Shown here: piece after piece, positions 1 through 64,000 of the stretch | Layout: the number at the start of each line of letters is the position of its first letter | Position numbering within the stretch: position 1 is the stretch's first letter | Origin: a candidate division WOR-3 bacterium UBA6260 | GTDB taxonomy: Bacteria; Hydrothermota; 32-111 | Reading direction: 5' to 3' | NCBI GenBank assembly: GCA_002441125.1 | Contig: DJVI01000015.1 | Span: 69,315 to 133,314 of the forward strand | DNA: 64,000 nucleotides | Position numbers and translations under genes: made by a program | Notes under the pieces: generated by a model | Databases searched by the model: none | The model's input: the letters and a program-made list of their open reading frames with translations, nothing else | Told to the model about the DNA's origin: nothing

Positions 1-652
1 TTATTCCAAGACCAAAGTTCGCTTCATTGTTACCTCTTGGAAAAACCCATAAATATCCACCCGGTGCAACCGAAGGTGTAAAATCAAAAATAATCTCTTC
101 ATCTTTAACCTTTGGATCATGTATTACCTGCTGATAACATGAATACATATCGATAAGGTTACAAACAGAGTTGATCCCAACTTTATTCGGAAGATACGAT
201 TCAACCCCATCAGCTATTATCAAAATCTTTCCAAAATACTCCTCACCATTTTCAAGAATCACTTTAACCTGTTCATCCTCAACTTTTGCATCAACAACAA
301 AACTACCTGTTTTTATTTCAAAATTGTTTTCCTTTTTAACTTTATCAGCTATATATTTTTCAAACTTTGATCTGTCTATTATAAGTCCCATATCAGGTAT
401 ATCAACATTAGCTTCAAGATCTTTGTATTTAACTTTCAATTTTGAAAATCTGTTTCTTATAAATGGGAGATCACTCTCTTTGAAAAACTGTTTTAAAGTA
501 TTGTTAGAAATACCTTCAGCACATATTATAGGTTCACCTATTACATCATCCTTTTCAAAAAGAATAACTTTATAACTTTTTTCTATCTTATAAGCAGCGT
601 AAAGACCAGCAGGTCCTCCGCCAACGATTATAACATCATAATTTTTATCCAT
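1..652 (-). CDS. FAD-dependent oxidoreductase, geranylgeranyl-reductase family (3' end runs off window)
   Basis: Manual minus-strand translation from ATG at 652: MDKNYDVIIVGGGPAGLYAAYK... (GxGxxG FAD fold) and C-terminal GGYLWVFP motif typical of GG-reductase family. Start overlaps stop of the upstream ferredoxin (ATGGATAA). The track's 171..575 '+' ORF is its antisense shadow. Confidence 0.6.
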   Translation of the reverse strand, partial: MDKNYDVIIVGGGPAGLYAAYKIEKSYKVILFEKDDVIGEPIICAEGISNNTLKQFFKESDLPFIRNRFSKLKVKYKDLEANVDIPDMGLIIDRSKFEKYIADKVKKENNFEIKTGSFVVDAKVEDEQVKVILENGEEYFGKILIIADGVESYLPNKVGINSVCNLIDMYSCYQQVIHDPKVKDEEIIFDFTPSVAPGGYLWVFPRGNNEANFGLGI

Positions 653-821
653 TTTTACTTAACGCTCCCACTGGACAAACTTTTATACATTTATCACATT
701 TTAAACAACCATCTCTGATTTCCAATCTGTCTTTGTACATTATTATAACTTTTGCGGGGCAGACAGCGACACATCCCCCACAGAGCCCACATTTTTCTTT
801 ATCAACCTTTATGTATTCCAT
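645..821 (-). CDS. 2x[4Fe-4S] ferredoxin (58 aa)
   Basis: Manual translation MEYIKVDKEKCGLCGGCVAVCPAKVIIMYKDRLEIRDGCLKCDKCIKVCPVGALSKNG* with two CxxCxxCxxxCP motifs. Below the ORF-track size cutoff. Starts 3 nt after the alaS stop codon. Confidence 0.6.
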   Translation of the reverse strand: MEYIKVDKEKCGLCGGCVAVCPAKVIIMYKDRLEIRDGCLKCDKCIKVCPVGALSKNG

Positions 822-823
822 TT

Positions 824-3382
824 CTACTCCAATAGTTTCTCTCTTATACTTTCAACTAAATTTTTGTCAAAATCTCTTACAGAAGCACTACCTGATGCCA
901 ATTCCTTTTTTCCACCACCTTTTCCCTTCAGAATAATGTTTATTTTCTCAATGTTCTTTTTAGCATCAAAATTTGTATTTGAGCTAAAAACTATATAGTT
1001 TACCTTTTCAGAATCTTTTGTCAAAAATACACCAAACACCTTTTTCTCTTTACTTTTTATATTATCCATAATTTTCTTGAGTATGTCAATAGTATAACCT
1101 TCAAAAAATCCGAACACGAAAAGACCATCTTTATATAATTTTCCTTCTTTTATCAACCTGTCAGTTATGTTGTTCATTTCGTATGAAAAATATTTTTCAT
1201 TCTTTCTTCTTAAAAGAATGTTCTCTTCCAAAACTTTATCAAACCTCTTTTCAAACTCTTCAATATCTTTCATCTTATGTTTCAAAAGAAGGTTATCTAT
1301 CCTTTCACTTAGTTCCTTATAACTTTTCAAAGCATAAAGAGAAGTAACAGCTTCAATCCTTCTTATACCTGTTGCAACAGATTCCTCTTTCAGTATTCTG
1401 AAAAGTCCTATCTCTCCAGTTCTCTCAACATGAGTTCCACCGCACAACTCTTTGGAAACATTATTAATAGTTACAACTCTTACATTTTTATCATACTTTT
1501 CGTTGAAGAATGCTAAAGCACCCTCTTTTAAAGCTTCCTCGTAAGGGACAACCTTTTTATCAACCAACAGATTTTGTGAAATTATCTCGTTTACGGAACT
1601 CTCTATGAGATCTTTCTCCTGATCTGTTAAAGGTTTAAAATGTAAAAAATCGAATCTGAACCTGTCAAAAGAAACGAATGAACCCTCCTGCCTCACATGT
1701 TCACCAAGCACTTTTCTTAGGACAGAATGGAGAATATGGGTTGCTGTATGGTTTCTCTGAATAAGGTATCTTCTTTTCAAATCAACTTTCTGATCATAAA
1801 TTTTACCTTTTTTAAATTCACCATAGATCTTTTTACCAACTATCATGTTTCCGAGTGGTGATTTGTAACTGTTGTAAACTTCAAATTCCAGATCATCTGA
1901 AAAAATTAAACCTGTATCGGCGATCTGTCCTCCAGATTCAGCATAAAAAGGTGTCTCTTTCATAAGTAGTTCATAAAAAGAATCCTCAAGTTCTCTGTAT
2001 CTTAATATGTAAGATGGATTTTCAAGTTTTTCATATCCAACAAATTTTGATACATCGCCCTCAAATATTACAAACTCCTTCTTGTTCAAACCTGCAAAAA
2101 CTTTATCCTTTCTTGACCTTTCCCTTGCTTCCTCAAGTAAAATTTCAAAACCTTTTTCATCTATTTCAAGGTTGTCTTCGTAAGCCATCTGTTTTATAAG
2201 ATCTAAAGGAAAACCAAAAGTATCATAAAGAAGAAATAATGTTTTACCATCAACAACATTACCTTTCATATTTTTCTTATACTCATCGTAAAGTTCTATT
2301 CCCTGTCCTATCGTTTTTAGGAATCTTTCCTCTTCAGATTTTATTATATTTTTAACTTTATCGGCAGAATTTAAAAGGTAAGGATACTGTTCTTTCATTA
2401 TCTGAACAACTTCTGAAACAAGATCGTAAAGGAAAGGTTTTTCAATCCCCATCTTGAAACCGAATCTGACTCCTCTTCTTAAAACTCTCCTTATAACATA
2501 TCCTCTTCCTTCATTTTCTGGTATAACACCATCAGATATAGAAAAAGTCAAAGCTCTTATATGGTCAGCTATTGAGTTCATCTCCTTTTTGTACTTTTCA
2601 TAATCAAGATCATATTTCTCTTCAAGTTTTTCTATTATTGGCATGAAAAGATCAGTTTCAAAAATAGATTTTTTGTTCTGCATCAAAGCTGACAACCTTT
2701 CAAGTCCCATACCAGTATCAACACCTTTATTTTTCAATAAGGTTCTGTTACCTGAACTATCCTGATTGAATTGGGGGAAAACTATATTCCATATTTCAAC
2801 ATACCTTTTGCAATCATTTTCAATAGAACAGGGAGATTTATTTTCAAGATCCTTTCCAAAATCGTAAAATATTTCTGTCGAAGGACCACATGCACCAGTT
2901 CCACCTGCCGGACCCCAAAAGTTTGTTCTATCATCCATCTTTATTATTCTTTGGGAAGGTATTTTCACAACATCCTTCCATATTCTGTAAGCTTCACTAT
3001 CATCCTTATGTACCGTTACATAGAGTTTATCCTTATCTATATTCAATTCTTCAGTTAAAAACTCCCATCCCCATTCGATCGCTTCAAGCTGGAAATAATC
3101 GTTGAAAGAGAAATTACCAAGCATCTCAAAAAAGGTATCATGAAAAGGAGATATACCAACCTCCTCAAGATCAACTACCCTTAAACATTTCTGGATGGAT
3201 GTTGCCCTTTTGAAATCGAAATCAACAAGACCAGCAAACATCGGCTTGAATTGTACCATTCCAGCAACCGTAAAAAGTAGTGTAGGGTCATTTTCTGGAA
3301 TGAGTGATGATGATCCGAAAACCCTGTGCTCTCTATCTTTAAAAAATTTTATAAATTTTTCCCTTAAAATTTGGCTCTTCAC
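824..3382 (-). CDS. alaS: alanine--tRNA ligase
   Basis: 852 aa. Class II core, tRNA-binding region with HTATHILHSVLRKVLGEHVRQEGS, editing domain with zinc ligands (CGGTHV), C-terminal DHHA1-like region. Confidence 0.95.
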   Translation of the reverse strand: MKSQILREKFIKFFKDREHRVFGSSSLIPENDPTLLFTVAGMVQFKPMFAGLVDFDFKRATSIQKCLRVVDLEEVGISPFHDTFFEMLGNFSFNDYFQLEAIEWGWEFLTEELNIDKDKLYVTVHKDDSEAYRIWKDVVKIPSQRIIKMDDRTNFWGPAGGTGACGPSTEIFYDFGKDLENKSPCSIENDCKRYVEIWNIVFPQFNQDSSGNRTLLKNKGVDTGMGLERLSALMQNKKSIFETDLFMPIIEKLEEKYDLDYEKYKKEMNSIADHIRALTFSISDGVIPENEGRGYVIRRVLRRGVRFGFKMGIEKPFLYDLVSEVVQIMKEQYPYLLNSADKVKNIIKSEEERFLKTIGQGIELYDEYKKNMKGNVVDGKTLFLLYDTFGFPLDLIKQMAYEDNLEIDEKGFEILLEEARERSRKDKVFAGLNKKEFVIFEGDVSKFVGYEKLENPSYILRYRELEDSFYELLMKETPFYAESGGQIADTGLIFSDDLEFEVYNSYKSPLGNMIVGKKIYGEFKKGKIYDQKVDLKRRYLIQRNHTATHILHSVLRKVLGEHVRQEGSFVSFDRFRFDFLHFKPLTDQEKDLIESSVNEIISQNLLVDKKVVPYEEALKEGALAFFNEKYDKNVRVVTINNVSKELCGGTHVERTGEIGLFRILKEESVATGIRRIEAVTSLYALKSYKELSERIDNLLLKHKMKDIEEFEKRFDKVLEENILLRRKNEKYFSYEMNNITDRLIKEGKLYKDGLFVFGFFEGYTIDILKKIMDNIKSKEKKVFGVFLTKDSEKVNYIVFSSNTNFDAKKNIEKINIILKGKGGGKKELASGSASVRDFDKNLVESIREKLLE

Positions 3383-4134
3383 TTTTCACCTCTTTTGGTA
3401 AACTTTTTTACAAGTATGATATAATATTGTAATTTTATATATATATGCAGTATCATCAAAAGAACAAATATAACTCCGGTCAAGTTGTGCATGTAAACGA
3501 GTTTAGATATATTTTTGAGATTCAGAACTCTATACTCTCTCAAAACAAGAAATGTTGAAGTAAAAAGAACCGGAATAAAATCTATTACAAGTAAAATGTT
3601 TATTATCCTGTTTATGTCACATATATCAACAGGGACTTTTTTCCTTTTTGAGAAAAAGATCAAAAAGAATAGAAAGAAAAAAAGAGGGAGAAAAAGAAAT
3701 AGAAAGTATCTGTCTTTTTCATCATAATTTTCTTCATTCTTTTCTTCTCTATCTGCTTGTTCTAGTTTAACATCATTTAAAGTATTACCTTCATTAATTT
3801 TAGTAGTTTCCTCTTCTTTAACCTCTTTATTTTCTTCTGATGGAATATTCTCCTGATTTTTTAGAGTCTCATCTTCAACAGTTTTGCTTTCGTAGATATT
3901 TTTTAAATCTTCAACCTTTTCAGTCTCCAAAGTTGAATCAACTATACTGTCATTTAAATCCTGTGAGAGATCACAAATAGAATCGTTATTCTCATCTGTA
4001 TATCTTCCACACATACCAGGATATGGGTCATTTTTTTTATCGAAAGGACAGGAGTCCTTTCCATAGGTAAAAAAAGAAAGAGTAACAATTAAAAGCAAAA
4101 ATAAGTATTTTTTCATAGTTTTATAAAATATCAT
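3379..4134 (-). CDS. hypothetical secreted/membrane protein with Cys-rich then acidic region
   Basis: Signal-peptide-like MKKYLFLLLIVTLSFF, then CPFDKKNDPYPGMCGRY...CDLSQD, an acidic E/D/K-rich stretch, then a hydrophobic F/L-rich segment. C-terminal third is very AT-rich and could be non-coding. Overlaps alaS start by 4 nt. Confidence 0.3.
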   Translation of the reverse strand: MIFYKTMKKYLFLLLIVTLSFFTYGKDSCPFDKKNDPYPGMCGRYTDENNDSICDLSQDLNDSIVDSTLETEKVEDLKNIYESKTVEDETLKNQENIPSEENKEVKEEETTKINEGNTLNDVKLEQADREEKNEENYDEKDRYFLFLFLPLFFFLFFLIFFSKRKKVPVDICDINRIINILLVIDFIPVLFTSTFLVLREYRVLNLKNISKLVYMHNLTGVIFVLLMILHIYIKLQYYIILVKKFTKRGEK

Positions 4135-4874
4135 AACAAGGAAAAATTGTCAATGTTTATAGAGTTGTTTCTGTTGTTACCCTTTAAAAATCTTTTCCTT
4201 TTTTCTTTTGAAAATCTTTCAGTTGCATAACTTACAGTTATTGGAGCAAGTTTGGTATAGTTTTCTATCAAAAACTTCTCAAGAGTTTCCTCTCCACAAT
4301 TTTTCCCAACCTCTCTTAACATCCATCCTATAGATTTTTTCAAAAGATCCTCTTCATCTTTTAACAAATTTTTCAATACTTTTAAAGGGAAAGAACAATT
4401 TTTTCTTTTAATAAAGTAATATAAAGAAACTACAGATACTCTCCTTTCCCACATATTATCTGATTTTGAAAATTTTTTTATAAAACTAAAATCATTATTT
4501 TCAAAAGAGTATCTACCTAAAATCTTGTAAGATGATGTATCAACAAGGTCCCAGTTGTTAACATATTTCATATTCCTTAAATAGAAATCCAAAATATCTT
4601 TTTCATCTTCAATATTTTTTTCATATTTCAAAACAAGTATATTAAGAGAAAGAAATCTGACTTCATGGTATTTTGAAGAAATCAATTTTTCAAGAGTTTT
4701 AAAATCTATATCTTTATATTTTTTTGCAAAATTTTTCAAGGTTGGCGTATCGATACCTAAAAATTTATCCCCCTCTCCATATTCCCCCTTTTTAGTTTTA
4801 AAGAATCTTTCAAATATTAACCTCTTTTCATCATTTTTCAAACTTAGCAACTCTTTCAAGATTTTAGTATACAT
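4131..4874 (-). CDS. DNA alkylation repair enzyme (AlkD-like HEAT-repeat glycosylase family)
   Basis: 247 aa. FLGIDTPTLKNFAKK, WDLVD and WMLREVGK motifs match the DNA_alkylation (AlkC/AlkD) family. Confidence 0.6.
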   Translation of the reverse strand: MYTKILKELLSLKNDEKRLIFERFFKTKKGEYGEGDKFLGIDTPTLKNFAKKYKDIDFKTLEKLISSKYHEVRFLSLNILVLKYEKNIEDEKDILDFYLRNMKYVNNWDLVDTSSYKILGRYSFENNDFSFIKKFSKSDNMWERRVSVVSLYYFIKRKNCSFPLKVLKNLLKDEEDLLKKSIGWMLREVGKNCGEETLEKFLIENYTKLAPITVSYATERFSKEKRKRFLKGNNRNNSINIDNFSLL

Positions 4875-5855
4875 TCAATAACCTTTATCCAAATCAACAA
4901 TATTTTTCAAATCTTTACCTTCAAGAAGGTTTGTAAGGTTGCTCACTGTAAAATCTATGTCACCCTCTTCTGCCTCTCTTGTGTGTGCACCTTTGTGTGG
5001 CGATATAACAACATTATCGAGTTCATATATGGGATAGTTTGAAGGGAGTTTCTTATTTTCTTCTCCTTCTTTTGGATATGTATACCAAACATCAAGAGCA
5101 GCCCCCTTTAGAATTTTATTTTTTAAACTATCATAAAGAACTTTTTCATTAACTATTTTACCTCTTGAAACATTAACAAGATATTTACCCTCAAGTAAAT
5201 ATATATTCTTTTCATTTATAAGATTTTCGCTCTCTTTTGTTAATGGAAGTGTTAAAAATATTATTTGACCAAAAGAAAGAGCTTTGTTTATATCATCAGT
5301 TAAAAGATCAAAATTTTGAATTTTTTCATAATTTTTCAATCTTCTTTTTACTCCCATTATTTCACAATTGAAAACTTTTAAAAATTTTGCAAGCTCAATT
5401 CCAATATTCCCTGCTCCTATAATAGAACATTTTTTCCCTCTAAGAGTTTCCCAATACTCTTTGTATAGACCTTCCCTATGCCAAAAACCTTTTTTAAGGT
5501 CATTATGGAATAAAACTATTTTCCCAAGTAGCGCGAGAGTCAATGCGAAAGCTCTTTCTGCAACATATTTTGTGTTCTCATGTGAATTACAAACAATTAT
5601 ATTTTTCTCTTTCAAAACCTGTAATGGGAAATTGTTCAATCCAGCATAGGGAACAAACAAGTATTTCAATCTTTTAGAAAACTCCACATGTTCTTTTTTC
5701 AACCTGTAAGTTATAAGAATATCGGTAAACTCTATCTCCTCTTTTTCAAAATCTCTGTTGATTTCAAAAAATGAAATTTCAGGGTATTTTTCCTTCAGTT
5801 GGTTTATTTTTACCTTCCAATAATCACTTTTACATCCTGCAAACCTTACTTCCAT
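4875..5855 (-). CDS. D-isomer-specific 2-hydroxyacid dehydrogenase (glyoxylate/hydroxypyruvate/phosphoglycerate DH family)
   Basis: 326 aa. NAD-binding GKKCSIIGAGNIGIELAKFL and catalytic R/E/H arrangement of the D-2-HDH family. Confidence 0.75.
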   Translation of the reverse strand: MEVRFAGCKSDYWKVKINQLKEKYPEISFFEINRDFEKEEIEFTDILITYRLKKEHVEFSKRLKYLFVPYAGLNNFPLQVLKEKNIIVCNSHENTKYVAERAFALTLALLGKIVLFHNDLKKGFWHREGLYKEYWETLRGKKCSIIGAGNIGIELAKFLKVFNCEIMGVKRRLKNYEKIQNFDLLTDDINKALSFGQIIFLTLPLTKESENLINEKNIYLLEGKYLVNVSRGKIVNEKVLYDSLKNKILKGAALDVWYTYPKEGEENKKLPSNYPIYELDNVVISPHKGAHTREAEEGDIDFTVSNLTNLLEGKDLKNIVDLDKGY

Positions 5856-5930
5856 AAAAAAATATTATCTTTTTTTACCATCCAGTCAACAGGAAATTGA
5901 AAAAGTTAAAGGTTATAAACTTTATAACTA

Positions 5931-5958
5931 TTGACAAAATCTAAGCTGGTTATATAAT
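5931..5958 (+). promoter_or_regulatory. sigma70-type promoter for rpsT (TTGACA-16-TATAAT)
   Basis: ttgaca at 5931-5936, 16-nt spacer, tataat at 5953-5958. AGGAGG RBS at 5971-5976 precedes the start. Confidence 0.5.
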
Positions 5959-5980
5959 AAGCAAAAAAATAGGAGGTAGT

Positions 5981-6232
5981 TTGCCAAAAAGTAAAGCTCA
6001 GGAAAAATCGGTAAGACAGAACAAAGTCAGAAGAGAAAGAAATAGAAATGAAAAAGATAAGATCAAAAAGATAATCAAACAAGCCCTTAAAGCTACAACT
6101 GAAGAGGAAAGGATTAAGATATTAAAAGAGGGATATAAAATAATAGATAAAGCTGCTTCAAAAAATGTTATAAAGAAAAATAACGCAGCAAGAAAAAAAT
6201 CAAAAATTGCAAAAATTCTAAAAGTGAAGTAA
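5981..6232 (+). CDS. rpsT: 30S ribosomal protein S20
   Basis: 83 aa, very basic, MPKSKAQEKSVRQNKVRRERNRNEK...AARKKSKIAKIL, typical S20. Uses a TTG start 4 nt after an AGGAGG RBS. Confidence 0.8.
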   Translation: MPKSKAQEKSVRQNKVRRERNRNEKDKIKKIIKQALKATTEEERIKILKEGYKIIDKAASKNVIKKNNAARKKSKIAKILKVK

Positions 6233-6235
6233 AAT

Positions 6236-6264
6236 AAAAAACTCCGCTTTCGCGGAGTTTTTTA
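6236..6264. terminator. rho-independent bidirectional terminator (between rpsT and tonB, convergent)
   Basis: aaaaaaCTCCGCtttcGCGGAGtttttt: GC stem flanked by an A-run and a T-run. Confidence 0.65.
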
Positions 6265-6290
6265 ATATTTCCATTTTTAATCTAATTTTA

Positions 6291-6908
6291 CTATTTTGTT
6301 AATCTGAATGTTATAGGATATGTCACATAACATCTGACAGGTAAATCCCTTGTCATAGCAGGTGTCCATTTCAACTGGTAAGCTGCTTTAACTGCTGCTT
6401 CATCGAGTAATGGATGAGCACTTTTCAAAACTTTAACCTGTGAAACTGTTCCATCCTTTTCTACAACAAGTTCAAGGAATACCGTACCTTCTATACCAAG
6501 CTGTCTTGCCATCTGTGGATATTCTGGATCTATTCTCTGTACCAACTGTGGTGCCTGTTCATAGATTCTGAAAATTTCACCTTCATACTTTTCAATGTTT
6601 AAATCCTCTGTTTCAAAAGATGTTTGAATATCTATATTCTTTGTTACCTCAGATTCCTTTGTTGTCTCAACTATCTTTTTCGGTAGTTGTGGTTTTGCAA
6701 TCTCCTGTGGTTCATTTATCTTCTGTATCTGGTCAGGCAACTTCTCCATAACAACAACATCTTTTTTCTCCTTCATCTTGTATGGGTTAGTTTTCAATTT
6801 TGGGGCAAAAAGGAAAAGTATTATGAAAAGTATGAGTGTTGTCAAAAGTGATGATTTGACAAATGTTGGATATTTTTCCTTTAAATCGTTTTTTATAAAT
6901 TTTTCCAT
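6291..6908 (-). CDS. tonB: energy transducer TonB
   Basis: N-terminal TM, Pro/Glu/Lys-rich spacer (PQEIAKPQLPKK), C-terminal TonB domain (YPQMARQLGIEGTVFLELVV...). Directly downstream of exbB-exbD-exbD. Confidence 0.7.
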   Translation of the reverse strand: MEKFIKNDLKEKYPTFVKSSLLTTLILFIILFLFAPKLKTNPYKMKEKKDVVVMEKLPDQIQKINEPQEIAKPQLPKKIVETTKESEVTKNIDIQTSFETEDLNIEKYEGEIFRIYEQAPQLVQRIDPEYPQMARQLGIEGTVFLELVVEKDGTVSQVKVLKSAHPLLDEAAVKAAYQLKWTPAMTRDLPVRCYVTYPITFRLTK

Positions 6909-6917
6909 AATGCTCTC

Positions 6918-7346
6918 CTATTTGATAGCATTAACTTTTTTAGCAGTCAAAGAAACATGAAGAGCGTTTGCTTTAATAAGTTGACCAAAAACATCGTTTG
7001 AAATCCAATATGGTGTATTTCTATCAGCCATTATTGAAACTATTAAATTTGGGTTTACTCTTTTCTTCTGCTCTATTATGTTTTTTATCTGACCAATAGG
7101 AACTATCCTGTCATCTATTGATACAACTCCTCTATCTCCATCATATCCAATCCAAACATGTGCTAAATTTTTGGTTTCTATCTTTTTTGATGATAATGCC
7201 TGTGGTAGATCTATTCTTAAACCTTGCTCTGTTCTAAAAACTGTAGTAACCATGAAGAAAATAAGAAGTAGAAATACTATATCAGATGTTGTTGAGGTTG
7301 GAATTGATGGTGAACTCTCTTCAACTTTTCCAAAATGTTTTCTCAT
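6918..7346 (-). CDS. exbD: biopolymer transport protein ExbD/TolR
   Basis: 142 aa, single N-terminal TM (IVFLLLIFFMVTTVF) plus ExbD periplasmic domain. Confidence 0.8.
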   Translation of the reverse strand: MRKHFGKVEESSPSIPTSTTSDIVFLLLIFFMVTTVFRTEQGLRIDLPQALSSKKIETKNLAHVWIGYDGDRGVVSIDDRIVPIGQIKNIIEQKKRVNPNLIVSIMADRNTPYWISNDVFGQLIKANALHVSLTAKKVNAIK

Positions 7347-7355
7347 CCTTCCTCC

Positions 7356-7793
7356 TTACATCTCATCATCTTCTGCGGGAGATAGAGATATTTTCTCTTT
7401 TTTCTGAGTTTTTTCAAAAGCTATTTTAAGCTGGTCAAAAACTCTTATCATATAGTCGTATTTGGCTGATCTTGTTGGTATTATAGAAAATATCAAAGAA
7501 TCCCCGTTGGGTTGTTTTAAAAGATCCATAGCTTTATCAGCAACTGAAGTCCATTCAACAGGATCATTTTCTATCCTTACATCTCCAAACCTGTTTATCC
7601 TAACATGGACAATATTTTTTGAAAGAACGGTTATTGTCTCTTTAGATTCTTCAGGAAGAACTATCTGAAGTCCCATCTCTGTGTTAAAACTTGAAGTAAC
7701 AAGGAAGAAGATGAGCATCAAAAATGTTATATCTCCCAAAGATGCTGTAGGAATATCAGGTTTTTCAACTTTCTTTTTTCTTTTAAATAACAT
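7356..7793 (-). CDS. exbD: biopolymer transport protein ExbD/TolR (second paralog)
   Basis: 145 aa, TM ITFLMLIFFLVTSSF, paralogous to 6918..7346. Confidence 0.8.
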   Translation of the reverse strand: MLFKRKKKVEKPDIPTASLGDITFLMLIFFLVTSSFNTEMGLQIVLPEESKETITVLSKNIVHVRINRFGDVRIENDPVEWTSVADKAMDLLKQPNGDSLIFSIIPTRSAKYDYMIRVFDQLKIAFEKTQKKEKISLSPAEDDEM

Positions 7794-7805
7794 TTTTTCT
7801 CCTGA

Positions 7806-8432
7806 TTATGCTTCCTCTATCTCCAGACTCATTAAAATTTCAATTATTTTATTTGATGCATCCTCTAAAGTTCTTGAATAACCATTTATAACTGTTTGGA
7901 AATATGTATAAGCTGCTGAAACTGGAATAGCTATAACAAGACCTGTAAGGGTTGTTATCAAAGCTTCTGAAATACCACTTGCAACGAGTTTTGGCTCAAC
8001 TGTTCCGGCAAGTGCTATAGCATCAAAAGCGTTTATCATTCCTGAAACTGTTCCCAAAAATCCAAGCATTGGAGCAAGTGTTATCACAGCAGATAAAAAT
8101 GGCATACCTCTATCAAGAAAAGCGAGCTCTGTAACACCTGCTTTTCCGATAGCATCCTCTATAGCACCTTTATCCTTTCCAACATACTGGAACTCAGTTA
8201 ATGCTGATTCTATTATCCTTGCAAAAGGACTTGGATTCTTAGCACAAAACTGTATTGCCGCATCTATTCCCTCTTTCTCTATTTTCTTTTTTAACTCTTC
8301 AACGAATTTTTTTGGATTCTTGTTCATTATCAGAAGAGTTACAAATCTTTCAATGATAAAAACTACACCTATAATCGCACATGCAAGTAGTGGCCACATT
8401 GTCCATCCACCTCTCTGGAATAAATCTAACAC
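7806..8432 (-). CDS. exbB: MotA/TolQ/ExbB proton channel
   Basis: 208 aa, 3 TM, conserved C-terminal region (LAFLDRGMPFLSAVITLAPMLGFLGTVSGMINAF). Confidence 0.85.
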   Translation of the reverse strand: MLDLFQRGGWTMWPLLACAIIGVVFIIERFVTLLIMNKNPKKFVEELKKKIEKEGIDAAIQFCAKNPSPFARIIESALTEFQYVGKDKGAIEDAIGKAGVTELAFLDRGMPFLSAVITLAPMLGFLGTVSGMINAFDAIALAGTVEPKLVASGISEALITTLTGLVIAIPVSAAYTYFQTVINGYSRTLEDASNKIIEILMSLEIEEA

Positions 8433-8506
8433 GACATCCTCCTGGTTAATTTTAGTTTATCTTTTTAAGAAATAAATTATACTTTCTTAAAATATTTTGT
8501 CAATAA

Positions 8507-8857
8507 TTATCTTGTTGACCAAATGTAATAGATTAACGAAGCGCAAATAGCAAAAAATCCTGCAAGAAGAATCATAAGCCCTTCAAGTGATCCAACCTGC
8601 ATAGTTTTTGCTATCTGTGGTAAAAGATCGTATGGGTTTGATCTTGCGAGTGCAGGGAAATAAACTGTTAGTTTTATTATATGAACAATAGCACCAGCAA
8701 GAACAAGTAAACTACCAAAAATTTCAAGAATCCATATCGATGGTCTTTTTATTATTTTCAACAATCTTTTCAAAATTAACGCTGAAATAAATAAAGATAT
8801 AGAAAAAAGTATTATTCCAAAAGCAAGCATTATCTCTGCAGGATAAAGAACTTTCAT
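8507..8857 (-). CDS. hypothetical small membrane protein
   Basis: 116 aa, 3-4 predicted TM. Overlaps the next gene by 4 nt. Confidence 0.4.
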   Translation of the reverse strand: MKVLYPAEIMLAFGIILFSISLFISALILKRLLKIIKRPSIWILEIFGSLLVLAGAIVHIIKLTVYFPALARSNPYDLLPQIAKTMQVGSLEGLMILLAGFFAICASLIYYIWSTR

Positions 8858-9243
8858 TTTGCCCCTCCTTTGTGTGGTTTAACAACATTGTAAAACCTTA
8901 AACTACCTATGAGGGAAAGAATACCTGAAAGGAAGAAGAAAAAGTATCCAATCCAGGTCTGCATATCAGTCATCTTTAAATTTCCCACAATTATCAAACT
9001 GTAAGCTTGGATAACAGCATAAACTATAATACCTGTCGGAGACAAAATTATGAACTGCCAATCAGTTTTTTTATGCAAAACCTTTTCATACCTTTGTGCT
9101 ATTATTCCAACAAGAAATAGAGAAAACCATAGAAGAAAAGCACCAACTATGGTGAGTATACTTGAAACCATCTTCGAATCTGTAACATATTTAGGTATTC
9201 CAGTTTGGGTTACCGAAAAAAGTTCAAAAAGTTTAAACATCAT
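8854..9243 (-). CDS. hypothetical small membrane protein
   Basis: 129 aa, ~4 TM. Confidence 0.4.
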   Translation of the reverse strand: MMFKLFELFSVTQTGIPKYVTDSKMVSSILTIVGAFLLWFSLFLVGIIAQRYEKVLHKKTDWQFIILSPTGIIVYAVIQAYSLIIVGNLKMTDMQTWIGYFFFFLSGILSLIGSLRFYNVVKPHKGGAK

Positions 9244-9253
9244 ATCTCCTCCA

Positions 9254-9931
9254 TTATTTCATACTTTGTAAAATTTTTTCTACCATCTTCTGTGACTGAC
9301 TTGGACCTATTATCATTGATGATGCTTTTGAAAATCTTTTCAAAAATTCATCAAGTTTACTCTGACTTAAGTTTTTTATATCCAATTTCATTTCTGAAAC
9401 AATGTTGTTAATTATATCTTCTGCAAAATCCTCAAGGAACTCACCAGCGATTTTTTTGATTTTATTGAAAGAATCACCATCAATGTTTAAAGTAGAAACG
9501 GTTTCCTCTTTTTCAACAATTTTCTCTTTGACTTCTTCTTTTACAGGTTGTGAAGGTTTAACAACTATCTTTTTCTTGTCCTTTAAAGCTATTTTAACTT
9601 TATCTTCCTTTTCCTCTTTTATAGATTCTTTTTCAACAATCTCAGCAAAATCTATATCATCAACTATAACATTCTTGTTAACTATCAATCCAAAAAAAGA
9701 ACCTTTTTTGTGGAAAAAAATTATCTTTTTATCTTCATTCTGGAATTCTATTTTATCAATTTTGGATACATTGGCTGCATCGAGTGATTGTTTTAAAACA
9801 ACTATTACCTGTTTAACAACATCATCTGTATAGCCAACAATACCTGTTTTTTGGATCATATCGTTTTCATTAGAGAAGACAAAATCAGCATCAAATTTTT
9901 CCCTTATCTTTTCTATATTGTACCCCATCAA
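9254..9931 (-). CDS. roadblock/LC7-like domain protein with acidic/lysine-rich linker
   Basis: N-terminal ~100 aa fits a roadblock/LC7 (MglB-like) pattern (MIQKTGIVGYTDDVVKQVIVVLKQSLDAA...KKIIFFHKKGSFFGLIVNKN), followed by an E/K-rich low-complexity region. Confidence 0.45.
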   Translation of the reverse strand: MMGYNIEKIREKFDADFVFSNENDMIQKTGIVGYTDDVVKQVIVVLKQSLDAANVSKIDKIEFQNEDKKIIFFHKKGSFFGLIVNKNVIVDDIDFAEIVEKESIKEEKEDKVKIALKDKKKIVVKPSQPVKEEVKEKIVEKEETVSTLNIDGDSFNKIKKIAGEFLEDFAEDIINNIVSEMKLDIKNLSQSKLDEFLKRFSKASSMIIGPSQSQKMVEKILQSMK

Positions 9932-9939
9932 GCCTCCCT

Positions 9940-10707
9940 TTATCTTTTGCTCAACTTTTCAATAACATTTTGAACCATTTTTTTCGCTTCAGATGCCCCA
10001 TAAACTTCAACCGCTTTTTTACACACTCCATCTATCAAAACTTTAGTTGTCCTTTGAATATCATCCCTACTTATTTCAACTGGAACTATATCTTTAATCT
10101 CTATTTTATCCTTTATATCGAGTGCTTTTTCTAAAATATCTAAATTTGAAAGATTATCTTTTATAAAATTGTTCCAGACCTTTCTATCACCACCTTGGGA
10201 GAACTCATCAACAAGAAGATTTAACTGTAGAATTTTTGAAAGTAAAAGTTTTCTCTCTATCTCTCCCAACATGTTAACTTCCTGTTGGGTTGATACATTT
10301 TCAAAAGGATTATAAGGTTTTTGAAAAGCTTCTTCAACTACAGGTTTGTTTTCAACTATCTTTTCTTCCTCAACTTTTGGAGACTCTGCTATTTTTTTAA
10401 ACTCTTCATAGAATCTATTCGTATCAACATCTCCATTGATTTTAAAAAGTAAAAATTCATTTTTTTCTGAAATCAAAATAAGGTTATTCCCATCAACCTT
10501 TATAAATGATATTAAAGGATAACCCATCTGAAATTTTTTAAATATAACATCTCCCGCAGAACCAAGAAATGCACCTATATCTCCGAGATTGTTAGGCTGT
10601 TCTCCAACTTTTTCAAGTATAGTTCCATCCTCCTTGTTCAATCTCATAGCCCCAAATACTGGAATGAAACCTTTCATTTTTTCAACTAGTTCAGAAAGTT
10701 CCATCAC
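9940..10707 (-). CDS. roadblock/LC7-like domain protein
   Basis: IPVFGAMRLNKEDGTILEKVGEQ...GDIGAFLGSAGDVIFKKFQMGYPLISFIKVDGNNLILISEKNEFLLFKI fits the roadblock fold pattern. C-terminal half unassigned. Confidence 0.45.
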   Translation of the reverse strand: MMELSELVEKMKGFIPVFGAMRLNKEDGTILEKVGEQPNNLGDIGAFLGSAGDVIFKKFQMGYPLISFIKVDGNNLILISEKNEFLLFKINGDVDTNRFYEEFKKIAESPKVEEEKIVENKPVVEEAFQKPYNPFENVSTQQEVNMLGEIERKLLLSKILQLNLLVDEFSQGGDRKVWNNFIKDNLSNLDILEKALDIKDKIEIKDIVPVEISRDDIQRTTKVLIDGVCKKAVEVYGASEAKKMVQNVIEKLSKR

Positions 10708-11584
10708 TCACCCCTTCTTTATTTAAAAGTTCCCTATATTTTTTCTTAGCTATCATTCCTCCATACTCTTCAACACCTTTTTCAACGATCTTTTCGAAAA
10801 GGATCTTTTTCATATTTCTCACTTTAGCTTCATCGATGAACCTGTCTGCATTGTCATCTATTTCAATCATTTCATTTTTGAATTTTAAAAATCCAGCTAT
10901 AATTTCAAAACCAGAGTTAGTTAAAAGATCAACTATAAAGTTGAACCAATCTTTGGAATTCGTATTTTTCACGGAGAAAGTATCAAGAATATTGTTTAAA
11001 CTTTTTTCAAAATCTTTTCTTAATTTTTCAACAAAAGATTTATCAAAAATAAGACCTTTTGAAATCAAATATTCCAAAGATTTATATGATTCTATAAGAG
11101 GAAGGTTGCTTTCTTTTATAACAGTTCTGATATTTTTTTTACCATCAACAATTCTAATTATTACCCAATCCGTTTTTCTCAAACTTATGTTATCTCCAAG
11201 TCCTTCAGCCCTCTTTTCCAAAACAGCATCGAAAGAAGGTAACCTTTTCAAAATATCATCAAACTCGATTCTTCTTTTTTCAATCTGTTCTATAAGAGAT
11301 GATGTGTTTTGTTGTTCGATTGTGATTTCGTCAGTTTTTTCACCATCAATATAAGTTATAACTCCGTTCCTTTCGATGGAGAGATTGTATAAAGCTTCTT
11401 CTCCTGTAAAAGTGTTATAAACTGCATGTTTTGGTAAACCGTTTTCAAAAAATATTTTCCCTTCTTTATCCTCAAAATTAAAAATAAGAACACCTGTTCT
11501 CTGTTTTGATGAGATGAGATTTATAAATTCAACTGGACTGAAAATCTCAAGATTCGCTTTTAAATCTACCTTCTCTTTATCCAT
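10691..11584 (-). CDS. DUF4388-domain protein
   Basis: N-terminus FSPVEFINLISSKQRTGVLIFNFEDKEGKIFFENGLPKHAVY matches the DUF4388 signature (DLLQLL..KTGVL...G.IYF..G.IV). Confidence 0.5.
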   Translation of the reverse strand: MDKEKVDLKANLEIFSPVEFINLISSKQRTGVLIFNFEDKEGKIFFENGLPKHAVYNTFTGEEALYNLSIERNGVITYIDGEKTDEITIEQQNTSSLIEQIEKRRIEFDDILKRLPSFDAVLEKRAEGLGDNISLRKTDWVIIRIVDGKKNIRTVIKESNLPLIESYKSLEYLISKGLIFDKSFVEKLRKDFEKSLNNILDTFSVKNTNSKDWFNFIVDLLTNSGFEIIAGFLKFKNEMIEIDDNADRFIDEAKVRNMKKILFEKIVEKGVEEYGGMIAKKKYRELLNKEGVSDGTF

Positions 11585-12312
11585 TCCTCATCCTTATATT
11601 TTTCAACAATTTTTTTAAACTCTAAATCGTTTAAATCTAACTCTACTTTTTGCCATTCAAAATCGAGCTCCCTAAAAAAAACTTTGTAAAATAAAAAAGA
11701 CATATCTTTGATATTATAATTTAAACCTGTTAAATTTTCAATATTGTTTGAAAATTTTTTCCCATAAATTTTTTCCTGTGGTATAACGCTTTCTTTTACA
11801 AGAATAGTTCCCTGTTGTAAAAAATTTTTTTCAGAGAATGTCTGGGCACTCCCAACTATCTTTTCTCCATTTAAACTTATCTCGTACACAGATTGTGATC
11901 CAAAACAATCAGCTATAAAATTATCTTTCTTTTCACCCTGAGTCAGTTTCGCATTTATACCTATCTTTTCAAAAGCTTTTATAAAGATCTCTGAAATTTT
12001 TTTATACCTTTCTAAAAGACCTCCATTTTTACCAAAGAATTCAATGTTGCCAACAAAAGAGTAAGTCAGATCTCCACTATGTAAAACAGCTCTTCCTCCA
12101 GTCATCCTTCTTGTTATATCAATACTCTCTCTTTTTATATAATCATAATCTATTCCAAAATTGTACCTTTGATTGTATCCGATTGTAATTGAAGGTTTAG
12201 AAAAAGAATAGAATCTGAAAAAAACAGTATCAATGTTTTTATAAGCCCATTCATCACAAGCCATATTTGTATAAACATCAAAAACAGAGTAATCTAAATA
12301 GTAACCTTTCAT
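11566..12312 (-). CDS. lipoate--protein ligase / octanoyltransferase family (BPL/LPL catalytic domain)
   Basis: 248 aa. RRMTGGRAVLHSGDLTYSF resembles the LplA RRxTGGGAVxHD motif. Later K-containing motif (GEKIVGSAQ). Confidence 0.65.
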   Translation of the reverse strand: MKGYYLDYSVFDVYTNMACDEWAYKNIDTVFFRFYSFSKPSITIGYNQRYNFGIDYDYIKRESIDITRRMTGGRAVLHSGDLTYSFVGNIEFFGKNGGLLERYKKISEIFIKAFEKIGINAKLTQGEKKDNFIADCFGSQSVYEISLNGEKIVGSAQTFSEKNFLQQGTILVKESVIPQEKIYGKKFSNNIENLTGLNYNIKDMSFLFYKVFFRELDFEWQKVELDLNDLEFKKIVEKYKDEEWIKRR

Positions 12313-12929
12313 CTTAAAACTTTAAGCCAATCTGATAAAAGGAAATATATCCTTCCTATTAAAAGTGAAATACGAGCCATAACCGTATAACCGAATGATG
12401 CCCCAAAAGCAACCATTATGAAGGTTATACCTATTTTTGATCCCCATCTTAAAACACCTTTCTGTTCTTTTGAGAAATAGAAGTAAATGAGTGTTGTCAG
12501 AACACCAAATACTATCAGAAAGTTGTTAAAAGTTTCAAAATTGAATCCTGTCAAGGGAACAAGAGTTGCCTGAACCTGAGGCAGTATGAAACCTTGTATA
12601 GCACCTGTAACTCCAAGTCCCGCACCCATTCCGACTGTGAACGCTATAGACCATCTTGATAACCATGATATCTGTGGAAACCATCTTGTTAACATTATTA
12701 TTCCAAAAAATGCAGGTATTATAAGAATGAACTGTTTATTTTTGATCATAGGATCGAGAAGCATAGGTTGTATAACATAAGCCCATGTGTATATTATCCA
12801 GTATCCTGCAGTTATTCCAACATAAAGATGTTCAGCGAATTTGTAGAAAGGGTTATCCTTATAAAGGAAAGAATATATAAATAGGGTTAAACCAGCAGCG
12901 ATCCAAATTCCAATTGTTGTTCCCATCAT
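12309..12929 (-). CDS. module copy 1, gene D: polytopic membrane protein of unknown function
   Basis: 206 aa, ~6 TM. Shares IWIAAGLTLFIYSFLYKDNPFYKFAE.../...GITFIMVAFGA.FGYT.MAR.SL.IGRI.FLLSDWL with 15720..16325. Confidence 0.6.
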   Translation of the reverse strand: MMGTTIGIWIAAGLTLFIYSFLYKDNPFYKFAEHLYVGITAGYWIIYTWAYVIQPMLLDPMIKNKQFILIIPAFFGIIMLTRWFPQISWLSRWSIAFTVGMGAGLGVTGAIQGFILPQVQATLVPLTGFNFETFNNFLIVFGVLTTLIYFYFSKEQKGVLRWGSKIGITFIMVAFGASFGYTVMARISLLIGRIYFLLSDWLKVLR

Positions 12930-13768
12930 TTTCCTCCTTCTTTATTTTTCATTCCCTTTTCGATGAAATAAGCAATGTTTCCTAAAACTATGAAAAGTAT
13001 TATTACAAGATGTGAATAGGATTGTGATGCCATACCTGCTACAGCAAGATCAGGTTTATCAACAAGAACTTCATATTCTGCAGCACCTTTCATACCTCCA
13101 ACGAGTCCAACAATCTGACCTGATTGATAAAAGTAATAAGCATCAGGTGCTGAAACAGCGTTCAAAGCGAGAGCTATCTTCTGTTTGAACCTTCCACCTG
13201 CGTACTCGATCCAAGCAAGATATGTTGAACCGGCTTCAAGACCAACAAGTAGTGCAATATCATTATAGTTGTGAACATTCTTCATCATAGGGAATGAATC
13301 AAGAGGAATATTTCTATAATCTACCTTGAAATAGTCCCTTATCTCTTTTCCTATACCGACCATCTGGGCAACATAACCTGGTCTGTATCCTAAATTTATA
13401 TAATCAACACCATACACTGCTCCCATCTCTTTTGCAATTTTCTCAAGTCCCATAGTTCCAAGTGGAGCTCCAAGTTGCCATTGAACTATAAGTATTGGTT
13501 TTAACTTGTTTTTAAAAAGTTGTCTTAAAAGAGCTTCAAGAAATGGCTGCTGTTCAGGCATTGAAGCTGCATCGTAATCTATCGAAATCAAAACATTACT
13601 TCCTTCAGGCAATTTTTCTATATAATCGTAAACATCTTGAACAGGTTTTGAAACAACAACCGGAAATTTTGGTTTAAATATTAAAGGTAGAACAACTACC
13701 AAAGCTATGAAAAGGTATATGAATCTTCTATCTATTTTTGAAAGTTTTATAAAAAAATTCATAATCAC
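12926..13768 (-). CDS. module copy 1, gene C: bitopic membrane protein (N-terminal TM, extracytoplasmic domain, C-terminal TM)
   Basis: 280 aa. Paralogous to 16325..17191 (shared ...RWIYL.LAL....P..F..., GG.KGAAEYE.L.DK, ...NIAYF..K). No recognisable family. Confidence 0.6.
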   Translation of the reverse strand: MIMNFFIKLSKIDRRFIYLFIALVVVLPLIFKPKFPVVVSKPVQDVYDYIEKLPEGSNVLISIDYDAASMPEQQPFLEALLRQLFKNKLKPILIVQWQLGAPLGTMGLEKIAKEMGAVYGVDYINLGYRPGYVAQMVGIGKEIRDYFKVDYRNIPLDSFPMMKNVHNYNDIALLVGLEAGSTYLAWIEYAGGRFKQKIALALNAVSAPDAYYFYQSGQIVGLVGGMKGAAEYEVLVDKPDLAVAGMASQSYSHLVIILFIVLGNIAYFIEKGMKNKEGGK

Positions 13769-13771
13769 TCC

Positions 13772-14410
13772 TTATGAAAGATAACTTCTTTCTATACCCA
13801 AAATTATCCTTATGGAAACACCCAAAGCACCTAAAGATATTCCAAGTCCAATTCCTCTTTTTGCAGCCATCTGTGGTACCTGCATTATCCATTCGGTAAA
13901 TTTTGGAAGGTAAGGGGAAATCTGTTCTCCAAGTGGAACCCTTCCGAGCATAACTATTATAGCTGTAATGAGTAGAAGTGTAGCATCAAAATTTCTTGCT
14001 CTGAAAGCTCTGTAAGCTGCAGATGCTATAAAGAAAGCGAGAAGTGAAAACATTGTTGACTGTAATGGAACGATAAAATAGTTGTATATGTATGTAAAAT
14101 AGGATTTATCGTCGAACGCTGTTCCAAACCTTACTGTTTCTATAATACCAACTACAACTGTTGCGGTGAAACCAAGTATAAGAACCAATGAAAAGAACCA
14201 GTTCTCATCTTTTCTCTTCAACTTTCTAAAATGCATTCCTATCAAAGAATCAACCCCAAGAAGCATTGTAAAACCAGCTATTATCGAATACCAGTTCAAA
14301 GATATTTTCTCTATATCACCAAAAGGTTTATGAGGAATAAAGAAAGAGATTATCATTATCATTCCAACCAAAAATGTTATAAAAATCGGGATCCCTTTTC
14401 CTTTCAACAT
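13772..14410 (-). CDS. module copy 1, gene B: polytopic membrane protein of unknown function
   Basis: 212 aa, ~6 TM. Conserved core QSTMFSLLAFFIASAAYRAFRARNFDATLLL.TA.IV.LGRVPLGE shared with 17188..17865. Confidence 0.6.
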   Translation of the reverse strand: MLKGKGIPIFITFLVGMIMIISFFIPHKPFGDIEKISLNWYSIIAGFTMLLGVDSLIGMHFRKLKRKDENWFFSLVLILGFTATVVVGIIETVRFGTAFDDKSYFTYIYNYFIVPLQSTMFSLLAFFIASAAYRAFRARNFDATLLLITAIIVMLGRVPLGEQISPYLPKFTEWIMQVPQMAAKRGIGLGISLGALGVSIRIILGIERSYLS

Positions 14411-14421
14411 TTTTCCTCCTA

Positions 14422-15741
14422 CTAAACTTGTAAAGCTCTAGCTAACAGATCGAATAGATTTTTAAAAATTCCTATATTGAATCCATAAGCAAAAATAGAT
14501 AGGACAAAACCAACTATTATCAAAACCATTATAAAAACTTTCAAAAGGTCTTCAGCAGCGATCGAACCAAGCATCATTGGTTCTTTCTGAAGGTAAACTG
14601 AAGCAGCCATCATTTCCTCTCCTATAAGAGTATAGTCGCATGCTGCAACAAAGAATGGTAGTTGTGCTGTTTCAGTTGTACCAGAAATCTGTATCGCACC
14701 AATTGAATGTCCAGTTTCAGCGAGTATCAAAGATTCTGCAAAGAATAAACCTTGAAGGAAGACCGCTCCCGGTTTTTCCCTCATCATCATACCATCAACA
14801 CCTGCTGCATATCCAAACTGATCCTGAGTTATATACATTATATCGTTTTTATTATAAAGGTCTGGTCTACCAGCTTCAGTGAAAGCTTCTTTAACAACCT
14901 CCTGTGCTGTTGTCATAACAACAGGATCATAGGAAGGAACAAGAATCTTTGTTTCATACTCTGCAACCTTTTTAGAAACTCTACTAAGAATTGTAAGTCC
15001 AGCTATAGTTGGAATATCTGTAACATAACCTATTCCGAGAATATACATTATCGGTTTTCCCATCTCTGTACTTCTACCAACAGCCTCTTCAACAGCATCA
15101 AGTCCATTTATCTTTCTGATGTAAAGTTCTTTTCCACTTTTCGCAAGGTTCAGATAGTATAAAAAGACGAAAGAGATAAGTATAAGAGATATAACTACTG
15201 GAATCCTTGAAAGGTTAAACCATGAAGCTTTTGAAATAATGGCATCTGTCTCAGCTGTAACATAAAATGTATCATTATTGAAAATGTAGATACCATTTTT
15301 TGAGTAACCATTCTCTTTTGAAATCAACATGTTCAAAAAATCTTCATCTACCATCTTTTTACTCAAAATTCCAGTGTAGTAATATTTTGTTCCATCCTTT
15401 ACTCTTGATGGATCTTCTTCTGAGCTAACATCTCTTACCTGTTTTGATGAAACAAGAAGGTCTGTTGCAACAATAGAGTTGTTCCCAGCCTCATCCTTTC
15501 TCAAAACAGTTAAAAAAAAGTTATCCAAAGAATCAGGAAAGGACCACTCTATTTCTATACCACCTCCACCATCGTTAGGGATATCTTTACCTGTAATAGC
15601 GAATCCTTCAAAAGGTGTTTGATTCTCTAAAAAAATCAAACTATCATTTTCAGAGAAAAGTGAGATTGAAAGAATAAGAAAAACTATCAAAAGAAGGGTT
15701 CTTTTTAACACCTCTCCTCCTATTTTATTATTCCAAGCCAA
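14422..15741 (-). CDS. module copy 1, gene A: large membrane protein of unknown function (signal/TM, variable ectodomain, TM, conserved cytoplasmic domain, C-terminal TMs)
   Basis: 439 aa. C-terminal ~220 aa is ~60% identical to 17874..19097 (GK.L..RKI.GLD...EAVGR.TEMG.P..Y...DI.TIA.L.IL..V.KK.AEYETK...P..DP.VMT.A.EVVKE...EAGRPD.YN.NDI...T..QFGYAA.V.G.M.REKP...). N-terminal ectodomain diverged. Confidence 0.6.
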   Translation of the reverse strand: MAWNNKIGGEVLKRTLLLIVFLILSISLFSENDSLIFLENQTPFEGFAITGKDIPNDGGGGIEIEWSFPDSLDNFFLTVLRKDEAGNNSIVATDLLVSSKQVRDVSSEEDPSRVKDGTKYYYTGILSKKMVDEDFLNMLISKENGYSKNGIYIFNNDTFYVTAETDAIISKASWFNLSRIPVVISLILISFVFLYYLNLAKSGKELYIRKINGLDAVEEAVGRSTEMGKPIMYILGIGYVTDIPTIAGLTILSRVSKKVAEYETKILVPSYDPVVMTTAQEVVKEAFTEAGRPDLYNKNDIMYITQDQFGYAAGVDGMMMREKPGAVFLQGLFFAESLILAETGHSIGAIQISGTTETAQLPFFVAACDYTLIGEEMMAASVYLQKEPMMLGSIAAEDLLKVFIMVLIIVGFVLSIFAYGFNIGIFKNLFDLLARALQV

Positions 15742-16325
15742 TCTGAAAGAAGAAACTGTATTCTTCCTATAAAGAGGGAAACTCTCGCCATAATAGTGTA
15801 TCCGAAAGCTGCTCCGAATGCAACCATTATGAAAGTTATTCCAACTCTTGAAACTCTTCCAACGAAACCTTTATGTTCGAGAGAAAAGAAAAAATAGACT
15901 AAAGTTGAAATTACTCCAACAACTATGATCAAACTTCCAAAATCCAATTTTAAAGGCATAGTTGCATATACCTGTTTAAAAAGAAATTCGAAAGATGAAG
16001 GAACTGAAAGTCCTGTTCCAGCACCAACAACAAAAGCTATAGGTATTCTTGAAAGATAGGAAACATTTTTAAAAAACCTTGAAAACATCAATAAACCGAG
16101 CAGAAGCGGAATCAAAACAAGGAAATTCTTATCGTAAACAAGAGGGTTATAAACTTTCGTAATTATAGTGTTGTGCCAGTAAACTGATATACCGTAACCT
16201 ATAGATATTCCTACAAGAAGATATTCTGCAAACTTGTAGAAAGGATTGTCTTTATATAGAAAAGAATAGATAGCAAGTGTAAGTAAAGCAGCTATCCATA
16301 TCCAAAAATTAGTTGCAATAGCCAT
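15720..16325 (-). CDS. module copy 2, gene D (paralog of 12309..12929)
   Basis: 201 aa polytopic membrane protein. N- and C-terminal blocks collinear with copy 1 gene D. Confidence 0.6.
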   Translation of the reverse strand: MAIATNFWIWIAALLTLAIYSFLYKDNPFYKFAEYLLVGISIGYGISVYWHNTIITKVYNPLVYDKNFLVLIPLLLGLLMFSRFFKNVSYLSRIPIAFVVGAGTGLSVPSSFEFLFKQVYATMPLKLDFGSLIIVVGVISTLVYFFFSLEHKGFVGRVSRVGITFIMVAFGAAFGYTIMARVSLFIGRIQFLLSDWLGIIK

Positions 16326-17191
16326 TATTTACCCTCCTTTCTCTTCTTAACAAAATATGCGATGTTTCCAAGAATGATAAGTATAATAAAAAATATGTGT
16401 GCTGAAGATTGTGCATCCATCCCTATAGAAGCATCCTTTCTTCCACCATAAACATTTTTCTTATCAAGTAAATGTTCATATTCTGCAGCACCTTTCAAAC
16501 CACCAAGCATTCCTATCGCCTGTTTTGACTGGAGGTAAGAATAATACTCGGCTGCTGATACAGCGGTTGTTCCAATACCCATTTTCAAACCATACCTTCC
16601 ATTTGCATAGATGAGCCATGTCAAAACAACAGAACTACCGGCGAGTTCAACCATAAGGTTTATATCATTATAATTTTTTATCCCTTTCATAACTTCAAGT
16701 TCAGAGAGTTTATTTCCATAGCCATCCTCATTGAAAGTTTGAGTTATATCCTCTCCCATCTTCAAAACAACAGCACTTACTCCCGGAACATAGGCGAGTA
16801 ATGTTATATCTTTTCCAAGTTGTTTCTGATTTTCAGGATTGCTTTTGTTCCATTCTTTTAAAACATTATCTATTGCATCCTGTGCCATTCCAGCACCCTG
16901 TGGATACAGTGTTACAAAGAGAACTCTTAAATTGTTTGATAGAGCGTGTGCTGCTATAACTTTTGCCATAGGATGAAGTTCAGCCATTGTTGATGGATCA
17001 TAATCTGCACCTATCAGAACAACTCCTCCTTCTGGAATAGAGTCCTCAATAAAATCATAGATAGATTTTACAGGAGGTGTAGTTTTCATAGGGAATCCAA
17101 CCGGAAACAAAAAGGGTATTATTATGCATAAAGCGAGAATAAGATATATCCATCTTTTATCAAGATTGCTGATAAAATTTATAAATTTCAT
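16325..17191 (-). CDS. module copy 2, gene C (paralog of 12926..13768)
   Basis: Track ORF 16325..17317 is over-extended. Paralog alignment (MKFINFISNLDKRWIYLILAL vs MIMNFFIKLSKIDRRFIYLFIAL) places the start at the internal ATG at 17191. That gives a 4-nt overlap with gene B, as in copy 1. Confidence 0.55.
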   Translation of the reverse strand: MKFINFISNLDKRWIYLILALCIIIPFLFPVGFPMKTTPPVKSIYDFIEDSIPEGGVVLIGADYDPSTMAELHPMAKVIAAHALSNNLRVLFVTLYPQGAGMAQDAIDNVLKEWNKSNPENQKQLGKDITLLAYVPGVSAVVLKMGEDITQTFNEDGYGNKLSELEVMKGIKNYNDINLMVELAGSSVVLTWLIYANGRYGLKMGIGTTAVSAAEYYSYLQSKQAIGMLGGLKGAAEYEHLLDKKNVYGGRKDASIGMDAQSSAHIFFIILIILGNIAYFVKKRKEGK

Positions 17192-17865
17192 TTTCCTCCT
17201 CCAAGATATTTCCTTTCTATTCCAAGTATAATCTTTATAGATGTTGCTATAATACCAAGTTGGACACCTATAAGTATTCCTCTCTGAGCTGCCATATTCG
17301 GATATTTCAAGATCCATTCAACAACATCTGGAAGCCCTTTGTAAATGAATTCACCAAGTGGAACCCTTCCAAGAGTTACTATACCTGCTGTTACCAAAAG
17401 CAAAGTGGCATCAAAACTTCTCGCTCTGAAAGATCTGAAAGCTGCTGAAGCCATATAGAAAGCGAGTAGTGAAAAAATTGTGGATTGCATAGGCATCTGC
17501 ATGTAAAGGTATGTATACATCAAAGGTGTTGTATCGGTTGGTTTTACAGAAGGAAAAATCTTCATCCATAAAGTTGTTGGCATGAAAGCACCACCAAAAA
17601 CTCCAAGTAAAGCAGTCACAAACAAAGAAACAAGAACGATAATAGAATACTGCCACCCCTCAACCTTTCTTTTAATCTTAGTAAAATGTAGTTCAACTGT
17701 TGACTGAACAGCAATAAGGTAAGTGAATGCTGATACTATTATAAGCCAATCTAACATCAAGTTGTAAAAACTTTTTGATGCTGGATGTGGTACAAAAAAT
17801 TGCAAAATGAGTGCTATACCAAAGATCGCTGATACTAAAAGTGGTAATGTTCTTCTTAAAAACAT
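17188..17865 (-). CDS. module copy 2, gene B (paralog of 13772..14410)
   Basis: 225 aa, ~6 TM. Conserved QSTIFSLLAFYMASAAFRSFRARSFDATLLLVTAGIVTLGRVPLGE core. Confidence 0.6.
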   Translation of the reverse strand: MFLRRTLPLLVSAIFGIALILQFFVPHPASKSFYNLMLDWLIIVSAFTYLIAVQSTVELHFTKIKRKVEGWQYSIIVLVSLFVTALLGVFGGAFMPTTLWMKIFPSVKPTDTTPLMYTYLYMQMPMQSTIFSLLAFYMASAAFRSFRARSFDATLLLVTAGIVTLGRVPLGEFIYKGLPDVVEWILKYPNMAAQRGILIGVQLGIIATSIKIILGIERKYLGGGK

Positions 17866-17873
17866 ATTAACTC

Positions 17874-19097
17874 CTAACTTTTAAATATGAATCTTAAAAT
17901 TTCAAGAATTTTATTTAGAAAAACCAAATTGCCACCTGTTATCCAAGAAATCAAAAGGATTACAAAATAAAAAGTAATAATAAAAATTATAAAACCTTTG
18001 AAATAATCTTGTGCTTTCAAAGTACCAAGCAAAAGTGGTTCCCTTGAAAGGTAAGCACTTGCAGCGTAAAGCTCCTCTCCAATTATAGTATAATCACAAG
18101 ATGTTATAAAAAATGGCAACTGTGTTACAGCATCTGTTCCTGCTATCTGAATAGCACCTGTTGTATTTCCTGCTTCAGCCATGATGAGTGATTCAGCCCA
18201 AAACATTCCGAGAAGTAGGTTTGTGGCTGGTTTCTCTCTTGTCATTATTCCTGAAACTGCAGCAGCGTATCCAAACTGAGAATCAGTTAAGAAGAATATA
18301 TCGTTATCGTTGTAAACATCTGGTCTTCCGGCTTCAGAGTAAGATTCTTTAACAACCTCTTTGGCAACAGTCATAACTATAGGATCCCTGTTTGGAACTA
18401 TAAGTTTTGTTTCATACTCCGCAATCTTTTTTGCTACAGGGCCAAGAATGTTCAAAGATGCTATAGTAGCTATATCTGACATTGAAGAAGAACCAGGGAC
18501 ATAAAGTACAGGTCTTCCCATCTCTGTTGCTCTTCCAACAGCTTCATCGAGTGTATCAAGACCTGAGATCTTCCTTACAAAAAGATCCTTTCCCTTTCTA
18601 ACACTTTCAACAAGGTAGATTATTACCATAGTGTAAATTATTATCATAAGTAAAAGTATAGTTTTATCAGTTTTAAAAAGATCAGCTTTTGGAGAAAAAT
18701 CACCTATCAAACATTTCTCAGATTCGTTACCCAAACTATCTGAAACCGCAAGATAATATTGGTATTTTTTTTGATAGGATAATCCCTCATCAACTATTTT
18801 TACCGGAAAGGACTGAAAAGTTTTAACATTTTTAAAAACTGTATCATTTAACTCTTTCCTGTAAAGTTTGAATAAAGAGTTGTTCCCTTCAAGAACCTTT
18901 TGACATGAGATCTCGAGTTTACTTCCGTCATCGTTGGATACATCTTTAATTTGGAACTCTTTAACAATAGTTGAATCAACTCTAACTACTGGTTCATCTT
19001 TTGAAGTTTCATTCTGAGGGAATGTTATTATAAAAGAAAGAATTATAAAAATGAAAAAGAAGATTTTGTTTTTCATTTTACTCCTTTTATTCTTCAA
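17874..19097 (-). CDS. module copy 2, gene A (paralog of 14422..15741)
   Basis: 407 aa. Signal peptide/TM, divergent ectodomain, conserved C-terminal domain as in copy 1. Confidence 0.6.
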   Translation of the reverse strand: MKNKRSKMKNKIFFFIFIILSFIITFPQNETSKDEPVVRVDSTIVKEFQIKDVSNDDGSKLEISCQKVLEGNNSLFKLYRKELNDTVFKNVKTFQSFPVKIVDEGLSYQKKYQYYLAVSDSLGNESEKCLIGDFSPKADLFKTDKTILLLMIIIYTMVIIYLVESVRKGKDLFVRKISGLDTLDEAVGRATEMGRPVLYVPGSSSMSDIATIASLNILGPVAKKIAEYETKLIVPNRDPIVMTVAKEVVKESYSEAGRPDVYNDNDIFFLTDSQFGYAAAVSGIMTREKPATNLLLGMFWAESLIMAEAGNTTGAIQIAGTDAVTQLPFFITSCDYTIIGEELYAASAYLSREPLLLGTLKAQDYFKGFIIFIITFYFVILLISWITGGNLVFLNKILEILRFIFKS

Positions 19098-20208
19098 TCA
19101 ATTCAACATTCGCTCTTGGAAGCACTATCCTTTTACCATCCTCAAATTCAAATTCAAGAACCCTGACATGTGCTTCAGTTTCAATTTTTTGCAACTGTGA
19201 TGGGAGCCCAACAACTTTTCCTATTGCACCAAAATATGGCTGTCTTATTATTCTTACTACAGAATTGATATCCATTCCCATCTCAGCATGTTTCGATTCT
19301 TCAACAATAGTATCTATATCGTATGTAACTATAACTTCGGGTCTCATAACACCAGCCCTTATCTGAGTTGCACCATTTATTGAAGCCCTCTTACCATCAT
19401 TCTTTGAAAGAATATCGAAAGTTTTCTTCGCCATAGTCATCTGCCCGAACCCTTCTGTAACTATAACTGTAACTCCCTTCTCTTCCTGCCCGGTTATAGC
19501 AACACCTATCTCCTCACCAAGAAAATCCTTCAGATCCTTATCATCTATTCCACCAACAACAATACCTATAACTCCCTTTTTAACACATTCGTTTAAAATT
19601 TCACTTGTAACAAGGGATCCACCTATAACTATTTTTCCTTTCAAATCTTCAGTTATATCATTTTTAGTTAAAACATAGTCAGGTGATTTAGCAACAAGTT
19701 TCAACTCTCCCTTTACCTCTCCACCTATTCCGAAAATACCCTGAATGAATGTCGCTGGTGTTTGAACAACTATACCTTCATTCTCTATAACCTCAACAAC
19801 TTTTCCGTTAACATAAGCATCTATTTCGACCTTTTTTGGAGGTTTTCTTAAAGTCAACATTCCAGTTATATCAGAATAGTTTTCAACTATTCCATCGATA
19901 GGAGAAGGTATCGATGTTTTGAACAATCCTAAAAATCCTTTAGATTCAGCTATTATCTGATCTTTTTTTATCTTATCTCCAATAGAAACTTTCAAAAATG
20001 AACTCGCCTCTTTTGGAGGAACTCCAAGTTTTCCAGCAAGATTCAATCTCTCAACATCTCCTGGAAGTTCTGTCCTAGCAACTATATCATCAGCTTTCAC
20101 TAAATCTCCAACTTTAACAAGAACCTCTCCTTTTAAAGGTAATCTACGCTCTTTTTTTACTATTGCCTTTTCTGTAACTTTTAAACCAGGTGTATATGAA
20201 TGTGCCAT
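19087..20208 (-). CDS. hypothetical protein with hybrid-barrel (lipoyl/biotinyl-like) N-terminal motifs and a Gly-rich C-terminal region
   Basis: 373 aa, soluble. GEVLVKVGDLVKADDIVAR and IIAESKGFLGLFKTSIPSPIDGIVE resemble lipoyl/GcvH-like barrel strands. C-terminal GIVVGG...VIVTEGFG repeats. No confident family assignment. Confidence 0.4.
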   Translation of the reverse strand: MAHSYTPGLKVTEKAIVKKERRLPLKGEVLVKVGDLVKADDIVARTELPGDVERLNLAGKLGVPPKEASSFLKVSIGDKIKKDQIIAESKGFLGLFKTSIPSPIDGIVENYSDITGMLTLRKPPKKVEIDAYVNGKVVEVIENEGIVVQTPATFIQGIFGIGGEVKGELKLVAKSPDYVLTKNDITEDLKGKIVIGGSLVTSEILNECVKKGVIGIVVGGIDDKDLKDFLGEEIGVAITGQEEKGVTVIVTEGFGQMTMAKKTFDILSKNDGKRASINGATQIRAGVMRPEVIVTYDIDTIVEESKHAEMGMDINSVVRIIRQPYFGAIGKVVGLPSQLQKIETEAHVRVLEFEFEDGKRIVLPRANVELIEE

Positions 20209-20219
20209 AATTCCTCCAT

Positions 20220-22013
20220 TTATTTCTCAGGATAGACATTTAAAGCTTTTATCCATTTCTTCAACTTTTCTACCCTTTCATTATCATTTTCCGGGAGTAC
20301 AAAAGGTCTTCTTCCTCTTGCATCAACTATAACTCCAACTACTCCACCCTCAAGTTCAGCCTCAACCTCTTTACCTTTACCGTTACCAAGGTCAAGTCCC
20401 TTTGCAACACTTATTACAGCTTTTACTTTTTTGTTAAGTTCAAGAGGTATAACTCCCATATCGCCAAAATTGAATACGAATTCTTTATCATCAAATTTTA
20501 TCCTAACAGCTTCCTGCCCTTCCTTAATATTTCCCATAGGTGCTATACATGAACCTAACCTTATCAAACAGTCCTTTTCGAAAACTTCTGTTGCCGCTTT
20601 TTCATGAACGGTTGATAAGACACCAAGTTGTGGCATCATGAATATAGAATCAACTGTAAGCATGGTTATACCTTCAGGTAAAAATGCATCTATCATCATA
20701 AGAGCTGACTGTACTCTTCTTGGTGCATGAGAAAGAACTCCACCTGAGCCGACTATAAGGTTTAGTGTAAGCATGTTAACAAGTGTTTCTCCTGTACTCG
20801 TTTGTTCAAATGCATCGGAAATCGTTCTTTCTTTTTGAACTCCCTTAAGACCAACAGCCATAGTTTTATGTTGTTCGAGAGCGAGTCTTAAAGCTTCTCT
20901 CGAAATAGCTTGTTCTATCTGTAACTCATCCAAAGTTGATGGAATCGTGGTTGGTCTTATCATCTTATTTCGTATCCTGTTTCTAAGATCCTTTTCATCC
21001 ATATGGAATGGAACCCATCTCATAATATTTTTAAGTCCAGCTTCTTTAACAACATTTGAAATGGAATAACTCATACCAAGGTTTGCTGAAACTGTTCTGT
21101 TGAAAGTGTTCTGGAAGTATGAGAAAACATCCGTTGTTGCTCCTCCAATATCAACTCCCAAAACCTCTATCTTATCCCTTTTCCCTATAGTTTCAATCAA
21201 AAGACCAACGGCACCTGGAGTTGGCATTATTGGAACATCAGTCATATCCATAAGTTTTCTGTAACCCGGTGCCTGAGCCATAACATGTTCCATGAAAAGA
21301 TCATGTATTTTATCCCTTGCTGGTTTTAAATTCTCTTTTTCAAGTGTTGGTCTCAAATTATCAACAATATAAAGTGCAGTTTTCTTTTCAAGCCTTTCTT
21401 TTATCTCATCAACAGCTTTATTGTTACCAGCATATATTACAGGTAGTTTATACCCAGCACCAAATCTTGGTTTTGGATCAGCTGCCTGGATTATCTCGGC
21501 GAGTTGGACAACATGCGTTATGGTTCCTCCATCTGTTCCACCAGAAAGGAGTATCATATCAGGTCTTAATGTTCTAATCCTTTTTATCCTTTCATGGTCC
21601 ATCCTCTTATCGTTTGTTGCAATAACATCCATAACTATCGAACCTGCACCGAGCGCAGCCCTTGCGGCAGATTCGGCACTCATTTTGTCAACAACACCAG
21701 CAACCATCATCTGTAAACCACCACCTGCAGAAGATGTTGAAATGTAGATGTCAACTCCATCACCTTCACTCTTCTCTCTTTTTATTATATTGTCTCCATC
21801 CAAAATCTTTATTCCAGCGAGTTCTTCAACCTCTTTTATTGCGTTGAGAACACCCTTTGTAACATCTTCATAAGGTGCTTCAACTGTTGTGGGAGCTTCA
21901 CCTCTAACTATCAAACGATATTCGTTTTCTCTTTTTTCTATCAAAATAGCTTTTGTTGTGGTGGATCCACAATCAGTTGCAAGTATTCTCGTAATTTGAT
22001 CCTTCTCTTTCAT
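20220..22013 (-). CDS. ASKHA-fold protein related to glutamate mutase accessory protein GlmL/MutL
   Basis: 597 aa. N-terminal ILATDCGSTTTKAIL phosphate-1 motif and overall layout resemble GlmL (MutL) family ATPases. Longer than canonical GlmL, so function is uncertain. Confidence 0.5.
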   Translation of the reverse strand: MKEKDQITRILATDCGSTTTKAILIEKRENEYRLIVRGEAPTTVEAPYEDVTKGVLNAIKEVEELAGIKILDGDNIIKREKSEGDGVDIYISTSSAGGGLQMMVAGVVDKMSAESAARAALGAGSIVMDVIATNDKRMDHERIKRIRTLRPDMILLSGGTDGGTITHVVQLAEIIQAADPKPRFGAGYKLPVIYAGNNKAVDEIKERLEKKTALYIVDNLRPTLEKENLKPARDKIHDLFMEHVMAQAPGYRKLMDMTDVPIMPTPGAVGLLIETIGKRDKIEVLGVDIGGATTDVFSYFQNTFNRTVSANLGMSYSISNVVKEAGLKNIMRWVPFHMDEKDLRNRIRNKMIRPTTIPSTLDELQIEQAISREALRLALEQHKTMAVGLKGVQKERTISDAFEQTSTGETLVNMLTLNLIVGSGGVLSHAPRRVQSALMMIDAFLPEGITMLTVDSIFMMPQLGVLSTVHEKAATEVFEKDCLIRLGSCIAPMGNIKEGQEAVRIKFDDKEFVFNFGDMGVIPLELNKKVKAVISVAKGLDLGNGKGKEVEAELEGGVVGVIVDARGRRPFVLPENDNERVEKLKKWIKALNVYPEK

Positions 22014-22342
22014 TTATCCTCCTTAATATCCTTCTTCTTTCTCTTATGTTGATTTTCAAAATCTTCTATATACCTTATAAGTTTTTCAACAGAATCTCTC
22101 TCTTCAAAAATAAGAGATGCTTCACGGTACTCTTTTATGTTAAAAAATGTCAAAATTATTGGTTCCAGAAAAATCATTATCTGAGCACTTATGAAATTCA
22201 TAGGTTTTATGGATTCGAGAAACATTATAGCTGGAGCTGTCAAACTCCTCTTTACAATATTCTCAGCTATCTTTTTTAATATCTCCTCTTTCCTTTCAAG
22301 AGGAATCTCTTTTGGACTAACAGGTTGAAAACTCTTATCCAT
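22010..22342 (-). CDS. hypothetical small protein
   Basis: 110 aa. Overlaps gcvPB stop by 8 nt and the downstream gene start by 4 nt, which suggests translational coupling. Confidence 0.4.
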   Translation of the reverse strand: MDKSFQPVSPKEIPLERKEEILKKIAENIVKRSLTAPAIMFLESIKPMNFISAQIMIFLEPIILTFFNIKEYREASLIFEERDSVEKLIRYIEDFENQHKRKKKDIKEDK

Positions 22343-23789
22343 TATTTTCCCTGTACCAGTTTACAAAAAGATTTTTCAAAGCGTAAATATCATCAGGTCT
22401 TGAAACTGGAGTTGATGAAGGTGCACTTTTAACTTTTTCAGGATCATTTTTGGCTTCCTCATCTATCTTTTTCATAGCTTCTATGAAAGAGTCTAAAGTT
22501 TCCTTTGATTCGGTTTCGGTAGGTTCTATCATTATCGCTTCGGAAACTATAAGTGGGAAATATACTGTTGGAGCGTGGAAACCGTAATCCAAAAGTCTTT
22601 TTGCTATATCGAGAGTTGTAATGTTGTAATCCTTTTTATGTTTTCTTCCACTGAAAACAACCTCATGCATAGTTTCATTTTTGTAAGGCAGATCGTATAT
22701 ATTCTGAAGTTTCCTTTTAATGTAATTAGCGTTAACTATTGCCATCTTTGAAGCCTCACTCAAACCATCCCTTCCCATAACTTTTAAATAAGCCCAAGCT
22801 CTTATCATTATGTTTACATTACCATAGAATGAATGTAAAGATCCGATAGATTTTTCAGGATAATCTAATGAATATTTCCCATTTTCAAATTTTACTATGT
22901 AAGGTGGAAGAAAATCTTTTAATTTTTCCACAACTGCAACTCCACCTGCACCGGGTCCACCACCTCCATGTGGAGTTGAAAAAGTTTTATGAAGGTTGAT
23001 ATGTAAAATATCGAATCCTATTTTTCCAGGCTTTACTATTCCCATAAGTGCGTTCATGTTAGCTCCATCCATATATATAAGTCCACCTTTACCATGAACA
23101 ATCTGAGAGATCTTCTCTATCCTGCTTTCAAAAATTCCAAGTGTGTTTGGATTGGTTATCATTATTCCTGCTGTATCCTCATCCATATTCTTTTCAAGAT
23201 CGTCAAGATCTATTTCGCCATTTTGATCAGATTTTATCTGAACAGCTTTAAAACCTGAAAGTGTTGCTGAAGCTGGATTTGTTCCATGTGCTGAATCTGG
23301 AATAAGTATCTTTGTCCTCTTTTCGTTTTTACTCTTAAAATAATCACTTATAATCATCATTCCAGCAAACTCACCATGCGCACCGGCAACTGGTTGCAAA
23401 GAGATTTTAGAAAATCCTGTAACTTTCAAAAGCATATCCTGTAATTCATACATTATCTGAAGTATCCCTTGAACATCATCCTCATCCTGATATGGATGTA
23501 ATTTTGTAAATTTCGGATTTGAAGAGATATCTTCGTTTATAACTGGATTGTATTTCATCGTACATGATCCCAAAGGATAAAATCCCTTTTGAAGATGATG
23601 GTTTTTGTTTGAAAGTAAAACAAAATGTCTCAAAAGATCTATCTCTGAGACAACAGGCAATGATGTTTCTTCTTTTCTGAGATTATCACTTTTTATACAA
23701 TCTGAGAGTTTTATTGGAAATTGGTTTTCAGGTAATGAAACAATATTTGTATCTTCATCTGATAATTTAAAAATCAATCTATCATACAT
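22335..23789 (-). CDS. gcvPB: glycine dehydrogenase (decarboxylating) subunit 2
   Basis: 484 aa. PLP-dependent, signature GSCTMKYNP and HINLHKTFSTPHGGGGPG. Confidence 0.9.
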   Translation of the reverse strand: MYDRLIFKLSDEDTNIVSLPENQFPIKLSDCIKSDNLRKEETSLPVVSEIDLLRHFVLLSNKNHHLQKGFYPLGSCTMKYNPVINEDISSNPKFTKLHPYQDEDDVQGILQIMYELQDMLLKVTGFSKISLQPVAGAHGEFAGMMIISDYFKSKNEKRTKILIPDSAHGTNPASATLSGFKAVQIKSDQNGEIDLDDLEKNMDEDTAGIMITNPNTLGIFESRIEKISQIVHGKGGLIYMDGANMNALMGIVKPGKIGFDILHINLHKTFSTPHGGGGPGAGGVAVVEKLKDFLPPYIVKFENGKYSLDYPEKSIGSLHSFYGNVNIMIRAWAYLKVMGRDGLSEASKMAIVNANYIKRKLQNIYDLPYKNETMHEVVFSGRKHKKDYNITTLDIAKRLLDYGFHAPTVYFPLIVSEAIMIEPTETESKETLDSFIEAMKKIDEEAKNDPEKVKSAPSSTPVSRPDDIYALKNLFVNWYRENNG

Positions 23790-23934
23790 AACTACTCCTT
23801 AAAATTTTTAAAGAATTATTTTATATTAACAAGATAATAATGTCAACAATTTAATTTCTAAAATGTCAACAATTTTTATTGAAAAATTTTTTAAAATTAT
23901 TATAATTTTTTCAGGGAAATTTTGGAGGGAAAAT

Positions 23935-24705
23935 ATGAAAAGATTCTTTCTTTTATTCTTTCTTTTAATTACAGTTTTAACTTTATTTTCTTACGATTAC
24001 TACCTTCAGAAAGATGATGGGACTTTTGATTTGTATTGGTACGGTAATGTAAGAAGGGCTGTCAAATATTACCTCTCCGATACATGCACCTTGAAGGTTG
24101 TATATTGGGGAAGATACACAAAAAGAAGTGAAACTGATACTATATTGATTTTCAACGATAATTCTGGTATTCCCGGTTCAACAATTTACTCTGATACACA
24201 TCTTGTAAACACAAATAGTTTCCCACTACTTGTTTCTGATACTGTTGTTACACAGGTATTGCTATGTAACACATTCTATGTTGGACTATTTTCAAGATGT
24301 CAGGATCAACCTTCCAACGCTTTGGCATACTTCCTTTCAGATTCAACACCATCTTTTAACTCTTTCTGGGATAGCATCGGAACTTGGGTAGTTCAAAGAA
24401 GAGGTGATTATATAATTCAAGCTAAAGTTTCTGGACCAGAAGGAATAAGTTTAAGATTATATGAAGAGAATCTTTTGGATGAAAAGAAAAAAGATAACAG
24501 GTTTAACATTTCTTTTGAAAACAATTCAATAATGTTAAACAACATACTCTATTTTAAAATGATCGATAAAAGTGGAAGAAAAATCATAGAAGGAAGTTCG
24601 AAAAATGTTCTTATTGATTTAGACAATTTAAAAAGTGGTATTTACTTTTTAATAGTTAAAGATATTAATAACAAAACATACACTAAAAAATTCACAAAGT
24701 TTTAA
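23935..24705 (+). CDS. secreted protein with T9SS-type C-terminal sorting domain
   Basis: Likely true start MKRFFLLFFLLITVL (signal peptide) behind a GGAGGG RBS; the track ORF starts earlier at 23863. C-terminus ...KMIDKSGRKIIEGSSKNVLIDLDNLKSGIYFLIVKDINNKTYTKKFTKF matches the Por/T9SS CTD pattern. Confidence 0.55.
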   Translation: MKRFFLLFFLLITVLTLFSYDYYLQKDDGTFDLYWYGNVRRAVKYYLSDTCTLKVVYWGRYTKRSETDTILIFNDNSGIPGSTIYSDTHLVNTNSFPLLVSDTVVTQVLLCNTFYVGLFSRCQDQPSNALAYFLSDSTPSFNSFWDSIGTWVVQRRGDYIIQAKVSGPEGISLRLYEENLLDEKKKDNRFNISFENNSIMLNNILYFKMIDKSGRKIIEGSSKNVLIDLDNLKSGIYFLIVKDINNKTYTKKFTKF

Positions 24706-24740
24706 AAAAATATTTCACAGTTTAAAATAAAATCAATGGA

Positions 24741-24766
24741 AAACGCCCCTAATTAAGGGGCGTTTT
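24741..24766. terminator. rho-independent bidirectional terminator
   Basis: aaaACGCCCCTaattAAGGGGCGTtttc, perfect 9-bp GC-rich stem, between convergent genes. Confidence 0.7.
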
Positions 24767-24791
24767 CGGGAGGGGGTTGAGGAAGATAGAA

Positions 24792-26732
24792 TTAGGGGAT
24801 TATCGTAATCTTTTTTGTACTTTTTTCAAAACCTGTTTGTAGAATAACTATATAAACACCCGGAGAAACTTTGTTACCACTTGAACCTATATAACCGCTA
24901 ACTGAACTACCAAAAGTATTTGGAACACCATTCCATAAAAAACCTTCCTGATAAACACCCGGAAGGATATTTTCTTTGCTATCATAATAAACAAGTTTCC
25001 CATCAAGAGTGTATATGTATAACATAAGATTTGAAATCTTTCTTTTTATCTCAAAAGGTATCCTGACATAACCTGCTTTCAAAGGGTATGGGTTTGGATA
25101 TGGAGGTAGAAGTTTACTTGAATTTATTTGGTAAACTTCATTAGTATCATCATACATGACAGCTTTATAAAAATCTGGAACTCCATACCCAACAATCTGG
25201 TTTGGATATTCTGAAAAATATGTAGTATCTGGGATCAAAGAAGCGAACGCTCTTTTAGCTGTTTTTGTCAAAGCTTCTTTTACCTTATCTGGTGTCCAGT
25301 TAGGATGTGCCTGTAAAATCAATGCGCAACCAGCACTTACGAGAGCGGTTGAACCGCTTGTCCCAAGAATATAATTGAATGAGTTGGAACTATCCGAAAC
25401 AGTGTATGGCCATTCTGCAAGAGCTACAACTTCAGGTTTATACCTTTTTATCGTTGAATCAATGTAAACATCGTATGTTGGACCGGTAACTGAATACTGT
25501 GAATAAACCATAGAATCATCAACTCCACCAACAGTTAAAACTGAGTAAGCATCAGCAGGTGCTATTATAGATGTGTCAGCTCTGTCTATACCAACATTTT
25601 TTAAATTACCTATTGCATTTACAACAAGTATTCCAAAAGAATCTGATGCGATATTCGCCGCTTTTGAAATATTTGTTGAATCACCGGTCATGACAGAATA
25701 AGGATACCAATCCTTATATCCAACTGAACTTGAAATTATATCAGCACCTAAAGAATCAGCCCATTCACAAGCTCTGATCCAGTTATCCTCTTCAGAGATC
25801 AGCTCAGAATCAGCTATTTCAGTTTTCGCTATAATGTATGATGCACCAAAAGCTGGAGAGATGAGTTCACCTGAATAGTAAGAAGCCATAAGTCCAAGCA
25901 TCTTTGTCCCATGACTAAGCTGGTTAACCTCATCAGGTGATCCTCCATAAATTATACCTGCAAAATCTTTATTCTCTATAAAATCATAGGATGTAACAAT
26001 TTTCACATCTTTGAGTGCTTTATGTATAGGTTTACAAGTGTAAACGAATGTTGTTTCAAAAGGTATTGAGGATGTATCAACAACCATAGATGAATCTTTC
26101 AACATCAGAACACCAGTATCGAAAAGAGCGATAACAACATCTTTTCCTGTATATCCTTTGTTGTGTAAAGTGTTTATGTTCAACATTTTTATCTGGTTGT
26201 AAGAATAATCACCGTAAAAGTAAATATCATCTCCCTTTGAACTATTTATACTTTTACTTTTTATAACATCTTTTACAAGAAAATCTTTTTTCTTCCTCAT
26301 AGTTGAAACTGGAGAAACAGATTTTACGAACGGAAGTTGTGAAATTATTTCAACATCTTTACTCTCAACATATAATGAAACAGCGTTTAACCATTTCGAG
26401 ACCTTTTCAACCTTATAACCTTTACTTTCAAGAATCGAAATGTATTTTTTGTTTACTGGGAGATCAAGGTATCTATATTCTGAAAGATTTTTATTTTTCC
26501 TTCTCTCTTTTGATCTTTCCGTAACATAGGAAGGGTTATTTTTAAAATAACTGACAATCTTCTCTTTAGAATCAAAACCTTTATCTTTGAAAAATACCCA
26601 AACTTTAATCTTTTGAGAATCTAAAGTCGGGTTAGCAAAAATGTTTAAAGATATAAAAATCGATATGAGAAGTGAAAGGATTACAAGAGAGATCTCTTTT
26701 CTTTTCATATTTTTTTCTCCTTTAAAAATCAT
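24792..26732 (-). CDS. subtilisin-like serine peptidase (S8) with T9SS-type C-terminal sorting domain
   Basis: 646 aa. Signal peptide, S8 catalytic triad context (DTGV..., HGT, GTSGSTA), C-terminal YPNPYPLKAGYVRIPF...LYIYTLDGKLVYY...GVYIVILQTGFEKSTKKITIIP CTD. Confidence 0.8.
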   Translation of the reverse strand: MIFKGEKNMKRKEISLVILSLLISIFISLNIFANPTLDSQKIKVWVFFKDKGFDSKEKIVSYFKNNPSYVTERSKERRKNKNLSEYRYLDLPVNKKYISILESKGYKVEKVSKWLNAVSLYVESKDVEIISQLPFVKSVSPVSTMRKKKDFLVKDVIKSKSINSSKGDDIYFYGDYSYNQIKMLNINTLHNKGYTGKDVVIALFDTGVLMLKDSSMVVDTSSIPFETTFVYTCKPIHKALKDVKIVTSYDFIENKDFAGIIYGGSPDEVNQLSHGTKMLGLMASYYSGELISPAFGASYIIAKTEIADSELISEEDNWIRACEWADSLGADIISSSVGYKDWYPYSVMTGDSTNISKAANIASDSFGILVVNAIGNLKNVGIDRADTSIIAPADAYSVLTVGGVDDSMVYSQYSVTGPTYDVYIDSTIKRYKPEVVALAEWPYTVSDSSNSFNYILGTSGSTALVSAGCALILQAHPNWTPDKVKEALTKTAKRAFASLIPDTTYFSEYPNQIVGYGVPDFYKAVMYDDTNEVYQINSSKLLPPYPNPYPLKAGYVRIPFEIKRKISNLMLYIYTLDGKLVYYDSKENILPGVYQEGFLWNGVPNTFGSSVSGYIGSSGNKVSPGVYIVILQTGFEKSTKKITIIP

Positions 26733-26765
26733 AACAGAAGAAAAGAAAATTTCAAGAATATTTTT

Positions 26766-28037
26766 TCAACCTTTAAAAATTCTTAAAATATCGTTGAATG
26801 TTACAAGAATTATTAAAGTGAAAAGAACGAATATTCCAACATACTGGTAAACCTGCATGAATTTTTTATTCGCTTTTACCTTGGTAACAAGTTCAAAAAG
26901 ATATATTAATATGTAAGACCCATCAAGTGGTGGAAATGGAATAAGGTTGAATATGAACAGGTTTATGGAAAAGAATGCAAGGAAGGATAAAAATGTTTCA
27001 AATCCGATTTTTAAAGTTTGATCTGTCATAGTATATATAGAAACTGGGCCACCAAGATTTTTGAGAGCCATCTTACCTGTAAACATCTGCTTTAAGAATT
27101 TCAATATTGATACAGAAATAAATTTTACCCTTTCGTAAGATAATTTTAATGAGTTTAGAAATCCAACCTTTTTACTTTCATATGAAAATCCTATTCCTAT
27201 AAAACCATACTCTTTATATTCCCCATCCAAACTATCCTTTATTATTTCAGGTTTTACTTTTAGAAGAAGTGTGTCATTTCCCCTTATAAGTTTGAAATCC
27301 ATCTCCTCTTTATAATAATTTTTCATCACATCTGATATATCCTGCCATGCTGATATGTTGAAAGTATCTATCTTTATAATTCTATCACCCTTCAAAATTC
27401 CATACTTTTCAGCAGAGGAATTCTTGTTGACTATTCCAACAACTGAAGAAAATTTTGGTGTAATGAAAAGTGAATCAGGTTTATCTATTTTAAATTTTAC
27501 ATCTACCTCTTCTTCTCCCCTTAAAACCTTAAAAATATTTTCCCTGTCTGGAACTATGTTTAGAAATATATCGTTGAAACTTTTAACTTTACTTCCGTTA
27601 ACCTCAGTTATTAGATCATTCTTCTGAAAATATTCTTTGTAAGGACCAGATATATCATAGAGTGGAGCATTTTCAATATTGGTGATACCATAAAAAGATA
27701 TTGTTATAAAAATTATAATGAAAGCAAAAATGAAATTGAAGAATGGACCAGAGAAAATTACAAGTATCCTTTTTATAGGGCTTTTTTTCATAAAATCATC
27801 ATCATCCCTCTCTTTGCTTTCAAAATCTTCCATACCTTTTAACCTTACATATCCACCGAAAGGGAGAACTGAGAAAACATAATCTGTCTCATCTTTTTTG
27901 AACCCAAACAATTTTTTGCCAAGTCCTACTGAGAATGTTAAAACACCTATTTTAAAAATTTTTGCTACTATGAAATGTCCAAACTCATGCACTATTACCA
28001 TTATTCCAAGTGTCAAAATCATTATTAAAAAACTCAT
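26766..28037 (-). CDS. rseP: RIP zinc metalloprotease RseP (site-2 protease)
   Basis: HEFGHFIVAK HExxH in TM1, PDZ domain, C-terminal LDG motif. Confidence 0.85.
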   Translation of the reverse strand: MSFLIMILTLGIMVIVHEFGHFIVAKIFKIGVLTFSVGLGKKLFGFKKDETDYVFSVLPFGGYVRLKGMEDFESKERDDDDFMKKSPIKRILVIFSGPFFNFIFAFIIIFITISFYGITNIENAPLYDISGPYKEYFQKNDLITEVNGSKVKSFNDIFLNIVPDRENIFKVLRGEEEVDVKFKIDKPDSLFITPKFSSVVGIVNKNSSAEKYGILKGDRIIKIDTFNISAWQDISDVMKNYYKEEMDFKLIRGNDTLLLKVKPEIIKDSLDGEYKEYGFIGIGFSYESKKVGFLNSLKLSYERVKFISVSILKFLKQMFTGKMALKNLGGPVSIYTMTDQTLKIGFETFLSFLAFFSINLFIFNLIPFPPLDGSYILIYLFELVTKVKANKKFMQVYQYVGIFVLFTLIILVTFNDILRIFKG

Positions 28038-29164
28038 AATTTTTCTCCAAAAATTTCTGTTAACCTTTTTGCTTCTTTTTCACTTTCCTGAATATTCTCT
28101 ATAGTTACTTTTTTCACGAATTTTATTTTTTTCATAACTCTTTCGATAAGTCCAACTATCTGGTTAAACTTTATCTCACCTCTAACAAAGAGTTCAACAG
28201 CCTTCTCGTTAGAAGCGTTAAAAACAGCTGGCATGTTACCGCCCATTTTTATTGCCATATAAGCGAGTTTTAAAGATTTATATTTCTCTACAGGTGCTGG
28301 ATGAAAAGATAAGTTTAAATTTACATTCTCATCAAACATCTTTATTGATGGAGTTTCTCCTCTATCAGGATGCAAAAGAGCATACTCTATCGGTAGAATC
28401 ATATCAGGGTAAGCCATATGGGAGATATAGGTTCCATCTTTCAGAAGAACAATAGCATGAACCAAAGAGTTTGGATGTATCATAACTCCAACCATATCAG
28501 GTTCAAGGGAGAACAACCTGCATGCTTCTATTATCTCTAATCCTTTGTTAACCATAGTTGAAGAATCAACTGTGACTTTTACTCCCATATTCCAGACAGG
28601 GTGTTTTAAAACCTCATCGAGAGTGAGGTCATCCTTTTTGGTTTTGAAAGGGACACCACCTGATGCTGTTATAAAACATTTTTTCACTTTTTTTCTGTCT
28701 ATAAAAGATAAGAGTTGCCATAGAGCTGAATGCTCGGAATCAACTGGTTTTATAACTGCCCTTTTGTTTTTTTTCAATTCTTTTTTTATTATCTCACCAT
28801 AGGAAACTATAGTTTCTTTGTTTGCGAGTGCTATAGTTTTCCCTCTTTTTATTCCATAATATGTTGGATAAAAACCGATAGATCCTACAAGTGCATTTAC
28901 AATTATGTCGTAATCAAGTTTATTTACAAAATAAGAATTAACATCACAATCTATATTTTTTTTATTTTTCCCTTCAATGACAAAAGACTCATTGTAAAGT
29001 CCAACATTTTTTACAGAGAAATCTTTCGCTATTTTTAAAAGTTGTTCTTTGTTTCTATTGGCAGTAATTCCAACTATTTTGAATCGTTCAGGGTATTTTT
29101 TTACTACATTCAACGTGCTCTTTCCTATAGAGCCAGTTGCTCCAAGAATAATTATCCTTTTCAC
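28034..29164 (-). CDS. dxr: 1-deoxy-D-xylulose 5-phosphate reductoisomerase
   Basis: 376 aa. ILGATGSIGKSTLNVV NADPH-binding N-terminus and conserved Dxr core. Confidence 0.9.
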   Translation of the reverse strand: MKRIIILGATGSIGKSTLNVVKKYPERFKIVGITANRNKEQLLKIAKDFSVKNVGLYNESFVIEGKNKKNIDCDVNSYFVNKLDYDIIVNALVGSIGFYPTYYGIKRGKTIALANKETIVSYGEIIKKELKKNKRAVIKPVDSEHSALWQLLSFIDRKKVKKCFITASGGVPFKTKKDDLTLDEVLKHPVWNMGVKVTVDSSTMVNKGLEIIEACRLFSLEPDMVGVMIHPNSLVHAIVLLKDGTYISHMAYPDMILPIEYALLHPDRGETPSIKMFDENVNLNLSFHPAPVEKYKSLKLAYMAIKMGGNMPAVFNASNEKAVELFVRGEIKFNQIVGLIERVMKKIKFVKKVTIENIQESEKEAKRLTEIFGEKL

Positions 29165-30000
29165 ACAATCCTGCTTTTTATAACAAGAATAAAGTAATAG
29201 TAAAAAAGAGGCAAAGCAAAAAGTATAGAATCAAACCTATCAAGAACTCCACCGTGACCTGGAAGAAAGGATGATACATCTTTAAGTTGAGCGTCCCTTT
29301 TCATAGCTGATTCAACAAGATCTCCTGCAAGCCCTGCGAAAGTCGATATCAGAGAAAGGATAAAAATATCCAAGATGTTCAACTCTCTGAAAAAAAATAA
29401 TGAGAATAAAAAACCTGATACAAAGGAAAAAATAAAACCACCAACAAGTCCTTCATAAGATTTTGATGGACTGATCTTTGGAATTATTTTATGTTTTCCA
29501 AATCTGCTGCCTATAAAAAATGCTCCAGTATCAGCCATCCAAATCATAAGGAAGGCCAGATATATTAGTTTTGGAGAATTCAAAAGGTTATAGCTCGTTT
29601 TTCCAATCAGGATCATGTGTCCACCAAGCCAACCTGTATAGAGAACTCCAAAAGTTGTTACAGACATATAAACTATTGATTTTGTTGGATCGTTCCTTCT
29701 CAATTCAACTACCGATATGAATAACAAAAGTAATGTTATCAAAAAATATGTGAAAAGAGCGGATGAATAGTTCATTATTAAACCAAGGACAATTGAAGCA
29801 AAAATTCCAGTTCTTAGGTAAGGGTTTAGCCCTTTTTCTCTTAAAAGATAGAAAAATTCATAAGACATTATTCCTATTATTCCAAGCATTAGAAAAAGGT
29901 ACGGGAATGAACCATAATTAAAGATAACAAGAAAAAAAGGTACAAAAAGAAATGAGGTTAACAACCTGTATGAAAGATTATCCTGTTTAGATTTTTCCAA
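29161..30000 (-). CDS. cdsA: phosphatidate cytidylyltransferase
   Basis: 279 aa polytopic. C-terminal CTP_transf_1 signature (SAMKRDAQLKDVSSFLPGHGGVLDRFDS). Confidence 0.8.
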   Translation of the reverse strand: MEKSKQDNLSYRLLTSFLFVPFFLVIFNYGSFPYLFLMLGIIGIMSYEFFYLLREKGLNPYLRTGIFASIVLGLIMNYSSALFTYFLITLLLLFISVVELRRNDPTKSIVYMSVTTFGVLYTGWLGGHMILIGKTSYNLLNSPKLIYLAFLMIWMADTGAFFIGSRFGKHKIIPKISPSKSYEGLVGGFIFSFVSGFLFSLFFFRELNILDIFILSLISTFAGLAGDLVESAMKRDAQLKDVSSFLPGHGGVLDRFDSILFALPLFYYYFILVIKSRIV

Positions 30001-30706
30001 ACCTTCTCTCCCTTTTAGAGTAATCCTCTAAAGCTTTATCAAACTCCTTTTCATCAAAATCTGGCCATAGGACTTCGGTGAAATAAAATTCAGAATATGC
30101 GGTCTGCCATAGCAGGAAATTTGAGATTCTGAATTCGCCACTTGTCCTTATAACAAGATCAGGATCCGGAACATCCGGGAGATATAGATATTTTGAAAAC
30201 TCTTCATTATCAAGTTTTTCAAGTTGGTTCAACTTTAATCTTCTACATACCTCTCTACATGCATCAACTATCTCCTGCCTTCCTCCATAATCGAATGCGA
30301 GTATTAATGTCAAACCAGTATTGTTTTTTGTTACTTCCTTTGCGTTAACCATTCTATCGAGAAGTTCTTTTGACAACCTGTTTTTTCTACCTATGAAAAG
30401 TATTTTAACATTATTTTTATAGAGTTCTGGTATCTCCTGTTCAAGAAGTTTAGAAAAGAGTTTCATCAAACCATCAACTTCATTTTTGGGTCTATTCCAA
30501 TTTTCAGTAGAAAATGTATAGAGGGTTAAATATTTTACACCTATTTTTGCTGAATACTTGATAATCCTTCTTACAGATTCAACTCCCTTTCTATGGCCAT
30601 ACAATCTATCCTTTCCTCTGAGTTTAGCCCATCTTCCATTGCCATCCATTATTATGGCAACATGTTTGGGAATAGATTTTTCTTTTTCAACTTCCAAGGA
30701 TTTCAT
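29987..30706 (-). CDS. uppS: isoprenyl transferase (undecaprenyl-diphosphate synthase family)
   Basis: HVAIIMDGNGRWA and C-terminal ...FLLWQTAYSEFYF motifs. Confidence 0.9.
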   Translation of the reverse strand: MKSLEVEKEKSIPKHVAIIMDGNGRWAKLRGKDRLYGHRKGVESVRRIIKYSAKIGVKYLTLYTFSTENWNRPKNEVDGLMKLFSKLLEQEIPELYKNNVKILFIGRKNRLSKELLDRMVNAKEVTKNNTGLTLILAFDYGGRQEIVDACREVCRRLKLNQLEKLDNEEFSKYLYLPDVPDPDLVIRTSGEFRISNFLLWQTAYSEFYFTEVLWPDFDEKEFDKALEDYSKRERRFGKI

Positions 30707-31265
30707 TTTCCTTCTTTGTCACTAAATTATCTATTTCACCAATATATTTTTCCGTTGTCTTCTGTATCTCTTTTTCAAGCCTTTCCTCATCATCCTCCGA
30801 AATTGTTCCATCCTTTTTCATACTTTTCAGTTTTTCAATGTTATCCCTTCTTATCTGTCTTATAACTATCCTTGATTCCTCACCAAGTTTTTTTATTGTT
30901 TTAACTATCTCTTTTCTTCTCTCCTCAGTAAGAGGTGGGACAGAAATTCTTATAACATTACCATCATTGGTTGGTGTTAGACCGATATTCGCTTTCATTA
31001 TCTCTTTTTCAATCGCTGGAAGAATAGTTTTGTCCCATGGTTGAACAACTATCATCTTAGGGTCAGGAGTTGAAATTGTTGATACTTGGTTTAAAGGTGA
31101 TTTTACACCATAATATTCAACATTTATTCCATCGAGTAGTGCAGGTGTTGCCTTTCCGGTTCTTATTTTTGAAAGTTCACTTTTAAAATTATCTACACTT
31201 TTTTTCATCGAAACTTCTAAATCATGTAAAAGTTTTTCTGGCATAATTCCCCCTTTAACTAACAA
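30687..31265 (-). CDS. frr: ribosome recycling factor
   Basis: RRF fold sequence. True start probably the internal MPEKLL. Confidence 0.9.
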   Translation of the reverse strand: MLVKGGIMPEKLLHDLEVSMKKSVDNFKSELSKIRTGKATPALLDGINVEYYGVKSPLNQVSTISTPDPKMIVVQPWDKTILPAIEKEIMKANIGLTPTNDGNVIRISVPPLTEERRKEIVKTIKKLGEESRIVIRQIRRDNIEKLKSMKKDGTISEDDEERLEKEIQKTTEKYIGEIDNLVTKKENEILGS

Positions 31266-31971
31266 GAGTTCCTATTTTCTCACCTTTTACAATTTTTATA
31301 AGATTACCATATTTTAATATGTTGAAAACTATTATAGGAAGTTTGTTCTCTTTACTCAATGAAATCGCAGTCATATCCATTACATTGAGTTCTTTTATAA
31401 GAACAGAGGAATAGTTTATATTTTTGAACATCTTGGCATTTCTGTTTTTTACAGGATCAAGGTCAAAAACTCCATCAACTTTTGTTCCTTTAAGAAGAAC
31501 CTCGCAACCTATCTCTGATGCTCTTAAAACCGCAGCTGTATCCGTTGTGAAAAAAGGATTCCCTGTTCCGCCTGTAAAGATAACTATTCTTCTTTTATCG
31601 AGGTGGGATAAGGCTTTTCTTCTTATGTAAGGTTCAGCAATCTGTTTTATCTCTATAGCTGTCATCATCCTTGTGCTAACACCCTTTTTCTCTATCATCG
31701 ACTGTAAGACCATCCCATTTATCACAGTTGAAAGCATACCTGTATAATCTGCGGTAACTTTATCAAGGTGAAGTTGATCAACGAGTTTGGATCCTCTGAT
31801 TATGTTTCCACCACCTATAACTATTCCTATATCAACTCCCATCCTGTAAACTTCAACAATTTCATTAACAAGAATCGATAAAGATTTTTCAGAGAAAACA
31901 TAATCCTTATCTCCAAGTATTTCACCTGAGAGTTTTAAAAGTATTCTTTTATATTTTGGTTTTTCTTTCAT
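31255..31971 (-). CDS. pyrH: UMP kinase
   Basis: RILLKLSGE... amino-acid-kinase family, UMPK motifs. Confidence 0.9.
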   Translation of the reverse strand: MKEKPKYKRILLKLSGEILGDKDYVFSEKSLSILVNEIVEVYRMGVDIGIVIGGGNIIRGSKLVDQLHLDKVTADYTGMLSTVINGMVLQSMIEKKGVSTRMMTAIEIKQIAEPYIRRKALSHLDKRRIVIFTGGTGNPFFTTDTAAVLRASEIGCEVLLKGTKVDGVFDLDPVKNRNAKMFKNINYSSVLIKELNVMDMTAISLSKENKLPIIVFNILKYGNLIKIVKGEKIGTLVS

Positions 31972-32568
31972 CTATTCTCCGATTTTAAAAATCGAGAATC
32001 TGCTAACAACTATATTTTCTCCAAATTTCGCTATATTTTCTTTAATGTAATCTTCAACTGTTTTCTTATCCTCTGAACCGAAGAACTGCTGTTTGTATAG
32101 GCAATTCTCTTCGAAGAATTTTTGCAATTTGTTCTCTATTATTTTATCGATAACATTCTGAGGTTTCTTTTGATCCTTCATCTGTTCTTTGTAAATCTCT
32201 TTCTCTTTCTCTATTACTTCCTGTGGAACATCATTCTGGTTAACATACTGAGGTTCCATAGCACCAATATGGATAGCTATTTGGTGAGCCATATCTATGA
32301 ACTCTTTCGTTTTAGCAACAAAATCTGTTTCACAGTTTACCTCAACAAGAACCCCAAGCTTTTTGTTGTAATGTATATAAGCATCGATTACACCTTCTGA
32401 TGCAGCTCTCGATGATTTTTTGGCAGCCTTTAAAATACCTTCTTTTCTAAGGTATTCTATTGCCTTCTCTATATCCCCATCATTCTTTATTAAAGCGTTT
32501 TTACAGTCCATTATTCCAAGGCCTGTTCTCTCTTTTAATTCTTTTATCATATCCATCGTAATATTCAT
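31972..32568 (-). CDS. tsf: elongation factor Ts
   Basis: N-terminal UBA-like [19 protein letters not shown], short Ts form. Confidence 0.9.
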
Positions 32569-32597
32569 AACTACTCCTTTAAAATTATTCTATAAGA

Positions 32598-33443
32598 TCA
32601 ATCTATTTTCTTTTTCCTTTTAATCCTTTCTATTTTTTCACCATCATCATCGATATCTTCAACCATAGTTTCTTTTCTTCTACTTTCACTCTGTAAAGAT
32701 TCCTCTCTCTTTTGATTTTCGAGGAAATCCTTTCTTTCAACAAGTCCTCTGTTAACAGCATCAGAAATGACTTTTGTTACTATTTCTATTGACTTTATAG
32801 CATCATCGTTTCCTGGAATTGGAATCGAAACACTTTCAGGATCAGAGTTGGTGTCAACAAGTGCTATAACTGGAATTCCCATAAGATTAGCTTCATTTAT
32901 AGCTATCTTATGTTTCTTAGTATCAACAACAAACATAACATCAGGCAATCTTGTCATATCCTTTATACCTGAAAAAATCTTTGAAAGTTTTTCAATTTCC
33001 CTTTCCTTCATGCTTTTTTCTTTCTTTGTAAGTTTATCATAATCACCATTTTTCAACTTTGCTTCACTATCTTTCAACTTATCAATCGTTTTTTTAACAG
33101 TTGAGAAATTGGTAAGAAGACCACCAAGCCATCTTTCGTTGATATAGAAAGAGTTGCAATTCTTAGCTTCCTGTTCGATTATATCTTTTGCCTGCTTTTT
33201 AGTACCAACGAAAAGAACCTGACCACCATTTGCGACTTTTTCTTTTACAAACTCACTTGCTTTTTTTAACTGTTCAAGTGTTTTTATGAGATCTATTATA
33301 TAGATTCCGTTCCTTGATGAAAAAATAAAAGGTTTCATCTTTGGGTTCCATCTTTCGGTTTTATGACCGAAATGAACTCCACACTTTAAAAGTTCTTCAA
33401 TTGTGATCTGCATAGAAATTCCTCCTTCGGTTAATACTTCCAC
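32598..33443 (-). CDS. rpsB: 30S ribosomal protein S2
   Basis: ELLKCGVHFGHKTERWNPKM. Likely true start at MQITIEELL. Confidence 0.9.
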   Translation of the reverse strand: MEVLTEGGISMQITIEELLKCGVHFGHKTERWNPKMKPFIFSSRNGIYIIDLIKTLEQLKKASEFVKEKVANGGQVLFVGTKKQAKDIIEQEAKNCNSFYINERWLGGLLTNFSTVKKTIDKLKDSEAKLKNGDYDKLTKKEKSMKEREIEKLSKIFSGIKDMTRLPDVMFVVDTKKHKIAINEANLMGIPVIALVDTNSDPESVSIPIPGNDDAIKSIEIVTKVISDAVNRGLVERKDFLENQKREESLQSESRRKETMVEDIDDDGEKIERIKRKKKID

Positions 33444-33508
33444 TGATCCTATGGGAACAGATAAACTGCACCGCCCATAGAATTTGGCCAGTGTGATTTT
33501 TTGTTAAA

Positions 33509-33898
33509 TTATCTCTTAGAGAACTGATATCTTTTTCTTGCCTTTGCAAGTCCGTATTTTCTTCTTTCTTTCTCTCTCGGATCCCTTGTCAAAAGGCCGT
33601 TATCTTTCAATACAACTTTAAAATCAGGGAATCTTTTCGCTATAGATCTTGCTATTCCAAGTTTTATAGCATCCTTCTGTCCAGTTATTCCACCACCTGA
33701 AACTTTCGCATAAACAGAAATTTTTCTGTCAAGATTACACAACCTTAAAACATTTAAAAGTTCTTCCCTGTGATCATACCTTTTAATATAATCTTCGAGT
33801 TTCTTTCCATTTATCAAAAATTTCCCCTTTCCTTCAACTAACCTTATCCTTGCAACTGCCTCTTTTCTTCTTCCAACAAAAACATTATTCTCAGCCAA
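33509..33898 (-). CDS. rpsI: 30S ribosomal protein S9
   Basis: 129 aa, C-terminal ...KARKRYQFSKR. Confidence 0.9.
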   Translation of the reverse strand: MAENNVFVGRRKEAVARIRLVEGKGKFLINGKKLEDYIKRYDHREELLNVLRLCNLDRKISVYAKVSGGGITGQKDAIKLGIARSIAKRFPDFKVVLKDNGLLTRDPREKERRKYGLAKARKRYQFSKR

Positions 33899-33907
33899 GT
33901 TTCCTCC

Positions 33908-34336
33908 TTATAAATTTATTTCAATTGGATTCTGTGCTTTATGTTTATGGTTTGAGTCGTTATAAACTTTCAACCTTGTCAACATCTTTCTTCCAAGTTT
34001 ATTTTTTGGAAGCATCCTTTTCACAGCAAGTGTTATAACTTTTGATGGGTTCTTCTCAAGCATTTCTTTAAGGTTTGTCTCCTTCAGATTACCAATGTAA
34101 CCTGAATGGGAATAATACATTTTACTTAGCATCTTGTTTCCAGTTACCTTAAGATCTTTTGCGTTAATAACTATAACTCCATCACCGTTATCAATATCAG
34201 GTTGATAGGTGACCTTCTTTTTACCCATAAGAATTGTAGAAATCTTGGTTGAAAGACGACCCAAAGTTTTACCTTTAGCGTCTATGATATACCAGTTATG
34301 TTTAATTTCTTTTTCATTTATTCTCGTAGTTTTCAT
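33908..34336 (-). CDS. rplM: 50S ribosomal protein L13
   Basis: 142 aa, ...WYIIDAKGKTLGRLST... Confidence 0.9.
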   Translation of the reverse strand: MKTTRINEKEIKHNWYIIDAKGKTLGRLSTKISTILMGKKKVTYQPDIDNGDGVIVINAKDLKVTGNKMLSKMYYSHSGYIGNLKETNLKEMLEKNPSKVITLAVKRMLPKNKLGRKMLTRLKVYNDSNHKHKAQNPIEINL

Positions 34337-34345
34337 TTAAACTCC

Positions 34346-35422
34346 TTACTTCCCCTGTTTTTTTAATTCTTCATACTTCTTGTAAGCTTCCTGTGACTTA
34401 TCATTCATCTTCATCCTTGAGTAACAGTCAGCTTTTATAAGATAGAGATCACTTATCTCAATACCTGTTTTTGAAATATAATCATCTATAGTTTTTATGG
34501 CATCCGCAAAATCTTTGTTTTTATAATATGCGAAACCTAAATTCAACATAGATTCATAATCATCCTCTTTAAATTTCAAAGCATTTTTAAAGTTGGTTAT
34601 AGCCTCTTTATAATTCTTTTTTTCTTCAAGGTAAATCTTCCCTAATTTGAAAGAAACATCGTTTTTGTAAGTTGAGAGTTTTGCTTTCATCACTGAATCT
34701 GATGATTCGAATATCTTGTTGAAGTTTTCAAAATTTTTCAAAGCTTCTTCAAAATTCTTACTTGAGTATGCAATCTCGCCAAGCCAGTAAATTATCTGTG
34801 GATTTTCAGCATTGATAGCTTTTGCCTTATCGAGATACTTTTTCGCCTCATCGAACTTTTCTTCACCTATGTAATATTTTGCAACATTAAAAAATAGTGA
34901 AAGGTTCTCTGGATTCTTTGAAATAGATTTTTCTATAGTTTTTGTCATATTAGCTTCATCACCATTTTCCGCATAAAGAAGAACAAGGTAATCGTAATTT
35001 ATAGATGTATCCTTTATCTCTTCAGCCTTCAAAAGGTACTTTTCATATTTTGCTTTATTCTCTTTACCATCCTTGTTTCTCAAAAAACCTGTCCCGGCAT
35101 TGAAAAGAACAGGCCAGTAAAATTCAACATTTTCTCTCATTTCTTTCAAAACCTGTTTTGTTGTATCCTTTTCGAGTGCAATTAAAAAATATTCGGAAGC
35201 TTTGTCAAATTCACTTTTTGAACCGTAAGCTTTACCCATCCATAGATACGCTTGTGCGTTATTCGGTTCAAGTTTTATAGCTTCGTTGAACTGAACTATA
35301 GCTTTATCAAAATCGTTTTGCTGCATATATATTATACCTGATGACATATATTGATTGTTACATCCAACAAAAAGTATAATTATCATAGCAACGATTAAAA
35401 ACAAACTAACAAACTTATTCAT
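34346..35422 (-). CDS. TPR-repeat lipoprotein
   Basis: Lipobox LFVGC after signal peptide; multiple TPR units (AQAYLWMGKAY..., FNVAKYY...). Confidence 0.6.
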   Translation of the reverse strand: MNKFVSLFLIVAMIIILFVGCNNQYMSSGIIYMQQNDFDKAIVQFNEAIKLEPNNAQAYLWMGKAYGSKSEFDKASEYFLIALEKDTTKQVLKEMRENVEFYWPVLFNAGTGFLRNKDGKENKAKYEKYLLKAEEIKDTSINYDYLVLLYAENGDEANMTKTIEKSISKNPENLSLFFNVAKYYIGEEKFDEAKKYLDKAKAINAENPQIIYWLGEIAYSSKNFEEALKNFENFNKIFESSDSVMKAKLSTYKNDVSFKLGKIYLEEKKNYKEAITNFKNALKFKEDDYESMLNLGFAYYKNKDFADAIKTIDDYISKTGIEISDLYLIKADCYSRMKMNDKSQEAYKKYEELKKQGK

Positions 35423-35517
35423 TTAATACCTCCTGAAAAAAGAGCAGAATTTAGTGTTTTATTTTATCAAAAAAAAGTTTTTTGTCAATAGTAAGAACTG
35501 AAAGATTAATATAATGT

Positions 35518-35988
35518 TTATTTAAAAATATTATCTATTATATTATCAATCTCATCTTTAAATTCACTGTCAAATGTCATTTTCTCTTCACTCTCTTCCT
35601 TCATAAGTTTAATAATATTTTCACTTAACTTTTTTGTTAAAGTTTGAACAACTCCTATTATAGTATCTTTTGAAAAAAGTGAAACTATTATCAGATCATC
35701 ATTTATAGCAAAATAGAAAAAAGAGAACTTTTTCCCCTCTTGAAAAAGAGTAAAGAAATAATCCTCTTTAACAAGTTTGGCAATACTTTTAGTAGCGTTG
35801 TATATACCAGAGCACAGAGCACCCAAAGATTGGGTGAAATAGTTATCCTTTTTCATTCCTGTTTGAAAGAGAACCTGACCTGAAGTGTTAACGATAATTA
35901 CATTTAAAACTTTTGTGTCCTGTATAAAGATTTTCAACAACCGTTCAACATCCCTAACGGTTGGTTCATCAAGAACAAGTTTTTTCAT
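35518..35988 (-). CDS. roadblock/LC7 domain protein
   Basis: 156 aa. ...VLNVIIVNTSGQVLFQTG...LCSGIYNATKSIAKL...LIIVSLFSKDTIIGVV fits the roadblock/LC7 (MglB-like) pattern. Confidence 0.5.
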   Translation of the reverse strand: MKKLVLDEPTVRDVERLLKIFIQDTKVLNVIIVNTSGQVLFQTGMKKDNYFTQSLGALCSGIYNATKSIAKLVKEDYFFTLFQEGKKFSFFYFAINDDLIIVSLFSKDTIIGVVQTLTKKLSENIIKLMKEESEEKMTFDSEFKDEIDNIIDNIFK

Positions 35989-36000
35989 ATTTTTAATTTA

Positions 36001-36345
36001 TTATAGATTACCTTGCAACTGGTTTGAGATATTTTTAATCTGTATTATGAGAGCACCAATATTTACATTTTTTTCTGCAAGAGCAAAAAGTATAAATTTT
36101 TCTTTCGATATGAAAAGTATTTCACCCTTTTCAGTATAAATTGTTGAAAATATTGGAAGTGTATCAGTGCTTTTCCCTAAACTTTTTTCCATTTCACTGT
36201 TTATTTTTGCCACCATTGCACCCAAAAGATCAGCCATATCACTTTCATAGAATATCTTTTCAACTATAAGTCCATCTTTTGTTAAAACAGCCACACCTTT
36301 AACACCAACTATATCCATCAATTTTTCAATTTTTTCTTTTATCAT
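36001..36345 (-). CDS. roadblock/LC7 domain protein
   Basis: 114 aa. MDIVGVKGVAVLTKDGLIVEKIFYESDMADLLGAMVAKINSEMEKSLGK...GEILFISKEKFILFALAE is a strong roadblock pattern. Confidence 0.65.
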   Translation of the reverse strand: MIKEKIEKLMDIVGVKGVAVLTKDGLIVEKIFYESDMADLLGAMVAKINSEMEKSLGKSTDTLPIFSTIYTEKGEILFISKEKFILFALAEKNVNIGALIIQIKNISNQLQGNL

Positions 36346-37073
36346 TGTTCAAGCACCTGTTTTATGTTTTTTAACAACTGTTTGGCTTTTATAAGAATAA
36401 GTCCAATTTTTACAACCTCCTCTGTAAAAATACCAAGAATATATCCATTCCCTTTAAAAAGGTATATCCTCACTTTTCCTATTTCTATGAATATTCTATC
36501 TATAAGTCCAAGTTCAGTTTTACTTATAGAATCCTCTGATACTGAAAATATTGTTGAGAAAAGAGCAGATGTTATTTCAGGGTCAAGATTTTCAAGTATC
36601 TTCGCTCTTATAACAAGACCAGATTCTTCTATTATTATACTTCCCAAAACTCCGTTTATAGAATTTATCTCTTCAAGGGATCTATCAAGCAAATTTTCAG
36701 TTTCGTTGGCTGTAATAACATTATCTTTTTCAATTTTTTGAAACTCACCTTTTTGTTCAATATTTGATTCATTTTTTTTTACTTCAACTTTATTTGAAAT
36801 TTCTGAAACTACCGGTTCTGCCAGAGATTTCACCAAAGGATCATCTGGAAACTCTTTCAAAAGTTCATTCAAAATGTCAGTTGATGATGGATCGTTTAAC
36901 TCCTTTAACGATCTGTAAAGCAAAATTTTAGCATCCTTTATATCAGGGAACTCTGAAAGTATAAGTTTACAGTAGTTTATAGATTCGTTGAAAGCTTTGT
37001 TCTTAAAAAGATCCTCTGCTATCATTATTATTAATGACACACTATCCCTATCAACCTTCATCCCTTCATTCAA
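36342..37073 (-). CDS. TPR-like N-terminal domain fused to C-terminal roadblock/LC7 domain
   Basis: 243 aa. C-terminal INGVLGSIIIEESGLVIRAKILENLDPEITSALFSTIF...GKVRIYLFKGNGYILGIFTEE. 4-nt overlap with the downstream gene. Confidence 0.5.
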   Translation of the reverse strand: MNEGMKVDRDSVSLIIMIAEDLFKNKAFNESINYCKLILSEFPDIKDAKILLYRSLKELNDPSSTDILNELLKEFPDDPLVKSLAEPVVSEISNKVEVKKNESNIEQKGEFQKIEKDNVITANETENLLDRSLEEINSINGVLGSIIIEESGLVIRAKILENLDPEITSALFSTIFSVSEDSISKTELGLIDRIFIEIGKVRIYLFKGNGYILGIFTEEVVKIGLILIKAKQLLKNIKQVLEQ

Positions 37074-38181
37074 CTTTACCTCCTAAAAGTTCATCGAATG
37101 ATTTTTGACATTCTTTAAGAGATTCAATCAAGTTTTCAACTTTACTCATCTCGTCGGGTGTTTGAAGATTATCGTAAAGTGAAATCAATTCATCTATACT
37201 CTTTTTAATATCTCCCCTTTTAAAATATGCAAAAGAGTTATATTTTTTCATGAACTGATCATCAACTCCCTCATTTTTTGCAATCAGAGAATACTCGTTT
37301 ATCTTGTCAAACTGGTTTGTTGCAAAGAATGAATATATAATCATCCTGTAAGCTTCAACCTTTTTGGGATCCCTTTTTAGGTAATTTTTTAACTCGCTTA
37401 TAGCTTTATCGAAAAGCCCATCATCGAAATAATGTTTAGCTACATCAAAACTGTTCTCAACATCATCCTTCTTGTTTCCCTCAATAACAACTATCCCCAA
37501 TGTAATCATACCATATATCAGTTTTGCTATTTCAAACTCATCGCCATATTTTTCAGCTATATCCTTAATCGTGTTCTTTCCATTTATCATTGAAAATATT
37601 TCCCATTCTTTTGGTTTTAAATCGAGAAGATCCATCTTGTCTGGATTGTCTGAGATTTTTGGGACAACAGAAGAGTTTGGTATTTTTGCTGATAGTCTTG
37701 ACCATTCATCGATTCTTCTCGAACCTTCCATTATCAAAGATTCTGTTTTTATTTTAAATCTGAAAAGATTGTCAAGCACAAAATTACCTTCCTCAAATTT
37801 AAAATATCCTTCTCTCCACTCAAAAAGTTTGTAAATTGTATCCTCTATACGAAGCTGTAAAAATTTTCTAAACTCATTTTCACCCATTATGTTAATTTTT
37901 ATGATCTCTTTAGCTATCTCAACATCATCATTTTGAATTTTGTTGAGTATCCTTTCTTCATAAAACTCTTTCGTAATTTTTCCTGCTTTTATAAGGAGTA
38001 GTGGTAAGGTTTGTCCTTCGAGCCTAACAAAAACAACATTCCCATTTTCAAAATATACATTGGCTTTTTCATCTTTTGATGAATCGATTTTTAAAATACC
38101 ACTCTTCTGGTTAAAAGAGAGGATCTGAAAAAGATCTATAAGATTAAGTTCACTGATAGGTCCTTCTATAGCCAAAATCAC
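37066..38181 (-). CDS. DUF4388 N-terminal domain protein with C-terminal TPR-like repeats
   Basis: 371 aa. ISELNLIDLFQILSFNQKSGILKIDSSKDEKANVYFENGNVVFV is canonical DUF4388. C-terminal helical repeats (YFDDGLFDKAISELKNYLKRDPKKVEAYRMI). Confidence 0.6.
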   Translation of the reverse strand: MILAIEGPISELNLIDLFQILSFNQKSGILKIDSSKDEKANVYFENGNVVFVRLEGQTLPLLLIKAGKITKEFYEERILNKIQNDDVEIAKEIIKINIMGENEFRKFLQLRIEDTIYKLFEWREGYFKFEEGNFVLDNLFRFKIKTESLIMEGSRRIDEWSRLSAKIPNSSVVPKISDNPDKMDLLDLKPKEWEIFSMINGKNTIKDIAEKYGDEFEIAKLIYGMITLGIVVIEGNKKDDVENSFDVAKHYFDDGLFDKAISELKNYLKRDPKKVEAYRMIIYSFFATNQFDKINEYSLIAKNEGVDDQFMKKYNSFAYFKRGDIKKSIDELISLYDNLQTPDEMSKVENLIESLKECQKSFDELLGGKVE

Positions 38182-38183
38182 TC

Positions 38184-40892
38184 CTATTCAAAAATTGATA
38201 TCCAGTTTCTTGCAGCTTCAATCGCTTTTGCACTTTTTTGGGCAAATTCAGATTCTGGAGAATTTTTTAACACAGAGTTCCATCTCTCAATAGCCTCTTT
38301 TATATAACCTTCTTTTGCAATTATCTTAGCAAAGTTAAAATTAGCTTCAGGATTTGTAGGATCTAATTTTAAAGCGTTTTGATAAGCATCCTTTGCTACT
38401 TCAATATTTTCTATCTCTATACAAACTGAACCTATTCTTAAAAACGCTTTAAGGTTCGTTGGGTCTATCTGAACAATCCTTGTATATATCTGTATAGATT
38501 TTTCATAATCTTCAACTAATTCATACACGGTTGCAAGTTCCCAAAGATAGTTTAGATTATCAACATCTTTACTTATAAGTGATTCAAGAATTTTTATCGA
38601 ATCATCAAACATCTTCATTCTTCTCAAGACAAGAGCTTTTTTATAGAGAATATCAAGATTTTCACTATCCTTTTTCAGGATCCTTTCGTAGATTTCAAGT
38701 GCATCATTGTCCCTTCCCTGACTAACATAGATTTCAGACAGATTTGTAAGAGTTTCTACATTTTCAGGGTCCTTTAAAAGTATTTCTCCTATTATTTTTA
38801 TCGCTTCCTCAAGATTACCATCCTTCCATAAGAGCATAGAATAAAGGTTCAAAACATCTATCCTGTTTCTATCCCTTTCAACTATTTTTGAAATGTATTC
38901 TATAGGTTCAGAATAGATTCCTTTGTTGTAAAGTAACTTTGAAAGTTTCAAAACAACATTCTCATTCAAAGGAGATAAAGCGACAACTTTTCTGTAATAT
39001 TCTTCAGCCTCACCATATATCTCTTTTATGTTGTAAACATCACCTATTATTTCAAACATCTCAACATCATTTTCATCCTTCCTAACAACCTCGAAAGCGT
39101 TTTGTAAAGCCATGTCATATTCACCTTTTTGGAAGGATTCCTTAGCTTTCTTTCTCTTCTCTTCAAGTATATCAACCTCTTTTAACTTAACATCCTCTCT
39201 CTCAAAAGTATCATCCGTTTCCTCTTCAAAAACACCTGTAAAAATATCTGAACTTTTTTCTTCACCCATAGAAAAACCTTCAAGTTGTTCTGAAGATGTT
39301 ACCTGAACATCTTTTGATAAACTTCCACTTATCAGTACATCCACTTTATCAGCATAGTAATCAAGCCCGAGTTTATACCTCGTTTCAACATAGTAAGGGT
39401 TCAACCTTAAAGCTTCCTTGGTGTATTTCAAAGCATCCTCATACCTTCCAACCTTAGTTAGTGTGAAAGCTAAGTTATAGTAAGCTTCGGCGAAATTCTC
39501 ATCATATTGGATAGCTTTTTCAAAAACTTTTATAGCATCCTCATACTTCCCTTCCTCTCTATAAATTATTCCAAGATAGTTATAGGTTAAAGGATAATCT
39601 CCTTTTATTTCAAGAACTTTATCTATATATTTTTTTGCCTCAACAAAATTTTTATTTTCTATGAAAATTATTGATAGGTTCAAAAGTGCATCAACATAAT
39701 CATCCCTTATTTGAAGTGATTTGTTGAACATCTTTAAAGCTTCATCAGTCTTATTTTTATGAAGCATCGCTATACCGAGATTGTTGTAAGCCATAACATA
39801 GGTTGGATCAATTTTTATCGATCTGTTATAACATTCTATTGCATTATCTATATCACCTTTTTTATGGAAAGCTATACCCATATCGTTGTAAGCTTTTGCT
39901 GCAAATGATTCATCCTTGAAAGCGAGTTTGTACTCTTCTATAGCTTTATCGTTCTCACCCAAAAGTAGATATATTTCTCCTATCTGGATATGTATCAAAG
40001 CTCTATCAGGTTCTACAGCTTCAGCTTTTTTGAACTCTTTCAAAGCTTCGTTGAAAAGTCCTTTGTTTCTGAAACCTATTCCGAGTGTAAAGTAAGTTAA
40101 AAAACTATTTGGCTGAATTGAAACATTAGATTCTTCCTGAACAAAATTCTGATACATACCCTGTTGGTAAAAATCTATTCCAAGATTTGCCTGTGTTTTT
40201 CCATAAGCAGGGTTAAGTTTGATCGCCTTTTTAGTTTCCTTGATAGCATCATCAAAAAGCCCCTTCTCTCCATAAACAAAACCTAAAAGGAAATGTGCCT
40301 CTGCAAGATTCGGATCAAGTTCTAAAGCTTTTTGGAACTCTTTAATAGCTGAATCTAAGATTCCTTTATTATAATAAACCTCTCCAAGCATAGAATGTAT
40401 CTGTGCTGAATGGGGTTGTACCTTTAAAGATTTTCTGTACTCTTCTATAGAATCATCATACATACCTAACGATTTGTATATCTTTGCCAAATTCAATCTC
40501 GCATCGATAAAGGAAGGGTTAATCTTCAAAATCCTTTTGTATTCAGCTATAGCATCAAGTGATTTTCCCATATTGTTCAAAGCTTCAGCGAGTTTAAACC
40601 TTGTAGAAATATCCTCAGGGTCTTTTTCAAGTATATCTTTGTACTCTTTTATCTTCTCATCGTACATCCCTGTCTCTTTATAGATGAGTTCAAGGTTTTT
40701 CTTTGCAAGTGTGAATTTTGGATCTATAGCGAGAGCCTTTTCAAGTTCCTCTATCGCCTCATCGTACAAACCTTTGTTGTAATAAACAACAGCCAAATTG
40801 TTATGGGCACCAGCATCCTTTGGATCTATCCTTTGAGCAAAAGATTTTAAAACTTTCTTTTCAGCTTCTGAAATTTGAACCTGTTTTTTCAT
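38184..40892 (-). CDS. large TPR-repeat protein (902 aa)
   Basis: More than 20 tandem TPR units (AHNNLAVVYYNKGLYDEAIEELEKALAIDPKF... repeated throughout). No TM. Confidence 0.75.
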   Translation of the reverse strand: MKKQVQISEAEKKVLKSFAQRIDPKDAGAHNNLAVVYYNKGLYDEAIEELEKALAIDPKFTLAKKNLELIYKETGMYDEKIKEYKDILEKDPEDISTRFKLAEALNNMGKSLDAIAEYKRILKINPSFIDARLNLAKIYKSLGMYDDSIEEYRKSLKVQPHSAQIHSMLGEVYYNKGILDSAIKEFQKALELDPNLAEAHFLLGFVYGEKGLFDDAIKETKKAIKLNPAYGKTQANLGIDFYQQGMYQNFVQEESNVSIQPNSFLTYFTLGIGFRNKGLFNEALKEFKKAEAVEPDRALIHIQIGEIYLLLGENDKAIEEYKLAFKDESFAAKAYNDMGIAFHKKGDIDNAIECYNRSIKIDPTYVMAYNNLGIAMLHKNKTDEALKMFNKSLQIRDDYVDALLNLSIIFIENKNFVEAKKYIDKVLEIKGDYPLTYNYLGIIYREEGKYEDAIKVFEKAIQYDENFAEAYYNLAFTLTKVGRYEDALKYTKEALRLNPYYVETRYKLGLDYYADKVDVLISGSLSKDVQVTSSEQLEGFSMGEEKSSDIFTGVFEEETDDTFEREDVKLKEVDILEEKRKKAKESFQKGEYDMALQNAFEVVRKDENDVEMFEIIGDVYNIKEIYGEAEEYYRKVVALSPLNENVVLKLSKLLYNKGIYSEPIEYISKIVERDRNRIDVLNLYSMLLWKDGNLEEAIKIIGEILLKDPENVETLTNLSEIYVSQGRDNDALEIYERILKKDSENLDILYKKALVLRRMKMFDDSIKILESLISKDVDNLNYLWELATVYELVEDYEKSIQIYTRIVQIDPTNLKAFLRIGSVCIEIENIEVAKDAYQNALKLDPTNPEANFNFAKIIAKEGYIKEAIERWNSVLKNSPESEFAQKSAKAIEAARNWISIFE

Positions 40893-40897
40893 TCAAC

Positions 40898-41515
40898 CTA
40901 CCTGTTTAAAAAATCGAGAAGTTTTTTCAAAGAGATCGGATCAGGTAAAAGTATAAGATATCCTTTCAAAGGCTGTGGATCATCCTCAAAGGTGAATTCT
41001 GTCTCTACACAGAAAACCACATCCTTGTTAGAACTGAAATCTATATAAGCTGAAGTTATAACCGCTGATCCTATATCTATAACAAGATTTGGTACTGATG
41101 GGAGTATCAGCATGTTCAAAAAATCACTCATAGCTGTTAGGTATGAACTTATAACTATATTTGCAACCTCTTTGATAGCTGATTGCTCTATCTCACTTAA
41201 AATGGTTGTGGATCCAACAGTTTTTCCCATTACCATATCAACAAGAAGCATTGACTCATCTCTTGGGAATATGAGTAGAGTTCTACCTGTAAGATCACCA
41301 AGAAACTTAACAAGAACTCCGGTGACTATCTCATCCTGATTGTTTATTATTCTGTAAATCTCTTCAGAGGAGATTATGTGAACCTTTGGAACGGAAACCA
41401 TAACCCTCTTATTTACAAGTTGGGAGAGAACCGTTGCGGCATGTCCTCCTCCAATATTAGATATCTCTTTGATACCATCAAGATGAAAATCTTTTAAGTT
41501 GTTAAAATCAATCAT
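40898..41515 (-). CDS. cheC: CheC-family chemotaxis phosphatase
   Basis: 205 aa. Two CheC-type repeats (EISNIGGGHAATVLSQLVNKRV; EIEQSAIKEVANIVISSYLTAMS). Confidence 0.7.
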   Translation of the reverse strand: MIDFNNLKDFHLDGIKEISNIGGGHAATVLSQLVNKRVMVSVPKVHIISSEEIYRIINNQDEIVTGVLVKFLGDLTGRTLLIFPRDESMLLVDMVMGKTVGSTTILSEIEQSAIKEVANIVISSYLTAMSDFLNMLILPSVPNLVIDIGSAVITSAYIDFSSNKDVVFCVETEFTFEDDPQPLKGYLILLPDPISLKKLLDFLNR

Positions 41516-41518
41516 AAA

Positions 41519-43393
41519 TTACCCCTCTTTAGCCATCGATACAACTCCGGGAACATCAACTATGAAAGATGGCATTCCATTGTTTAATATTGATACACCT
41601 GCAAGCCCATGGATACCTGAAAGTATCCCTTTTAAAGGCTTTACAACTACCTCAGATTGTTCCATAAAACTATCAACAAGTATCCCATAGAAAGACTCAT
41701 CGACTTCAACAAGAACTATAGAATATTTTTCTCTCTCTCCAGTATTCTCACATTTGAAAATATTTGATAACCTAACAAGTGGTATAACCTCATCTCTCAA
41801 AACAAATACTTCTTTACCCATTATAGTGAAAATATCTTCCTTTTTAATATCTATTGTTTCAACTATATGTGATAGAGGAATTATATATGTCTCATCACTA
41901 ACCTTAACTATCAATGTTTTTATTATTGCAAGTGTAAGAGGTAGTTTTAAAGTGAATGTTGTTCCCTTGTTTTTCTGTGATGAGATTTCAAGTGTTCCTC
42001 CTATCTGTTTTAGAACATTATAAACCGCACCAACTCCAACACCTCTTCCAGATATATCGTTTACTTCCTCTTTAGTTGAGAAACCTTCACTCGTGATGAA
42101 AGAATAGATATCGTTTTCACTCAGATGTTGAACCTTTTCTTCATCTACCAAATTCAAAGATAAAGCTTTTTCAATTATTTTATTTTTATCCAACCCTTTG
42201 CCATCATCTGAAACAATAATCAATACACCGTTTTTAACTCTCTTAGCTTCGAGAATAATATTACCTGTCTCATCCTTTTTGTTTTTCAACCTTTCTTCCG
42301 GGCTTTCTATACCATGATCAACAGCATTCTTTAAAAGATGCAACAAAGGATCAGCCAAAGAATTCAGAATAGCCCTATCAAGTTCAATATCCTTTCCCTT
42401 TATTATAAAGTTTATCTTTTTTTTCAATCTATTTGAAAGATCCCTGATATATCTTGGATACCTGTCAAAAACCTGTCCAACAGGGACCATCCTTATTTTC
42501 ATTATCTCATCCTGAATGTTTGAAATGATCTTTGATGTTGAATTCAATGAATTTATCAACTCTTCGTTCTGTAAAGAGTAAGCTATCTGTTGTAACCTTC
42601 CTCTCGCTATTACAAGTTCGGAAGCATAATTTTGAAGGTTATCCAACCTTTCAAGTGAAACTTTTATATCCTTTTTTTCGATAACCGTTTCCTGTTCGTT
42701 TTTAATCTCCTCTTTTAAAACAAAAGCATCTTTTATTTCTGGAATCCCTTTTATCTCTTCTATTATACTGTTTATCTGGGGTGTATCTTTGATGAAGATC
42801 TTTATCTCATCTTTAAAGTTCTCCTTCATTATGGAATCAAAATCTGGATCACTTTTTATGTAAAGTTTTTTATCCTGTAAATTTTTAATCACCACAAACG
42901 CTCGTGCAGATTTTAATACAACATCGTCAGCAAAAATAATTTTAATAACCTTTTCTGAAAGTGAAATCCTTTCAGGTTCTTTTTTCTCTTTCCTTTCCTC
43001 AACTATATTCTTTTCCTTAATAGTTTCAGAACCTGTTTTTATAGATTCTATCACCTTTAAAAAACTTTTTATTATGTTCTCATCTATCTGACTTTTATGA
43101 ACTAAAGATTGAATGTAGTCTGTTCCCTTTAAAAGTAGATCTACAAGTTCAGAACTGACCTGTAATTTTTCGCTCCTTATAAGATCCATAACATCTTCTA
43201 TTGAGTGAGAAATTTTTGTTATAGAAGAATAGCCCATCGAAGCTGCCATGCCTTTTATAGTATGCATACCTCTAAAAATGGAATTTATAGCCTCGATGTC
43301 GTTCATATCCTTTTCAAGTTTCAAGATGGAATCTGAAACTTGTTCGAGGTATTCCTCAGCTTCACTTATGAACAATTCTTCATAGTTTGTCAT
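41519..43393 (-). CDS. cheA: chemotaxis histidine kinase CheA
   Basis: 624 aa. P1 Hpt (MHTIKGMAASMG), P3/P4 HATPase (HLLKNAVDHGIE...GRGVGVGAV), P5 CheW-like C-terminus. Confidence 0.9.
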   Translation of the reverse strand: MTNYEELFISEAEEYLEQVSDSILKLEKDMNDIEAINSIFRGMHTIKGMAASMGYSSITKISHSIEDVMDLIRSEKLQVSSELVDLLLKGTDYIQSLVHKSQIDENIIKSFLKVIESIKTGSETIKEKNIVEERKEKKEPERISLSEKVIKIIFADDVVLKSARAFVVIKNLQDKKLYIKSDPDFDSIMKENFKDEIKIFIKDTPQINSIIEEIKGIPEIKDAFVLKEEIKNEQETVIEKKDIKVSLERLDNLQNYASELVIARGRLQQIAYSLQNEELINSLNSTSKIISNIQDEIMKIRMVPVGQVFDRYPRYIRDLSNRLKKKINFIIKGKDIELDRAILNSLADPLLHLLKNAVDHGIESPEERLKNKKDETGNIILEAKRVKNGVLIIVSDDGKGLDKNKIIEKALSLNLVDEEKVQHLSENDIYSFITSEGFSTKEEVNDISGRGVGVGAVYNVLKQIGGTLEISSQKNKGTTFTLKLPLTLAIIKTLIVKVSDETYIIPLSHIVETIDIKKEDIFTIMGKEVFVLRDEVIPLVRLSNIFKCENTGEREKYSIVLVEVDESFYGILVDSFMEQSEVVVKPLKGILSGIHGLAGVSILNNGMPSFIVDVPGVVSMAKEG

Positions 43394-43396
43394 ATT

Positions 43397-43765
43397 CTAT
43401 TTCAAATTTAACACTCTGTTAACAGATTCAAGAACTCTTGATGGTTGGAAAGGTTTTACTACAAAATCTTTAGCACCAGCCTGTATAGCTTCGACAACAA
43501 GTGATTGTTGCCCCATAGCTGAAACCATAAGAATTTTTGCGTTTGGAAACTCTTTGATGATTTCTCTTACAGCATCGATTCCAGACATATCTGGCATTAT
43601 GATGTCCATAGTAACAAGATCAGGCTGCAATTCTCTATACATCTGAACAGCCTGTGATCCTGTACCAGCCTCTCCACAGATTTCGAACCCCTCTTTCTTC
43701 AAAATATCTGCGATCATCCTTCTCATAAAAATCGCGTCATCAACGATTAGCACCCTTGTAGACAT
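43397..43765 (-). CDS. cheY: chemotaxis response regulator CheY
   Basis: 122 aa receiver; RVLIVDDAIFMRRMI, phospho-Asp context LVTMDIIMPDMSG, K at +~50. Confidence 0.9.
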   Translation of the reverse strand: MSTRVLIVDDAIFMRRMIADILKKEGFEICGEAGTGSQAVQMYRELQPDLVTMDIIMPDMSGIDAVREIIKEFPNAKILMVSAMGQQSLVVEAIQAGAKDFVVKPFQPSRVLESVNRVLNLK

Positions 43766-43776
43766 ATTTTTTCCTC

Positions 43777-44175
43777 CTAATTTTTATTGATGATATTTTT
43801 CAAATTTAATATTATAATCTCTTTACCATCTTTTTCAACAAATCCTTTTATATACTCACCTTCACTTTCTTCCTCTTTAACTTTGGTAACATTTATTATA
43901 CCCTCTATATTATCAACAAGAAGTCCATATTTTTCTTTATCCTTTTCACAAATAATTATATAATTTTCTTCAACCTTTTTGTTTATCTTCAACTTTTTCT
44001 TCAAAGAGATCAAAACTACAACATCTCCTCTTAAATTTATAACACTCTCTATATAATCTTGGGCATTTGGAATCCTTATCCCATTCATTTTTTCATATAT
44101 ATCTATGATATCCGATATGTTTATCCCGTATATCTTTCCTTCAATTTTAAAAGTTATATACTGTTCATTTGCCAT
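43777..44175 (-). CDS. cheW: chemotaxis coupling protein CheW
   Basis: Start moved to MANEQYITFKIEG (ATG at 44175) behind an AGGAG RBS. The track ORF extends to 44217 and overlaps the MCP gene. Confidence 0.8.
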   Translation of the reverse strand: MANEQYITFKIEGKIYGINISDIIDIYEKMNGIRIPNAQDYIESVINLRGDVVVLISLKKKLKINKKVEENYIIICEKDKEKYGLLVDNIEGIINVTKVKEEESEGEYIKGFVEKDGKEIIILNLKNIINKN

Positions 44176-47100
44176 TTTCTTCAATCTCCTTCCAAGTGTA
44201 TTCGATAGGCAAAGCACTTAAAGGATGTGCATAGAAGCCATGTACTTTTTCACTGATAGCGATCTGTTTATAGTTATGAGTTAAAAATACCCAGGGAGCA
44301 TCATCTACTATAATTTTTTCAATATCCTGATAAAGTTTGTTTCTCTCTTCAAAGTTTGTAGTCATTCTCGCTTTCAAAATAAGATTATCAACCTCTCTGT
44401 TTGAATAGAATGAGTTGTTACCACCATCTCCAAAACTCTCACTATGGAAAAGTGGATAAAGGAAATTGTCTGGTTCACCTGTATCACCAGCCCATCCCAT
44501 CATAAAAAGATCACATTTACCAGAATGCATCCTATCTAAAAGTTCAACCCACTTCAAAGGTACTATTTTTATTTTTATACCTATCTGTTGCCACATATCC
44601 TGTAAGAGTTCAGCCCTCTTCAAAACCCTTTCAGAATTTGAACATATCATCTCAAAATGGTGTTTTATACCGTCAGAAAAACCTGCCTTTATCATAAGTT
44701 CTTTTGCTTTTGATATGTTATAAGGATAACCTTCTTGCGATTTATTGTAACATTGGAGTGATGGTGGAAAAACTCCCTTGGAGATTATACCGAGCCCGAA
44801 CATAGTTTCGTTTATATACCTCGATTTATCTGTAGCATAGTTTATCGCTTTTCTGACTTCTTTTGTAAGTGTGATCTCGTTTTTCCTTGAAAAGTTGAAG
44901 CCAACATATTGGACATCCAAGGAAGGAATAGTTAAAACTTTTATATCCAATCTGTTCAATTTTTTTAGTTTTTCAAGGTCCTCAGCGTTGACTGAACAAT
45001 AATCAATATTTTTTGAAAGTAGTTCCTCAAATTCATCCTCTTCCCTTTTAATTTTAATTTCAACATTCTCTACAAAAGGTTCACCACCAAAATAATGTTT
45101 GTTTGATTCCATTAAAATTCTTTCGTCATCAACATATTTCATAACGAAAGGTCCACAACCTATACAGTTATTTTTCATCTTCTCATCTGAAAATTTAACC
45201 ATATCCTTTTTAATTATGGAAAGAGATATAACAGCAAGGTTTGAAAGGAAAGGAATATATGGATAATCTAAAACGAACTTAACGGTATGGTCATCTATAA
45301 CCTCTATACCTTCAACATCCCTTGCTCTCCTCTTTATATAGTTCTGTGCTCCTTTTATCATGTTAACGAAAGAAGAGTTTGGAGTCAAAAGGACATTTTT
45401 AAAACTCTCTTTTACATCCTCTGCTGTAACTGGAGTGCCATCATGGAAATAAGCGTTCTCCCTTAAGAAAAAAATCCATTCTGTTGCATCTGAGTTTATA
45501 TGCCAATATTTTGCAAGTGCTGGAACAACATTGGTATCCTTTCCGAATTTTACAAGACCTGAATGTATCTGTTGTAAAATTGTGTTACTCGTAGAATCAC
45601 CAACAAGTGCAGGATGCCAATGAACAGGAAGATTGTTCATTATAAACTTGAATCTGTTCTTCTCTGGATTCCTTTTAATTATAAATTTTTGTGAAATAGT
45701 ATCCTGTATACCTCTTAACATCTTCAAAGAATCATCACTTTTTAAAATATCGTTTTTAAAAATCTTGTTTAGTTCTTCAGCCATCTGGTTTATTTTTTCA
45801 GATTTCGCTATTATATTTTTGTAAAGTTTTACTATATCATCCTTTAATTTTTCCTGCTGGGTGATAGAGTCGTATATCTCTTTTAAAAGATTTTTAAAAT
45901 TCTCAGCTGAATCTTTTACATCGTTCACAACTTTACTACTCGTTTCTATTGAAAAGATTATCTTTTTAGCAGAATCGAGTTCTTTATCGACAATATTCAA
46001 AACATCCAAAAGAAGATTTTCCATATTCTTCACTATATTTTTTATCTCCAAAGAAGCGTCTGTGGCTTTTTTGATCAATTCCTTTGTTTGTGAAACTATA
46101 ACCGCAAGATTCTGTTGATATTTGCCAGATCTTGCAGCCTCAATCGAAGCATAAAGTGAAAGCAGCCTTGTCTGTTCTGACAATTCTTTCAACTCAATAC
46201 TGGTTTCAAAGATGAGTTTCAAATTTATCGATATATCGTTGAAATCATCTTTAAGGTTTAAAATCATATTGAGAGTTTTCTCTATTTCACTTTTAACATT
46301 GATAATACTTGTTGAGAACTCGTTAACAGCCCCAAGTAGCAGATTCAGATTATCCTCTATCTCACCAACATTTTTGATCATAAGTTGTTCGCTCTCTTCT
46401 ATAGATTCTATAGCTTGGAAATAGTTCTTAACAACTTTTGATTGTTCCTCATTCCTCTCGATAAAATCCCTTATAACACTCATGGTCTGATCTATGATAT
46501 TCTTACTGTTTTCAAGAGTTATCTCTATCTTTTTGAACATCTTCAACTCTGTAGATATTGAATTATCTATAGATTTTTTTCCGTATATAAGATCGGAAAG
46601 AGGATCAAGTTGTTGCATCAGATTCGACAATCCTATTTTAACATCAGATTGTGTTTTAACCATAGTGAGAAGTTTCTCTGTCGATTGTAATGAAACATCT
46701 ACTATATTTTGGACACTCCTGTTAAGATCGTTTATGAGATTTTTGTTTTTATCCTGAATGTTTATATACTCTTTCATCCTATCAGATTTGGATACAATAT
46801 CTAAAAGGTTCATCTGAACATTTTTCAACCTGAAACTCAAAAGATCTATATTTCTTTTTAAAGTGTCTATTTTGTATGAAACATTATCAACTGATTCAAC
46901 AACTTTTTCAGTTTTCACTTTTATATTTTCTATACTTTCAGGAATCCTTTTTGGTAGGTTGAATGTTTTATTTGCGAGAAGAAGCATCCTGTCAGCTATA
47001 ACCTCAAATCCCTTTCCACTCTCTCCAGCATGGTAAGATTTAATACCAGCGTTCCTTGCAGCTGATTCTGTCATCTGCGCTATTCCAATTATGATTTCAG

Positions 47101-47518
47101 TTATCTGTCCTATATGTTTTGAATAATCGTTGAAAGGTTTCACAATATCGAGTATCTTAGAAGAACCACTCGTAAATATGTTCAACTGGTTTATAACCTG
47201 ATCGAATTCTGTAACACTATTTTTAATACTTTCTGTAGAATTTTTCGAATAATCTATTAAAACATCCGCTGCCTCTGAAACTATCTGTATTGATGCATAG
47301 AGTTTATTCCCTCTATCCTCAATTTTTTCTATCTCTTCTATAAGCCCTTTCTCTTCAACTGAAATTGAGGATAGTATAGAATGGGCATTCCTGTTTATCT
47401 CAAGGAGTTCATCATCTTCTATTTTTATTGTTTTCAAAGCATAGACAAAAGCTGTAGGATCAAACTCCTCTTCTTGGACAACTCCCTTTCTTTTTAAAAA
47501 ATTAAAGAAAGAAACCAT
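44165..47518 (-). CDS. soluble chimeric chemoreceptor: MCP-signal-like coiled-coil N-terminal half fused to C-terminal family-5 solute-binding-protein domain
   Basis: 1117 aa, no TM or signal peptide. MCP core-like segments SAARNAGIKSYHAGESGKGFEVIADRMLLLANKT and LLSLYASIEAARSGKYQQNLAVIVSQTKELIKKA. Last ~500 aa SBP_bac_5-like (VHWHPALVGDSTSNTILQQIHSGLVKFGKDTNVVPALAKYWHINSDATEWIFFLRENAYFHDGTPVTAEDV...). Confidence 0.75.
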   Translation of the reverse strand: MVSFFNFLKRKGVVQEEEFDPTAFVYALKTIKIEDDELLEINRNAHSILSSISVEEKGLIEEIEKIEDRGNKLYASIQIVSEAADVLIDYSKNSTESIKNSVTEFDQVINQLNIFTSGSSKILDIVKPFNDYSKHIGQITEIIIGIAQMTESAARNAGIKSYHAGESGKGFEVIADRMLLLANKTFNLPKRIPESIENIKVKTEKVVESVDNVSYKIDTLKRNIDLLSFRLKNVQMNLLDIVSKSDRMKEYINIQDKNKNLINDLNRSVQNIVDVSLQSTEKLLTMVKTQSDVKIGLSNLMQQLDPLSDLIYGKKSIDNSISTELKMFKKIEITLENSKNIIDQTMSVIRDFIERNEEQSKVVKNYFQAIESIEESEQLMIKNVGEIEDNLNLLLGAVNEFSTSIINVKSEIEKTLNMILNLKDDFNDISINLKLIFETSIELKELSEQTRLLSLYASIEAARSGKYQQNLAVIVSQTKELIKKATDASLEIKNIVKNMENLLLDVLNIVDKELDSAKKIIFSIETSSKVVNDVKDSAENFKNLLKEIYDSITQQEKLKDDIVKLYKNIIAKSEKINQMAEELNKIFKNDILKSDDSLKMLRGIQDTISQKFIIKRNPEKNRFKFIMNNLPVHWHPALVGDSTSNTILQQIHSGLVKFGKDTNVVPALAKYWHINSDATEWIFFLRENAYFHDGTPVTAEDVKESFKNVLLTPNSSFVNMIKGAQNYIKRRARDVEGIEVIDDHTVKFVLDYPYIPFLSNLAVISLSIIKKDMVKFSDEKMKNNCIGCGPFVMKYVDDERILMESNKHYFGGEPFVENVEIKIKREEDEFEELLSKNIDYCSVNAEDLEKLKKLNRLDIKVLTIPSLDVQYVGFNFSRKNEITLTKEVRKAINYATDKSRYINETMFGLGIISKGVFPPSLQCYNKSQEGYPYNISKAKELMIKAGFSDGIKHHFEMICSNSERVLKRAELLQDMWQQIGIKIKIVPLKWVELLDRMHSGKCDLFMMGWAGDTGEPDNFLYPLFHSESFGDGGNNSFYSNREVDNLILKARMTTNFEERNKLYQDIEKIIVDDAPWVFLTHNYKQIAISEKVHGFYAHPLSALPIEYTWKEIEENGK

Positions 47519-47585
47519 TTTAAGTCCTTTTTAAAAATAAAATATATCATAATAATAAAAATAAATCAATATGTGATATGGGGAA

Positions 47586-48176
47586 TCAATCTAAATTCTG
47601 TCTCTTTTCAACAGAACATTGGAGTGTGAAATCATCTATATATTCGAAATCTGTACCAAAAGGTATTCCTCTTGCGATAGTTGTTATCCTTTCAACCTTA
47701 TCCTTTAAAAGTTTAGTTAGATATATAGTTGTTGTTTCTCCCTCAGTTGAAGGTGAAAGTGCTATTATCACCTCTTTAATATTTCCCTTCTCAACTCTTT
47801 GTAAAAGTTTATCGAATGAGAGTTTTTCAGGTGTTATCCCATCCAATGGAGAGATAAGTCCCCCAAGAATATGGTAAAGTCCATTGAACCTTTTTGTCCT
47901 TTCAAAAATAAACAGATCCCTCGGCTTTTCAAGAACCATCAAAATATTCTCATCCCTTTTTCCATTGGAACAGATACTACATGGGTCAGTTTCATCTATA
48001 CTTCCACATATAGAACAAACCTTCATATTTTCAGAGAGTTCAAGAATCGATTCCGATAACTCTTTCGAAAAATCTTTTCCTTTCGAGATCAAAAAGAATA
48101 TAAGTCTTTCAGCTGATTTATCACCAATACCAGGCAGTTCTTTCAAATTTTTTTTCAACCTTTCAAAACTTGTCAT
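47586..48176 (-). CDS. recR: recombination protein RecR
   Basis: 196 aa. HhH N-terminus, C4 zinc finger CSICGSIDETDPCSIC, Toprim. Confidence 0.9.
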   Translation of the reverse strand: MTSFERLKKNLKELPGIGDKSAERLIFFLISKGKDFSKELSESILELSENMKVCSICGSIDETDPCSICSNGKRDENILMVLEKPRDLFIFERTKRFNGLYHILGGLISPLDGITPEKLSFDKLLQRVEKGNIKEVIIALSPSTEGETTTIYLTKLLKDKVERITTIARGIPFGTDFEYIDDFTLQCSVEKRQNLD

Positions 48177-48177
48177 A

Positions 48178-48492
48178 TCAAAACCCTAAATTACCAGGCA
48201 GCTGAAAACCGCCTGTCAACTTTCCCATCTCTTCTTTGTTCAGTTGATCAACTTTGTTTTTAGCTTCGTTGAAAGCTGATTTTAAAAGATCCACAACTAT
48301 GTTTGGATCCTCATTTTTTAGAATCTCTTCAGATATTTTTATATCTACAACATCATACTTACCATTCATCTTTACTGTAACCATACCACCACCAACACTA
48401 ACATCTATTATAGTTTCTTTCAATTTTTCATCCATCTCTTCCATCATCTTTTGCATCTGTTGTGCCTGTTTCATAAGTTTTTTCATGTCCAT
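48178..48492 (-). CDS. ybaB: nucleoid-associated protein YbaB/EbfC
   Basis: 104 aa. ...LMKQAQQMQKMMEEM... and C-terminal GGFQLPG. Confidence 0.85.
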   Translation of the reverse strand: MDMKKLMKQAQQMQKMMEEMDEKLKETIIDVSVGGGMVTVKMNGKYDVVDIKISEEILKNEDPNIVVDLLKSAFNEAKNKVDQLNKEEMGKLTGGFQLPGNLGF

Positions 48493-48501
48493 AATTCCTC
48501 C

Positions 48502-50037
48502 TCAGTGAACTATCTCTCCATCGAACCTTTCAATTATTTTTAAGACATTTTCATTCTTTTCAAGACCATTGTTAATAATCTTGTTATCATCTTTTACATT
48601 TTTAAAAAAAAGAATTTCAAGATTTATTTTTTCGTTAAAATCTTTTATAAGATTTTTTATTTTATCCTCTTTTAAAACATATTCTAAAGAGTCGGGAAAA
48701 GAAATTTTAATATAATCTTTTTTCCTTTCAAGAAGATCACCATTTTCAAGTGCCGTTCCAACAACTGGATCTTTTCTTTTGCAAAACTCTATGAATTTTT
48801 CAAATACGAGATTCTCTTTCTCATCATCTTTTTTTTCTTCAACTTTTGTTTCTACCTTTTCTATCCTTTCATCGATTTTTTTTTCAACTATTTTTTTTTC
48901 TGTAAACTTTTTTTCGTTAAGAAGTCTTATTATCTCATCAATATCCCTTCCATCTATCATGAACGGAATCCTTGCAAGTTGATTCTCAACAACCATCTTT
49001 CTGTTTGAAGCGAACTTCAACTTGTTCGATAGTTCTATTAACTCTCTCGTTATCTGGTTTAAAGTAGTGTTGGAAAAATGTTTCGATTGCTCTTTCGCTT
49101 TTTCAAAGATTTCAGGATGTAGGGATGATATTTCATCTGTTGTTATATCATTTTTAAGAAGTGTAAGGTAGTGAAAATAGTTCGCGAACTCCGATACGAA
49201 AGTCTCTATATCAAAACCTTTCATCAAAAGTTCTTCAAAACTCTCTATTATTCCTTTCAAATCTTTTTCAATAACCTTTTGAACAAGTTTTACAAAAAAG
49301 TATGTATCCAAACGACCAAAGATAGAATTCACATCATCGTAGGTTATCTTTTTATGCATCAGTGCTATCTGATCAAGCATTGAGAGAGCATCCCTCATTC
49401 CTCCATCAGCCATCTGGGCTATAAGGTTTAGCCCTTCCAGTTCATATTCTATGTTTTGGTCCTTACAAATAATTTTCAGCTGCTTTACAATTTCAACTAT
49501 AGGTAACCTTTTAAAATCGAATCTCTGACATCTTGAAAGAATTGTTGGAATAACATTGAAAGGTTCAGTTGTGCAGAAAATGAATTTTACATGCTCTGGA
49601 GGTTCTTCGAGTATCTTCAAAAGAGCGTTGAAAGCCTCCTTTGTCAACATATGAACTTCATCTATTATGAAAACCTTATTCTTTGCTGAAATTGCAACAT
49701 ACCCTGCCTTATCTCTAAGATCTCTTATTTCATCTATTCCCCTATTTGATGCTCCATCTATCTCAACAACATCGACATCTCTTCCCTCCATTATATCCCT
49801 GCAAGATTTACATTTAAGACATGGTTCTCCATCCTCAACATTCTCACAGTTTAGAGCCATAGCCAAAATTCTTGCTGTTGATGTTTTTCCGACACCTCTT
49901 GGACCAGAGAAAAGTAAAGCGTGTGGAATCCTGTTATTTTTAACAGCATTCTTTAAAACTTTTACTATATGATCCTGACCAATAACATCTTCAAATCTCT
50001 GAGGTCTATATTTTCTGGCAAAAACTATATAAGACAT
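48502..50037 (-). CDS. dnaX: DNA polymerase III subunit gamma/tau
   Basis: 511 aa. Walker A GPRGVGKTS, zinc module CLKCKSC, SRC motif, AAA+ clamp-loader core. Confidence 0.9.
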   Translation of the reverse strand: MSYIVFARKYRPQRFEDVIGQDHIVKVLKNAVKNNRIPHALLFSGPRGVGKTSTARILAMALNCENVEDGEPCLKCKSCRDIMEGRDVDVVEIDGASNRGIDEIRDLRDKAGYVAISAKNKVFIIDEVHMLTKEAFNALLKILEEPPEHVKFIFCTTEPFNVIPTILSRCQRFDFKRLPIVEIVKQLKIICKDQNIEYELEGLNLIAQMADGGMRDALSMLDQIALMHKKITYDDVNSIFGRLDTYFFVKLVQKVIEKDLKGIIESFEELLMKGFDIETFVSEFANYFHYLTLLKNDITTDEISSLHPEIFEKAKEQSKHFSNTTLNQITRELIELSNKLKFASNRKMVVENQLARIPFMIDGRDIDEIIRLLNEKKFTEKKIVEKKIDERIEKVETKVEEKKDDEKENLVFEKFIEFCKRKDPVVGTALENGDLLERKKDYIKISFPDSLEYVLKEDKIKNLIKDFNEKINLEILFFKNVKDDNKIINNGLEKNENVLKIIERFDGEIVH

Positions 50038-50052
50038 ATATTTTCCTTTTTT

Positions 50053-50130
50053 TCAGGCGGCGGAGACAGAGGGCTTTTACTGCTGCTTCCTTTCGGATCT
50101 GACAGGGTTCAAGACATATCTCCCCGCCAT
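50053..50130 (-). ncRNA. ffs: signal recognition particle RNA (small 4.5S-type), upstream of dnaX
   Basis: Minus-strand sequence GGCGGGGAGAUAUGUCUUGAACCCUGUCAGAUCCGAAAGGAAGCAGCAGUAAAAGCCCUCUGUCUCCGCCGCCUG. Contains the conserved domain IV core (CAGAUCCGAAAGGAAGCAGC, cf. E. coli GGUCCGGAAGGAAGCAGC). 5' GGCGGGGAGA pairs with 3' UCUCCGCC. Canonical position 5' of dnaX-ybaB-recR. Confidence 0.75.
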
Positions 50131-50168
50131 TTTTATAATACCATTTATAAAACTATTTTCAAGATGAA

Positions 50169-51161
50169 TCATTTTTTGTTTTTCCTCTGTGCCCTTATAT
50201 GCTCTTTGTATGTTTTTGTGAAGGTGTGGGTTCCATCACCATTTGATACATAAAAGAGAAAATCATGTTTTTCTGGGTTCAAGGAAGCATCTATGGAAAC
50301 TTTTCCAGGTGAACATATTGGAGTTGGAGGGAGTCCGGGATTTTTGTAAGTATTGTATGGAGAGTTTATCTCAAGATCTTTATAGGATAATATTCCACCT
50401 TCCCTTCCGAGTGCATAAAAAACTGTTGCACAACATTGAAGGTTCATCCCTTTTTTTAACCTGTTGTAATAAACACCGGAAATTGTATACTTTTCATCAT
50501 CCAATTTTGCTTCCTTCTCTATTATTGATGCTAAAATAATATATGAGTACCTCGTAAAATTCAGATCATTTTTTTTAAAAATAGTTTCAGGATACTTCTC
50601 CTCAAAAAGTTTCAACATCTTCAGAACGATCTCCTTTGCCCCCATATCATCAGTAAAATAGTATGTTTCAGGGAGAAGGAAACCTTCACAATTTTTTCCT
50701 TCTATTCCATACTTTTTTAAGATCTCTTTGGATGAACATATCGAGAAAAACTCAAATGAATCTATATCGAGCTCTTCCTTCAACCTTCTAAAAATCTGTT
50801 TTAAAGTGAATCCTTCAGGTATAACGATCTTCTTTTGCAGAACTTTTCCTTTATAGATCTTGTTGAAAACAGAAAACTCATCCTGATCCTTCTCGAGAAG
50901 ATAAACACCAGCCTTCAACTTCCTATCGGCATTAAAAACTTTTACAAAAAATTTAAAAAGTTTTGGATTTTTTATTACGCTGCTATCGATAAGAACTTTT
51001 TCAATATCTTTAAAACTCATCCCATTCTCTATTTCGATCTTAAAATGCTCTTTTGGAGTCATATCCTTGTCAACTTTAAAATTATTATAATTCAACTTTA
51101 TTAAGATAACGGAAAAAATTATCAAAAGTAAAAAACCAAGATATTTACTTTTCCCTTTCAA
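50169..51161 (-). CDS. mltG: endolytic murein transglycosylase MltG (YceG-like)
   Basis: 330 aa. N-terminal TM, YceG domain with ...LQCCATVFYALG... and C-terminal ...TYKEHIRAQRKN. Confidence 0.85.
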   Translation of the reverse strand: MKGKSKYLGFLLLIIFSVILIKLNYNNFKVDKDMTPKEHFKIEIENGMSFKDIEKVLIDSSVIKNPKLFKFFVKVFNADRKLKAGVYLLEKDQDEFSVFNKIYKGKVLQKKIVIPEGFTLKQIFRRLKEELDIDSFEFFSICSSKEILKKYGIEGKNCEGFLLPETYYFTDDMGAKEIVLKMLKLFEEKYPETIFKKNDLNFTRYSYIILASIIEKEAKLDDEKYTISGVYYNRLKKGMNLQCCATVFYALGREGGILSYKDLEINSPYNTYKNPGLPPTPICSPGKVSIDASLNPEKHDFLFYVSNGDGTHTFTKTYKEHIRAQRKNKK

Positions 51162-51552
51162 AATTCAAATACTCCTTCATAATTATCATCGCCGATATAG
51201 AATCAACGATTTCCTCTTTTTTTTCTTTCAATCCACTCTCTCTTATCAACCTTTCAGATTCTTTGGTTGTTAACCTTTCGTTGAAAAAAATTTTATCTAC
51301 TCCACAAATATTCATTTTTCCAACAAGATCCTTTACCCAAAGAGACATTTCATTATCTTTTCCATCTTTATCGAGAGGAACACCAAATATTATTTGTTCA
51401 ATATTGTAATCCAAGATATACTGTTTTAAAACTTTTTCAAGTTCGTAAGTTTTTATTGCCTTTTGGGGTAAAATTATACCATCTAAACAAAGACATATAC
51501 CTGTTCTTTTCTTTCCTATATCAACAGATAAAAGGTTTGACATACTCTTCAA
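51145..51552 (-). CDS. ruvX: Holliday-junction resolvase-like protein YqgF/RuvX
   Basis: 135 aa. LLSVDIGKKRTGIC, RNase H-like YqgF pattern. Confidence 0.8.
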   Translation of the reverse strand: MKSMSNLLSVDIGKKRTGICLCLDGIILPQKAIKTYELEKVLKQYILDYNIEQIIFGVPLDKDGKDNEMSLWVKDLVGKMNICGVDKIFFNERLTTKESERLIRESGLKEKKEEIVDSISAMIIMKEYLNFEREK

Positions 51553-52567
51553 TTATCCCAATTAAAATTTTTAAAATCTCAAATCTTGAAAAACTTCTTG
51601 CCTTTCTGTTTCCAAGTTCTGAAATTTCGTAAAGTTTTTCTCTCTTTTCAAAAAGTTGATTTAAATTTTTTATTATTTCATCCTTATCATAATCAACTAT
51701 TATGGCGCTGCCTTTATAGTTTTTTTCTATATCAAAACTTTTGGTAGAAATAACAACACATTTCGAAGCCATGGCTTCGAGTATAGTTCTTCCCTGCTGC
51801 TCTTTCCAAGAAGGTGTATCCTTGGATAGATTTAAAAATATATCAACATCCTTATAAAAATCTTTCATTTTCTCATGCTCAACGAATCCTAAAAACTGAT
51901 ATTCTATTTTTGAGCTTTTCAGAAAATCTATAAGAAACTTTTCATATCTCCCTTTACCTGCTATTTTAATTTTGAAATCAAATTTCAAATTTTTCAAAAG
52001 TTCGATTAAAAGAGTAACCCCCTTGCTCTCTTCCAACCTTCCCGCGAAACCTAATGTCAATTTATCATTTGAAAAATTTTTATCCTCATTTAAAAAGAAA
52101 TCGTCAGGAACATGAAGAGGAACCATTTTAGACTCTTTGTTAAAAATCTTTTCAAGAACATCTTTCGAACCTTCTCCTACACCAACGAAAAGGTCTACTC
52201 TCTTTTTTACAAAACCGTATAAAATGTTCCTGAAAAAATCCCTTTTAAAAATGTTCTGAGCACCTCTTAAAATAGCTTTTTTATACCTTACATTTTTTAA
52301 AATAAAATATGTCTGTGGAAGATAAGGTTCCTCATCGATCCATAAAAGATCATATTCCTCTTTTTCTTTCAAAAAAGGTATATAACCATTTTTTGTAAAG
52401 GGAACTTTTAACTTTTTAAATCCGTTCTCATCAAAATATTTTTCTTCAAACTCTCCAATCCATTTTTTTGGATAAATTATCTTCACTTCATGCTCTTCCA
52501 TAAGCATCTGGAAAACTTCCCTATTTTGGGGATTAGAGTGCATATGACCAACAACCAGAATTTTCAT
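51521..52567 (-). CDS. glycosyltransferase, GT4 (group 1) family
   Basis: 348 aa. C-terminal E..GRTILEAMASKCVVIST motif. Confidence 0.6.
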   Translation of the reverse strand: MKILVVGHMHSNPQNREVFQMLMEEHEVKIIYPKKWIGEFEEKYFDENGFKKLKVPFTKNGYIPFLKEKEEYDLLWIDEEPYLPQTYFILKNVRYKKAILRGAQNIFKRDFFRNILYGFVKKRVDLFVGVGEGSKDVLEKIFNKESKMVPLHVPDDFFLNEDKNFSNDKLTLGFAGRLEESKGVTLLIELLKNLKFDFKIKIAGKGRYEKFLIDFLKSSKIEYQFLGFVEHEKMKDFYKDVDIFLNLSKDTPSWKEQQGRTILEAMASKCVVISTKSFDIEKNYKGSAIIVDYDKDEIIKNLNQLFEKREKLYEISELGNRKARSFSRFEILKILIGIIEEYVKPFIC

Positions 52568-52570
52568 ATT

Positions 52571-53296
52571 TCACCTCAAAATTTTGACATCACCCGCAAG
52601 AAAACTTTTCTTTCCTGAAAGTGTTTCCAAAACTATGGAGCCATCTTTTTCAAATCCAACAACTTTCCCTTCAAAAACCTCTTTCTGTAAAGTTAAACTA
52701 ACATTTCTACCTACCATACCACTCTCATTTAAAAAGTTCAAAATCTCTTCAAAATCTTTCACACCCAATATATTTTTTAAAACAGAATAAAGAACATCCC
52801 AAAGATCTCTTCTTTTACCAGTTTTAAGATATATTGATGTTGCAACACTTTCGATACTATCGGGGAAAATATCGTTGTTGACATTTATACCTATTCCTGC
52901 AAGAATGATGTTATCAAAATATTCAAGAAGTATTCCAGATATCTTCCTATCATCACATAGAATATCGTTTGGCCATCTGTAAGTTAAATTGTCAATTTCT
53001 CCTTTCAGATAGTTGTAAACTCCCATACAACATACGATGGAGAAAAATTGAACAGGATAGGATAGATTTTTAGAATCAAAGGTAAAGGAGAAGTAGAGCC
53101 CTCCTTCATAAGATTCCCATCTTCTGTTGAATCTACCATACCCTTTATTCTGTTTTTTTGCAACTATCAAAAAATTTTTCTTCCCCTTCTTCAAAAGTTC
53201 AATACCTCTTAAATTGGTGGAATCCGTTTCATCAAAATATATATAATCTTCAAAATCGAATCCTTTTTTAATTTTTAAAAAATCAAACATTTTCAA
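52571..53296 (-). CDS. birA: biotin--[acetyl-CoA-carboxylase] ligase (class I, no HTH)
   Basis: 241 aa. QNKGYGRFNRRWESYEGGLYFSF biotin-ligase motif. Confidence 0.7.
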   Translation of the reverse strand: MKMFDFLKIKKGFDFEDYIYFDETDSTNLRGIELLKKGKKNFLIVAKKQNKGYGRFNRRWESYEGGLYFSFTFDSKNLSYPVQFFSIVCCMGVYNYLKGEIDNLTYRWPNDILCDDRKISGILLEYFDNIILAGIGINVNNDIFPDSIESVATSIYLKTGKRRDLWDVLYSVLKNILGVKDFEEILNFLNESGMVGRNVSLTLQKEVFEGKVVGFEKDGSIVLETLSGKKSFLAGDVKILR

Positions 53297-54149
53297 CCTT
53301 CATACTTATATCGAGAGCTTTCGCTGAATGTGTTATTTTCCCTATAGAAATGAAATCGGGATACTTTTGAGCGTAAAGTTCAATATTCTTTTCATCTATG
53401 TTACCAGAAATTTCAACCTGACATCTCCCATTTATCAATTTTATAGATTTTTCAACATTTTCGGGTGTCATGTTATCCAAAAGTATCCTATCAACAGGAT
53501 AATTCAAAACTTTTTCTATCTCTTCGATATCTTTTACTTCAACTATTATCTTTTTATCCGGATATTTATTTTTCATTCTCTGGATAACTGTAAAGTCATC
53601 TTTCATAAATGAAAGATGGTTATCTTTGATCATTATCTGATCGTAAAGATCGAACCTATGGTTTATACCACCACCACATAAAACTGCATACTTTTCAAGT
53701 GCTCTGAGTCCAGGAGTTGTTTTTCTCGTATCAAGTATTTTAACATTGTACTTTTCAACAATTTTTACAAATTTTTGTGTATAAGTTGCTATACCTGAAA
53801 GATGTTGGATGAAATTAAGTATTGTCCTCTCAGCTGAAAGCATCCCTCTAATTTTTCCCTTCACTTTTGCGAGTTTATCACCCTTTTTTATATTTTCACC
53901 ATCCTCAGCAAAATATTCAACAACATAAACACCAAAATTTTGAAGAACAATCTCTGCTATCTGTATCCCTGAAAGAACACCATTATCCTTCGCAATGATA
54001 TTTGCAGTTCCTTCAGATTCCTCTGGAACACACATCTGTGTAGTTATATCTGTAAATGCTCTATCTTCCTTTATCGATTCCATAACTACAAACTCTATGC
54101 TTGCTCTATCAACAATTTTAAAAATGTTCAAGAAACACCCCCTTTTCAT
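53283..54149 (-). CDS. nadC: nicotinate-nucleotide diphosphorylase (quinolinate phosphoribosyltransferase)
   Basis: 288 aa. QRPRTase N- and C-domains (...ILDTRKTTPGLRALEKYAVLCGGGINHRFDLYD...). Confidence 0.85.
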   Translation of the reverse strand: MKRGCFLNIFKIVDRASIEFVVMESIKEDRAFTDITTQMCVPEESEGTANIIAKDNGVLSGIQIAEIVLQNFGVYVVEYFAEDGENIKKGDKLAKVKGKIRGMLSAERTILNFIQHLSGIATYTQKFVKIVEKYNVKILDTRKTTPGLRALEKYAVLCGGGINHRFDLYDQIMIKDNHLSFMKDDFTVIQRMKNKYPDKKIIVEVKDIEEIEKVLNYPVDRILLDNMTPENVEKSIKLINGRCQVEISGNIDEKNIELYAQKYPDFISIGKITHSAKALDISMKVENV

Positions 54150-54811
54150 CTATCACGATATAACTTCCATTCTCTTTGAAATCCGATAAAGCGTAAATCC
54201 TTTTATCCTCCGAAACAAAATCTAAATGGTAATGACCAACAACAATTTTTTGAAAATCCTTTTCGAAATTTTTTTTAAAACTCTCTTCCAACCTTTTCAT
54301 CTTTTCCTTTTTATCTACCCTTCTTAAATTACAAAGGTTTGATACCAATATCCCGACTCTATATCCTAAACTCTCGGGCAGGAGTGAAAAAAGAAATCTA
54401 TCGAATTTGTTTTCCAAAATGAAATAGAAAAATTTTTTCAACATACTATCATTTTTCAACAGATGCCCATGTGTCAAAAGAACTTTTCCCCAATCGTAAT
54501 CAAAATATAACCTATCAACAACATCTTTGCAACCTGTAATTTCCTTAAAACCCTTTCCCAAGAAAATATCGTGGTTTCCTCTAATAAAAAAAATTTCATA
54601 ATCTTTTGAGATATCCTTTAAAAAATCAAGTAAATCTATATTCTCTTTTTTATAAAACTTACCTTTAAATTCAAAAAAAAAAATCGAAAGTGTCTCCAAG
54701 AAAAATTACCTTTTTGAATTCATCCCTTTTTAAGAGTTCCTTAATCTTTGAAAAGATTTTATAATCACCTTTTCTGTAATGAATATCAGAAAGAACTACC
54801 AGTTTTGTCAT
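54118..54811 (-). pseudogene. LpxH-like UDP-2,3-diacylglucosamine hydrolase / metallophosphoesterase, reading frame broken in an A11/T11 homopolymer
   Basis: ATG at 54811 encodes MTKLVVLSDIHYRKGDYKIFSKIKELLKRDEFKKVIFLGDTFDFFF (metallophosphoesterase motifs I/II). It stops at TGA inside the T11 run (plus-strand A11 at 54673-54683). The remaining C-terminal 193 aa (FIRGNHD..., LTHGHLL, GHYH) continue in another frame (track ORF 54118..54699, TTG start). Deleting one T restores ...LGDTFDFFFEFKGKFYKK.... Confidence 0.6.
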
Positions 54812-55694
54812 AATTTTCAAAAATCCATTTTAAACTTTCCTCTATTGAATAACGATTTTTATAACCTGTTATACTTCTAAAAAGTTCCAAATCTCCAAAA
54901 AATTCTTCAGGCTCATTTTTTCTTAAAAGAGATTCGTCAGTTTCAAAAGTTATATTTTTGCCTGATAATTTAACAAGATAATCTGCAATATATTTTAAAG
55001 AATAGCTTTTTCCTGAACATATATTGTATATTCCATTTTTTAGTTCCATAGATAGAGAGTAAGCGTAAACCATATCCCTAACATCTGTGAAATCCCTTTT
55101 AAGATTAAGATTTCCAACTTTCACCTTTCCATCTTGAGTTTCTTTTATTTTCCTTATAAGAGATGGAATAAAAAAATTTTCATTCTGCCCAACACCTATA
55201 TGGTTGAAGGCTCTTATGATTATATAATTTATACCGAACCTTTCATAACTTTCTATTATCTCTTCACATATTTTTTTTGAATTCGAATATGGGTTCTGTG
55301 GGTTGGTGGGATGTTTTTCATCTATTGGAAGATATTTGGGAAGACCATAAACATCGGATGTTGAGATGAATATAAATTTTGTTTTACTCTGATAGAGCCT
55401 TAAAGATTCTAAAATGTTCAAAGTTGAGTTTATATTTACATTGTAGGTAAGATATGGGTCTTTTAAAGATACTTTAGTTGAAGATTGTCCCGCGAGATGG
55501 AAGATAAAATCATAAGAGTTCTTTTCAAAAAATTCAAAAACATTTTTTTTATCAGTTAAATCGAGTTTATAAGATTTGTAACCTAAATCTTTTTCAACAA
55601 AATATGTCCCCTCAACATCATATTTTTCCTTTAACACTTTATAAAGAAAGGAAGCTACAAAACCTTCAGCTCCAGTTATCAAAACCTTTTTCAT
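54786..55694 (-). CDS. NAD-dependent epimerase/dehydratase (extended SDR)
   Basis: 302 aa. MKKVLITGAEGFVASFL Rossmann, catalytic YSNSK. Confidence 0.75.
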   Translation of the reverse strand: MKKVLITGAEGFVASFLYKVLKEKYDVEGTYFVEKDLGYKSYKLDLTDKKNVFEFFEKNSYDFIFHLAGQSSTKVSLKDPYLTYNVNINSTLNILESLRLYQSKTKFIFISTSDVYGLPKYLPIDEKHPTNPQNPYSNSKKICEEIIESYERFGINYIIIRAFNHIGVGQNENFFIPSLIRKIKETQDGKVKVGNLNLKRDFTDVRDMVYAYSLSMELKNGIYNICSGKSYSLKYIADYLVKLSGKNITFETDESLLRKNEPEEFFGDLELFRSITGYKNRYSIEESLKWIFENYDKTGSSF

Positions 55695-56425
55695 AATCCT
55701 TTCTCCAACCTTTCGGCGAGTATCTTTGGTAACTTTCTATCTTTAATCTTTTTCATAGCACTATTTATATCATATTCAACCCTATGAAATTTTACAACCA
55801 TCCTGTCACTATCGAAGAGAACAAAAGAAGCTCTATTGTCACCATCCCTCGGTTGTCCAACAGAACCAACATTTATAATGTATCTCGATTTTTCTTCTAT
55901 TTTTAACTCTTTAGGTTCTATAATTTTTACATTATAGGCATCCTTTTCATAAACTACAGGGATATGTGTGTGCCCTATGAAAAGTATTTTGAAATAATCA
56001 TAATCGAACTCATCCTCAGCTTCATATATTGATGTTATATAATTCCAATATGATGGATTTTGGAAAGTTGAATGGGAGAACCTAAAATCTTCAAAGGAAT
56101 AAGTGTAGTCAAGTTTTTTCAACCTTTCAGAATATTCCTTCTTAATAACCTTCCTTGTCCAAAGTATGGATTCCTTTGCGGAGTAGTTGAAAAAACCAAT
56201 ATTCGTTTTTCCAAGAACGCCACACTCATGGTTTCCGAGAAGTATTTTTTCTGTTAGTGAGAAAATCGTTTCGAGAGATTCGTTAGGCTCCGCACCGTAA
56301 CCAACAATATCTCCAAGACAGATAATTTCAGTAAAATTGTTTTGATAATTTTTTTTAACAAAATCTAAAACTGATTTCAAAGCATCATAGTTCGAATGTA
56401 TATCAGAAAGAATCAAAAATTTCAT
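55691..56425 (-). CDS. metallophosphoesterase (calcineurin-like, YfcE/MJ0936-type)
   Basis: 244 aa. LILSDIHSNYDAL, ICLGDIVGYG, LLGNHE, GHTH motifs. Confidence 0.75.
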   Translation of the reverse strand: MKFLILSDIHSNYDALKSVLDFVKKNYQNNFTEIICLGDIVGYGAEPNESLETIFSLTEKILLGNHECGVLGKTNIGFFNYSAKESILWTRKVIKKEYSERLKKLDYTYSFEDFRFSHSTFQNPSYWNYITSIYEAEDEFDYDYFKILFIGHTHIPVVYEKDAYNVKIIEPKELKIEEKSRYIINVGSVGQPRDGDNRASFVLFDSDRMVVKFHRVEYDINSAMKKIKDRKLPKILAERLEKGL

Positions 56426-56859
56426 TTAAATTCCGATAAATATTTTTCCTTGTTTTTTAATATCTTATCAAGAATTCCATTCACAAAACCACCAGAATCA
56501 GAGGTTGAATAGAGTTTCGCAATCTCTATAGCTTCATCTATGGCAACAACATCGGGGACATTATCCTGAAAAAATATTTCAACCAATGCGATTCTCAAAA
56601 TGTTCTTATCTATTATAGCCATCCTGTGTATAGACCAATTCTTTGTAACCCCATCTATTATTTCGTTCAATTTATCGAAAAAAAGTGTAACCTTTTTTAT
56701 AAGATTTAAACTGTAATCTTTAACATCATCGGTCAGATTTTCTTCAAGTCTAAAAACTTCATCCACTATGTTGTCAAGGTTTGAAAAATCGTTGATCTCA
56801 TATATGTATAAGATTTTTAAAGCGAGAACACGAGCCTTTCTTCTTTTACCCACATTCAT
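56422..56859 (-). CDS. nusB: transcription antitermination factor NusB
   Basis: 145 aa. RRKARVLALKILYIYE... NusB fold. Confidence 0.85.
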   Translation of the reverse strand: MNVGKRRKARVLALKILYIYEINDFSNLDNIVDEVFRLEENLTDDVKDYSLNLIKKVTLFFDKLNEIIDGVTKNWSIHRMAIIDKNILRIALVEIFFQDNVPDVVAIDEAIEIAKLYSTSDSGGFVNGILDKILKNKEKYLSEFK

Positions 56860-57320
56860 ATCCTTTTGTAAAGGTTTGCGAGTTCTAAAACAGTTTCAGC
56901 TGCATCGTAACCTTTGTTTCCTGATTTTGTTCCAGCTCTTTCAATAGCTTGATCGGTTGAGTCTGCTGTTATTATACCAAAAGATATTGGAATATCAACA
57001 TCAAGATTCAACTTGGCTATCCCTTTTGATACCTCAGATGCTATGTAATCAAAATGTGGTGTTTCACCTCTTATAAGAGTCCCGAGACATATAATACCAT
57101 TTAAATCTTTGTTTGTTTTTATAACCATCTTAGCTACCTGTGGTATTTCGAAAGCACCTGGAGCAATGTAAATTTTTATATCCTTCTGGTCAACATTGTG
57201 TCTTACAAGACAATCTACCGCACCATCTATAAGATTTTTTGAGATAAAATTGTTGAATCTTGAACAAACGATAGCAAATTTCATCCCTTTACCATCAAGT
57301 TTTCCTTCAAACCTTTCCAT
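56856..57320 (-). CDS. ribH: 6,7-dimethyl-8-ribityllumazine synthase
   Basis: 154 aa. ...KFAIVCSRFNNFI...GAFEIP... Confidence 0.9.
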   Translation of the reverse strand: MERFEGKLDGKGMKFAIVCSRFNNFISKNLIDGAVDCLVRHNVDQKDIKIYIAPGAFEIPQVAKMVIKTNKDLNGIICLGTLIRGETPHFDYIASEVSKGIAKLNLDVDIPISFGIITADSTDQAIERAGTKSGNKGYDAAETVLELANLYKRI

Positions 57321-57328
57321 AAAACCTC

Positions 57329-58528
57329 CTATATATTTTTTAACAGGTGACCCAATTTTTTCTTTTTTGTTAAAAGGTAATCAAAATTGTTTTCATTAGG
57401 TTGTATCTCTATCGGAACCCTTTCCACAATCTTTATTCCATAACCTTCAAGTCCAACTATCTTTTTTGGATTGTTCGTTAAAAGCCTTATAGTGGTAAGC
57501 CCAAGATCCTTTAGAATCTGAGCACCGATTCCATAATCTCTAAGGTCTGCTGCAAATCCTAATTTTATGTTAGCTTCAACTGTATCGTATCCTTTTTCCT
57601 GAAGATGGTAAGCTTTTATTTTGTTAACAAGACCTATTCCTCTACCCTCCTGCTTTAGATATAGCAAAACTCCCTCTTTCTGGTTTTCTATCATCATAAG
57701 TGATCTCTCAAGTTGTTTTCCACAATCGCATTTCTGCGAATGGAATATATCTCCAGTGAAACACTCTGAATGAACTCTAACAAGAACATTCTTTTTACCT
57801 TTTACATTCCCTTTAATCAAAGCTGCATGTATATGGCTATCAACATCGTTGGAATACAAAACTATTTTAAACTTCCCAAAATCTGTTGGTAGTTTTGCTT
57901 CAGCCTCTTTGTGCACGAGTTTATCAGTTTTACATCTGTAAGAAATAAGATCTTTTATAGTTATTATCTTCATTTTAAACTTTTTAGCGATCTTCAAAAG
58001 TTTTGGAAGACGAGCCATCTTTCCATCATCATCCATTATCTCACAAAGAACACCTGCCGGTTTCAATCCAGCCATCCTTGCGAGATCGGTAACAGCTTCC
58101 GTGTGACCTGCCCTTTTTAAAACACCACCATTTTCTGCCTTCAAAGGGAAAACATGACCGGGTTTTGCAAAATCCTCAGGTTTGGAGTTATCATCGATAA
58201 GAAGTTTTATAGTGTATGCTCTATCGTATGCTGAAATACCCGTACTTATTCCCTCTTTAGCATCAACAGAAACAGTAAATTTTGTTCCGTGTAGTGCAGT
58301 GTTGTTCTCACACATAAGACGAAGGCCAAGTCTTGAAAGCATCTCTTCAGTCATAGAAACACATATAAGTCCCCTTCCCTCTTTAGCCATAAAATTTATC
58401 TTTTCTGGTGTAACTAACTGCGCAGCCATTATAAAATCACCTTCATTCTCTCTATCCTCATCATCAACAACTATTATTATCTTACCGTTTCTGATATCAT
58501 CGATAGCATCTTCAATTCTGTTAAACAT
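57329..58528 (-). CDS. ribBA: bifunctional 3,4-dihydroxy-2-butanone-4-phosphate synthase / GTP cyclohydrolase II
   Basis: 399 aa. DHBP synthase (DREDEGD-like RENEGDF) N-terminal half, GCH-II CxxC...C zinc site (CDCGKQL) C-terminal half. Confidence 0.9.
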
Positions 58529-59126
58529 TATTCTTCTCCTTCAAAAATTTGTAAATACTTTTGGTTATCTGGTTTATTTCAACATTTACTCTTTCACCAA
58601 CATTTAAATTTTTTAGATTGGTTATCTTTATAGTCTCAGGAATAATATTTAAAACGAAAGAATTTTCAAAAACACTTTTTATTGTTAAACTTATTCCGTT
58701 TACACTTATAGAATCATTCTCAACAAGGTATTTAGAAAATTTTGAACCAACATCTATTTCAATTTCGAGTTTGTTTCTATTCGGTTTTATGATTCTTTTT
58801 ACATAACCTGTTGTATCCACATGTCCAAGTATCATATGTCCACCAAATCTATCATCAATCCTCATAGATTTTTCAAGATTAACTTCATCGTTTTTACTAT
58901 AGAACCTTATTATAGTTTTTTCAGCTGACTGGCTAAGTGCATAGAATCTCATAAAACTTTCCCATACTTTTTCAACAGTTAGACATACCCCATCAACAGA
59001 AATAGAATCTCCCTCCTTAACATCTTTTAGAAAACCTTTGGAAACTTCAACGGTTAAAATATAGTCTTCTGATTTTCTTCCTATCTCTTTAATTTTCCCT
59101 GTCTCTTTTACTATTCCTGTAAACAT
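58521..59126 (-). CDS. ribE: riboflavin synthase (alpha chain)
   Basis: 201 aa. MFTGIV...two lumazine-binding repeats (VDGVCLTV / VNGISLTI). Confidence 0.85.
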
Positions 59127-60181
59127 ATATACCTCTTAAAAATATCCTCTTTTATCTTTTTTTCTTCGATGAGTTTAAATTTTTCTTTTTTTAAAATCTT
59201 TTCAATATCAAACTTTATTCCTTTTGAAAGTTTTACCTCCGAACGGTATATCCATACCTCATCAATTACTTTGTTTTTCAAAGAATCTAAAAAAACTTTT
59301 TTGCCACCTTCAATCAAAAGAGAAATTATCCTGAAATCACATATTCTGTTTTTAACAAAATTCCAGCTTTCCTTTTTATTTTTAACAAAAATGTATCTTA
59401 CATCCTTTTTGTCCTTTAACACCTTTTTAAATTTTTCAGAAACAATTATTATTTTTAACCTTTTTTTATCTTTAAAAATTTTTTTAGAATAATCAAGTTT
59501 GTTACTAAAATCGAGTATAACAACTTTTGGTTTATATTCACTTTTTATGTTCCTCGTATCAAGCAAAGGATCATCAACATTAACGGTGTTTGAGCCAACA
59601 AGGATACCATCAAATTCAAACCTTTTTCTATGTAGATCTATTCTCGATTCAAATGATGTTATATATCTTTCTTTAAAGTTTTTTGAATAGATAAAATTAT
59701 CATTTGAAATTGCAACTTTTAAAACAATGTAAGTTTTTAAACATTTGATATAATTTTGAAAATATGGGTTGAGTTTCTTCACCTCATCTTCACATACTCC
59801 AACTTCAACTGTATAACCAGCATCCCTTAGGATTTTTATTGACCTTCCGTTAACTGAAGGATTTGGGTCTTTCATTCCTATAACAATTCTTTTGAATGGA
59901 ATCTCTTTTATTGTTTCAACACAGGGTGGTGTTTTGCCCCATACAGAACAAGGTTCAAGAGTTACATACAGAGTAGAACCTGCCAATGGGACTGGGGCTG
60001 AATTTATAGCTTCAATCTCAGCATGAGGTTTTCCAAAACCTTTATGGTAACCTTTTGATATTACCTCTCCATCTTTAACTATAATTGCACCAACAAGAGG
60101 ATTTGGAGATGTTTTCCCTTTAGCTTTAAGGGCTAACCTGATAGATTTTCTGATAAATTTTTCATCATCATTCTTATTCAT
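59111..60181 (-). CDS. ribD: bifunctional diaminohydroxyphosphoribosylaminopyrimidine deaminase / 5-amino-6-(5-phosphoribosylamino)uracil reductase
   Basis: 356 aa. CMP/dCMP-type deaminase zinc motifs (HAEIEAI, PCSVWGKTPPC) followed by reductase domain. Confidence 0.85.
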   Translation of the reverse strand: MNKNDDEKFIRKSIRLALKAKGKTSPNPLVGAIIVKDGEVISKGYHKGFGKPHAEIEAINSAPVPLAGSTLYVTLEPCSVWGKTPPCVETIKEIPFKRIVIGMKDPNPSVNGRSIKILRDAGYTVEVGVCEDEVKKLNPYFQNYIKCLKTYIVLKVAISNDNFIYSKNFKERYITSFESRIDLHRKRFEFDGILVGSNTVNVDDPLLDTRNIKSEYKPKVVILDFSNKLDYSKKIFKDKKRLKIIIVSEKFKKVLKDKKDVRYIFVKNKKESWNFVKNRICDFRIISLLIEGGKKVFLDSLKNKVIDEVWIYRSEVKLSKGIKFDIEKILKKEKFKLIEEKKIKEDIFKRYICLQE

Positions 60182-60182
60182 A

Positions 60183-60330
60183 AAAAAACCCGATTTTACA
60201 ATCGGGGCTTATTATCCTTCTTCCATCCTGACTTTACAGTCGGCACCGTAATTTCAACGGTTCAGCTTTCGCTCGCGGGCTTTACCGCCGGTCGGGATTT
60301 TCACCCAGCCCCGAAGGAAAAATGATTATA
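60183..60330 (-). promoter_or_regulatory. FMN riboswitch (RFN element) with intrinsic terminator, leader of ribD-ribE-ribBA-ribH
   Basis: Minus-strand CUUCGGGGCUGGGUGAAAAUCCCGACCGGCGGUAAAGCCCGCGAGCGAAAGCUGAACCGUUGAAAUUACGGUGCCGACUGUAAAGUCAGGAUGGAAGAAGGAUAAU aligns almost motif-for-motif with the B. subtilis ribD RFN aptamer. Followed by AAGCCCCGAUUGUAAAAUCGGGuuuuuuu terminator hairpin (60183-60210). Confidence 0.85.
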
Positions 60331-60353
60331 AAGGAAAAATAAAGTAAAGTCAA
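60325..60353 (-). promoter_or_regulatory. sigma70-type promoter of the rib operon (TTGACT-17-TATAAT)
   Basis: Minus-strand ttgact (60353-60348), 17-nt spacer, tataat (60330-60325), immediately 5' of the riboswitch. Confidence 0.5.
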
Positions 60354-60400
60354 TGCTAATAAAATCTTACCATATCTTATTAAAAATTTTAACTGAACGA

Positions 60401-61093
60401 TCAGAATTGAAAAGATACGGTTAAGAATGGATTTATATGCTTTTGAAAATAGTTCAAACCATCAGAGTAAACAAGATTATATTTTAAACTCTTATAGTAT
60501 CTCAAATCGGAACCTAAAGATATCCTTAAATTGAATATTTTAACCTCTGGCATAACAAAAATTCCGTAAGAAACAAAATCGTAAGAAGTGTTGCCATTTT
60601 CATAATTTGAAACATTGTAATAACCTGTATGTATACCACCTGTCAGATATAAAAAGTTTAAAAAAGTGTATGTGAAAAGAAAAGGTAACTCTGCACAATA
60701 GGTTTTATATTTTTCTACACTATTTTCGCTATACTTGAAAGTTGGGATAGTAGCGATTTTTAATCCTAACCTATCAAAAAATTTGTACTTTACTCCAACA
60801 CCATAGACAGGATCATTTATGAAAGGGAATGAAGCACTTCCATATATATCAATATTTTTACTAATTCCAATACCTGCAAAAACTGAAGCCATAGGAACAA
60901 AAATTCCTAAGTCTAACAATGTATCGTTATTCAAAGTAGCATAACTTGAAAATCCACCAACAAAACCTATACCTCCCCTAAAATGGAGTGGACCAAGTGT
61001 ATCTGCACTTCTGTAAGGTTCAAGTGAAACAGCTGTGCAAGAAGATAAAAAGGTAGTTATTAAAAGTATGAAAATAACATAAAATTTTTTCAT
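60401..61093 (-). CDS. putative outer-membrane beta-barrel lipoprotein
   Basis: 230 aa. Signal peptide plus LSSC lipobox, alternating hydrophobic beta-strand pattern, C-terminal ...TVSFQF (terminal Phe). Confidence 0.45.
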   Translation of the reverse strand: MKKFYVIFILLITTFLSSCTAVSLEPYRSADTLGPLHFRGGIGFVGGFSSYATLNNDTLLDLGIFVPMASVFAGIGISKNIDIYGSASFPFINDPVYGVGVKYKFFDRLGLKIATIPTFKYSENSVEKYKTYCAELPFLFTYTFLNFLYLTGGIHTGYYNVSNYENGNTSYDFVSYGIFVMPEVKIFNLRISLGSDLRYYKSLKYNLVYSDGLNYFQKHINPFLTVSFQF

Positions 61094-61198
61094 AATACTC
61101 CTTTTTGATTATTTTATCCCAAATTTAAGAAATGTAAAGTTTTTTATTATATTGTAATTTCTTGACTTTTTTTAATATTCAATTATCATTTATTAGAG

Positions 61199-62347
61199 AT
61201 GAGAGAAGATAAAGGGAATATTTTTTACACACGATTCAACTATGACAAACTTTTCTGGCTAATAAATATAAGAACAATAATTTTGATAAGTTTGGCAGTT
61301 ATTTTCTTTTTTCTAAATATTTTTGGAATAAAAATAAATAACACCTTTTCACCAAAATATCTTCTATTTTGGCAATTAATTTCTATACTTATCAATCTTT
61401 TGCTTTTTTTTGATTTAAAATATCTTCAAAAAAATAAACACCTTATGATGAATGAGGAAAATTTCAAGTATTTAGGGATGATACAGATAGATTTTGACAT
61501 ACTTTATACGATTGTAACCATTTTTCTTTCAGGTGGAATAAAATCTCCCCTCCTTTTCCTTTTCGTTTACAACATAATAACATCCAACTTTTTGATTCAG
61601 GATAGAAATACCCTTTTTTACACTTTAATTCTTCTAATTCTTTTATTCGTATCTGAATTTAGATTCACCTTTAAGGAAACTTTTCCTTATATAGAGTATA
61701 GAACACTTGAAAAGTTTGAAAACATGATCCTTATATTTGTGATATACTTTTTTCTATTCTATCTTTCAAAATATGTTTCAGAAAAGCTGAATCAAAAACA
61801 GGAAGAGTTGAACCGCCTTTATCAGGAAACTTACAAACTTTCAATCACGGATAGGTTAACTGGACTTTACGATCAAACCTATTTTAGAGTTAGTGCAAAG
61901 GATGCTATAGATATTGCAAAAACTAACAACAACAAAATCGCAATAGTAATGTTCGATATAGATAATTTTAAAGAGTTCAACGATACAAATGGTCACCTTA
62001 TGGGATCGAGAGCTTTGGTTCAGATAGCACAGATAATGAAACAAACTTTCAGAAAAACTGATATATTGGGGAAATATGGTGGAGATGAATTCATTCTACT
62101 TTTAAAGGATATAGATGAAAACTATATAACTTTTGTCCTTGAGAGGTTTAAAAGTAAGATTGAAAATTTCAATTTCAACCCTGAGACATCAAAAGTCTCC
62201 CATTTAACAATTTCAATAGGAGTTTCATTTTTCCCTAAAGATGGGGATAACCTTGAAACACTTATAGATAAATCTGATAAGGCTTTATATACAGCCAAGA
62301 ATTTAGGGAAAAATAATCTATTCGTTTTTGAGGATAGCAAAAAGTAG
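61199..62347 (+). CDS. membrane-anchored diguanylate cyclase (multi-TM N-terminus + GGDEF)
   Basis: 382 aa, ~5-6 TM, then RLTGLYDQTYF...GGDEF (YGGDEFILLL) with I-site-like RKTD. Confidence 0.85.
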   Translation: MREDKGNIFYTRFNYDKLFWLINIRTIILISLAVIFFFLNIFGIKINNTFSPKYLLFWQLISILINLLLFFDLKYLQKNKHLMMNEENFKYLGMIQIDFDILYTIVTIFLSGGIKSPLLFLFVYNIITSNFLIQDRNTLFYTLILLILLFVSEFRFTFKETFPYIEYRTLEKFENMILIFVIYFFLFYLSKYVSEKLNQKQEELNRLYQETYKLSITDRLTGLYDQTYFRVSAKDAIDIAKTNNNKIAIVMFDIDNFKEFNDTNGHLMGSRALVQIAQIMKQTFRKTDILGKYGGDEFILLLKDIDENYITFVLERFKSKIENFNFNPETSKVSHLTISIGVSFFPKDGDNLETLIDKSDKALYTAKNLGKNNLFVFEDSKK

Positions 62348-63808
62348 TTTTACTATATCAGGATCGTATAGTTTACCTGAGTTATCGTTGAAAATCCCTT
62401 CAATATGTTTATCAGTCAATTTAAAAATATCTCTGAAAACACAATATTCTCCTGCAACTCTAACTATCCTTGCACCTACAGGTATCTTTTTTCCAACCAA
62501 TCTGTTGAAGCCTGTTCCATCATAATTCTCATAAAGGTATTTTATTATTTTTTGGGCATCCTCAAGCATAACAAGAGGTGCTATAATATCTGCTCCAGAA
62601 ACTATGGCTTGCTTGATCTCAACAGATTTTTCTGGATCAAAATATGTTGGGGCATTGAATATCTCTTTAGGTTTATTTAAAAGCCCTAAAAGGTGTAACA
62701 AAGCGGAGTACTGGACATCCTTTATCTCATCTTCTGAGAGTTCCATCCTTTTAGCTATTTTGACAGAAAGAGCTGAAACCTTTTCACTATGTTTCTTTAA
62801 ACCGGGGAATATCCTTTTCTCAAGATACAAAAATGCGATAAGTGATTCAAGATAACTTCTCCTTGAATCCTCAAAAAATTTTGCTGAAGCCAAAGAATTG
62901 GTAATTACCAATCTCGCAATTTCAAAAAGAACCATCTTCTCATCCTTGACTTTTGAAGACTCTATATCAAAAATAAAAATACCGATTATGAGTTTACCTA
63001 TAAATATTGGGAGTGTAACAGTTGAGTTCTCATTTCCTCCTTTCAAAGAGTATCCTATATTTATTTTTGAAGATTTAAAATAATCTGTGAACTGACTTTT
63101 ATGTATCTTTGTTCCAACTGGAAACTCTTTTTCAAAGTTTCTCTCTTTTTTTACAACAAAATCTCCACTCTTTTCATCAAAGAGTAAAAGTACTATTGAA
63201 TGGGGATTAAAAATCGTATCAAGCTTTTCAAATATGTTCAAAGAATTTGAATCAAAAGATTTTATAACAGAGATCATCTCTGAAAAGGTTTTTAGTTCAT
63301 CTATACTCTTCAGTAGTTCTTTAAGATAGTTATCAAGTTTCTCCTTCTGCTCTGTTACAAGTTGGTTTGTGTTTAAAAGTTCTTCGTTCATCTTTTGGAT
63401 ATCTGCACTCAACTTTTCTTTATCAAGTAAGAGTTGCCTTTTCTCGTATGCGTTTCTTACAACCAAAAGCATGGTATCCGCAGTGAAAGGTTTCGAAACA
63501 AAATCGTAAGCTCCACTCCTTATACATGTCATTGCAAGGTTTATGTCTATAGTTGCTGATATAACTATTATTGGTGAAAATGGATTTTCCATAGAATAGT
63601 TGGAGATGAAATCAAAAACATCTATTCCCGGTAATGACAGATCAACTATTATTAATGAGTACTGGTTTAAGGACAAAAGATTTTTAAATTGTCCTCCATC
63701 GGTAGATATATCAACATCTACACTATCTTTCTTTTCATACTCAATTATTTTTTTTAAAAAATTTGCTACGGTGATTTCACCGTCAGCAACAAGGATCTTT
63801 TCTTTCAT
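62318..63808 (-). CDS. response regulator: receiver + central GAF-like region + degenerate HD-GYP-like output domain
   Basis: 496 aa. REC (ILVADGEITV..., D in LIIVDLSLPGID, K in FVSKP). C-terminus ...HSEKVSALSVKIAKRM...YSALLHLLGLL...YENYDGTGF has the outline of HD-GYP, but the H-D dyad and GYP motif are altered (HLLG instead of HDIGK; YDGTGF instead of HHE.DGSGYP). Confidence 0.55.
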   Translation of the reverse strand: MKEKILVADGEITVANFLKKIIEYEKKDSVDVDISTDGGQFKNLLSLNQYSLIIVDLSLPGIDVFDFISNYSMENPFSPIIVISATIDINLAMTCIRSGAYDFVSKPFTADTMLLVVRNAYEKRQLLLDKEKLSADIQKMNEELLNTNQLVTEQKEKLDNYLKELLKSIDELKTFSEMISVIKSFDSNSLNIFEKLDTIFNPHSIVLLLFDEKSGDFVVKKERNFEKEFPVGTKIHKSQFTDYFKSSKINIGYSLKGGNENSTVTLPIFIGKLIIGIFIFDIESSKVKDEKMVLFEIARLVITNSLASAKFFEDSRRSYLESLIAFLYLEKRIFPGLKKHSEKVSALSVKIAKRMELSEDEIKDVQYSALLHLLGLLNKPKEIFNAPTYFDPEKSVEIKQAIVSGADIIAPLVMLEDAQKIIKYLYENYDGTGFNRLVGKKIPVGARIVRVAGEYCVFRDIFKLTDKHIEGIFNDNSGKLYDPDIVKLLFAILKNE

Positions 63809-63810
63809 TT

Positions 63811-64000
63811 TAACTATTCTTTAACGGTAACCTTATTACAAAGGATACCCCATTTTCTCTGTTAACAGCGAAAATAGTTCCATTATGCTCTTTTACTATA
63901 TTGAAAGATATCGCAAGTCCAAGCCCTGTTCCTCCACTTTTTGTTGTAAAAAATGGAGCGAAAATTTTAGAAAGATTTTCTTCAGGTATTTTGGGACCAT
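63811..64000 (-). CDS. sensor histidine kinase, C-terminal HATPase_c end (5' part outside window)
   Basis: Manual translation of the last codons ...GPKIPEENLSKIFAPFFTTKSGGTGLGLAISFNIVKEHNGTIFAVNRENGVSFVIRLPLKNS* gives G2-box GGTGLGL. Stop codon abuts the response-regulator start (TAAAATG). Confidence 0.6.

Follow-up and report, generated by a model that had tools for sequence, protein, structure and literature searches.

The three adjacent genes analysed here encode a highly conserved actin-fold ATPase of the MutL/GlmL family (MutL597), a soluble partner protein (p373) and a small protein with a hydrophobic segment (p110), which, in our tentative reading, work with DUF6754-containing membrane modules as parts of an undescribed machine. 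The p110-MutL-p373 set recurs in a dozen or more candidate phyla, many of them uncultured and of the FCB type, and the phyla harbouring the pair include WOR-3, Zixibacteria, Fermentibacteria, Eisenbacteria, Cloacimonadota and Latescibacterota. With 1040 relatives (counted as 50%-identity clusters, E<1e-30), p373 is not a product of chance.

In the window, that is the whole 64-kb stretch of DNA analysed, gcvPB is followed on the minus strand by p110, MutL597, p373 and two four-gene membrane modules, all tightly packed or overlapping (Table 1). The three ORFs lie where a preceding reading of the sequence alone had placed them, and its observation was borne out, including the translational coupling of the trio to gcvPB: gcvPB and p110 overlap by 8 nt, and p110 and MutL597 by 4 nt (ATGA). 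MutL597 is separated from p373 by 11 nt containing a GGAGG, and p373 from the first membrane gene, encoding subunit A, by 10 nt containing an AAGGAG, which precedes the subunit A start at 19076. The genes from gcvPB to the membrane module are translationally coupled. The lipoate ligase noted previously a few kb away corresponds to an LplA-type gene, which overlaps D' by 4 nt.

Table 1. Genes of the locus in the window and domains of p373.
Feature	Position	Strand	Description
gcvPB	22335..23789	-	glycine dehydrogenase subunit 2; first in transcription unit
p110	22010-22342	-	110 aa
MutL597	20220-22013	-	597 aa, MutL/GlmL-family ASKHA ATPase
p373	19087-20208	-	373 aa
Module 1 subunit A	17874..19076	-	PF20539 (DUF6754), 390 bits
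Module 1 subunit B	17188-17865	-	polytopic
Module 1 subunit C	16325-17191	-	TM helix at each end, periplasmic domain of ~200 aa between
Module 1 subunit D	15720-16325	-	polytopic
Module 2 A'	14422-15711	-	paralogue of A
Module 2 B'	13772-14410	-	paralogue of B
Module 2 C'	12926-13762	-	paralogue of C
Module 2 D'	12309-12929	-	paralogue of D
LplA-type lipoate-protein ligase	11566-12312	-	248 aa, ligase catalytic domain; PF21948 + PF03099
p373 split barrel-sandwich hybrid	residues ~10-121		
p373 beta-barrel	residues 125-171		
p373 RraA-like swivelling beta/beta/alpha domain	residues ~164-295		
p373 C-terminal KOW/SH3 domain	residues 317-370		

p373 seems to be an obligate partner of MutL597: in 51 of 65 loci with sufficient flanking sequence, MutL is encoded upstream of p373, in 38 of them directly next to it. 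Natural MutL::p373 fusions occur in two lineages (995 aa, P0261; 1003 aa, P0327), with a linker of 25-40 aa in each cluster. The 995-aa cluster comprises eight full-length members from several assemblies and the 1003-aa cluster, from Ozemobacteraceae, comprises four; the two clusters are independent. The operon of the 995-aa fusion encodes p109, the fusion protein, a DUF6754 protein and proteins of 232, 293 and 311 aa. At least 35 of 61 loci carry p110 upstream of MutL, and one locus (L088) retains gcv-p110-MutL, with p373 and the module both missing nearby. The p110 protein, which matches no Pfam or NCBIfam family, has one hydrophobic segment (residues 51-69; hydrophobic core ~34-70), and alignment of the window protein with those of 37 genome loci reveals the conserved core PAI.FLES.KPL.F.GSQ...F..P. 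We regard p110 as a candidate membrane tether of the MutL597 ATPase.

MutL597 carries the phosphate-1 motif ILATDCGSTTTKA at residues 10-22, which had already been recognized as GlmL-like, and matches the Pfam MutL family (PF13941) over residues 10-482 (473 residues) with 427.9 bits (gathering score 27). It consists of an ASKHA/MutL part (residues 1-482), an all-beta C-terminal domain (483-575), which is specific to the MutL597 family, and a terminal helix (577-591). Beyond the GlmL models of 450-459 positions it has a 115-aa C-terminal extension, in line with the greater length remarked upon earlier. The elements ATDCGSTTTKA (phosphate-1), DIGGATTD (phosphate-2) and GSGG are invariant in 42 diverse sequences; the ATP-binding motifs are intact and predict a competent ATPase. 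An AF2 model (pLDDT 79) has the ASKHA fold; structurally it comes closest to N-methylhydantoinase, acetophenone and acetone carboxylase, Hsp70 and FtsA, but the TM-scores are low throughout. Profile searches of the PDB retrieved no sequence relative of the whole protein or of its C-terminal domain.

The AF2 model of p373 (pLDDT 84) reveals a soluble protein of four parts (Table 1). Foldseek found no analogue of the whole chain, whereas individual domains matched T. maritima NusG, RraA (1q5x), KOW domains and the biotin carrier BCCP (2d5d). The RraA-like swivelling fold has modest support from a Foldseek probability of 1.0 with a TM-score of 0.51 on the target (1q5x) and from a PDB profile search (3c8o, E=0.009). 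A catalytic Arg-Asp pair is the motif of aldolase/decarboxylase members of the RraA / HMG-CHA aldolase family. The central domain of p373 resembles this family by profile and fold but differs in that the RD motif aligns to DD in the p373 profile, and since Asp replaces the Arg, RraA-type aldolase/decarboxylase chemistry is unlikely. Two invariant loops with low model confidence (residues 1-7 and 283-286) look like candidate contact sites.

Subunit A of the membrane module comprises an N-terminal signal/TM segment, a periplasmic Fn3 domain, which was picked up by PDB profile search, a TM helix, the DUF6754 domain (~200 aa, probably cytoplasmic) and a C-terminal TM helix, the topology being derived from hydropathy. 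Subunits A to D are mutually unrelated. B, C and D, for which no Pfam, NCBIfam or PDB relatives were found, come after A in 38 of the 40 metagenome loci that extend far enough downstream; they are newly defined here as three orphan membrane families, next to a fourth, subunit A, known solely as a DUF. Identities between the two modules of the window are 40% for A, 46% for B, 39% for C and 54% for D. Of 63 loci, 28 have a DUF6754 gene no more than 8 kb from p373, be it upstream or downstream and on the same or the opposite strand, in at least eight named phyla; this lends synteny support to the earlier idea of an ATPase serving membrane complexes. One to three tandem modules accompany a single ATPase gene, an arrangement that may be compared to shared energising units. 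A module is missing from the 8 kb around many MutL-p373 loci, and of 28 long metagenome loci with DUF6754 at their centre, only 5 have MutL or p373 at a distance of up to 10 kb. As it is mostly found away from the ATPase, the A-D module may be autonomous or work with other partners.

The window GcvPB scores 704.7 bits against an NCBIfam equivalog cut-off of 441 and contains the NLHKTF PLP-lysine motif, features that mark it as a bona fide GcvPB. It was rightly described as encoded by a lone gene: gcvT, gcvH and gcvPA were undetected anywhere within the 64-kb window. A complete gcvT-H-PA-PB operon occupies the same upstream position in ~15 related loci, and in 18 of 52 loci the genes directly upstream form a complete or partial gcv operon. 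The lone gcvPB is a leftover of the full operon that precedes the cluster in other phyla. Comparison of the same loci across phyla yields identities of 57-80% for MutL and 50-68% for p373 versus 47-57% for GcvPB, which fits a machine with multiple partners.

Further frequent neighbours are genes of the TonB system, and several envelope genes recur. Among 138 ORFs flanking the pair, ExbB was found seven times, TonB-dependent receptor barrels five times and ExbD three times, and BamD-like YfiO was also seen. Secreted peptidases and T9SS-tail proteins are encoded near the loci. Wzz is coupled to the fusion protein, a Wza-like protein is encoded upstream of modules, and a TMEM260-like glycosyltransferase and a PorV-like protein are found beside p373; BioY or AccA/AccD adjoin p373 in a few loci. 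No envelope neighbour exceeds ~15% of loci.

Our preferred reading, held tentatively and with less than even confidence, is that the pair and p110, as the cytoplasmic unit, supply ATP hydrolysis to an inner-membrane machine not described so far, which probably serves uptake for amino-acid catabolism. MutL597 and p373 would associate stably, most likely at 1:1, into an ATP-binding and ATP-hydrolysing complex, as suggested by the synteny in 51 of 65 loci, the two fusion clusters and the invariant p373 loops. Its anchor at the inner membrane would probably be p110, a role that another small protein, p156, would take in other phyla. With the small protein, the complex would act as a cytoplasmic energy supply, the membrane part consisting of one or more DUF6754-type A-B-C-D modules. 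The link to the modules derives from the frequency of DUF6754 near p373, the tandem modules per ATPase and the coupling in the window; the pair may dock on the A-D module and ATP hydrolysis may drive transport. The most likely task would be the import of a nutrient destined for the catabolism of amino acids, glycine in particular, with a cargo tied to glycine cleavage and a route from a TonB-dependent receptor in the outer membrane via A-D in the inner membrane to cytoplasmic catabolism. This theme of uptake and catabolism is based on the upstream gcv genes, the flanking ExbB, ExbD and TonB receptor ORFs, and the secreted peptidases and T9SS-tail proteins. To our knowledge, no transporter powered by an ASKHA ATPase has been described; this counts against the preferred reading, as do the A-D modules located away from the ATPase, the loci that lack a module within 8 kb and the locus L088. 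Pfam, NCBIfam and PDB profile searches revealed no resemblance of any subunit to a known transporter family. Moreover, the AccA/AccD, TMEM260-like, PorV-like, Wzz and Wza-like neighbours would speak for envelope biogenesis rather than nutrient uptake. A bolder version, which we put forward with yet more reserve, is that p110-MutL597-p373 and the DUF6754 A-D modules represent an unrecognised class of ASKHA-powered machine in the inner membrane, which could be a primary transporter or an engine of envelope assembly and would be a hallmark of FCB-type candidate phyla with a functional tie to glycine cleavage. A strong tie of this sort would explain that WOR-3 and TA06-like lineages keep a coupled gcvPB after the other gcv genes were lost from the locus.

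Alternatively, MutL597-p373 may be a soluble two-component ATP-dependent enzyme of the hydantoinase/oxoprolinase/acetone-carboxylase kind, in which the ASKHA subunit phosphorylates bicarbonate or another small molecule as substrate and p373 finishes the reaction. Such an enzyme would belong to glycine, C1 or CO2 metabolism, and the A-D modules would be an independent transporter next door. The best structural matches of MutL597 are enzymes of this kind, and weak Hydantoinase_A and Hydant_A_N Pfam matches were obtained, below the per-domain threshold. Like HyuA/HyuB, 5-oxoprolinase and the acetone and acetophenone carboxylases, the pair is predicted to be an ATP-dependent two-protein unit that is fused in some lineages. 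CO2/carboxyl-handling neighbours (GcvP, AccA/AccD) recur, p373 contains a carboxyl-carrier-type fold besides the RraA-like one, L088 has gcv-p110-MutL but no module, and the majority of A-D modules stand alone. Nevertheless, we consider such an enzyme unlikely: p373 is unrelated to HyuB-type subunits, having a different fold and no Hydantoinase_B match, the carboxylase TM-scores are just 0.27-0.30, the RraA-type catalytic Arg is Asp and the carrier lysine is unconserved. Conservation above that of GcvPB and a recurrent hydrophobic p110 would also be unusual for a substrate-specific catabolic enzyme. Somewhat less probable still is a mechanical ATPase similar to Hsp70 or actin: MutL597 would work as a chaperone or form filaments, with p373 as its adaptor, and would serve envelope biogenesis, polysaccharide, lipid or protein being exported or assembled via the A-D modules or further envelope machines. 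An ASKHA part followed by a beta domain and a terminal helix is reminiscent of Hsp70, the structural search ranked full-length Hsp70s near the top, conservation across phyla is on par with cytoskeletal and chaperone proteins, and the envelope neighbours listed above recur. Hsp70 and FtsA TM-scores, however, are 0.2-0.28 when normalised to query length, Pfam and NCBIfam place the family in the non-polymerising hydantoinase/GlmL branch, and each envelope neighbour is confined to at most ~15% of loci.

The sequence-only reading had further proposed an unrecognised lipoyl protein or maturation system. Its lipoyl/biotinyl-like barrel segments correspond to weak Pfam matches of p373 to Biotin_lipoyl (residues 28-44) and RnfC_N (72-113), and AF2 and Foldseek support an N-terminal barrel-sandwich hybrid; PF00364 reaches 23.3 bits on whole p373 (cut-off 22.1), yet no single stretch passes the cut-off. 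A lipoyl or biotinyl carrier, or a lipoyl maturation system formed by the trio with GcvPB and LplA, would also suit the ESK...SPIDG.V string (residues 88-108), the BioY or AccA/AccD genes at a few loci and the location of the cluster between gcvPB and an LplA-type ligase gene in the window and several other phyla. Indeed, an LplA-like gene follows the module at the same position in L021, L039, L057, L072 and L076 and lies downstream of p373 in L012. Structure prediction supported the fold, but the alignments showed no invariant candidate lysine. The "ESK" lysine, K90, is kept in only 65 of 83 species representatives (45 of 51 in another sequence set) and is swapped for R, S, Q, N, T, G, I or P in the other 18. 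It is missing despite a full gcvT-H-PA-PB operon and LplA in L021 and L072 (R) and L015 (T), and both K90 and K97 are absent from the Ozemobacteraceae fusion. No lysine column anywhere in p373 reaches 90% conservation in the 83 representatives; that is, by alignment p373 lacks a conserved modifiable lysine. Although p373 shares the barrel-sandwich hybrid with GcvH and BCCP, its hairpin is lengthened by a seven-residue hydrophobic insertion (GFFGLF), the lysine-to-SP spacing is 12 or 5 residues versus 7 in GcvH, the hybrid is interrupted by two helices and three more domains follow. Canonical GcvH genes share operons with p373 in other phyla, and the cluster occurs where neither gcv nor lplA is present in Zixibacteria, Cloacimonadota and others. 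We therefore consider a lipoyl function very improbable; its N-terminal domain behaves as one of the unmodified RnfC_N type, like the non-modified hybrids of RnfC and NqrA. Even slimmer is the chance that MutL597 is an ordinary GlmL-type accessory protein, presumably a reactivase, for a B12-dependent mutase encoded elsewhere, a possibility that is already largely refuted. MutL597 shares the ASKHA fold, the PF13941 match and the phosphate-1 motif with GlmL/MutL and with Or-4, a GlmL-related protein of ornithine degradation, and it is named glutamate mutase L or methylaspartate mutase in databases. Unlike these proteins, it has the additional all-beta domain and p373 and p110, unrelated to any mutase, as conserved partners, and it scores below three NCBIfam cut-offs: 229.2 versus 475 bits for the GlmL equivalog NF040745, 216 versus 600 for the Or-4 model and 169.4 versus 204 for the GlmL subfamily TIGR01319. 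No glmS/glmE, oraS/oraE or kamD/kamE was detected beside it. As claimed before, the window genes scanned or annotated from 9940 to ~30200 include no glmS/glmE or B12-binding gene; a crude DxHxxG...SxL...GG regex in six frames of the window found no B12-binding motif. The 25 most frequent of the 122 families among the 138 flanking ORFs comprise no B12-binding or mutase family, and no such gene is annotated in loci L083-L090. GlmL in synteny with mutase genes is likewise unsupported, no mutase gene being detected beside MutL597 or, among these frequent families and annotated loci, beside its relatives. DdrAB/GdrAB and EutA unite an ASKHA ATPase, a beta/beta/alpha domain of the swivelling type and a small second subunit; MutL597, p373 with its RraA-like domain, and p110 may form a loose parallel to this make-up. 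Here, however, the swivelling domain resides on p373, so that the domains are distributed over different polypeptides, DdrAB/GdrAB and EutA are absent among the 50 Foldseek matches listed for each model, and no B12 enzyme was detected as a neighbour.

Taken together, the suspicion that MutL597 is no ordinary GlmL, the barrel fold of p373 and the synteny with membrane complexes withstood analysis, whereas the proposed lipoyl protein or maturation system did not. The name "glutamate mutase L" is wrong for MutL597, and metabolic reconstructions from MAGs that rely on this name or on "methylaspartate mutase" could falsely infer B12-dependent glutamate fermentation. With more than 1000 sequence clusters, MutL597-p373 is among the most strongly conserved protein pairs in a dozen or more uncultured phyla. 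The fusions, the tight operon and the link to glycine cleavage make it a concrete target for experiment. If the pair indeed energises the A-D modules, this would be the first membrane machine driven by an ASKHA ATPase of the hydantoinase/GlmL type.

The contig that carries the window has a GC content of 32%, and candidate division WOR-3 supplies the best matches to its proteins. Junctions in the gene row around the 597-aa MutL/GlmL-family ATPase (MutL597) and its 373-aa partner (p373) are tight throughout: gcvPB overlaps the gene for the hydrophobic 110-aa protein p110 by 8 nt, p110 and MutL597 share an ATGA, and the gaps between MutL597 and p373 (11 nt) and between p373 and subunit A of the membrane module (10 nt) contain GGAGG and AAGGAG, respectively. 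Inspection of open reading frames, family models and junctions in the window bore out all descriptive elements of the sequence-only reading, that is the ILATDCGSTTTKA motif of MutL597 and its greater length (a C-terminal extension of ~115 aa relative to GlmL models), the absence of mutase genes nearby (none were detected), the lipoyl-like segments of p373 (visible as weak lipoyl/RnfC-type matches), its ESK...SPIDG string, and a gcvPB standing alone with a lipoate ligase gene close by. Conservation of the PatA_N/DUF4388 and Lys/Glu-rich genes with the cluster was not found at other loci.

Features of the window with their positions
Feature	Position	Strand	Remarks
gcvPB	22335-23789	minus	first gene of the densely packed row
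p110	22010-22342	minus	follows gcvPB
MutL597	20220-22013	minus	MutL-family protein, 597 aa
p373	19087-20208	minus	follows MutL597
Membrane module A-D	15720-19076	minus	four genes
Membrane module A'-D'	12309-15711	minus	paralogous to A-D
LplA-type ligase	11566-12312	minus	last listed gene of the row
PatA_N/DUF4388 protein and two Lys/Glu-rich proteins	9254-11584	minus	297 aa; 255 and 225 aa; beyond the LplA-like gene
FMN riboswitch	60211-60322	minus	Rfam scan, 115 bits (gathering score 66)
Bacterial small SRP RNA	50050-50131	minus	Rfam scan, 45.8 bits

Gene context was analysed at 80 species-level genome loci encoding p373, which stem from WOR-3, Stahlbacteria, Hydrothermota, Zixibacteria, Fermentibacteria, Eisenbacteria, Latescibacterota, Cloacimonadota, Edwardsbacteria, Coatesbacteria, Ignavibacteriaceae as well as some MAGs with odd labels. 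Flanks of 8-10 kb were read, and neighbours were counted only at loci with enough flank. A MutL gene lies upstream of p373 at 51 of 65 loci, directly adjoining it in 38, and the DUF6754 module and gcvPB are present at 28 of 63 and 18 of 52 loci, respectively. p110 was detected at 35 of 61 loci, with the reservation that tblastn under-counts small proteins (p110 and p156, and LplA at 26-34% identity). The p156 gene, absent from the window, lies directly upstream of p110 at no fewer than 25 loci, among them loci of Fermentibacteria, Eisenbacteria and Zixibacteria, and encodes a further small membrane protein with two TM helices and a C-terminal domain of ~80 aa (locus L021, 5370-5840). Between phyla, MutL and p373 retain 57-80% and 50-68% identity as compared to 47-57% for GcvPB at the same loci. 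An exhaustive profile search moreover turned up two clusters in which MutL and p373 are fused (MutL::p373; loci L085-L087): one of 995 aa (P0261; eight full-length members from several assemblies), encoded in the order p109, fusion, DUF6754 and proteins of 232, 293 and 311 aa, and one of 1003 aa in Ozemobacteraceae (P0327; four members), whose gene runs into the start of a gene for a Wzz/GNVR polysaccharide co-polymerase. These natural fusions are strong evidence that MutL and p373 act as one physical unit, and it is firmly supported that the two form a functional pair with p110.

The Pfam MutL model (PF13941) covers residues 10-482 of MutL597 with 428 bits, whereas the protein stays below the NCBIfam cut-offs for GlmL (229 vs 475 bits), the ornithine-pathway protein Or-4 (216 vs 600 bits) and the GlmL family TIGR01319 (169 vs 204 bits). 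Among 138 ORFs around the MutL-p373 pair, a census counted GDC-P (19), ExbB (7), TonB-dependent receptor barrels (5), BamD-like YfiO (4) and ExbD (3), and its 25 most frequent families include none related to B12. On the cut-offs, this census and a motif scan, we rejected an ordinary GlmL or B12 reactivase as improbable in the extreme; there is firm support that the pair does not serve a B12 mutase as a GlmL-type accessory. Public databases (NCBI, UniRef; records P0121-P0240) name the subfamily "glutamate mutase L" or "methylaspartate mutase", a label that gene context does not support. Across 42 diverse relatives, mean column identity is 75%; the phosphate-1 (ATDCGSTTTKA), phosphate-2 (DIGGATTD) and GSGG motifs are invariant, as are two cysteines only, C15 and C482. 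ATP dependence of the pair is firmly supported as a prediction from sequence.

In the AlphaFold model of MutL597 (pLDDT 79), the ASKHA core is followed by a confidently predicted all-beta domain (residues 483-575) and a terminal helix. Sequence and profile searches of the PDB found no related solved structure for the whole protein or its C-terminal domain, and Foldseek against the PDB returned generic ASKHA matches only, with query-length-normalised TM-scores of at most 0.3. The matches include N-methylhydantoinase, acetophenone carboxylase and acetone carboxylase as well as Hsp70, FtsA and butyrate kinase.

The family of p373 is large (over 8000 word-sharing matches; 1040 clusters at 50% identity with E<1e-30) and has no dedicated Pfam or NCBIfam model. 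UniRef lists members as 'KOW domain-containing protein', and JGI calls one homologue a transcription factor. The AlphaFold model (pLDDT 84) starts with a barrel-sandwich hybrid into which two helices are inserted; a small beta-barrel and an alpha/beta domain follow, and a KOW/SH3 barrel forms the C-terminus. Two loops (residues 1-7 and 283-286) are invariant in sequence and have low pLDDT. Foldseek found no analogue of the whole chain, and its domain matches are Thermotoga maritima NusG, KOW domains, RraA (1q5x, probability 1.0) and BCCP. The family profile likewise hits RraA in the PDB (3c8o, E=0.009). The "RD" pair of RraA aligns to "DD" in p373, and HMG/CHA-type aldolase activity of this domain was rejected, as the catalytic Arg is replaced. 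A subfamily of 448-475 aa (P0292, P0302, P0307, P0334, P0345, P0350, P0377, P0390) carries an extra N-terminal insertion of ~78 aa and additional barrel-sandwich-type matches, Peptidase_M23 and PTS_EIIA_1, both weak.

The suggestion that p373 might be a lipoyl-lysine protein was contradicted by lysine conservation and spacing. Of 51 close relatives, 45 keep K90 of the ESK string, as do 65 of 83 species representatives; the residue is elsewhere R, S, Q, N, T, G, I or P, and is replaced even at loci where the gcv operon is complete and LplA is encoded (e.g. L021, L072). No lysine column of the protein reaches 90%, and K90 and K97 are both missing from one natural fusion. From lysine to SP, the spacing in p373 is 12 or 5 residues as compared to 7 in GcvH, the local alignment of the two proteins scores only 22 and does not bring the conserved SP..G strings into line, and the p373 hairpin has a conserved hydrophobic GFFGLF insertion. 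We therefore dropped the lipoyl-lysine hypothesis; that p373 is not a conserved lipoyl or biotinyl carrier is firmly supported, and a lipoyl system as proposed from the sequence alone is very improbable. An NqrA/RnfC-like subunit of an Rnf/Nqr-type complex was also rejected: its sole support is the weak RnfC_N match, NqrA and RnfC are absent among the 50 Foldseek matches listed, and membrane subunits B and D match no Rnf-Nqr family.

The order gcvT-gcvH-gcvPA-gcvPB-p156-p110-MutL-p373-A-B-C-D is found at about 15 loci, which belong to Fermentibacteria, Eisenbacteria and unclassified MAGs; in several cases, LplA and a TonB-dependent receptor come after the module. A Latescibacteria locus (L088) reads gcvT-H-PA-PB-p106-MutL, with neither p373 nor the module nearby. 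In WOR-3 and TA06-like lineages (the window, L004, L013, L032, L089 and L090), gcvPB alone lies directly upstream of p110. Since a full operon occupies the same position elsewhere, the lone gcvPB is a remnant of the ancestral arrangement, and the split of the operon apparently occurred between gcvPA and gcvPB. The full operons encode a canonical GcvH, so p373 is not needed as H-protein. Rfam found no glycine riboswitch in the window or five gcv-linked loci, and such control of the cluster was rejected. A redox replacement for L-protein was rejected as well, as flavin, Fe-S and other redox families were undetected in the ten cluster proteins (Pfam/NCBIfam) and MutL597 has no invariant cysteines besides C15 and C482.

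Subunit A of the module combines a periplasmic Fn3 domain with a DUF6754 domain (about residues 165-367), which is probably cytoplasmic; C has a periplasmic domain between TM helices at either end, and B and D are polytopic. The four subunits are mutually unrelated, and an internal symmetry was rejected, as hhalign found no relationship between A and C or B and D. For B, C and D, neither the Pfam and NCBIfam models nor the PDB yielded a relative, consensus scans for weak Pfam hits gave nothing consistent for B and D, and PDB sequence and profile searches returned nothing for C and only Fn3 for A. A-B-C-D is a robust four-gene unit of DUF6754 and three orphan families: in a metagenome search from A (loci L091-L170), B, C and D follow at 38 of 40 loci. 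Two or three modules often lie in tandem, and modules mostly stand alone, away from MutL and p373, either of which lies within 10 kb of A at only 5 of 28 long metagenome loci. Linkage of module and ATPase is far above chance, yet not obligatory at locus level. Modules that stand alone were searched for another ATPase nearby; their flanks are heterogeneous (PurF, radical SAM, Wza-like, T9SS cargo), with Wza-like proteins upstream of some modules.

The pair also keeps other company. ExbB-ExbD directly follows p373 at five loci of Zixibacteria and Ignavibacteriaceae (L062, L063, L070, L073, L075), and the Fermentibacteria loci (L023, L027, L034) have a TonB-dependent receptor together with ExbB after the module. 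Where p373 lacks an adjoining MutL in WOR-3 and Hydrothermia, an ORF of 816-982 aa lies directly upstream (L001, L008, L010, L014, L017, L029, L037, L050, L055); the three scanned or annotated (L001, L008, L010) proved to be TMEM260-like GT-C glycosyltransferases that contain TPR repeats. Just downstream of p373, L014, L050 and L055 encode a PorV-like protein, AccA or both, and AccD or BioY follows p373 at single loci.

We tentatively favour a reading in which the A-D modules and the MutL597-p373 pair build a new inner-membrane machine. The pair would hydrolyse ATP on the cytoplasmic side, and the task of the machine would probably be uptake feeding amino-acid and glycine catabolism. A soluble enzyme resembling the hydantoinases and carboxylases among the structural matches, which would sit beside the membrane module without being part of it, appears unlikely, given also the low TM-scores. 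More doubtful still is an Hsp70- or actin-like ATPase of envelope biogenesis, with which the Hsp70 matches, equally generic, and the Wzz/GNVR overlap are consistent.

We found nothing relevant in the literature on the MutL597 subfamily, DUF6754 or the gene cluster. The database names of the ATPase and of p373 are likely to mislead metabolic reconstructions, and the A-B-C-D unit is worth study as a separate system.

Follow-up and report, generated by a model that had tools for sequence, protein, structure and literature searches.

Ten co-oriented genes on the minus strand (35518-47518) of the 64-kb window, which is the whole stretch of DNA analysed, encode in this order a soluble MCP, CheW, CheY, CheA, CheC, a 902-aa TPR protein, a PATAN (DUF4388)-TPR protein and three roadblock proteins of an uncultured TA06/WOR-3 bacterium. 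On balance, we favour the interpretation that these genes are the first part of a chemosensory-plus-polarity system that is conserved in the FCB superphylum, is split in two in this lineage and would steer type IV pili. Conservation of the linkage reaches well outside this lineage, and the combination of a che core with an MglB-type block would be a conserved connection between chemosensing and cell polarity that has so far gone largely undescribed.

The order cheW-cheY-cheA-cheC-TPR900-PATAN/TPR-TPR/RB-RB-RB was found in 46/46 Gemmatimonadota loci, all of which contain CheA, CheC and the TPR protein; roadblock genes are present in 58 of 58 loci of this phylum. The che-TPR-PATAN-roadblock linkage also occurs in 7/7 WOR-3-type loci. 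In 46/46 Gemmatimonadota loci and in all seven WOR-3-type loci, the gene that immediately precedes the PATAN gene encodes the orthologue of the TPR protein (approximately 900 aa). Edwardsbacteria possess the same order plus cheR-cheD-cheB. One might argue that the genes are neighbours by chance, without functional meaning, in an extremely compact genome with its genes on a single strand. Indeed, the coding fraction of the window is 96.6%, 81% of its same-strand junctions are at most 12 nt long, and the housekeeping genes are packed as tightly as the cluster, which lies between recR and rplM. This explanation can practically be neglected, as it is contradicted by the synteny counts and by an order that is kept between phyla that share about 30% identity in their PATAN proteins and differ in the flanking genes (ileS-lspA-rluD in Gemmatimonadota versus dnaX-ybaB-recR in the window).

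Because tight junctions prevail throughout the window, they carry no evidence of coupling: the median spacing is 3 nt in the cluster and -0.5 nt in the rest of the window (Mann-Whitney p = 0.81). Tight junctions are a genome-wide trait; the special feature is the linkage itself. The sequence-only reading of this DNA, which is partly supported, had given the gene order, the coordinates and the junctions 38181/38184, 37066-37073 and 36342-36345 correctly, and its Roadblock and DUF4388 assignments were confirmed by Pfam scores above the cut-offs. In contrast, its "translationally fused" operon consists of separate, unfused ORFs, and the junctions are no argument for the physical coupling that it proposed. 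Between cheC and the TPR gene, which are 5 nt apart, no terminator was found. At the ten genes, the only gaps of more than 12 nt are the two flanking spacers. The upstream spacer (47519..47585, minus strand, 67 nt), which separates recR from the MCP gene, contains weak promoter-like matches (9/12 at 47577-47549 and at 47569-47541). The downstream spacer (35423..35517, minus strand, 95 nt) precedes a gene for a TPR lipoprotein followed by rplM-rpsI, and contains a strong sigma-70-like promoter match (TTGACA-16-TAAAAT with an extended -10 TG, 11/12, 35488-35461) with a subsequent AGGAGG. The equivalent position is occupied by mglA in Gemmatimonadota. Strong purifying selection acts on each of the ten genes within the lineage of the window (dN/dS 0.006-0.057).

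The chemoreceptor (44165..47518, 1117 aa; this and all following genes are on the minus strand) contains two MCP-signalling regions at aa 74-275 and 425-603 (Pfam MCPsignal, two stretches, E = 5e-28) and a C-terminal DppA/OppA-like SBP_bac_5 domain at aa 636-1102 (E = 7e-83), which scored 221 bits with the NCBIfam model DppA and thus stayed under its cut-off. This fusion is kept in loci L001-L012 and L089. Because the maximum KD19 hydropathy is 1.35, the receptor lacks a transmembrane segment; none of the cluster proteins contains such a segment. CheW (43777..44175, 132 aa, Pfam CheW E = 4e-25) likely starts with the ATG at 44175, which gives an 11-nt overlap with the end of the MCP gene; the protein has 132 aa on public contigs as well, although a longer ORF from a GTG at 44217 is possible. 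CheY (43397..43765, 122 aa, Pfam Response_reg (REC) E = 7e-31) is a single-domain response regulator with the DD pair, the TMD aspartate and the VSA and VKP motifs. It has the lowest dN/dS (0.006) and shares 99% identity with its counterpart in a relative, in which the remaining cluster proteins are about 90% identical. CheA (41519..43393) has the architecture P1(Hpt)-P2-P3-P4-P5 (Pfam Hpt, P2, H-kinase_dim, HATPase_c, CheW) and no receiver domain; its best NCBIfam match is CheA_Halo with 455 bits, under the equivalog cut-off. The CheC-type CheY-P phosphatase (40898..41515, Pfam CheC E = 5e-21) contains both [DS]x3Ex2Nx22P motifs (aa 13-43 and 112-142) and scored 178 bits with CheC_Thtogales.

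The TPR scaffold protein (38184..40892, 902 aa) matches Pfam TPR families with E-values down to 5e-102 and consists of two TPR arrays separated by an acidic linker at approximately aa 515-575. An assignment as SgmX equivalog was rejected (65 bits versus a cut-off of 1800). The adjacent PATAN-TPR protein has 369-371 aa (37066..38175 with the start chosen by the gene callers; the earlier ORF starts at 38181). The ORF 37066-38181 matches Pfam DUF4388/PatA_N with 87 bits (cut-off 25), and the protein comprises a PATAN domain with a helical insertion, a small alpha/beta domain and a C-terminal TPR domain. The three roadblock proteins scored 32.1, 33.2 and 26.7 bits with Robl_LC7 (cut-off 23). Roadblock protein 1 (36342..37073, 243 aa, Robl_LC7 E = 1e-7, dN/dS 0.05) has a TPR-like N-terminal region and a C-terminal Roadblock/LC7 domain, and matches the PDB roadblock entries 7yh1 and 9jue (E = 3e-6). 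Its TPR assignment is weak here (TPR_19 E = 0.002), whereas the Gemmatimonadota orthologue contains clear TPR and Robl_LC7 domains. Roadblock protein 2 (36001..36345, 114 aa, Robl_LC7 E = 4e-8; PDB 7f8m, E = 7e-4) consists solely of a Roadblock/LC7 domain, is similar in size to MglC and is kept at the same position in all lineages (dN/dS 0.05). Roadblock protein 3 (RB3; 35518..35988, 156 aa, dN/dS 0.04) is orthologous to MglB along its entire length and retains the C-terminal helix motif. Its residues 14-155 match M. xanthus MglB (6izw, 6h5b, 6hjm; E = 2e-12), and residues 8-155 match NCBIfam MglB NF052242 (E = 5e-12; 46 bits, under the cut-off of 200). The C-terminal sequence ...DEIDNIIDNIF aligns with ...DDDIDNLF of the M. 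xanthus protein, and the motif is kept in all lineages.

The sequence-only reading had linked these proteins to a small Ras-like GTPase. In accordance with this link, the gene for the GTPase MglA directly follows the third roadblock gene in 57 of 58 Gemmatimonadota loci. In the 64-kb window, neither a match to MglA nor any other P-loop GTPase was found, a Walker A motif occurring only in DnaX among the ORFs of at least 100 aa, and full annotation of the window revealed no cheB, cheR or cheD. The absence of these genes from the window had thus been recognized correctly, but it probably does not extend to the system: in the sister MAG JAWOBN01, part 1 lies without mglA on JAWOBN010000081.1 (locus L011), and the missing GTPase and cheB/cheR are found together on another contig, JAWOBN010000030.1, in the order efp-pilT-mglA-AAA+-PATAN/TPR530-cheR-cheD-cheB-TPR-cheW. 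In three MAGs, the NCBI protein accessions of part 1 and part 2 are 521-807 numbers apart, and the GC content agrees. Most likely, the window holds part 1 of a split system, and from the sister genomes we infer that the genome to which it belongs encodes MglA as well. An improbable alternative is that MglA was truly lost and that the MglB-like, roadblock, PATAN and TPR proteins are GTPase-free effectors controlled directly by CheY-P. Consistent with a loss, mglA is absent within ±10 kb in 7/7 WOR-3-type loci, no MglA, pilT or part-2 gene of the window's lineage is among the listed homologues of WOR-3 MglA and PATAN/TPR532, and an AT-biased metagenome scan yielded no MglA or part-2 gene attributable to this lineage. 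Moreover, orphan MglB homologues are common (328/749 in passages of PMC4316618). However, two sister lineages with an MglA-less part 1 encode MglA elsewhere, and RB3, which is under purifying selection, has retained the motif that corresponds in the alignment to the C-terminal helix of MglB.

For the system that we favour, the observed domains suggest that the cytoplasmic receptor, upon binding of a ligand to its DppA-like domain, would control CheA via CheW. According to the catalytic motifs, CheA would phosphorylate CheY and CheC would dephosphorylate it. Conserved synteny and REC-PATAN fusions elsewhere suggest that CheY-P may act on a cytoplasmic complex of the 902-aa scaffold, the PATAN-TPR protein and the three roadblock proteins. 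This complex would determine where an MglA-type GTPase is located or which nucleotide it carries, and the GTPase in turn may govern type IV pilus polarity or activity through the ATPases PilB and PilT. The latter step is deduced from gene context and from the roles of PATAN, MglA and SgmX in cyanobacteria and Myxococcus. MglA together with the TPR protein SgmX recruits PilB (PMC7519303, PMC7668184, PMC11580455), and some mglA/mglB genes have a PATAN gene in their vicinity (PMC4316618).

The output is probably type IV pili and not T9SS gliding. Pili are favoured because pilT adjoins mglA, which it precedes in loci L201-L207, because pilB-pilT-pilC adjoin the module on a Zixibacteria contig (L092; PATAN-RB-MglA-RB-pilB-pilT-pilC-pilS), and because a REC-PATAN gene adjoins pilB on a contig that also has mglB-mglA (L160). 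The ATPase beside mglA passes the PilT/PilU model TIGR01420 with 452 bits (cut-off 319). The window itself contains no pil structural genes. The earlier proposal of a chemosensory pathway that feeds cell polarity is supported by the MglB/MglA linkage; the gene context points away from its other candidate output, gliding or T9SS. That the output is gliding or another surface motility, either T9SS-linked or, like Agl-Glt of Myxococcus, driven by motors of the ExbB/ExbD type, is rather improbable. The window does encode a T9SS-type cargo protein (Por_Secre_tail) and a second PATAN gene within a long unannotated gene run that ends with exbB-exbD-exbD-tonB, and the Edwardsbacteria cluster contains a Por_Secre_tail/FlgD_ig protein; in Myxococcus, gliding is also under the control of MglA (PMC4508894). 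On the other hand, annotation of the window revealed no recognizable gld, spr or glt genes, exbB-exbD-exbD-tonB operons are common transport-energising units, and the conserved mglA neighbours in relatives are pilT and pilB and not gliding genes.

The claim that flagellar control does not apply is not proven either, as the che core is of a kind usually found with flagella or archaella. This core (CheA with P2, CheC, CheD) is nearest to Thermotogales and haloarchaeal NCBIfam models, the best matches being CheA_Halo, CheC_Thtogales and FliY; cores containing CheC/CheD usually go with flagella or archaella, CheY is a plain single-domain protein, and cultured Gemmatimonas is flagellated. It is conceivable, albeit unlikely, that the genes serve ordinary flagellar chemotaxis and that the TPR, PATAN and roadblock proteins are co-transcribed accessories which position or regulate the flagellum or the chemoreceptor array. 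However, flagellar Pfam families are absent from the called genes of all annotated loci, PilT and PilB are the only motility ATPases nearby, and MglA, MglB and PATAN are known from the control of pili and gliding.

The system resembles that of Myxococcus xanthus (Frz, MglA/MglB/MglC/RomR and SgmX) in its cytoplasmic MCP, its CheA/CheW core, an MglB orthologue with the C-terminal helix, additional roadblock paralogues (cf. MglC), a large TPR protein, an MglA GTPase in relatives of the window's lineage and type IV pilus polarity as the likely output. In contrast to one conserved block here, frz, mglBA and sgmX are unlinked in Myxococcus, according to passages of PMC4316618. Further differences are a CheA without receiver fusion, a plain CheY instead of FrzZ/FrzX, PATAN-TPR proteins and a TPR-roadblock fusion as integral components, a TPR protein that fails the SgmX equivalog model, and a non-adjacent mglA in this lineage; a RomR-like gene was not seen here. 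The cyanobacterial Tax/Pix pathways with their PatA-type (PATAN-REC) regulators likewise tie a che-like pathway to a PATAN domain, which is an output domain that binds PilB1 and PilC. Here, however, TPR repeats take the place of REC as the fusion partner of PATAN, a gene of its own within the block (cheY) provides the receiver, and roadblock proteins and MglA belong to the system.

The roadblock-MglA-PATAN gene linkage as such has already been described (Makarova et al. 2006; Wuichet and Sogaard-Andersen 2015), and so have Group 1 MglA in Gemmatimonadetes and the coupling of some MglA genes to two MglB genes. In the published passages on gene neighbourhoods and signal-transduction links, neither the combination of che core, 900-aa TPR protein and three roadblock proteins in one block nor its split into two parts is described. 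Actinobacterial conservons (CvnA-D) likewise combine the genes for a histidine kinase, a roadblock protein and an MglA-family GTPase. Their kinase is a membrane sensor kinase and not CheA, they lack MCP, CheW, CheY, PATAN and TPR proteins, and their function is not motility. The Pil-Chp system of Pseudomonas aeruginosa uses the multi-Hpt hybrid kinase ChpA, which has PilG/PilH as outputs, and is not known to contain a roadblock, MglA or PATAN protein. Alike is its chemotaxis-like pathway, which steers type IV pilus polarity (PMC12632253).

The cluster at positions 35518-47518 comprises ten co-oriented genes on the minus strand. Their placement and the junction coordinates quoted in the sequence-only reading are exact, and all domain calls made there, including Roadblock and DUF4388 (PATAN), were confirmed by Pfam. 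The genes code for a 1117-aa protein with MCPsignal and SBP_bac_5 domains, CheW, a single-domain CheY, a five-domain CheA, CheC, a 902-aa protein that consists of TPRs throughout (TPR902; 38184-40892), a PATAN-TPR protein (37066-38175), and three Roadblock/LC7 proteins with 32, 33 and 27 bits versus a cut-off of 23. No transmembrane segment was found in any of the ten proteins. The cluster is bounded by recR (47586-48176) and, from 35422 downwards, by the gene of a TPR lipoprotein followed by rplM-rpsI. Larger gaps occur only at the two ends of the cluster (67 and 95 nt), and no terminator-like site was detected between cheC and the TPR gene. In the downstream spacer, ahead of the lipoprotein gene, a sigma-70-like promoter sequence matches at 11 of 12 positions and has an extended -10; a good ribosome-binding site is also present. 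The TPR lipoprotein (34346-35422) was rejected as an eleventh member, because a strong promoter-like site of its own precedes it, because it carries a signal peptide, and because it is missing downstream of the cluster in the WOR-3-type loci L011, L012, and L089.

The tight junctions had been read as a sign of coupling. This argument had to be given up, because tightness is a trait of the whole window and housekeeping genes are packed equally. The median same-strand gap is 3 nt within the cluster versus -0.5 nt outside, where 81% of the junctions are at most 12 nt; gap lengths inside and outside are not different (Mann-Whitney p = 0.81). What does support coupling is conservation across relatives. 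A comparison with L008, a locus of the window's own lineage, shows strong purifying selection on each of the ten genes; dN/dS is 0.006 for cheY and 0.04-0.05 for all three roadblock genes, values that are rough because dS is near saturation. Note that the whole window (G+C ~32%, 96.6% coding) is extremely compact and strand-biased. The minus strand carries 66 of the 68 genes, the median same-strand spacing is near zero, and motility genes are interspersed among ribosomal and replication genes.

A PATAN-TPR profile scan of one genome per GTDB species yielded 530 relatives, and 80 loci were retrieved. The six-frame ORFs of these loci were searched with profiles derived from the window proteins and from MglA. 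Many public contigs carry exact or near-exact copies of the cluster in an unchanged gene order. The PATAN identity is 94% for "candidate division TA06 bacterium 32_111", 90% for several "candidate division WOR-3" MAGs, and 52-63% for farther relatives labelled WOR-3 or Stahlbacteria. The order in Gemmatimonadota is cheW-cheY-cheA-cheC-TPR(~900 aa)-PATAN/TPR(~380)-TPR/roadblock-roadblock-roadblock, directly followed by an MglA-type GTPase of 199-200 aa. This GTPase displays the MglA hallmarks YYGPGxxGKTT, TVPGQ, and NK(x)D (NKRD, NKQD or NKQG), and matches M. xanthus MglA with E ~1e-74. The proposed linkage of che, TPR, PATAN and roadblock genes is present in relatives: CheA, CheC and the adjoining TPR protein are encoded in 46 of the 46 Gemmatimonadota loci with upstream coverage, roadblock genes are found in 58/58, and MglA follows within 3.2 kb downstream in 57/58. 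For the WOR-3-type loci (L007-L012, L089), the corresponding numbers are 7/7 for CheA, CheC and TPR, 7/7 for roadblock genes, and 0/7 for MglA.

The surroundings of the block vary between phyla. In Gemmatimonadota, a DnaA-like AAA+ gene, a second PATAN/TPR gene (~540 aa), cheB, and two cheW genes lie 3' of mglA; Edwardsbacteria have the same order plus cheR and cheD. The Krumholzibacteriota locus L091 (JAXHNR010000001.1) reads cheR-MCP-cheW-cheD-cheB-cheA-cheC-cheY-TPR-PATAN/TPR, and no roadblock or MglA genes were found nearby. The link between che and PATAN genes therefore also occurs without the GTPase module in cis. On a Zixibacteria contig, PATAN-TPR/RB-RB-MglA-RB is directly followed by pilB-pilT-pilC-pilS. 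The AAA+ ATPase between mglA and the second PATAN/TPR gene has 450-650 aa; it was seen in the Gemmatimonadota locus checked (L051, 13338-15287), in WOR-3-type lineages (L206, 3418-5076; also L201, L204, and L205), and in the Edwardsbacteria locus L090. We know of no counterpart in the polarity module of Myxococcus. At 4816-8252, a further contig, L160, encodes a 788-aa PilB-type ATPase (MshEN and T2SSE) with an N-terminal extension, adjoined by a REC-PATAN response regulator; mglB-mglA is located on the same contig at a distance of ~6 kb.

The chemosensory core of the cluster is complete. It consists of MCP, CheW, CheY, and a CheA with Hpt, dimerisation, ATPase and CheW-like domains, whose translation contains the Hpt motif HTIKG. 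In CheY, the acidic pocket, the Ser/Thr and the Lys expected of such proteins are present, and CheC (Pfam E = 5e-21) contains the phosphatase motif [DS]x3Ex2Nx22P twice, at aa 13-43 and 112-142. In the chemoreceptor (44165-47518, minus strand), MCP-signalling regions occur at aa 74-275 and again at aa 425-603, and a hairpin-tip-like motif is seen in both. The two regions are followed by a DppA/OppA-like solute-binding domain, and there is neither a signal peptide nor a membrane segment. One chain of this receptor might serve as a "pseudo-dimer" whose sensor is a cytoplasmic binding protein. This receptor type is kept in all WOR-3-type loci and is missing from the Gemmatimonadota blocks.

The third roadblock protein, RB3 (35518-35988), is an MglB orthologue as judged by its sequence. 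It matches PF03259 with 26.7 bits (cut-off 23) and, at aa 14-155 and thus over its full length, the M. xanthus MglB structures 6izw/6h5b with E = 2e-12. Its C-terminus DEIDNIIDNIF aligns with DDDIDNLF in the C-terminal helix of Myxococcus MglB, which contacts MglA; the motif is kept in every lineage, with or without an adjacent mglA. The match to the NCBIfam MglB equivalog NF052242 (E = 5e-12, 46.3 bits) is below the cut-off of 200. As this model was built on Thermus-type MglB, RB3 is a distant orthologue. A cognate mglA within about four genes, which defines a "coupled" MglB (Wuichet 2015), does not accompany RB3 in the window. RB1 (36342-37073) and RB2 (36001-36345) match generic roadblock structures. 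PATAN-TPR matches PF14332 at aa 6-161 with 87.3 bits (cut-off 25), a helical segment being inserted; the start assigned by gene callers lies two codons after a GTG. Its C-terminus consists of TPRs, not REC, and the receiver is the separate CheY. PATAN-TPR was therefore rejected as a PatA-type regulator, in which PATAN and REC form one polypeptide. Likewise, TPR902 is not SgmX, as it scores 65 bits versus a cut-off of 1800 with the NCBIfam model NF052243.

A P-loop GTPase and cheB, cheR, and cheD had been reported as absent. Indeed, among ORFs of at least 100 aa a Walker A motif occurs only in DnaX, no MglA-like ORF was found in the 64-kb window, and the annotation of the rest of the window contains none of the three che genes. 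In low-GC metagenome contigs, mglA was sought by means of an AT-biased P-loop DNA pattern, which yielded many low-GC MglA contigs, several of them labelled WOR-3 or Stahlbacteria. Three WOR-3-type lineages possess a second block with the order (efp or accB)-pilT-[accC/thiE]-mglA-DnaA-like AAA+-PATAN/TPR(~530), which continues with cheR-cheD-cheB-TPR-[AAA]-cheW[-MCP-cheW]-cinA-ligT-recA. The CheR and CheB not encoded in the window are thus present in this block of sister lineages, and its ATPase passes TIGR01420 (PilT/PilU) with 452 bits versus a cut-off of 319. In the sister MAG JAWOBN01, the second block is located on JAWOBN010000030.1 and the MglA-less first block on JAWOBN010000081.1 (L011), whose PATAN is 56% identical to that of the window; the protein accessions of the two blocks are 807 numbers apart. 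The two blocks are likewise paired in two more MAGs, both of the lineage with 63% identity, at accession differences of 607 and 521, and the G+C contents of the paired L205 (0.387) and L010 (0.387) match. In the nearest MglA-less lineages, the GTPase, cheR, cheD, cheB, a further cheW, and pilT are therefore encoded together elsewhere. This split of the system in sister genomes of the clade would also account for the GTPase and cheB/cheR that seem to be "missing" from the window.

Neither the second block nor the mglA of the window's own lineage was among the matches listed for the WOR-3 MglA and PATAN/TPR532, and none of the low-GC MglA contigs from the pattern search was attributable to this lineage. 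The pair MEO0287856 (MglA) and MEO0288764 (PATAN) was rejected: this MglA type belongs to contigs of 27% GC with a PATAN cluster of their own (L156), and the closeness of the accessions is shown by only one of six MAGs. Two proteins encoded near mglA in L201 were also discarded, namely TPR899 as an orthologue of the window TPR protein (24% identity) and a 392-aa ORF as an orthologue of PATAN, which is an outer-membrane-like protein.

The window most likely contains the first part of a conserved chemosensory-polarity system. A cytoplasmic set of receptor, CheW, CheA, CheY and CheC is in place, together with the MglB orthologue RB3, the roadblock proteins RB1 and RB2, PATAN-TPR, and a TPR scaffold, and these components are conserved as one block beside mglA in other phyla. 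CheY-P would act on a TPR/PATAN/roadblock complex, which in turn would govern MglA, either its GTPase cycle or its location. Pilus ATPases might then be controlled via MglA, or via PATAN directly. This sequence of events is suggested by the conserved gene order, by PATAN-REC fusions in cyanobacterial PatA-type regulators and in L160, where REC-PATAN lies beside pilB, by pilT or pilB-pilT-pilC adjoining the module in relatives, and by experiments in Synechocystis and Myxococcus. In Synechocystis, the PATAN domain is sufficient to bind PilB1 and PilC and to reverse phototaxis. In Myxococcus, PilB is recruited by MglA-GTP with the 14-TPR protein SgmX (PMC7519303, PMC7668184, PMC11580455), two PATAN proteins co-occur with SgmX, and polarity involves MglC as a roadblock protein in addition to MglB (PMC4719450, PMC10329633). 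The window annotation contains no pil structural genes.

In function, the system resembles Frz plus MglA/MglB/MglC and SgmX of Myxococcus, and the PATAN regulators of cyanobacterial Tax systems. The MCP is cytoplasmic, as is FrzCD. In contrast to FrzE and FrzZ, which are a CheA-receiver fusion and a dual-receiver output protein, CheA has no REC and CheY is single-domain; a FrzE-like CheA was therefore rejected. The only feature that TPR902 shares with SgmX is being a long TPR protein. In Myxococcus, the genes are dispersed, and it is still debated how the chemosensory pathway acts on the MglA/MglB polarity switch. Conserved together across phyla, here and more fully in Gemmatimonadota, are the che core, three roadblock proteins (MglB among them), two PATAN-TPR proteins, a TPR scaffold of 900 aa, the AAA+ ATPase, and MglA; PilT joins them in WOR-3-type genomes. 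The block is thus a short ordered list of candidate connectors from CheY-P to the GTPase cycle, and its main value is that of a compact cross-phylum parts list linking Che signalling to the MglA/MglB switch. It is present in members of the genus Gemmatimonas (L060), of which cultured species exist, and the wiring is therefore directly testable. PMC4316618 already reports that PATAN genes occur near mglA/mglB, that Gemmatimonadetes have group 1 MglA, and that orphan MglB homologues are frequent. In the searchable literature, whose coverage is incomplete, neither the che-TPR-PATAN-three-roadblock-MglA block nor its split form was found described.

Other outputs have to be weighed against a polarity system acting on pili. 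A flagellar output would fit a che core of the CheC/CheD-containing kind, whose best models come from Thermotogales and haloarchaea, but no flagellar Pfam family occurs in the window or the annotated related loci, and we regard it as unlikely. The interpretation given in the sequence-only reading is supported in part. The gliding or T9SS-type output proposed there is quite improbable. Its support in the window is circumstantial and consists of a Por_Secre_tail protein and of a second PATAN gene in a long unannotated run ending with exbB-exbD-exbD-tonB; gld/spr core genes were not recognised in the window, where many neighbouring ORFs have no Pfam match.

It is also conceivable, at a low probability, that MglA was truly lost and that the MglB orthologue, the two other roadblock proteins, PATAN-TPR, and the 902-aa TPR protein form a GTPase-independent effector complex. 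CheY-P would then act directly on this complex and steer a pilus or another surface-motility machine; if true, this would be a chemotaxis output of an undescribed kind. A chance adjacency of the cluster genes is contradicted by the synteny counts and is extremely unlikely. The split chemosensory-polarity system is the preferred reading.

Several other regions of the window are of interest. The minus-strand run at 6291-23789 contains the second PATAN gene (10691-11584, 297 aa) among ~20 co-oriented genes, most of them without a Pfam match. Recognised were two DUF6754 proteins, a PF13941 MutL-like ATPase, and an LplA-like protein, and the run ends with exbB/motA-exbD-exbD-tonB; it may represent an undescribed envelope or motility machine. 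At 23863-24705 (plus strand) and 24792-26732 (minus strand), the Por_Secre_tail protein, which has a weakly matching T9SS-type C-terminal sorting domain, adjoins a subtilisin-like peptidase S8. This arrangement suggests that the organism has a type IX secretion system. At 61199-62347 (plus strand) and 62318-63808 (minus strand), a PilS-like six-helix membrane domain fused to GGDEF is found beside a REC-HD_5 (HD-domain) response regulator and a large PAS/GAF histidine kinase that is cut by the window end. These genes suggest c-di-GMP signalling with a possible connection to pili.

Follow-up and report, generated by a model that had tools for sequence, protein, structure and literature searches.

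The minus-strand open reading frame analysed here, in a window of 64,000 nucleotides of WOR-3 DNA, encodes a soluble protein in which an MCP signalling hairpin of ~ 290 residues is followed by a second hairpin and then by a complete DppA/GbpA-like substrate-binding protein (SBP). This architecture is a conserved but undescribed design: 51 distinct homologues (22–92% identity), from MAGs of WOR-3, TA06, Stahlbacteria, Edwardsbacteria and UBP2, keep the whole of it. It occurs uninterrupted in 19 protein clusters (an exhaustive HMMER scan gave ~ 15 clusters at 50% identity) and in ~ 24 species-level genomes. As a whole, the data are best explained by a dedicated cytoplasmic receptor whose chain would form a pseudo-dimeric bundle carrying one SBP, an explanation that we rate slightly better than even.

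Table 1. Features of the receptor gene and its operon (positions in the window).
Feature	Position	Strand	Remarks
Receptor ORF	44165..47518	(-)	1117 aa; soluble chemoreceptor, double MCP hairpin plus SBP_bac_5
Stop codon of receptor ORF	44165-44167	(-)
RBS AAGGA	47525..47529	(-)	7-11 nt 5' of receptor ATG
N-terminal cap helix, residues 20-33	47420..47461	(-)	DPTAFVYALKTIKI; predicted at sensor-proximal end of bundle
Signalling hairpin 1, residues 35-312	46583..47416	(-)	helices 35-163, 165-312; Pfam MCPsignal 91-275; AF2
Tip 1, residues 153-176	46991..47062	(-)	AARNAGIKSYHAGESGKGFEVIAD
Inter-hairpin connector, residues 303-316	46571..46612	(-)	QLDPLSDLIYGKKS; includes Pro and Gly
Signalling hairpin 2, residues 317-611	45686..46570	(-)	helices 317-463, 468-611; NCBIfam MCP 425-603; AF2
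Tip 2, residues 451-477	46088..46168	(-)	RLLSLYASIEAARSGKYQQNLAVIVSQ
Short linker, helix 4 to first SBP strand, residues 612-621	45656..45685	(-)
SBP_bac_5 domain, residues 622-1117	44168..45655	(-)	DppA/GbpA-like Venus-flytrap fold, without export signal
GWAGD motif, residues 1008-1012	44483..44497	(-)	D1012 aligned to DppA Asp408
CheW, single domain	43777..44175	(-)	likely start ATG 44175, GGAGA RBS
CheY-like single-domain response regulator	43397..43765	(-)
CheA	41519..43393	(-)	Hpt-P2-dimerisation-HATPase-CheW-like P5
CheC/CheX-type CheY-P phosphatase	40898..41515	(-)
TPR protein	38184..40892	(-)	902 aa, conserved in operon
PATAN (DUF4388/PatA_N) domain protein	37066..38181	(-)
Three consecutive Roadblock/LC7 (MglB-like) proteins	35518..37073	(-)	36342-37073, 36001-36345, 35518-35988
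TPR protein	34346..35422	(-)	358 aa, last of cluster in close relatives

A soluble protein with two MCP hairpins and a family-5 SBP

The extent and length of the ORF, which starts with ATG, are as originally predicted. Pfam MCPsignal matches two stretches of the protein (98.6 bits; gathering score 34.6), and NCBIfam MCP models match in both halves (residues 74–275 and 425–603), confirming a genuine signalling domain. The two MCP cores that had been noticed ~ 300 residues apart are the two tips in Table 1, 300 residues from one another, and the suspected duplication is supported: both hairpins are full-length and the two halves align mutually (BLASTP E 1e-11). The C-terminal part matches SBP_bac_5 with 279 bits (E 7e-83) over profile positions 1–366 of 368, as the proposed family assignment would have it. 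Its sequence matches the solved structures of GbpA/HbpA (5e-65) and DppA (7e-59), and its fold superposes on DppA, GbpA and OppA with TM scores of 0.82–0.85 (Foldseek, target-normalised). The full-length AlphaFold2 model (pLDDT 83.6, pTM 0.65) places four long helices ahead of the SBP; the N-terminal part modelled alone gave a pLDDT of 84.1 and a pTM of 0.60. One hairpin-sized stretch of that N-terminal model, hairpin 1 or 2, superposes on the T. maritima receptor 2CH7 with a TM score of 0.76 (309 columns, 18% identity). The strand, the operon context, the DosM-type precedent and the complementary degeneracy of the tips described below are additions to the original prediction.

That the protein has neither a TM helix nor a signal peptide, as the original prediction held, was borne out. 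The highest Kyte-Doolittle 19-residue window (1.35) lies within the SBP fold, the N-terminus has no signal-peptide character, and signal peptide, TM helix and lipobox are absent throughout the protein. These observations bear on whether the ORF could be an artefact in which misassembly or a frameshift has fused an MCP gene with a secreted SBP gene, or else an exported protein with a periplasmic SBP. Close homologues are annotated in databases as 'ABC transporter substrate-binding protein'; otherwise nothing was found that speaks for either. The hidden frameshift or stop that had been named as a possible refutation did not appear. Instead, one unbroken frame with the same junction recurs across many assemblies and phyla-level lineages, in 51 independent sequences, and since the architecture is kept down to 22% identity the receptor is a genuine gene. 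Export is contradicted by the missing targeting signals and by the SBP itself, which begins right after helix 4 without the signal peptides or lipoboxes of its stand-alone relatives. We consider both possibilities effectively refuted, with a residual probability close to nil.

Tips, connector and packing of the hairpins

The turn and C-helix of tip 1 follow the canonical pattern E-x-G-R/K-G-F-x-V-I-A, whereas its N-helix is unlike the canonical MCP sequence, yet at least 90% conserved within the receptor family. In tip 2 the N-helix is canonical, and the G-R-G-F turn and C-helix are degenerate. Of the 14 conserved C-side positions, scored against 142 canonical MCP tips, 8.3 remain in tip 1 and 2.9 in tip 2; the residues immediately on the N-side are near-canonical in tip 2 (LLSLYASIEAARAG) but not in tip 1 (ARNAGIKAYHAG). 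Judged from these sequences, the two tips are degenerate in complementary fashion. The connector, modelled by AlphaFold2 as a non-helical turn of 3–4 residues at 313/314–316, is the least conserved and a gapped part of the coiled coil, variable in sequence and length among the 51 sequences. The cap helix is conserved in closer homologues and weakly across all 51.

In the receptor bundles seen in Tsr structures, functional faces pair an N-helix with the C-helix of the partner subunit. We propose that the hairpins fold back on each other via the short 313–316 turn, and that one chain thereby builds the four-helix bundle that ordinary receptors make from two subunits, bearing one SBP on helix 4, beside the N-terminal cap. 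In such a bundle the two helices that stay canonical, C in tip 1 and N in tip 2, would be neighbours; the N-helix of tip 1 is family-specific, and tip 2 has a C-helix that is free to vary. The complementary divergence of the tips would thus give a bundle with one canonical and one specialised face, which would serve trimer formation and the docking of CheW and CheA-P5. We deduce this packing from the pTM, the lengths of the helices and the shortness of the turn, in models that, as AlphaFold monomer predictions, are biased towards intramolecular packing. Tsr receptors engineered as single chains do signal, so two subunits in one polypeptide can assemble and function, and Mowery et al. (2015, PMC4692393) point to natural, soluble single-chain MCP domains. 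The Tsr~Tsr proteins are laboratory constructs in which both subunits are the same and tend to swap (PMC4692393), whereas the receptor halves have diverged, which would permit a division of labour if they pair intramolecularly. A Bacillota relative (P0018/L030) combines a single hairpin and a canonical tip with an SBP; two SBPs per bundle are thus tolerated, which removes the steric argument for one.

A different packing is exemplified by DosM (V. cholerae VC1403), a receptor of the F9 class and the sole double-domain receptor studied experimentally, which forms an extended rod tipped at both ends (PMC7534058). The present receptor, likewise soluble, without TM helices and with two tandem complete hairpins of similar helix lengths, could be a homodimer with its hairpins end to end, a rod of ~ 40 nm with a signalling tip at either end, spanning a cytoplasmic sandwich array from one CheA/CheW baseplate to the other; both SBPs of the dimer would lie mid-plane and add sensory input to an otherwise structural receptor. 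We regard this as unlikely, though a serious contender. DosM has the same tandem layout and is a rod by cryo-ET (PMC7534058; PMC9321776), eight DosM-like proteins (631–667 aa) align colinearly with residues 1–630 through both hairpins, the start of helix 1 and the end of helix 4 would come together mid-rod too, and the AlphaFold monomer models are compatible with this arrangement. However, the similarity to the DosM-like proteins (E about 1e-15 to 1e-12, 19–23% identity) is no better than that to single-hairpin MCPs, so the hairpin duplication may have arisen independently. DosM-like proteins have two canonical tips, a conserved mid-junction motif (n = 8) and the triple-domain CheW that is the F9 hallmark; the receptor family has two atypical tips, its least conserved part at the junction, and a single-domain CheW, of 132–146 aa in the present operon. 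It also carries a 500-aa C-terminal SBP, whereas 98% of DosM homologues lack a sensor domain (PMC9321776). Homodimeric tips would, moreover, leave neither tip fully canonical. Given the complementary tip degeneracy, the short variable connector and the about equal lengths of all four helices (148, 147 and 144 residues for helices 2, 3 and 4), we favour the single-chain pseudo-dimer with one SBP over the rod. Assignment of the receptor to the DosM type was rejected, since its defining features fail (sensor domain present, single-domain CheW, non-canonical tips).

The two families differ in methylation as well. DosM-like proteins have 2–7 consensus methylation sites, whereas 50 of the 51 receptor family members have none, and neither CheR nor CheB was found in the operon. 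On this sequence evidence, adaptation through methylation is probably absent in the receptor clade. Distant members lie near CheR, CheD and CheB, and methylation could therefore still take place at non-consensus sites.

The SBP domain as a probable intracellular sensor

DppA Asp408 forms a salt bridge with the N-terminal amine of the ligand (PMC3295651). The corresponding D1012 is invariant in an 18-sequence alignment and is the majority residue in at least 90% of the 51 sequences. DppA Arg355, which clamps the C-terminal carboxylate, is not conserved in the receptor SBP, and the score on the NCBIfam DppA equivalog (221 bits) is far under the cut-off of 1005. The unconserved clamp, the lack of an assignable ligand and the large TPR proteins of the operon, which suggest protein–protein assemblies, could be taken to mean that the SBP is a recruited scaffold with a vestigial pocket, used for contacts with the TPR, PATAN or Roadblock proteins, for oligomerisation or for localisation, and not a small-molecule sensor. 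We think this improbable. The entire two-lobe fold is kept (TM about 0.84; nearly the complete profile matched), and in the 51 sequences there is essentially no variation in the amine-binding Asp or the GW..D strand next to it. At the deepest divergence the SBP part is still 31–38% identical, compared with 10–24% for the MCP part, and this slower evolution than that of the coiled coil argues against a mere scaffold.

If the SBP is a sensor, a cytoplasmic ligand with a free alpha-amino group would close the flytrap, most likely an imported di- or oligopeptide or a peptide-like metabolite. Closure would shift helix 4 against the cap and connector, with altered CheA activity as the result. The original prediction of intracellular sensing by a normally periplasmic domain is sound as an inference: the SBP is internal to a protein without an export signal, its stand-alone relatives bear signal peptides or lipoboxes, and a Pfam scan of 50 window ORFs turned up no ABC transporter gene. 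Judging from sequence, the design probably allows WOR-3-type bacteria to sense a peptide-like molecule inside the cell.

Parts of this design have precedents. A class of cytoplasmic chemoreceptors with a C-terminal ligand-binding domain was reportedly described by Collins et al. in 2014, and H. pylori TlpD is a cytoplasmic receptor with a C-terminal zinc-binding domain. Receptors of the TlpD type share the missing membrane anchor, the sensor placed after the signalling domain and the presumed intracellular cue; here, however, the sensor is a 55-kDa two-lobe Venus flytrap instead of a small helical domain, and the signalling domain is duplicated. The DppA-type family-5 SBP with its peptide-amine-binding Asp recalls indirect sensing by the E. 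coli DppA-Tap pair (and MBP-Tar and RBP/GBP-Trg), where chemotactic specificity likewise comes from the binding protein. E. coli DppA is a free protein of the periplasm that works with an ABC transporter as well and makes a non-covalent contact with the periplasmic domain of transmembrane Tap, whereas the receptor SBP is covalently fused, cytoplasmic and without transporter genes nearby. SgrR-type regulators (HTH plus SBP_bac_5) provide a precedent for the family-5 fold as a cytoplasmic sensor module, and the NCBIfam SgrR model matches receptor residues 646–827 (E 5e-9). Their output is a DNA-binding HTH N-terminal to the SBP, that of the receptor a chemoreceptor coiled coil.

The operon and its putative output

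The receptor gene is the first of a conserved chemosensory operon. Many of the 51 homologues also head an operon encoding CheW, CheY, CheA, CheC, TPR, PATAN and three Roadblock/LC7 proteins; it is kept, at 27–92% identity, in loci L003–L010, L017, L020 and L021, and the arrangement occurs in WOR-3, TA06 and related candidate lineages. The mechanical call of the cheW ORF reaches GTG 44217. Its likely start, with the GGAGA RBS, overlaps the last 11 nt of the receptor gene, and this overlap suggests that CheW is translationally coupled to the receptor.

We propose that this pathway has the protein as its dedicated cytoplasmic receptor and that the target of CheY-P, which CheC resets, would be a PATAN/Roadblock (MglB-like) polarity or type-IV-pilus module and not a flagellar switch. 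For PATAN response regulators, binding to the motor of the type IV pilus is described (bioRxiv 10.1101/2021.06.11.447907), MglB is a Roadblock protein, and PATAN genes adjoin mglA and mglB (PMC4316618). The 50 window ORFs scanned against Pfam include no pilus, MglA or flagellar genes, so the output is assigned through guilt by association. A distant family member adjoins genes for a PilT-like ATPase, an Arf/MglA-like GTPase and a PATAN-TPR protein.

The receptor gene, its reading frame and its family

The receptor gene is one open frame of 1117 codons on the reverse complement, with an ATG at 47518 and an AAGGA ribosome-binding site 7-11 nt upstream of it; the plus-strand translation of the same interval is stop-ridden throughout. 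The protein had been predicted from its sequence to lack both a TM helix and a signal peptide, and this held. The best Kyte-Doolittle 19-residue window (1.35) lies within the substrate-binding protein (SBP) fold, and the N-terminus (MVSFFNFLKRKGVVQEEEF) is unlike a signal peptide. Export or membrane anchoring was ruled out by the hydropathy scan.

Pfam PF00015 (MCPsignal) matches the predicted two MCP cores in two separate stretches with 98.6 bits (gathering score 34.6), and NCBIfam MCP models match residues 74-275 and 425-603. The two core motifs first picked out from the sequence map to the turns of the two hairpins, here called tip 1 and tip 2. The two halves align to each other with an E value of 1e-11, in agreement with a duplicated signalling domain. 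An AlphaFold2 model of the full-length protein (18-sequence alignment; pLDDT 83.6, pTM 0.65) places four long helices before a two-lobe domain; the helical part modelled alone gave a pLDDT of 84.1 and a pTM of 0.60, and the long helices span 129-148 residues in both models. A hairpin-sized half of the helical model superposes on chain A of 2CH7, the cytoplasmic domain of the T. maritima receptor Tm1143 (TM 0.76, rmsd 5.0 Å, 309 columns, 18% identity), and the antiparallel coiled-coil hairpin that is the hallmark of MCPs is thus present. Each hairpin has ∼290-295 residues, which by length is ∼42 heptads; the superposed receptor 2CH7 is of the 44H class. Only 2CH7 and 3ZX6 were usable Foldseek matches for the helical model. 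The SMC arms that appeared as top matches were discarded as meaningless, with rmsd values above 60 Å.

A word-indexed search returned 18 proteins (805-1128 aa, identity down to 25%) with both Pfam domains, one of them annotated as candidate division WOR-3; the same type of search with the N-terminal 630 aa missed close homologues and gained little. With residues 1-630 as the query, HMMER was run exhaustively over 1.8 billion cluster representatives and added ∼15 clusters (50% identity; 1048-1137 aa) that are colinear over both hairpins and whose sequences all carry the same C-terminal SBP. Full-length copies were also found in ∼24 MAGs by scanning species-level genomes. These MAGs are labelled WOR-3, TA06, Stahlbacteria, Edwardsbacteria, UBP2 or plain 'bacterium', and the closest copy (92% identity) is TA06-labelled. 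De-duplication left 51 distinct sequences, 22-92% identical. Because all 51 keep the architecture, a frameshift or fusion artefact was rejected; we regard the architecture, its conservation and the operon as solid. Database entries name the homologues 'ABC transporter substrate-binding protein', a label that is misleading for this receptor family.

Features of the receptor, its operon, other parts of the window and loci of relatives
Feature	Position	Strand	Remark
Receptor gene	44165-47518	-	
Cap helix, short	residues 22-31		AlphaFold2
Four long helices	residues 35-163, 165-312, 317-463, 468-611		AlphaFold2
Tip 1	residues 153-176		turn of hairpin 1
Tip 2	residues 451-477		turn of hairpin 2
Linker, helix 4 to SBP			ten residues; AlphaFold2
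Two-lobe alpha/beta domain	residues 622-1117		AlphaFold2
Conserved block, 10-11 genes	34346-44217	-	after the receptor: CheW, CheY, CheA, CheC/CheX, 902-aa TPR, PATAN (DUF4388), three Roadblock/LC7, 358-aa TPR
CheW	43777-44217	-	single domain, 132-146 aa
CheA		-	Hpt-P2-dimerisation-kinase-P5
Second cluster	6291-22013	-	TonB_C, ExbB, two ExbD genes
DUF4388/PATAN protein	10691-11584	-	second cluster
Two DUF6754 proteins	14422-15741, 17874-19097	-	second cluster
PF13941 'MutL' actin-like ATPase	20220-22013	-	second cluster
GGDEF diguanylate cyclase	61199-62347	+	PilS-like 6-TM sensor
Response regulator with HD_5 (HD-GYP-like) domain	62318-63808	-	convergent with GGDEF gene
Locus of distant member P0015	L001/L002 1-9800		
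Extra receptor at the P0013 locus	L003 22118-23246		570-aa MCP
Bacillota MCP-SBP P0018	L030 9755-14152		Firmicutes bacterium UBA4882

Diverged tips and the arrangement of the two hairpins

Tip sequences were compared with 142 canonical MCP tips taken from the HMMER matches of residues 1-630. In tip 1 (family consensus ARNAGIKAYHAGE-GRGFEVIA) the turn and the C-helix are retained, with 8.3 of 14 strongly conserved positions; its N-helix is non-canonical, yet at least 90% conserved inside the family. Tip 2 (family consensus LLSLYASIEAAR-G.....L-VIV-Q) keeps the N-helix (LLSLYASIEAARAG), but neither the G-R-G-F turn nor the signature of the C-helix survives, with 2.9 of 14 C-side positions. Each tip therefore retains the canonical sequence only in part.

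The protein shares with DosM, the double-signalling-domain receptor of V. cholerae, and with the F9 class two tandem MCP signalling domains and solubility. The F9 class is defined by its cluster with a triple-domain CheW (CheW3), and 98% of DosM homologues have no sensory domain (PMC9321776), whereas the CheW encoded next to our receptor is single-domain and the receptor ends in a 496-residue SBP_bac_5 domain. Membership of the DosM/F9 class was rejected on three defining features: the sensor domain, the CheW and the tips. The junction and the methylation sites differ as well: in eight DosM-like proteins among the HMMER matches both tips are fully canonical, the mid-junction is conserved, unlike the connector of our family, and 2-7 consensus methylation sites are present in each. 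The consensus [ASTG][ASTG]xx[EQ][EQ]xx[ASTG][ASTG] has no match in the window protein, even when the pattern is relaxed, and is missing from 50 of the 51 family members, with one occurrence in the 51. Together with the lack of CheR and CheB genes in the receptor operon, this suggests that the clade signals without methylation-based adaptation. The locus of the distant member P0015 has CheR-CheD-CheB genes near the receptor gene; some lineages may therefore have methylation enzymes despite a receptor that lacks consensus sites.

Ordinary chemoreceptors are symmetric homodimers, and in the array one subunit faces the trimer axis while the other contacts CheA and CheW; the geometry of these functional faces is known from structural work on Tsr. 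We lean towards a model in which the two hairpins of one chain lie side by side and would form the four-helix bundle that normal receptors build as homodimers, because of the connector, the helix lengths, the placement of the canonical elements and the pTM. The connector between the hairpins includes Pro and Gly and has 3-4 non-helical residues in both AlphaFold2 models; across the 51 sequences no other stretch of the coiled coil is less conserved or has more gaps. Helices 2, 3 and 4 are equal in length to within four residues in the model. In such a bundle the canonical C-helix of hairpin 1 and the canonical N-helix of hairpin 2, adjacent via the connector, would make up one canonical face, and the opposite face would be left to the N-helix of hairpin 1, which has diverged, and the C-helix of hairpin 2, which varies. 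The superposition on 2CH7 amounts to a TM of 0.40 of the query, and the predicted pTM of the helical part exceeds what one well-placed hairpin would be expected to give, although monomer structure predictions favour intramolecular packing.

An end-to-end arrangement, in which a dimer would form an elongated rod that carries one tip at either end, also fits, and DosM has been seen as such a rod by cryo-ET (PMC7534058); with homodimeric tips, however, the rod would have no fully canonical face. Length covariation between the hairpins across the family (284-323 residues from tip to tip, 162-174 from tip 2 to the SBP) rests on anchors too noisy to separate the two topologies. With regard to the side-by-side bundle, work on engineered single-chain Tsr found that its subunits swap, explained why each subunit of a normal receptor dimer sits in an environment of its own, and noted that soluble single-chain MCP domains also occur naturally (PMC4692393). 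This swapping makes subunit asymmetry hard to dissect; a natural receptor with two diverged halves would be a ready-made tool for assigning functions to the individual helices. More tentatively, the protein might be a natural single-chain asymmetric receptor whose tips split trimer-axis contacts from CheA/CheW docking and whose one cytoplasmic SBP drives a methylation-independent pathway to a PATAN/MglB-type polarity or pilus module. We offer the pseudo-dimer made from one chain, the peptide-like nature of the ligand and an output other than a flagellar switch as reasoned hypotheses.

The substrate-binding domain and its putative ligand

The C-terminal domain had been assigned to SBP family 5, and SBP_bac_5 indeed matches it with 279 bits (E 7e-83) over profile positions 1-366 of 368. 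By Foldseek the fold matches DppA, GbpA, OppA, MppA and NikA (TM 0.82-0.85); nearest by sequence are GbpA/HbpA (3M8U, 5e-65) and then E. coli DppA (1DPP, 7e-59). The best NCBIfam SBP models, DppA, Opp4A, GsiB and NikA, all score far below their equivalog cut-offs (for DppA, NF043070, 220.9 bits vs 1005). Typical family-5 SBPs are exported and linked to ABC transporter genes; the window domain has no export signal, beginning directly after helix 4 in a protein without a hydrophobic segment, whereas its nearest stand-alone relatives (28-33% identity) start with signal peptides or lipoboxes. No ABC transporter component, permease and ATPase included, was found among 50 window ORFs compared with Pfam (all but a few short ones). 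At the deepest divergences the SBP part is 31-38% identical and the coiled coil 10-24%; this slower divergence argues for strong selection on the SBP domain.

The DppA strand M-M-G-W-T-G-D408 corresponds to M-M-G-W-A-G-D1012 in the window protein. The 18-sequence alignment shows no exception to D1012, and among the 51 sequences it is the majority residue, present in at least 90%; in DppA the dipeptide's N-terminal amine is held by a critical salt bridge to Asp408 (PMC3295651). The C-terminal clamp of DppA, Arg355, is replaced by Asn at a position that is variable in the family, which makes a simple dipeptide, gripped at both termini, an unlikely ligand. We infer that the putative ligand has a free alpha-amine and is a peptide or a metabolite resembling one. 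For the uncultured WOR-3, TA06 and Edwardsbacteria lineages this points to a sensing system that is linked to metabolism and responds to imported peptides or to a related metabolite.

TlpD is one of the known cytoplasmic receptors with a C-terminal sensor, and DppA itself mediates taxis to peptides, for which it docks on periplasmic Tap. SgrR (HTH plus SBP_bac_5; a weak NCBIfam match) is a precedent for a cytoplasmic family-5 SBP sensor. The original observation is confirmed, and its interpretation, a soluble receptor that would use a normally periplasmic domain for intracellular sensing, is supported. The accessible parts of the literature searched describe no covalent cytoplasmic MCP-SBP_bac_5 fusion with a duplicated, asymmetrically diverged signalling domain. 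A covalent 1:1 fusion of this well-understood type of hinge-bending sensor to the bundle would be a simple system for studying how a conformational change enters a coiled coil without a membrane or HAMP domain.

A Bacillota protein (P0018, 805-817 aa) combines one fully canonical hairpin with the same SBP_bac_5 domain; downstream of the MCP-SBP gene its locus has another ORF, of 615 aa, with a match to the query as well. The single-hairpin protein may represent the ancestral homodimeric form, which suggests that the duplicated receptor could have evolved from a homodimeric MCP-SBP. Since this single-hairpin, hence homodimeric, MCP-SBP exists, we dropped a steric argument that a hexagonal array admits only one SBP per bundle.

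Operon, output and neighbouring genes

CheW, CheY, CheA and CheC genes lie directly downstream of the receptor gene on the same strand, and the same gene order recurs in 11 related loci with receptor identities of 27-92%. The mechanically called CheW ORF begins with GTG 44217 and shares 53 nt with the receptor gene; the probable start is ATG 44175, preceded by GGAGA, which gives 132 aa and an 11-nt overlap with the receptor end. This size matches CheW in 88%-identical WOR-3 loci. Related MAGs whose receptors are as little as 27% identical still keep the block. At the P0013 locus, an MCP with one ordinary MCPsignal domain follows the Roadblock genes, in the place taken by a TPR gene in the window; in some lineages the pathway may accept additional receptors.

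With its three MglB-like Roadblock proteins, the block suggests that the Che pathway is connected to a module of the polarity or GTPase type; no MglA-like GTPase gene was found in the block. At the P0015 locus, genes for a PilT-like T2SSE ATPase, an Arf/MglA-like small GTPase, a DnaA-like AAA protein and a PATAN-TPR protein, together with the CheR-CheD-CheB genes, lie divergently from the receptor gene. In Synechocystis, the type IV pilus motor is bound by response regulators of the PATAN kind (bioRxiv 10.1101/2021.06.11.447907), and MglB is a Roadblock protein whose gene, with mglA, neighbours PATAN genes (PMC4316618). From these precedents we infer by analogy that the pathway may steer a polarity or pilus-type module and not a flagellar switch. 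This is the weakest step, because the scanned window ORFs include no pilus, MglA or flagellar gene. The gene content points to a conserved tie between the Che pathway and PATAN/Roadblock polarity proteins.

The window has a G+C content of ∼32%. All 2-kb bins show a negative GC skew (cumulative -6.2), and the minus strand carries nearly all genes; the window therefore lies inside one replichore with a strong gene-strand bias. The second cluster with a PATAN protein also holds several ORFs without a Pfam match and may encode another motility or envelope machine. Near the end of the window, the convergent GGDEF and HD_5 genes are a possible c-di-GMP make-and-break pair.
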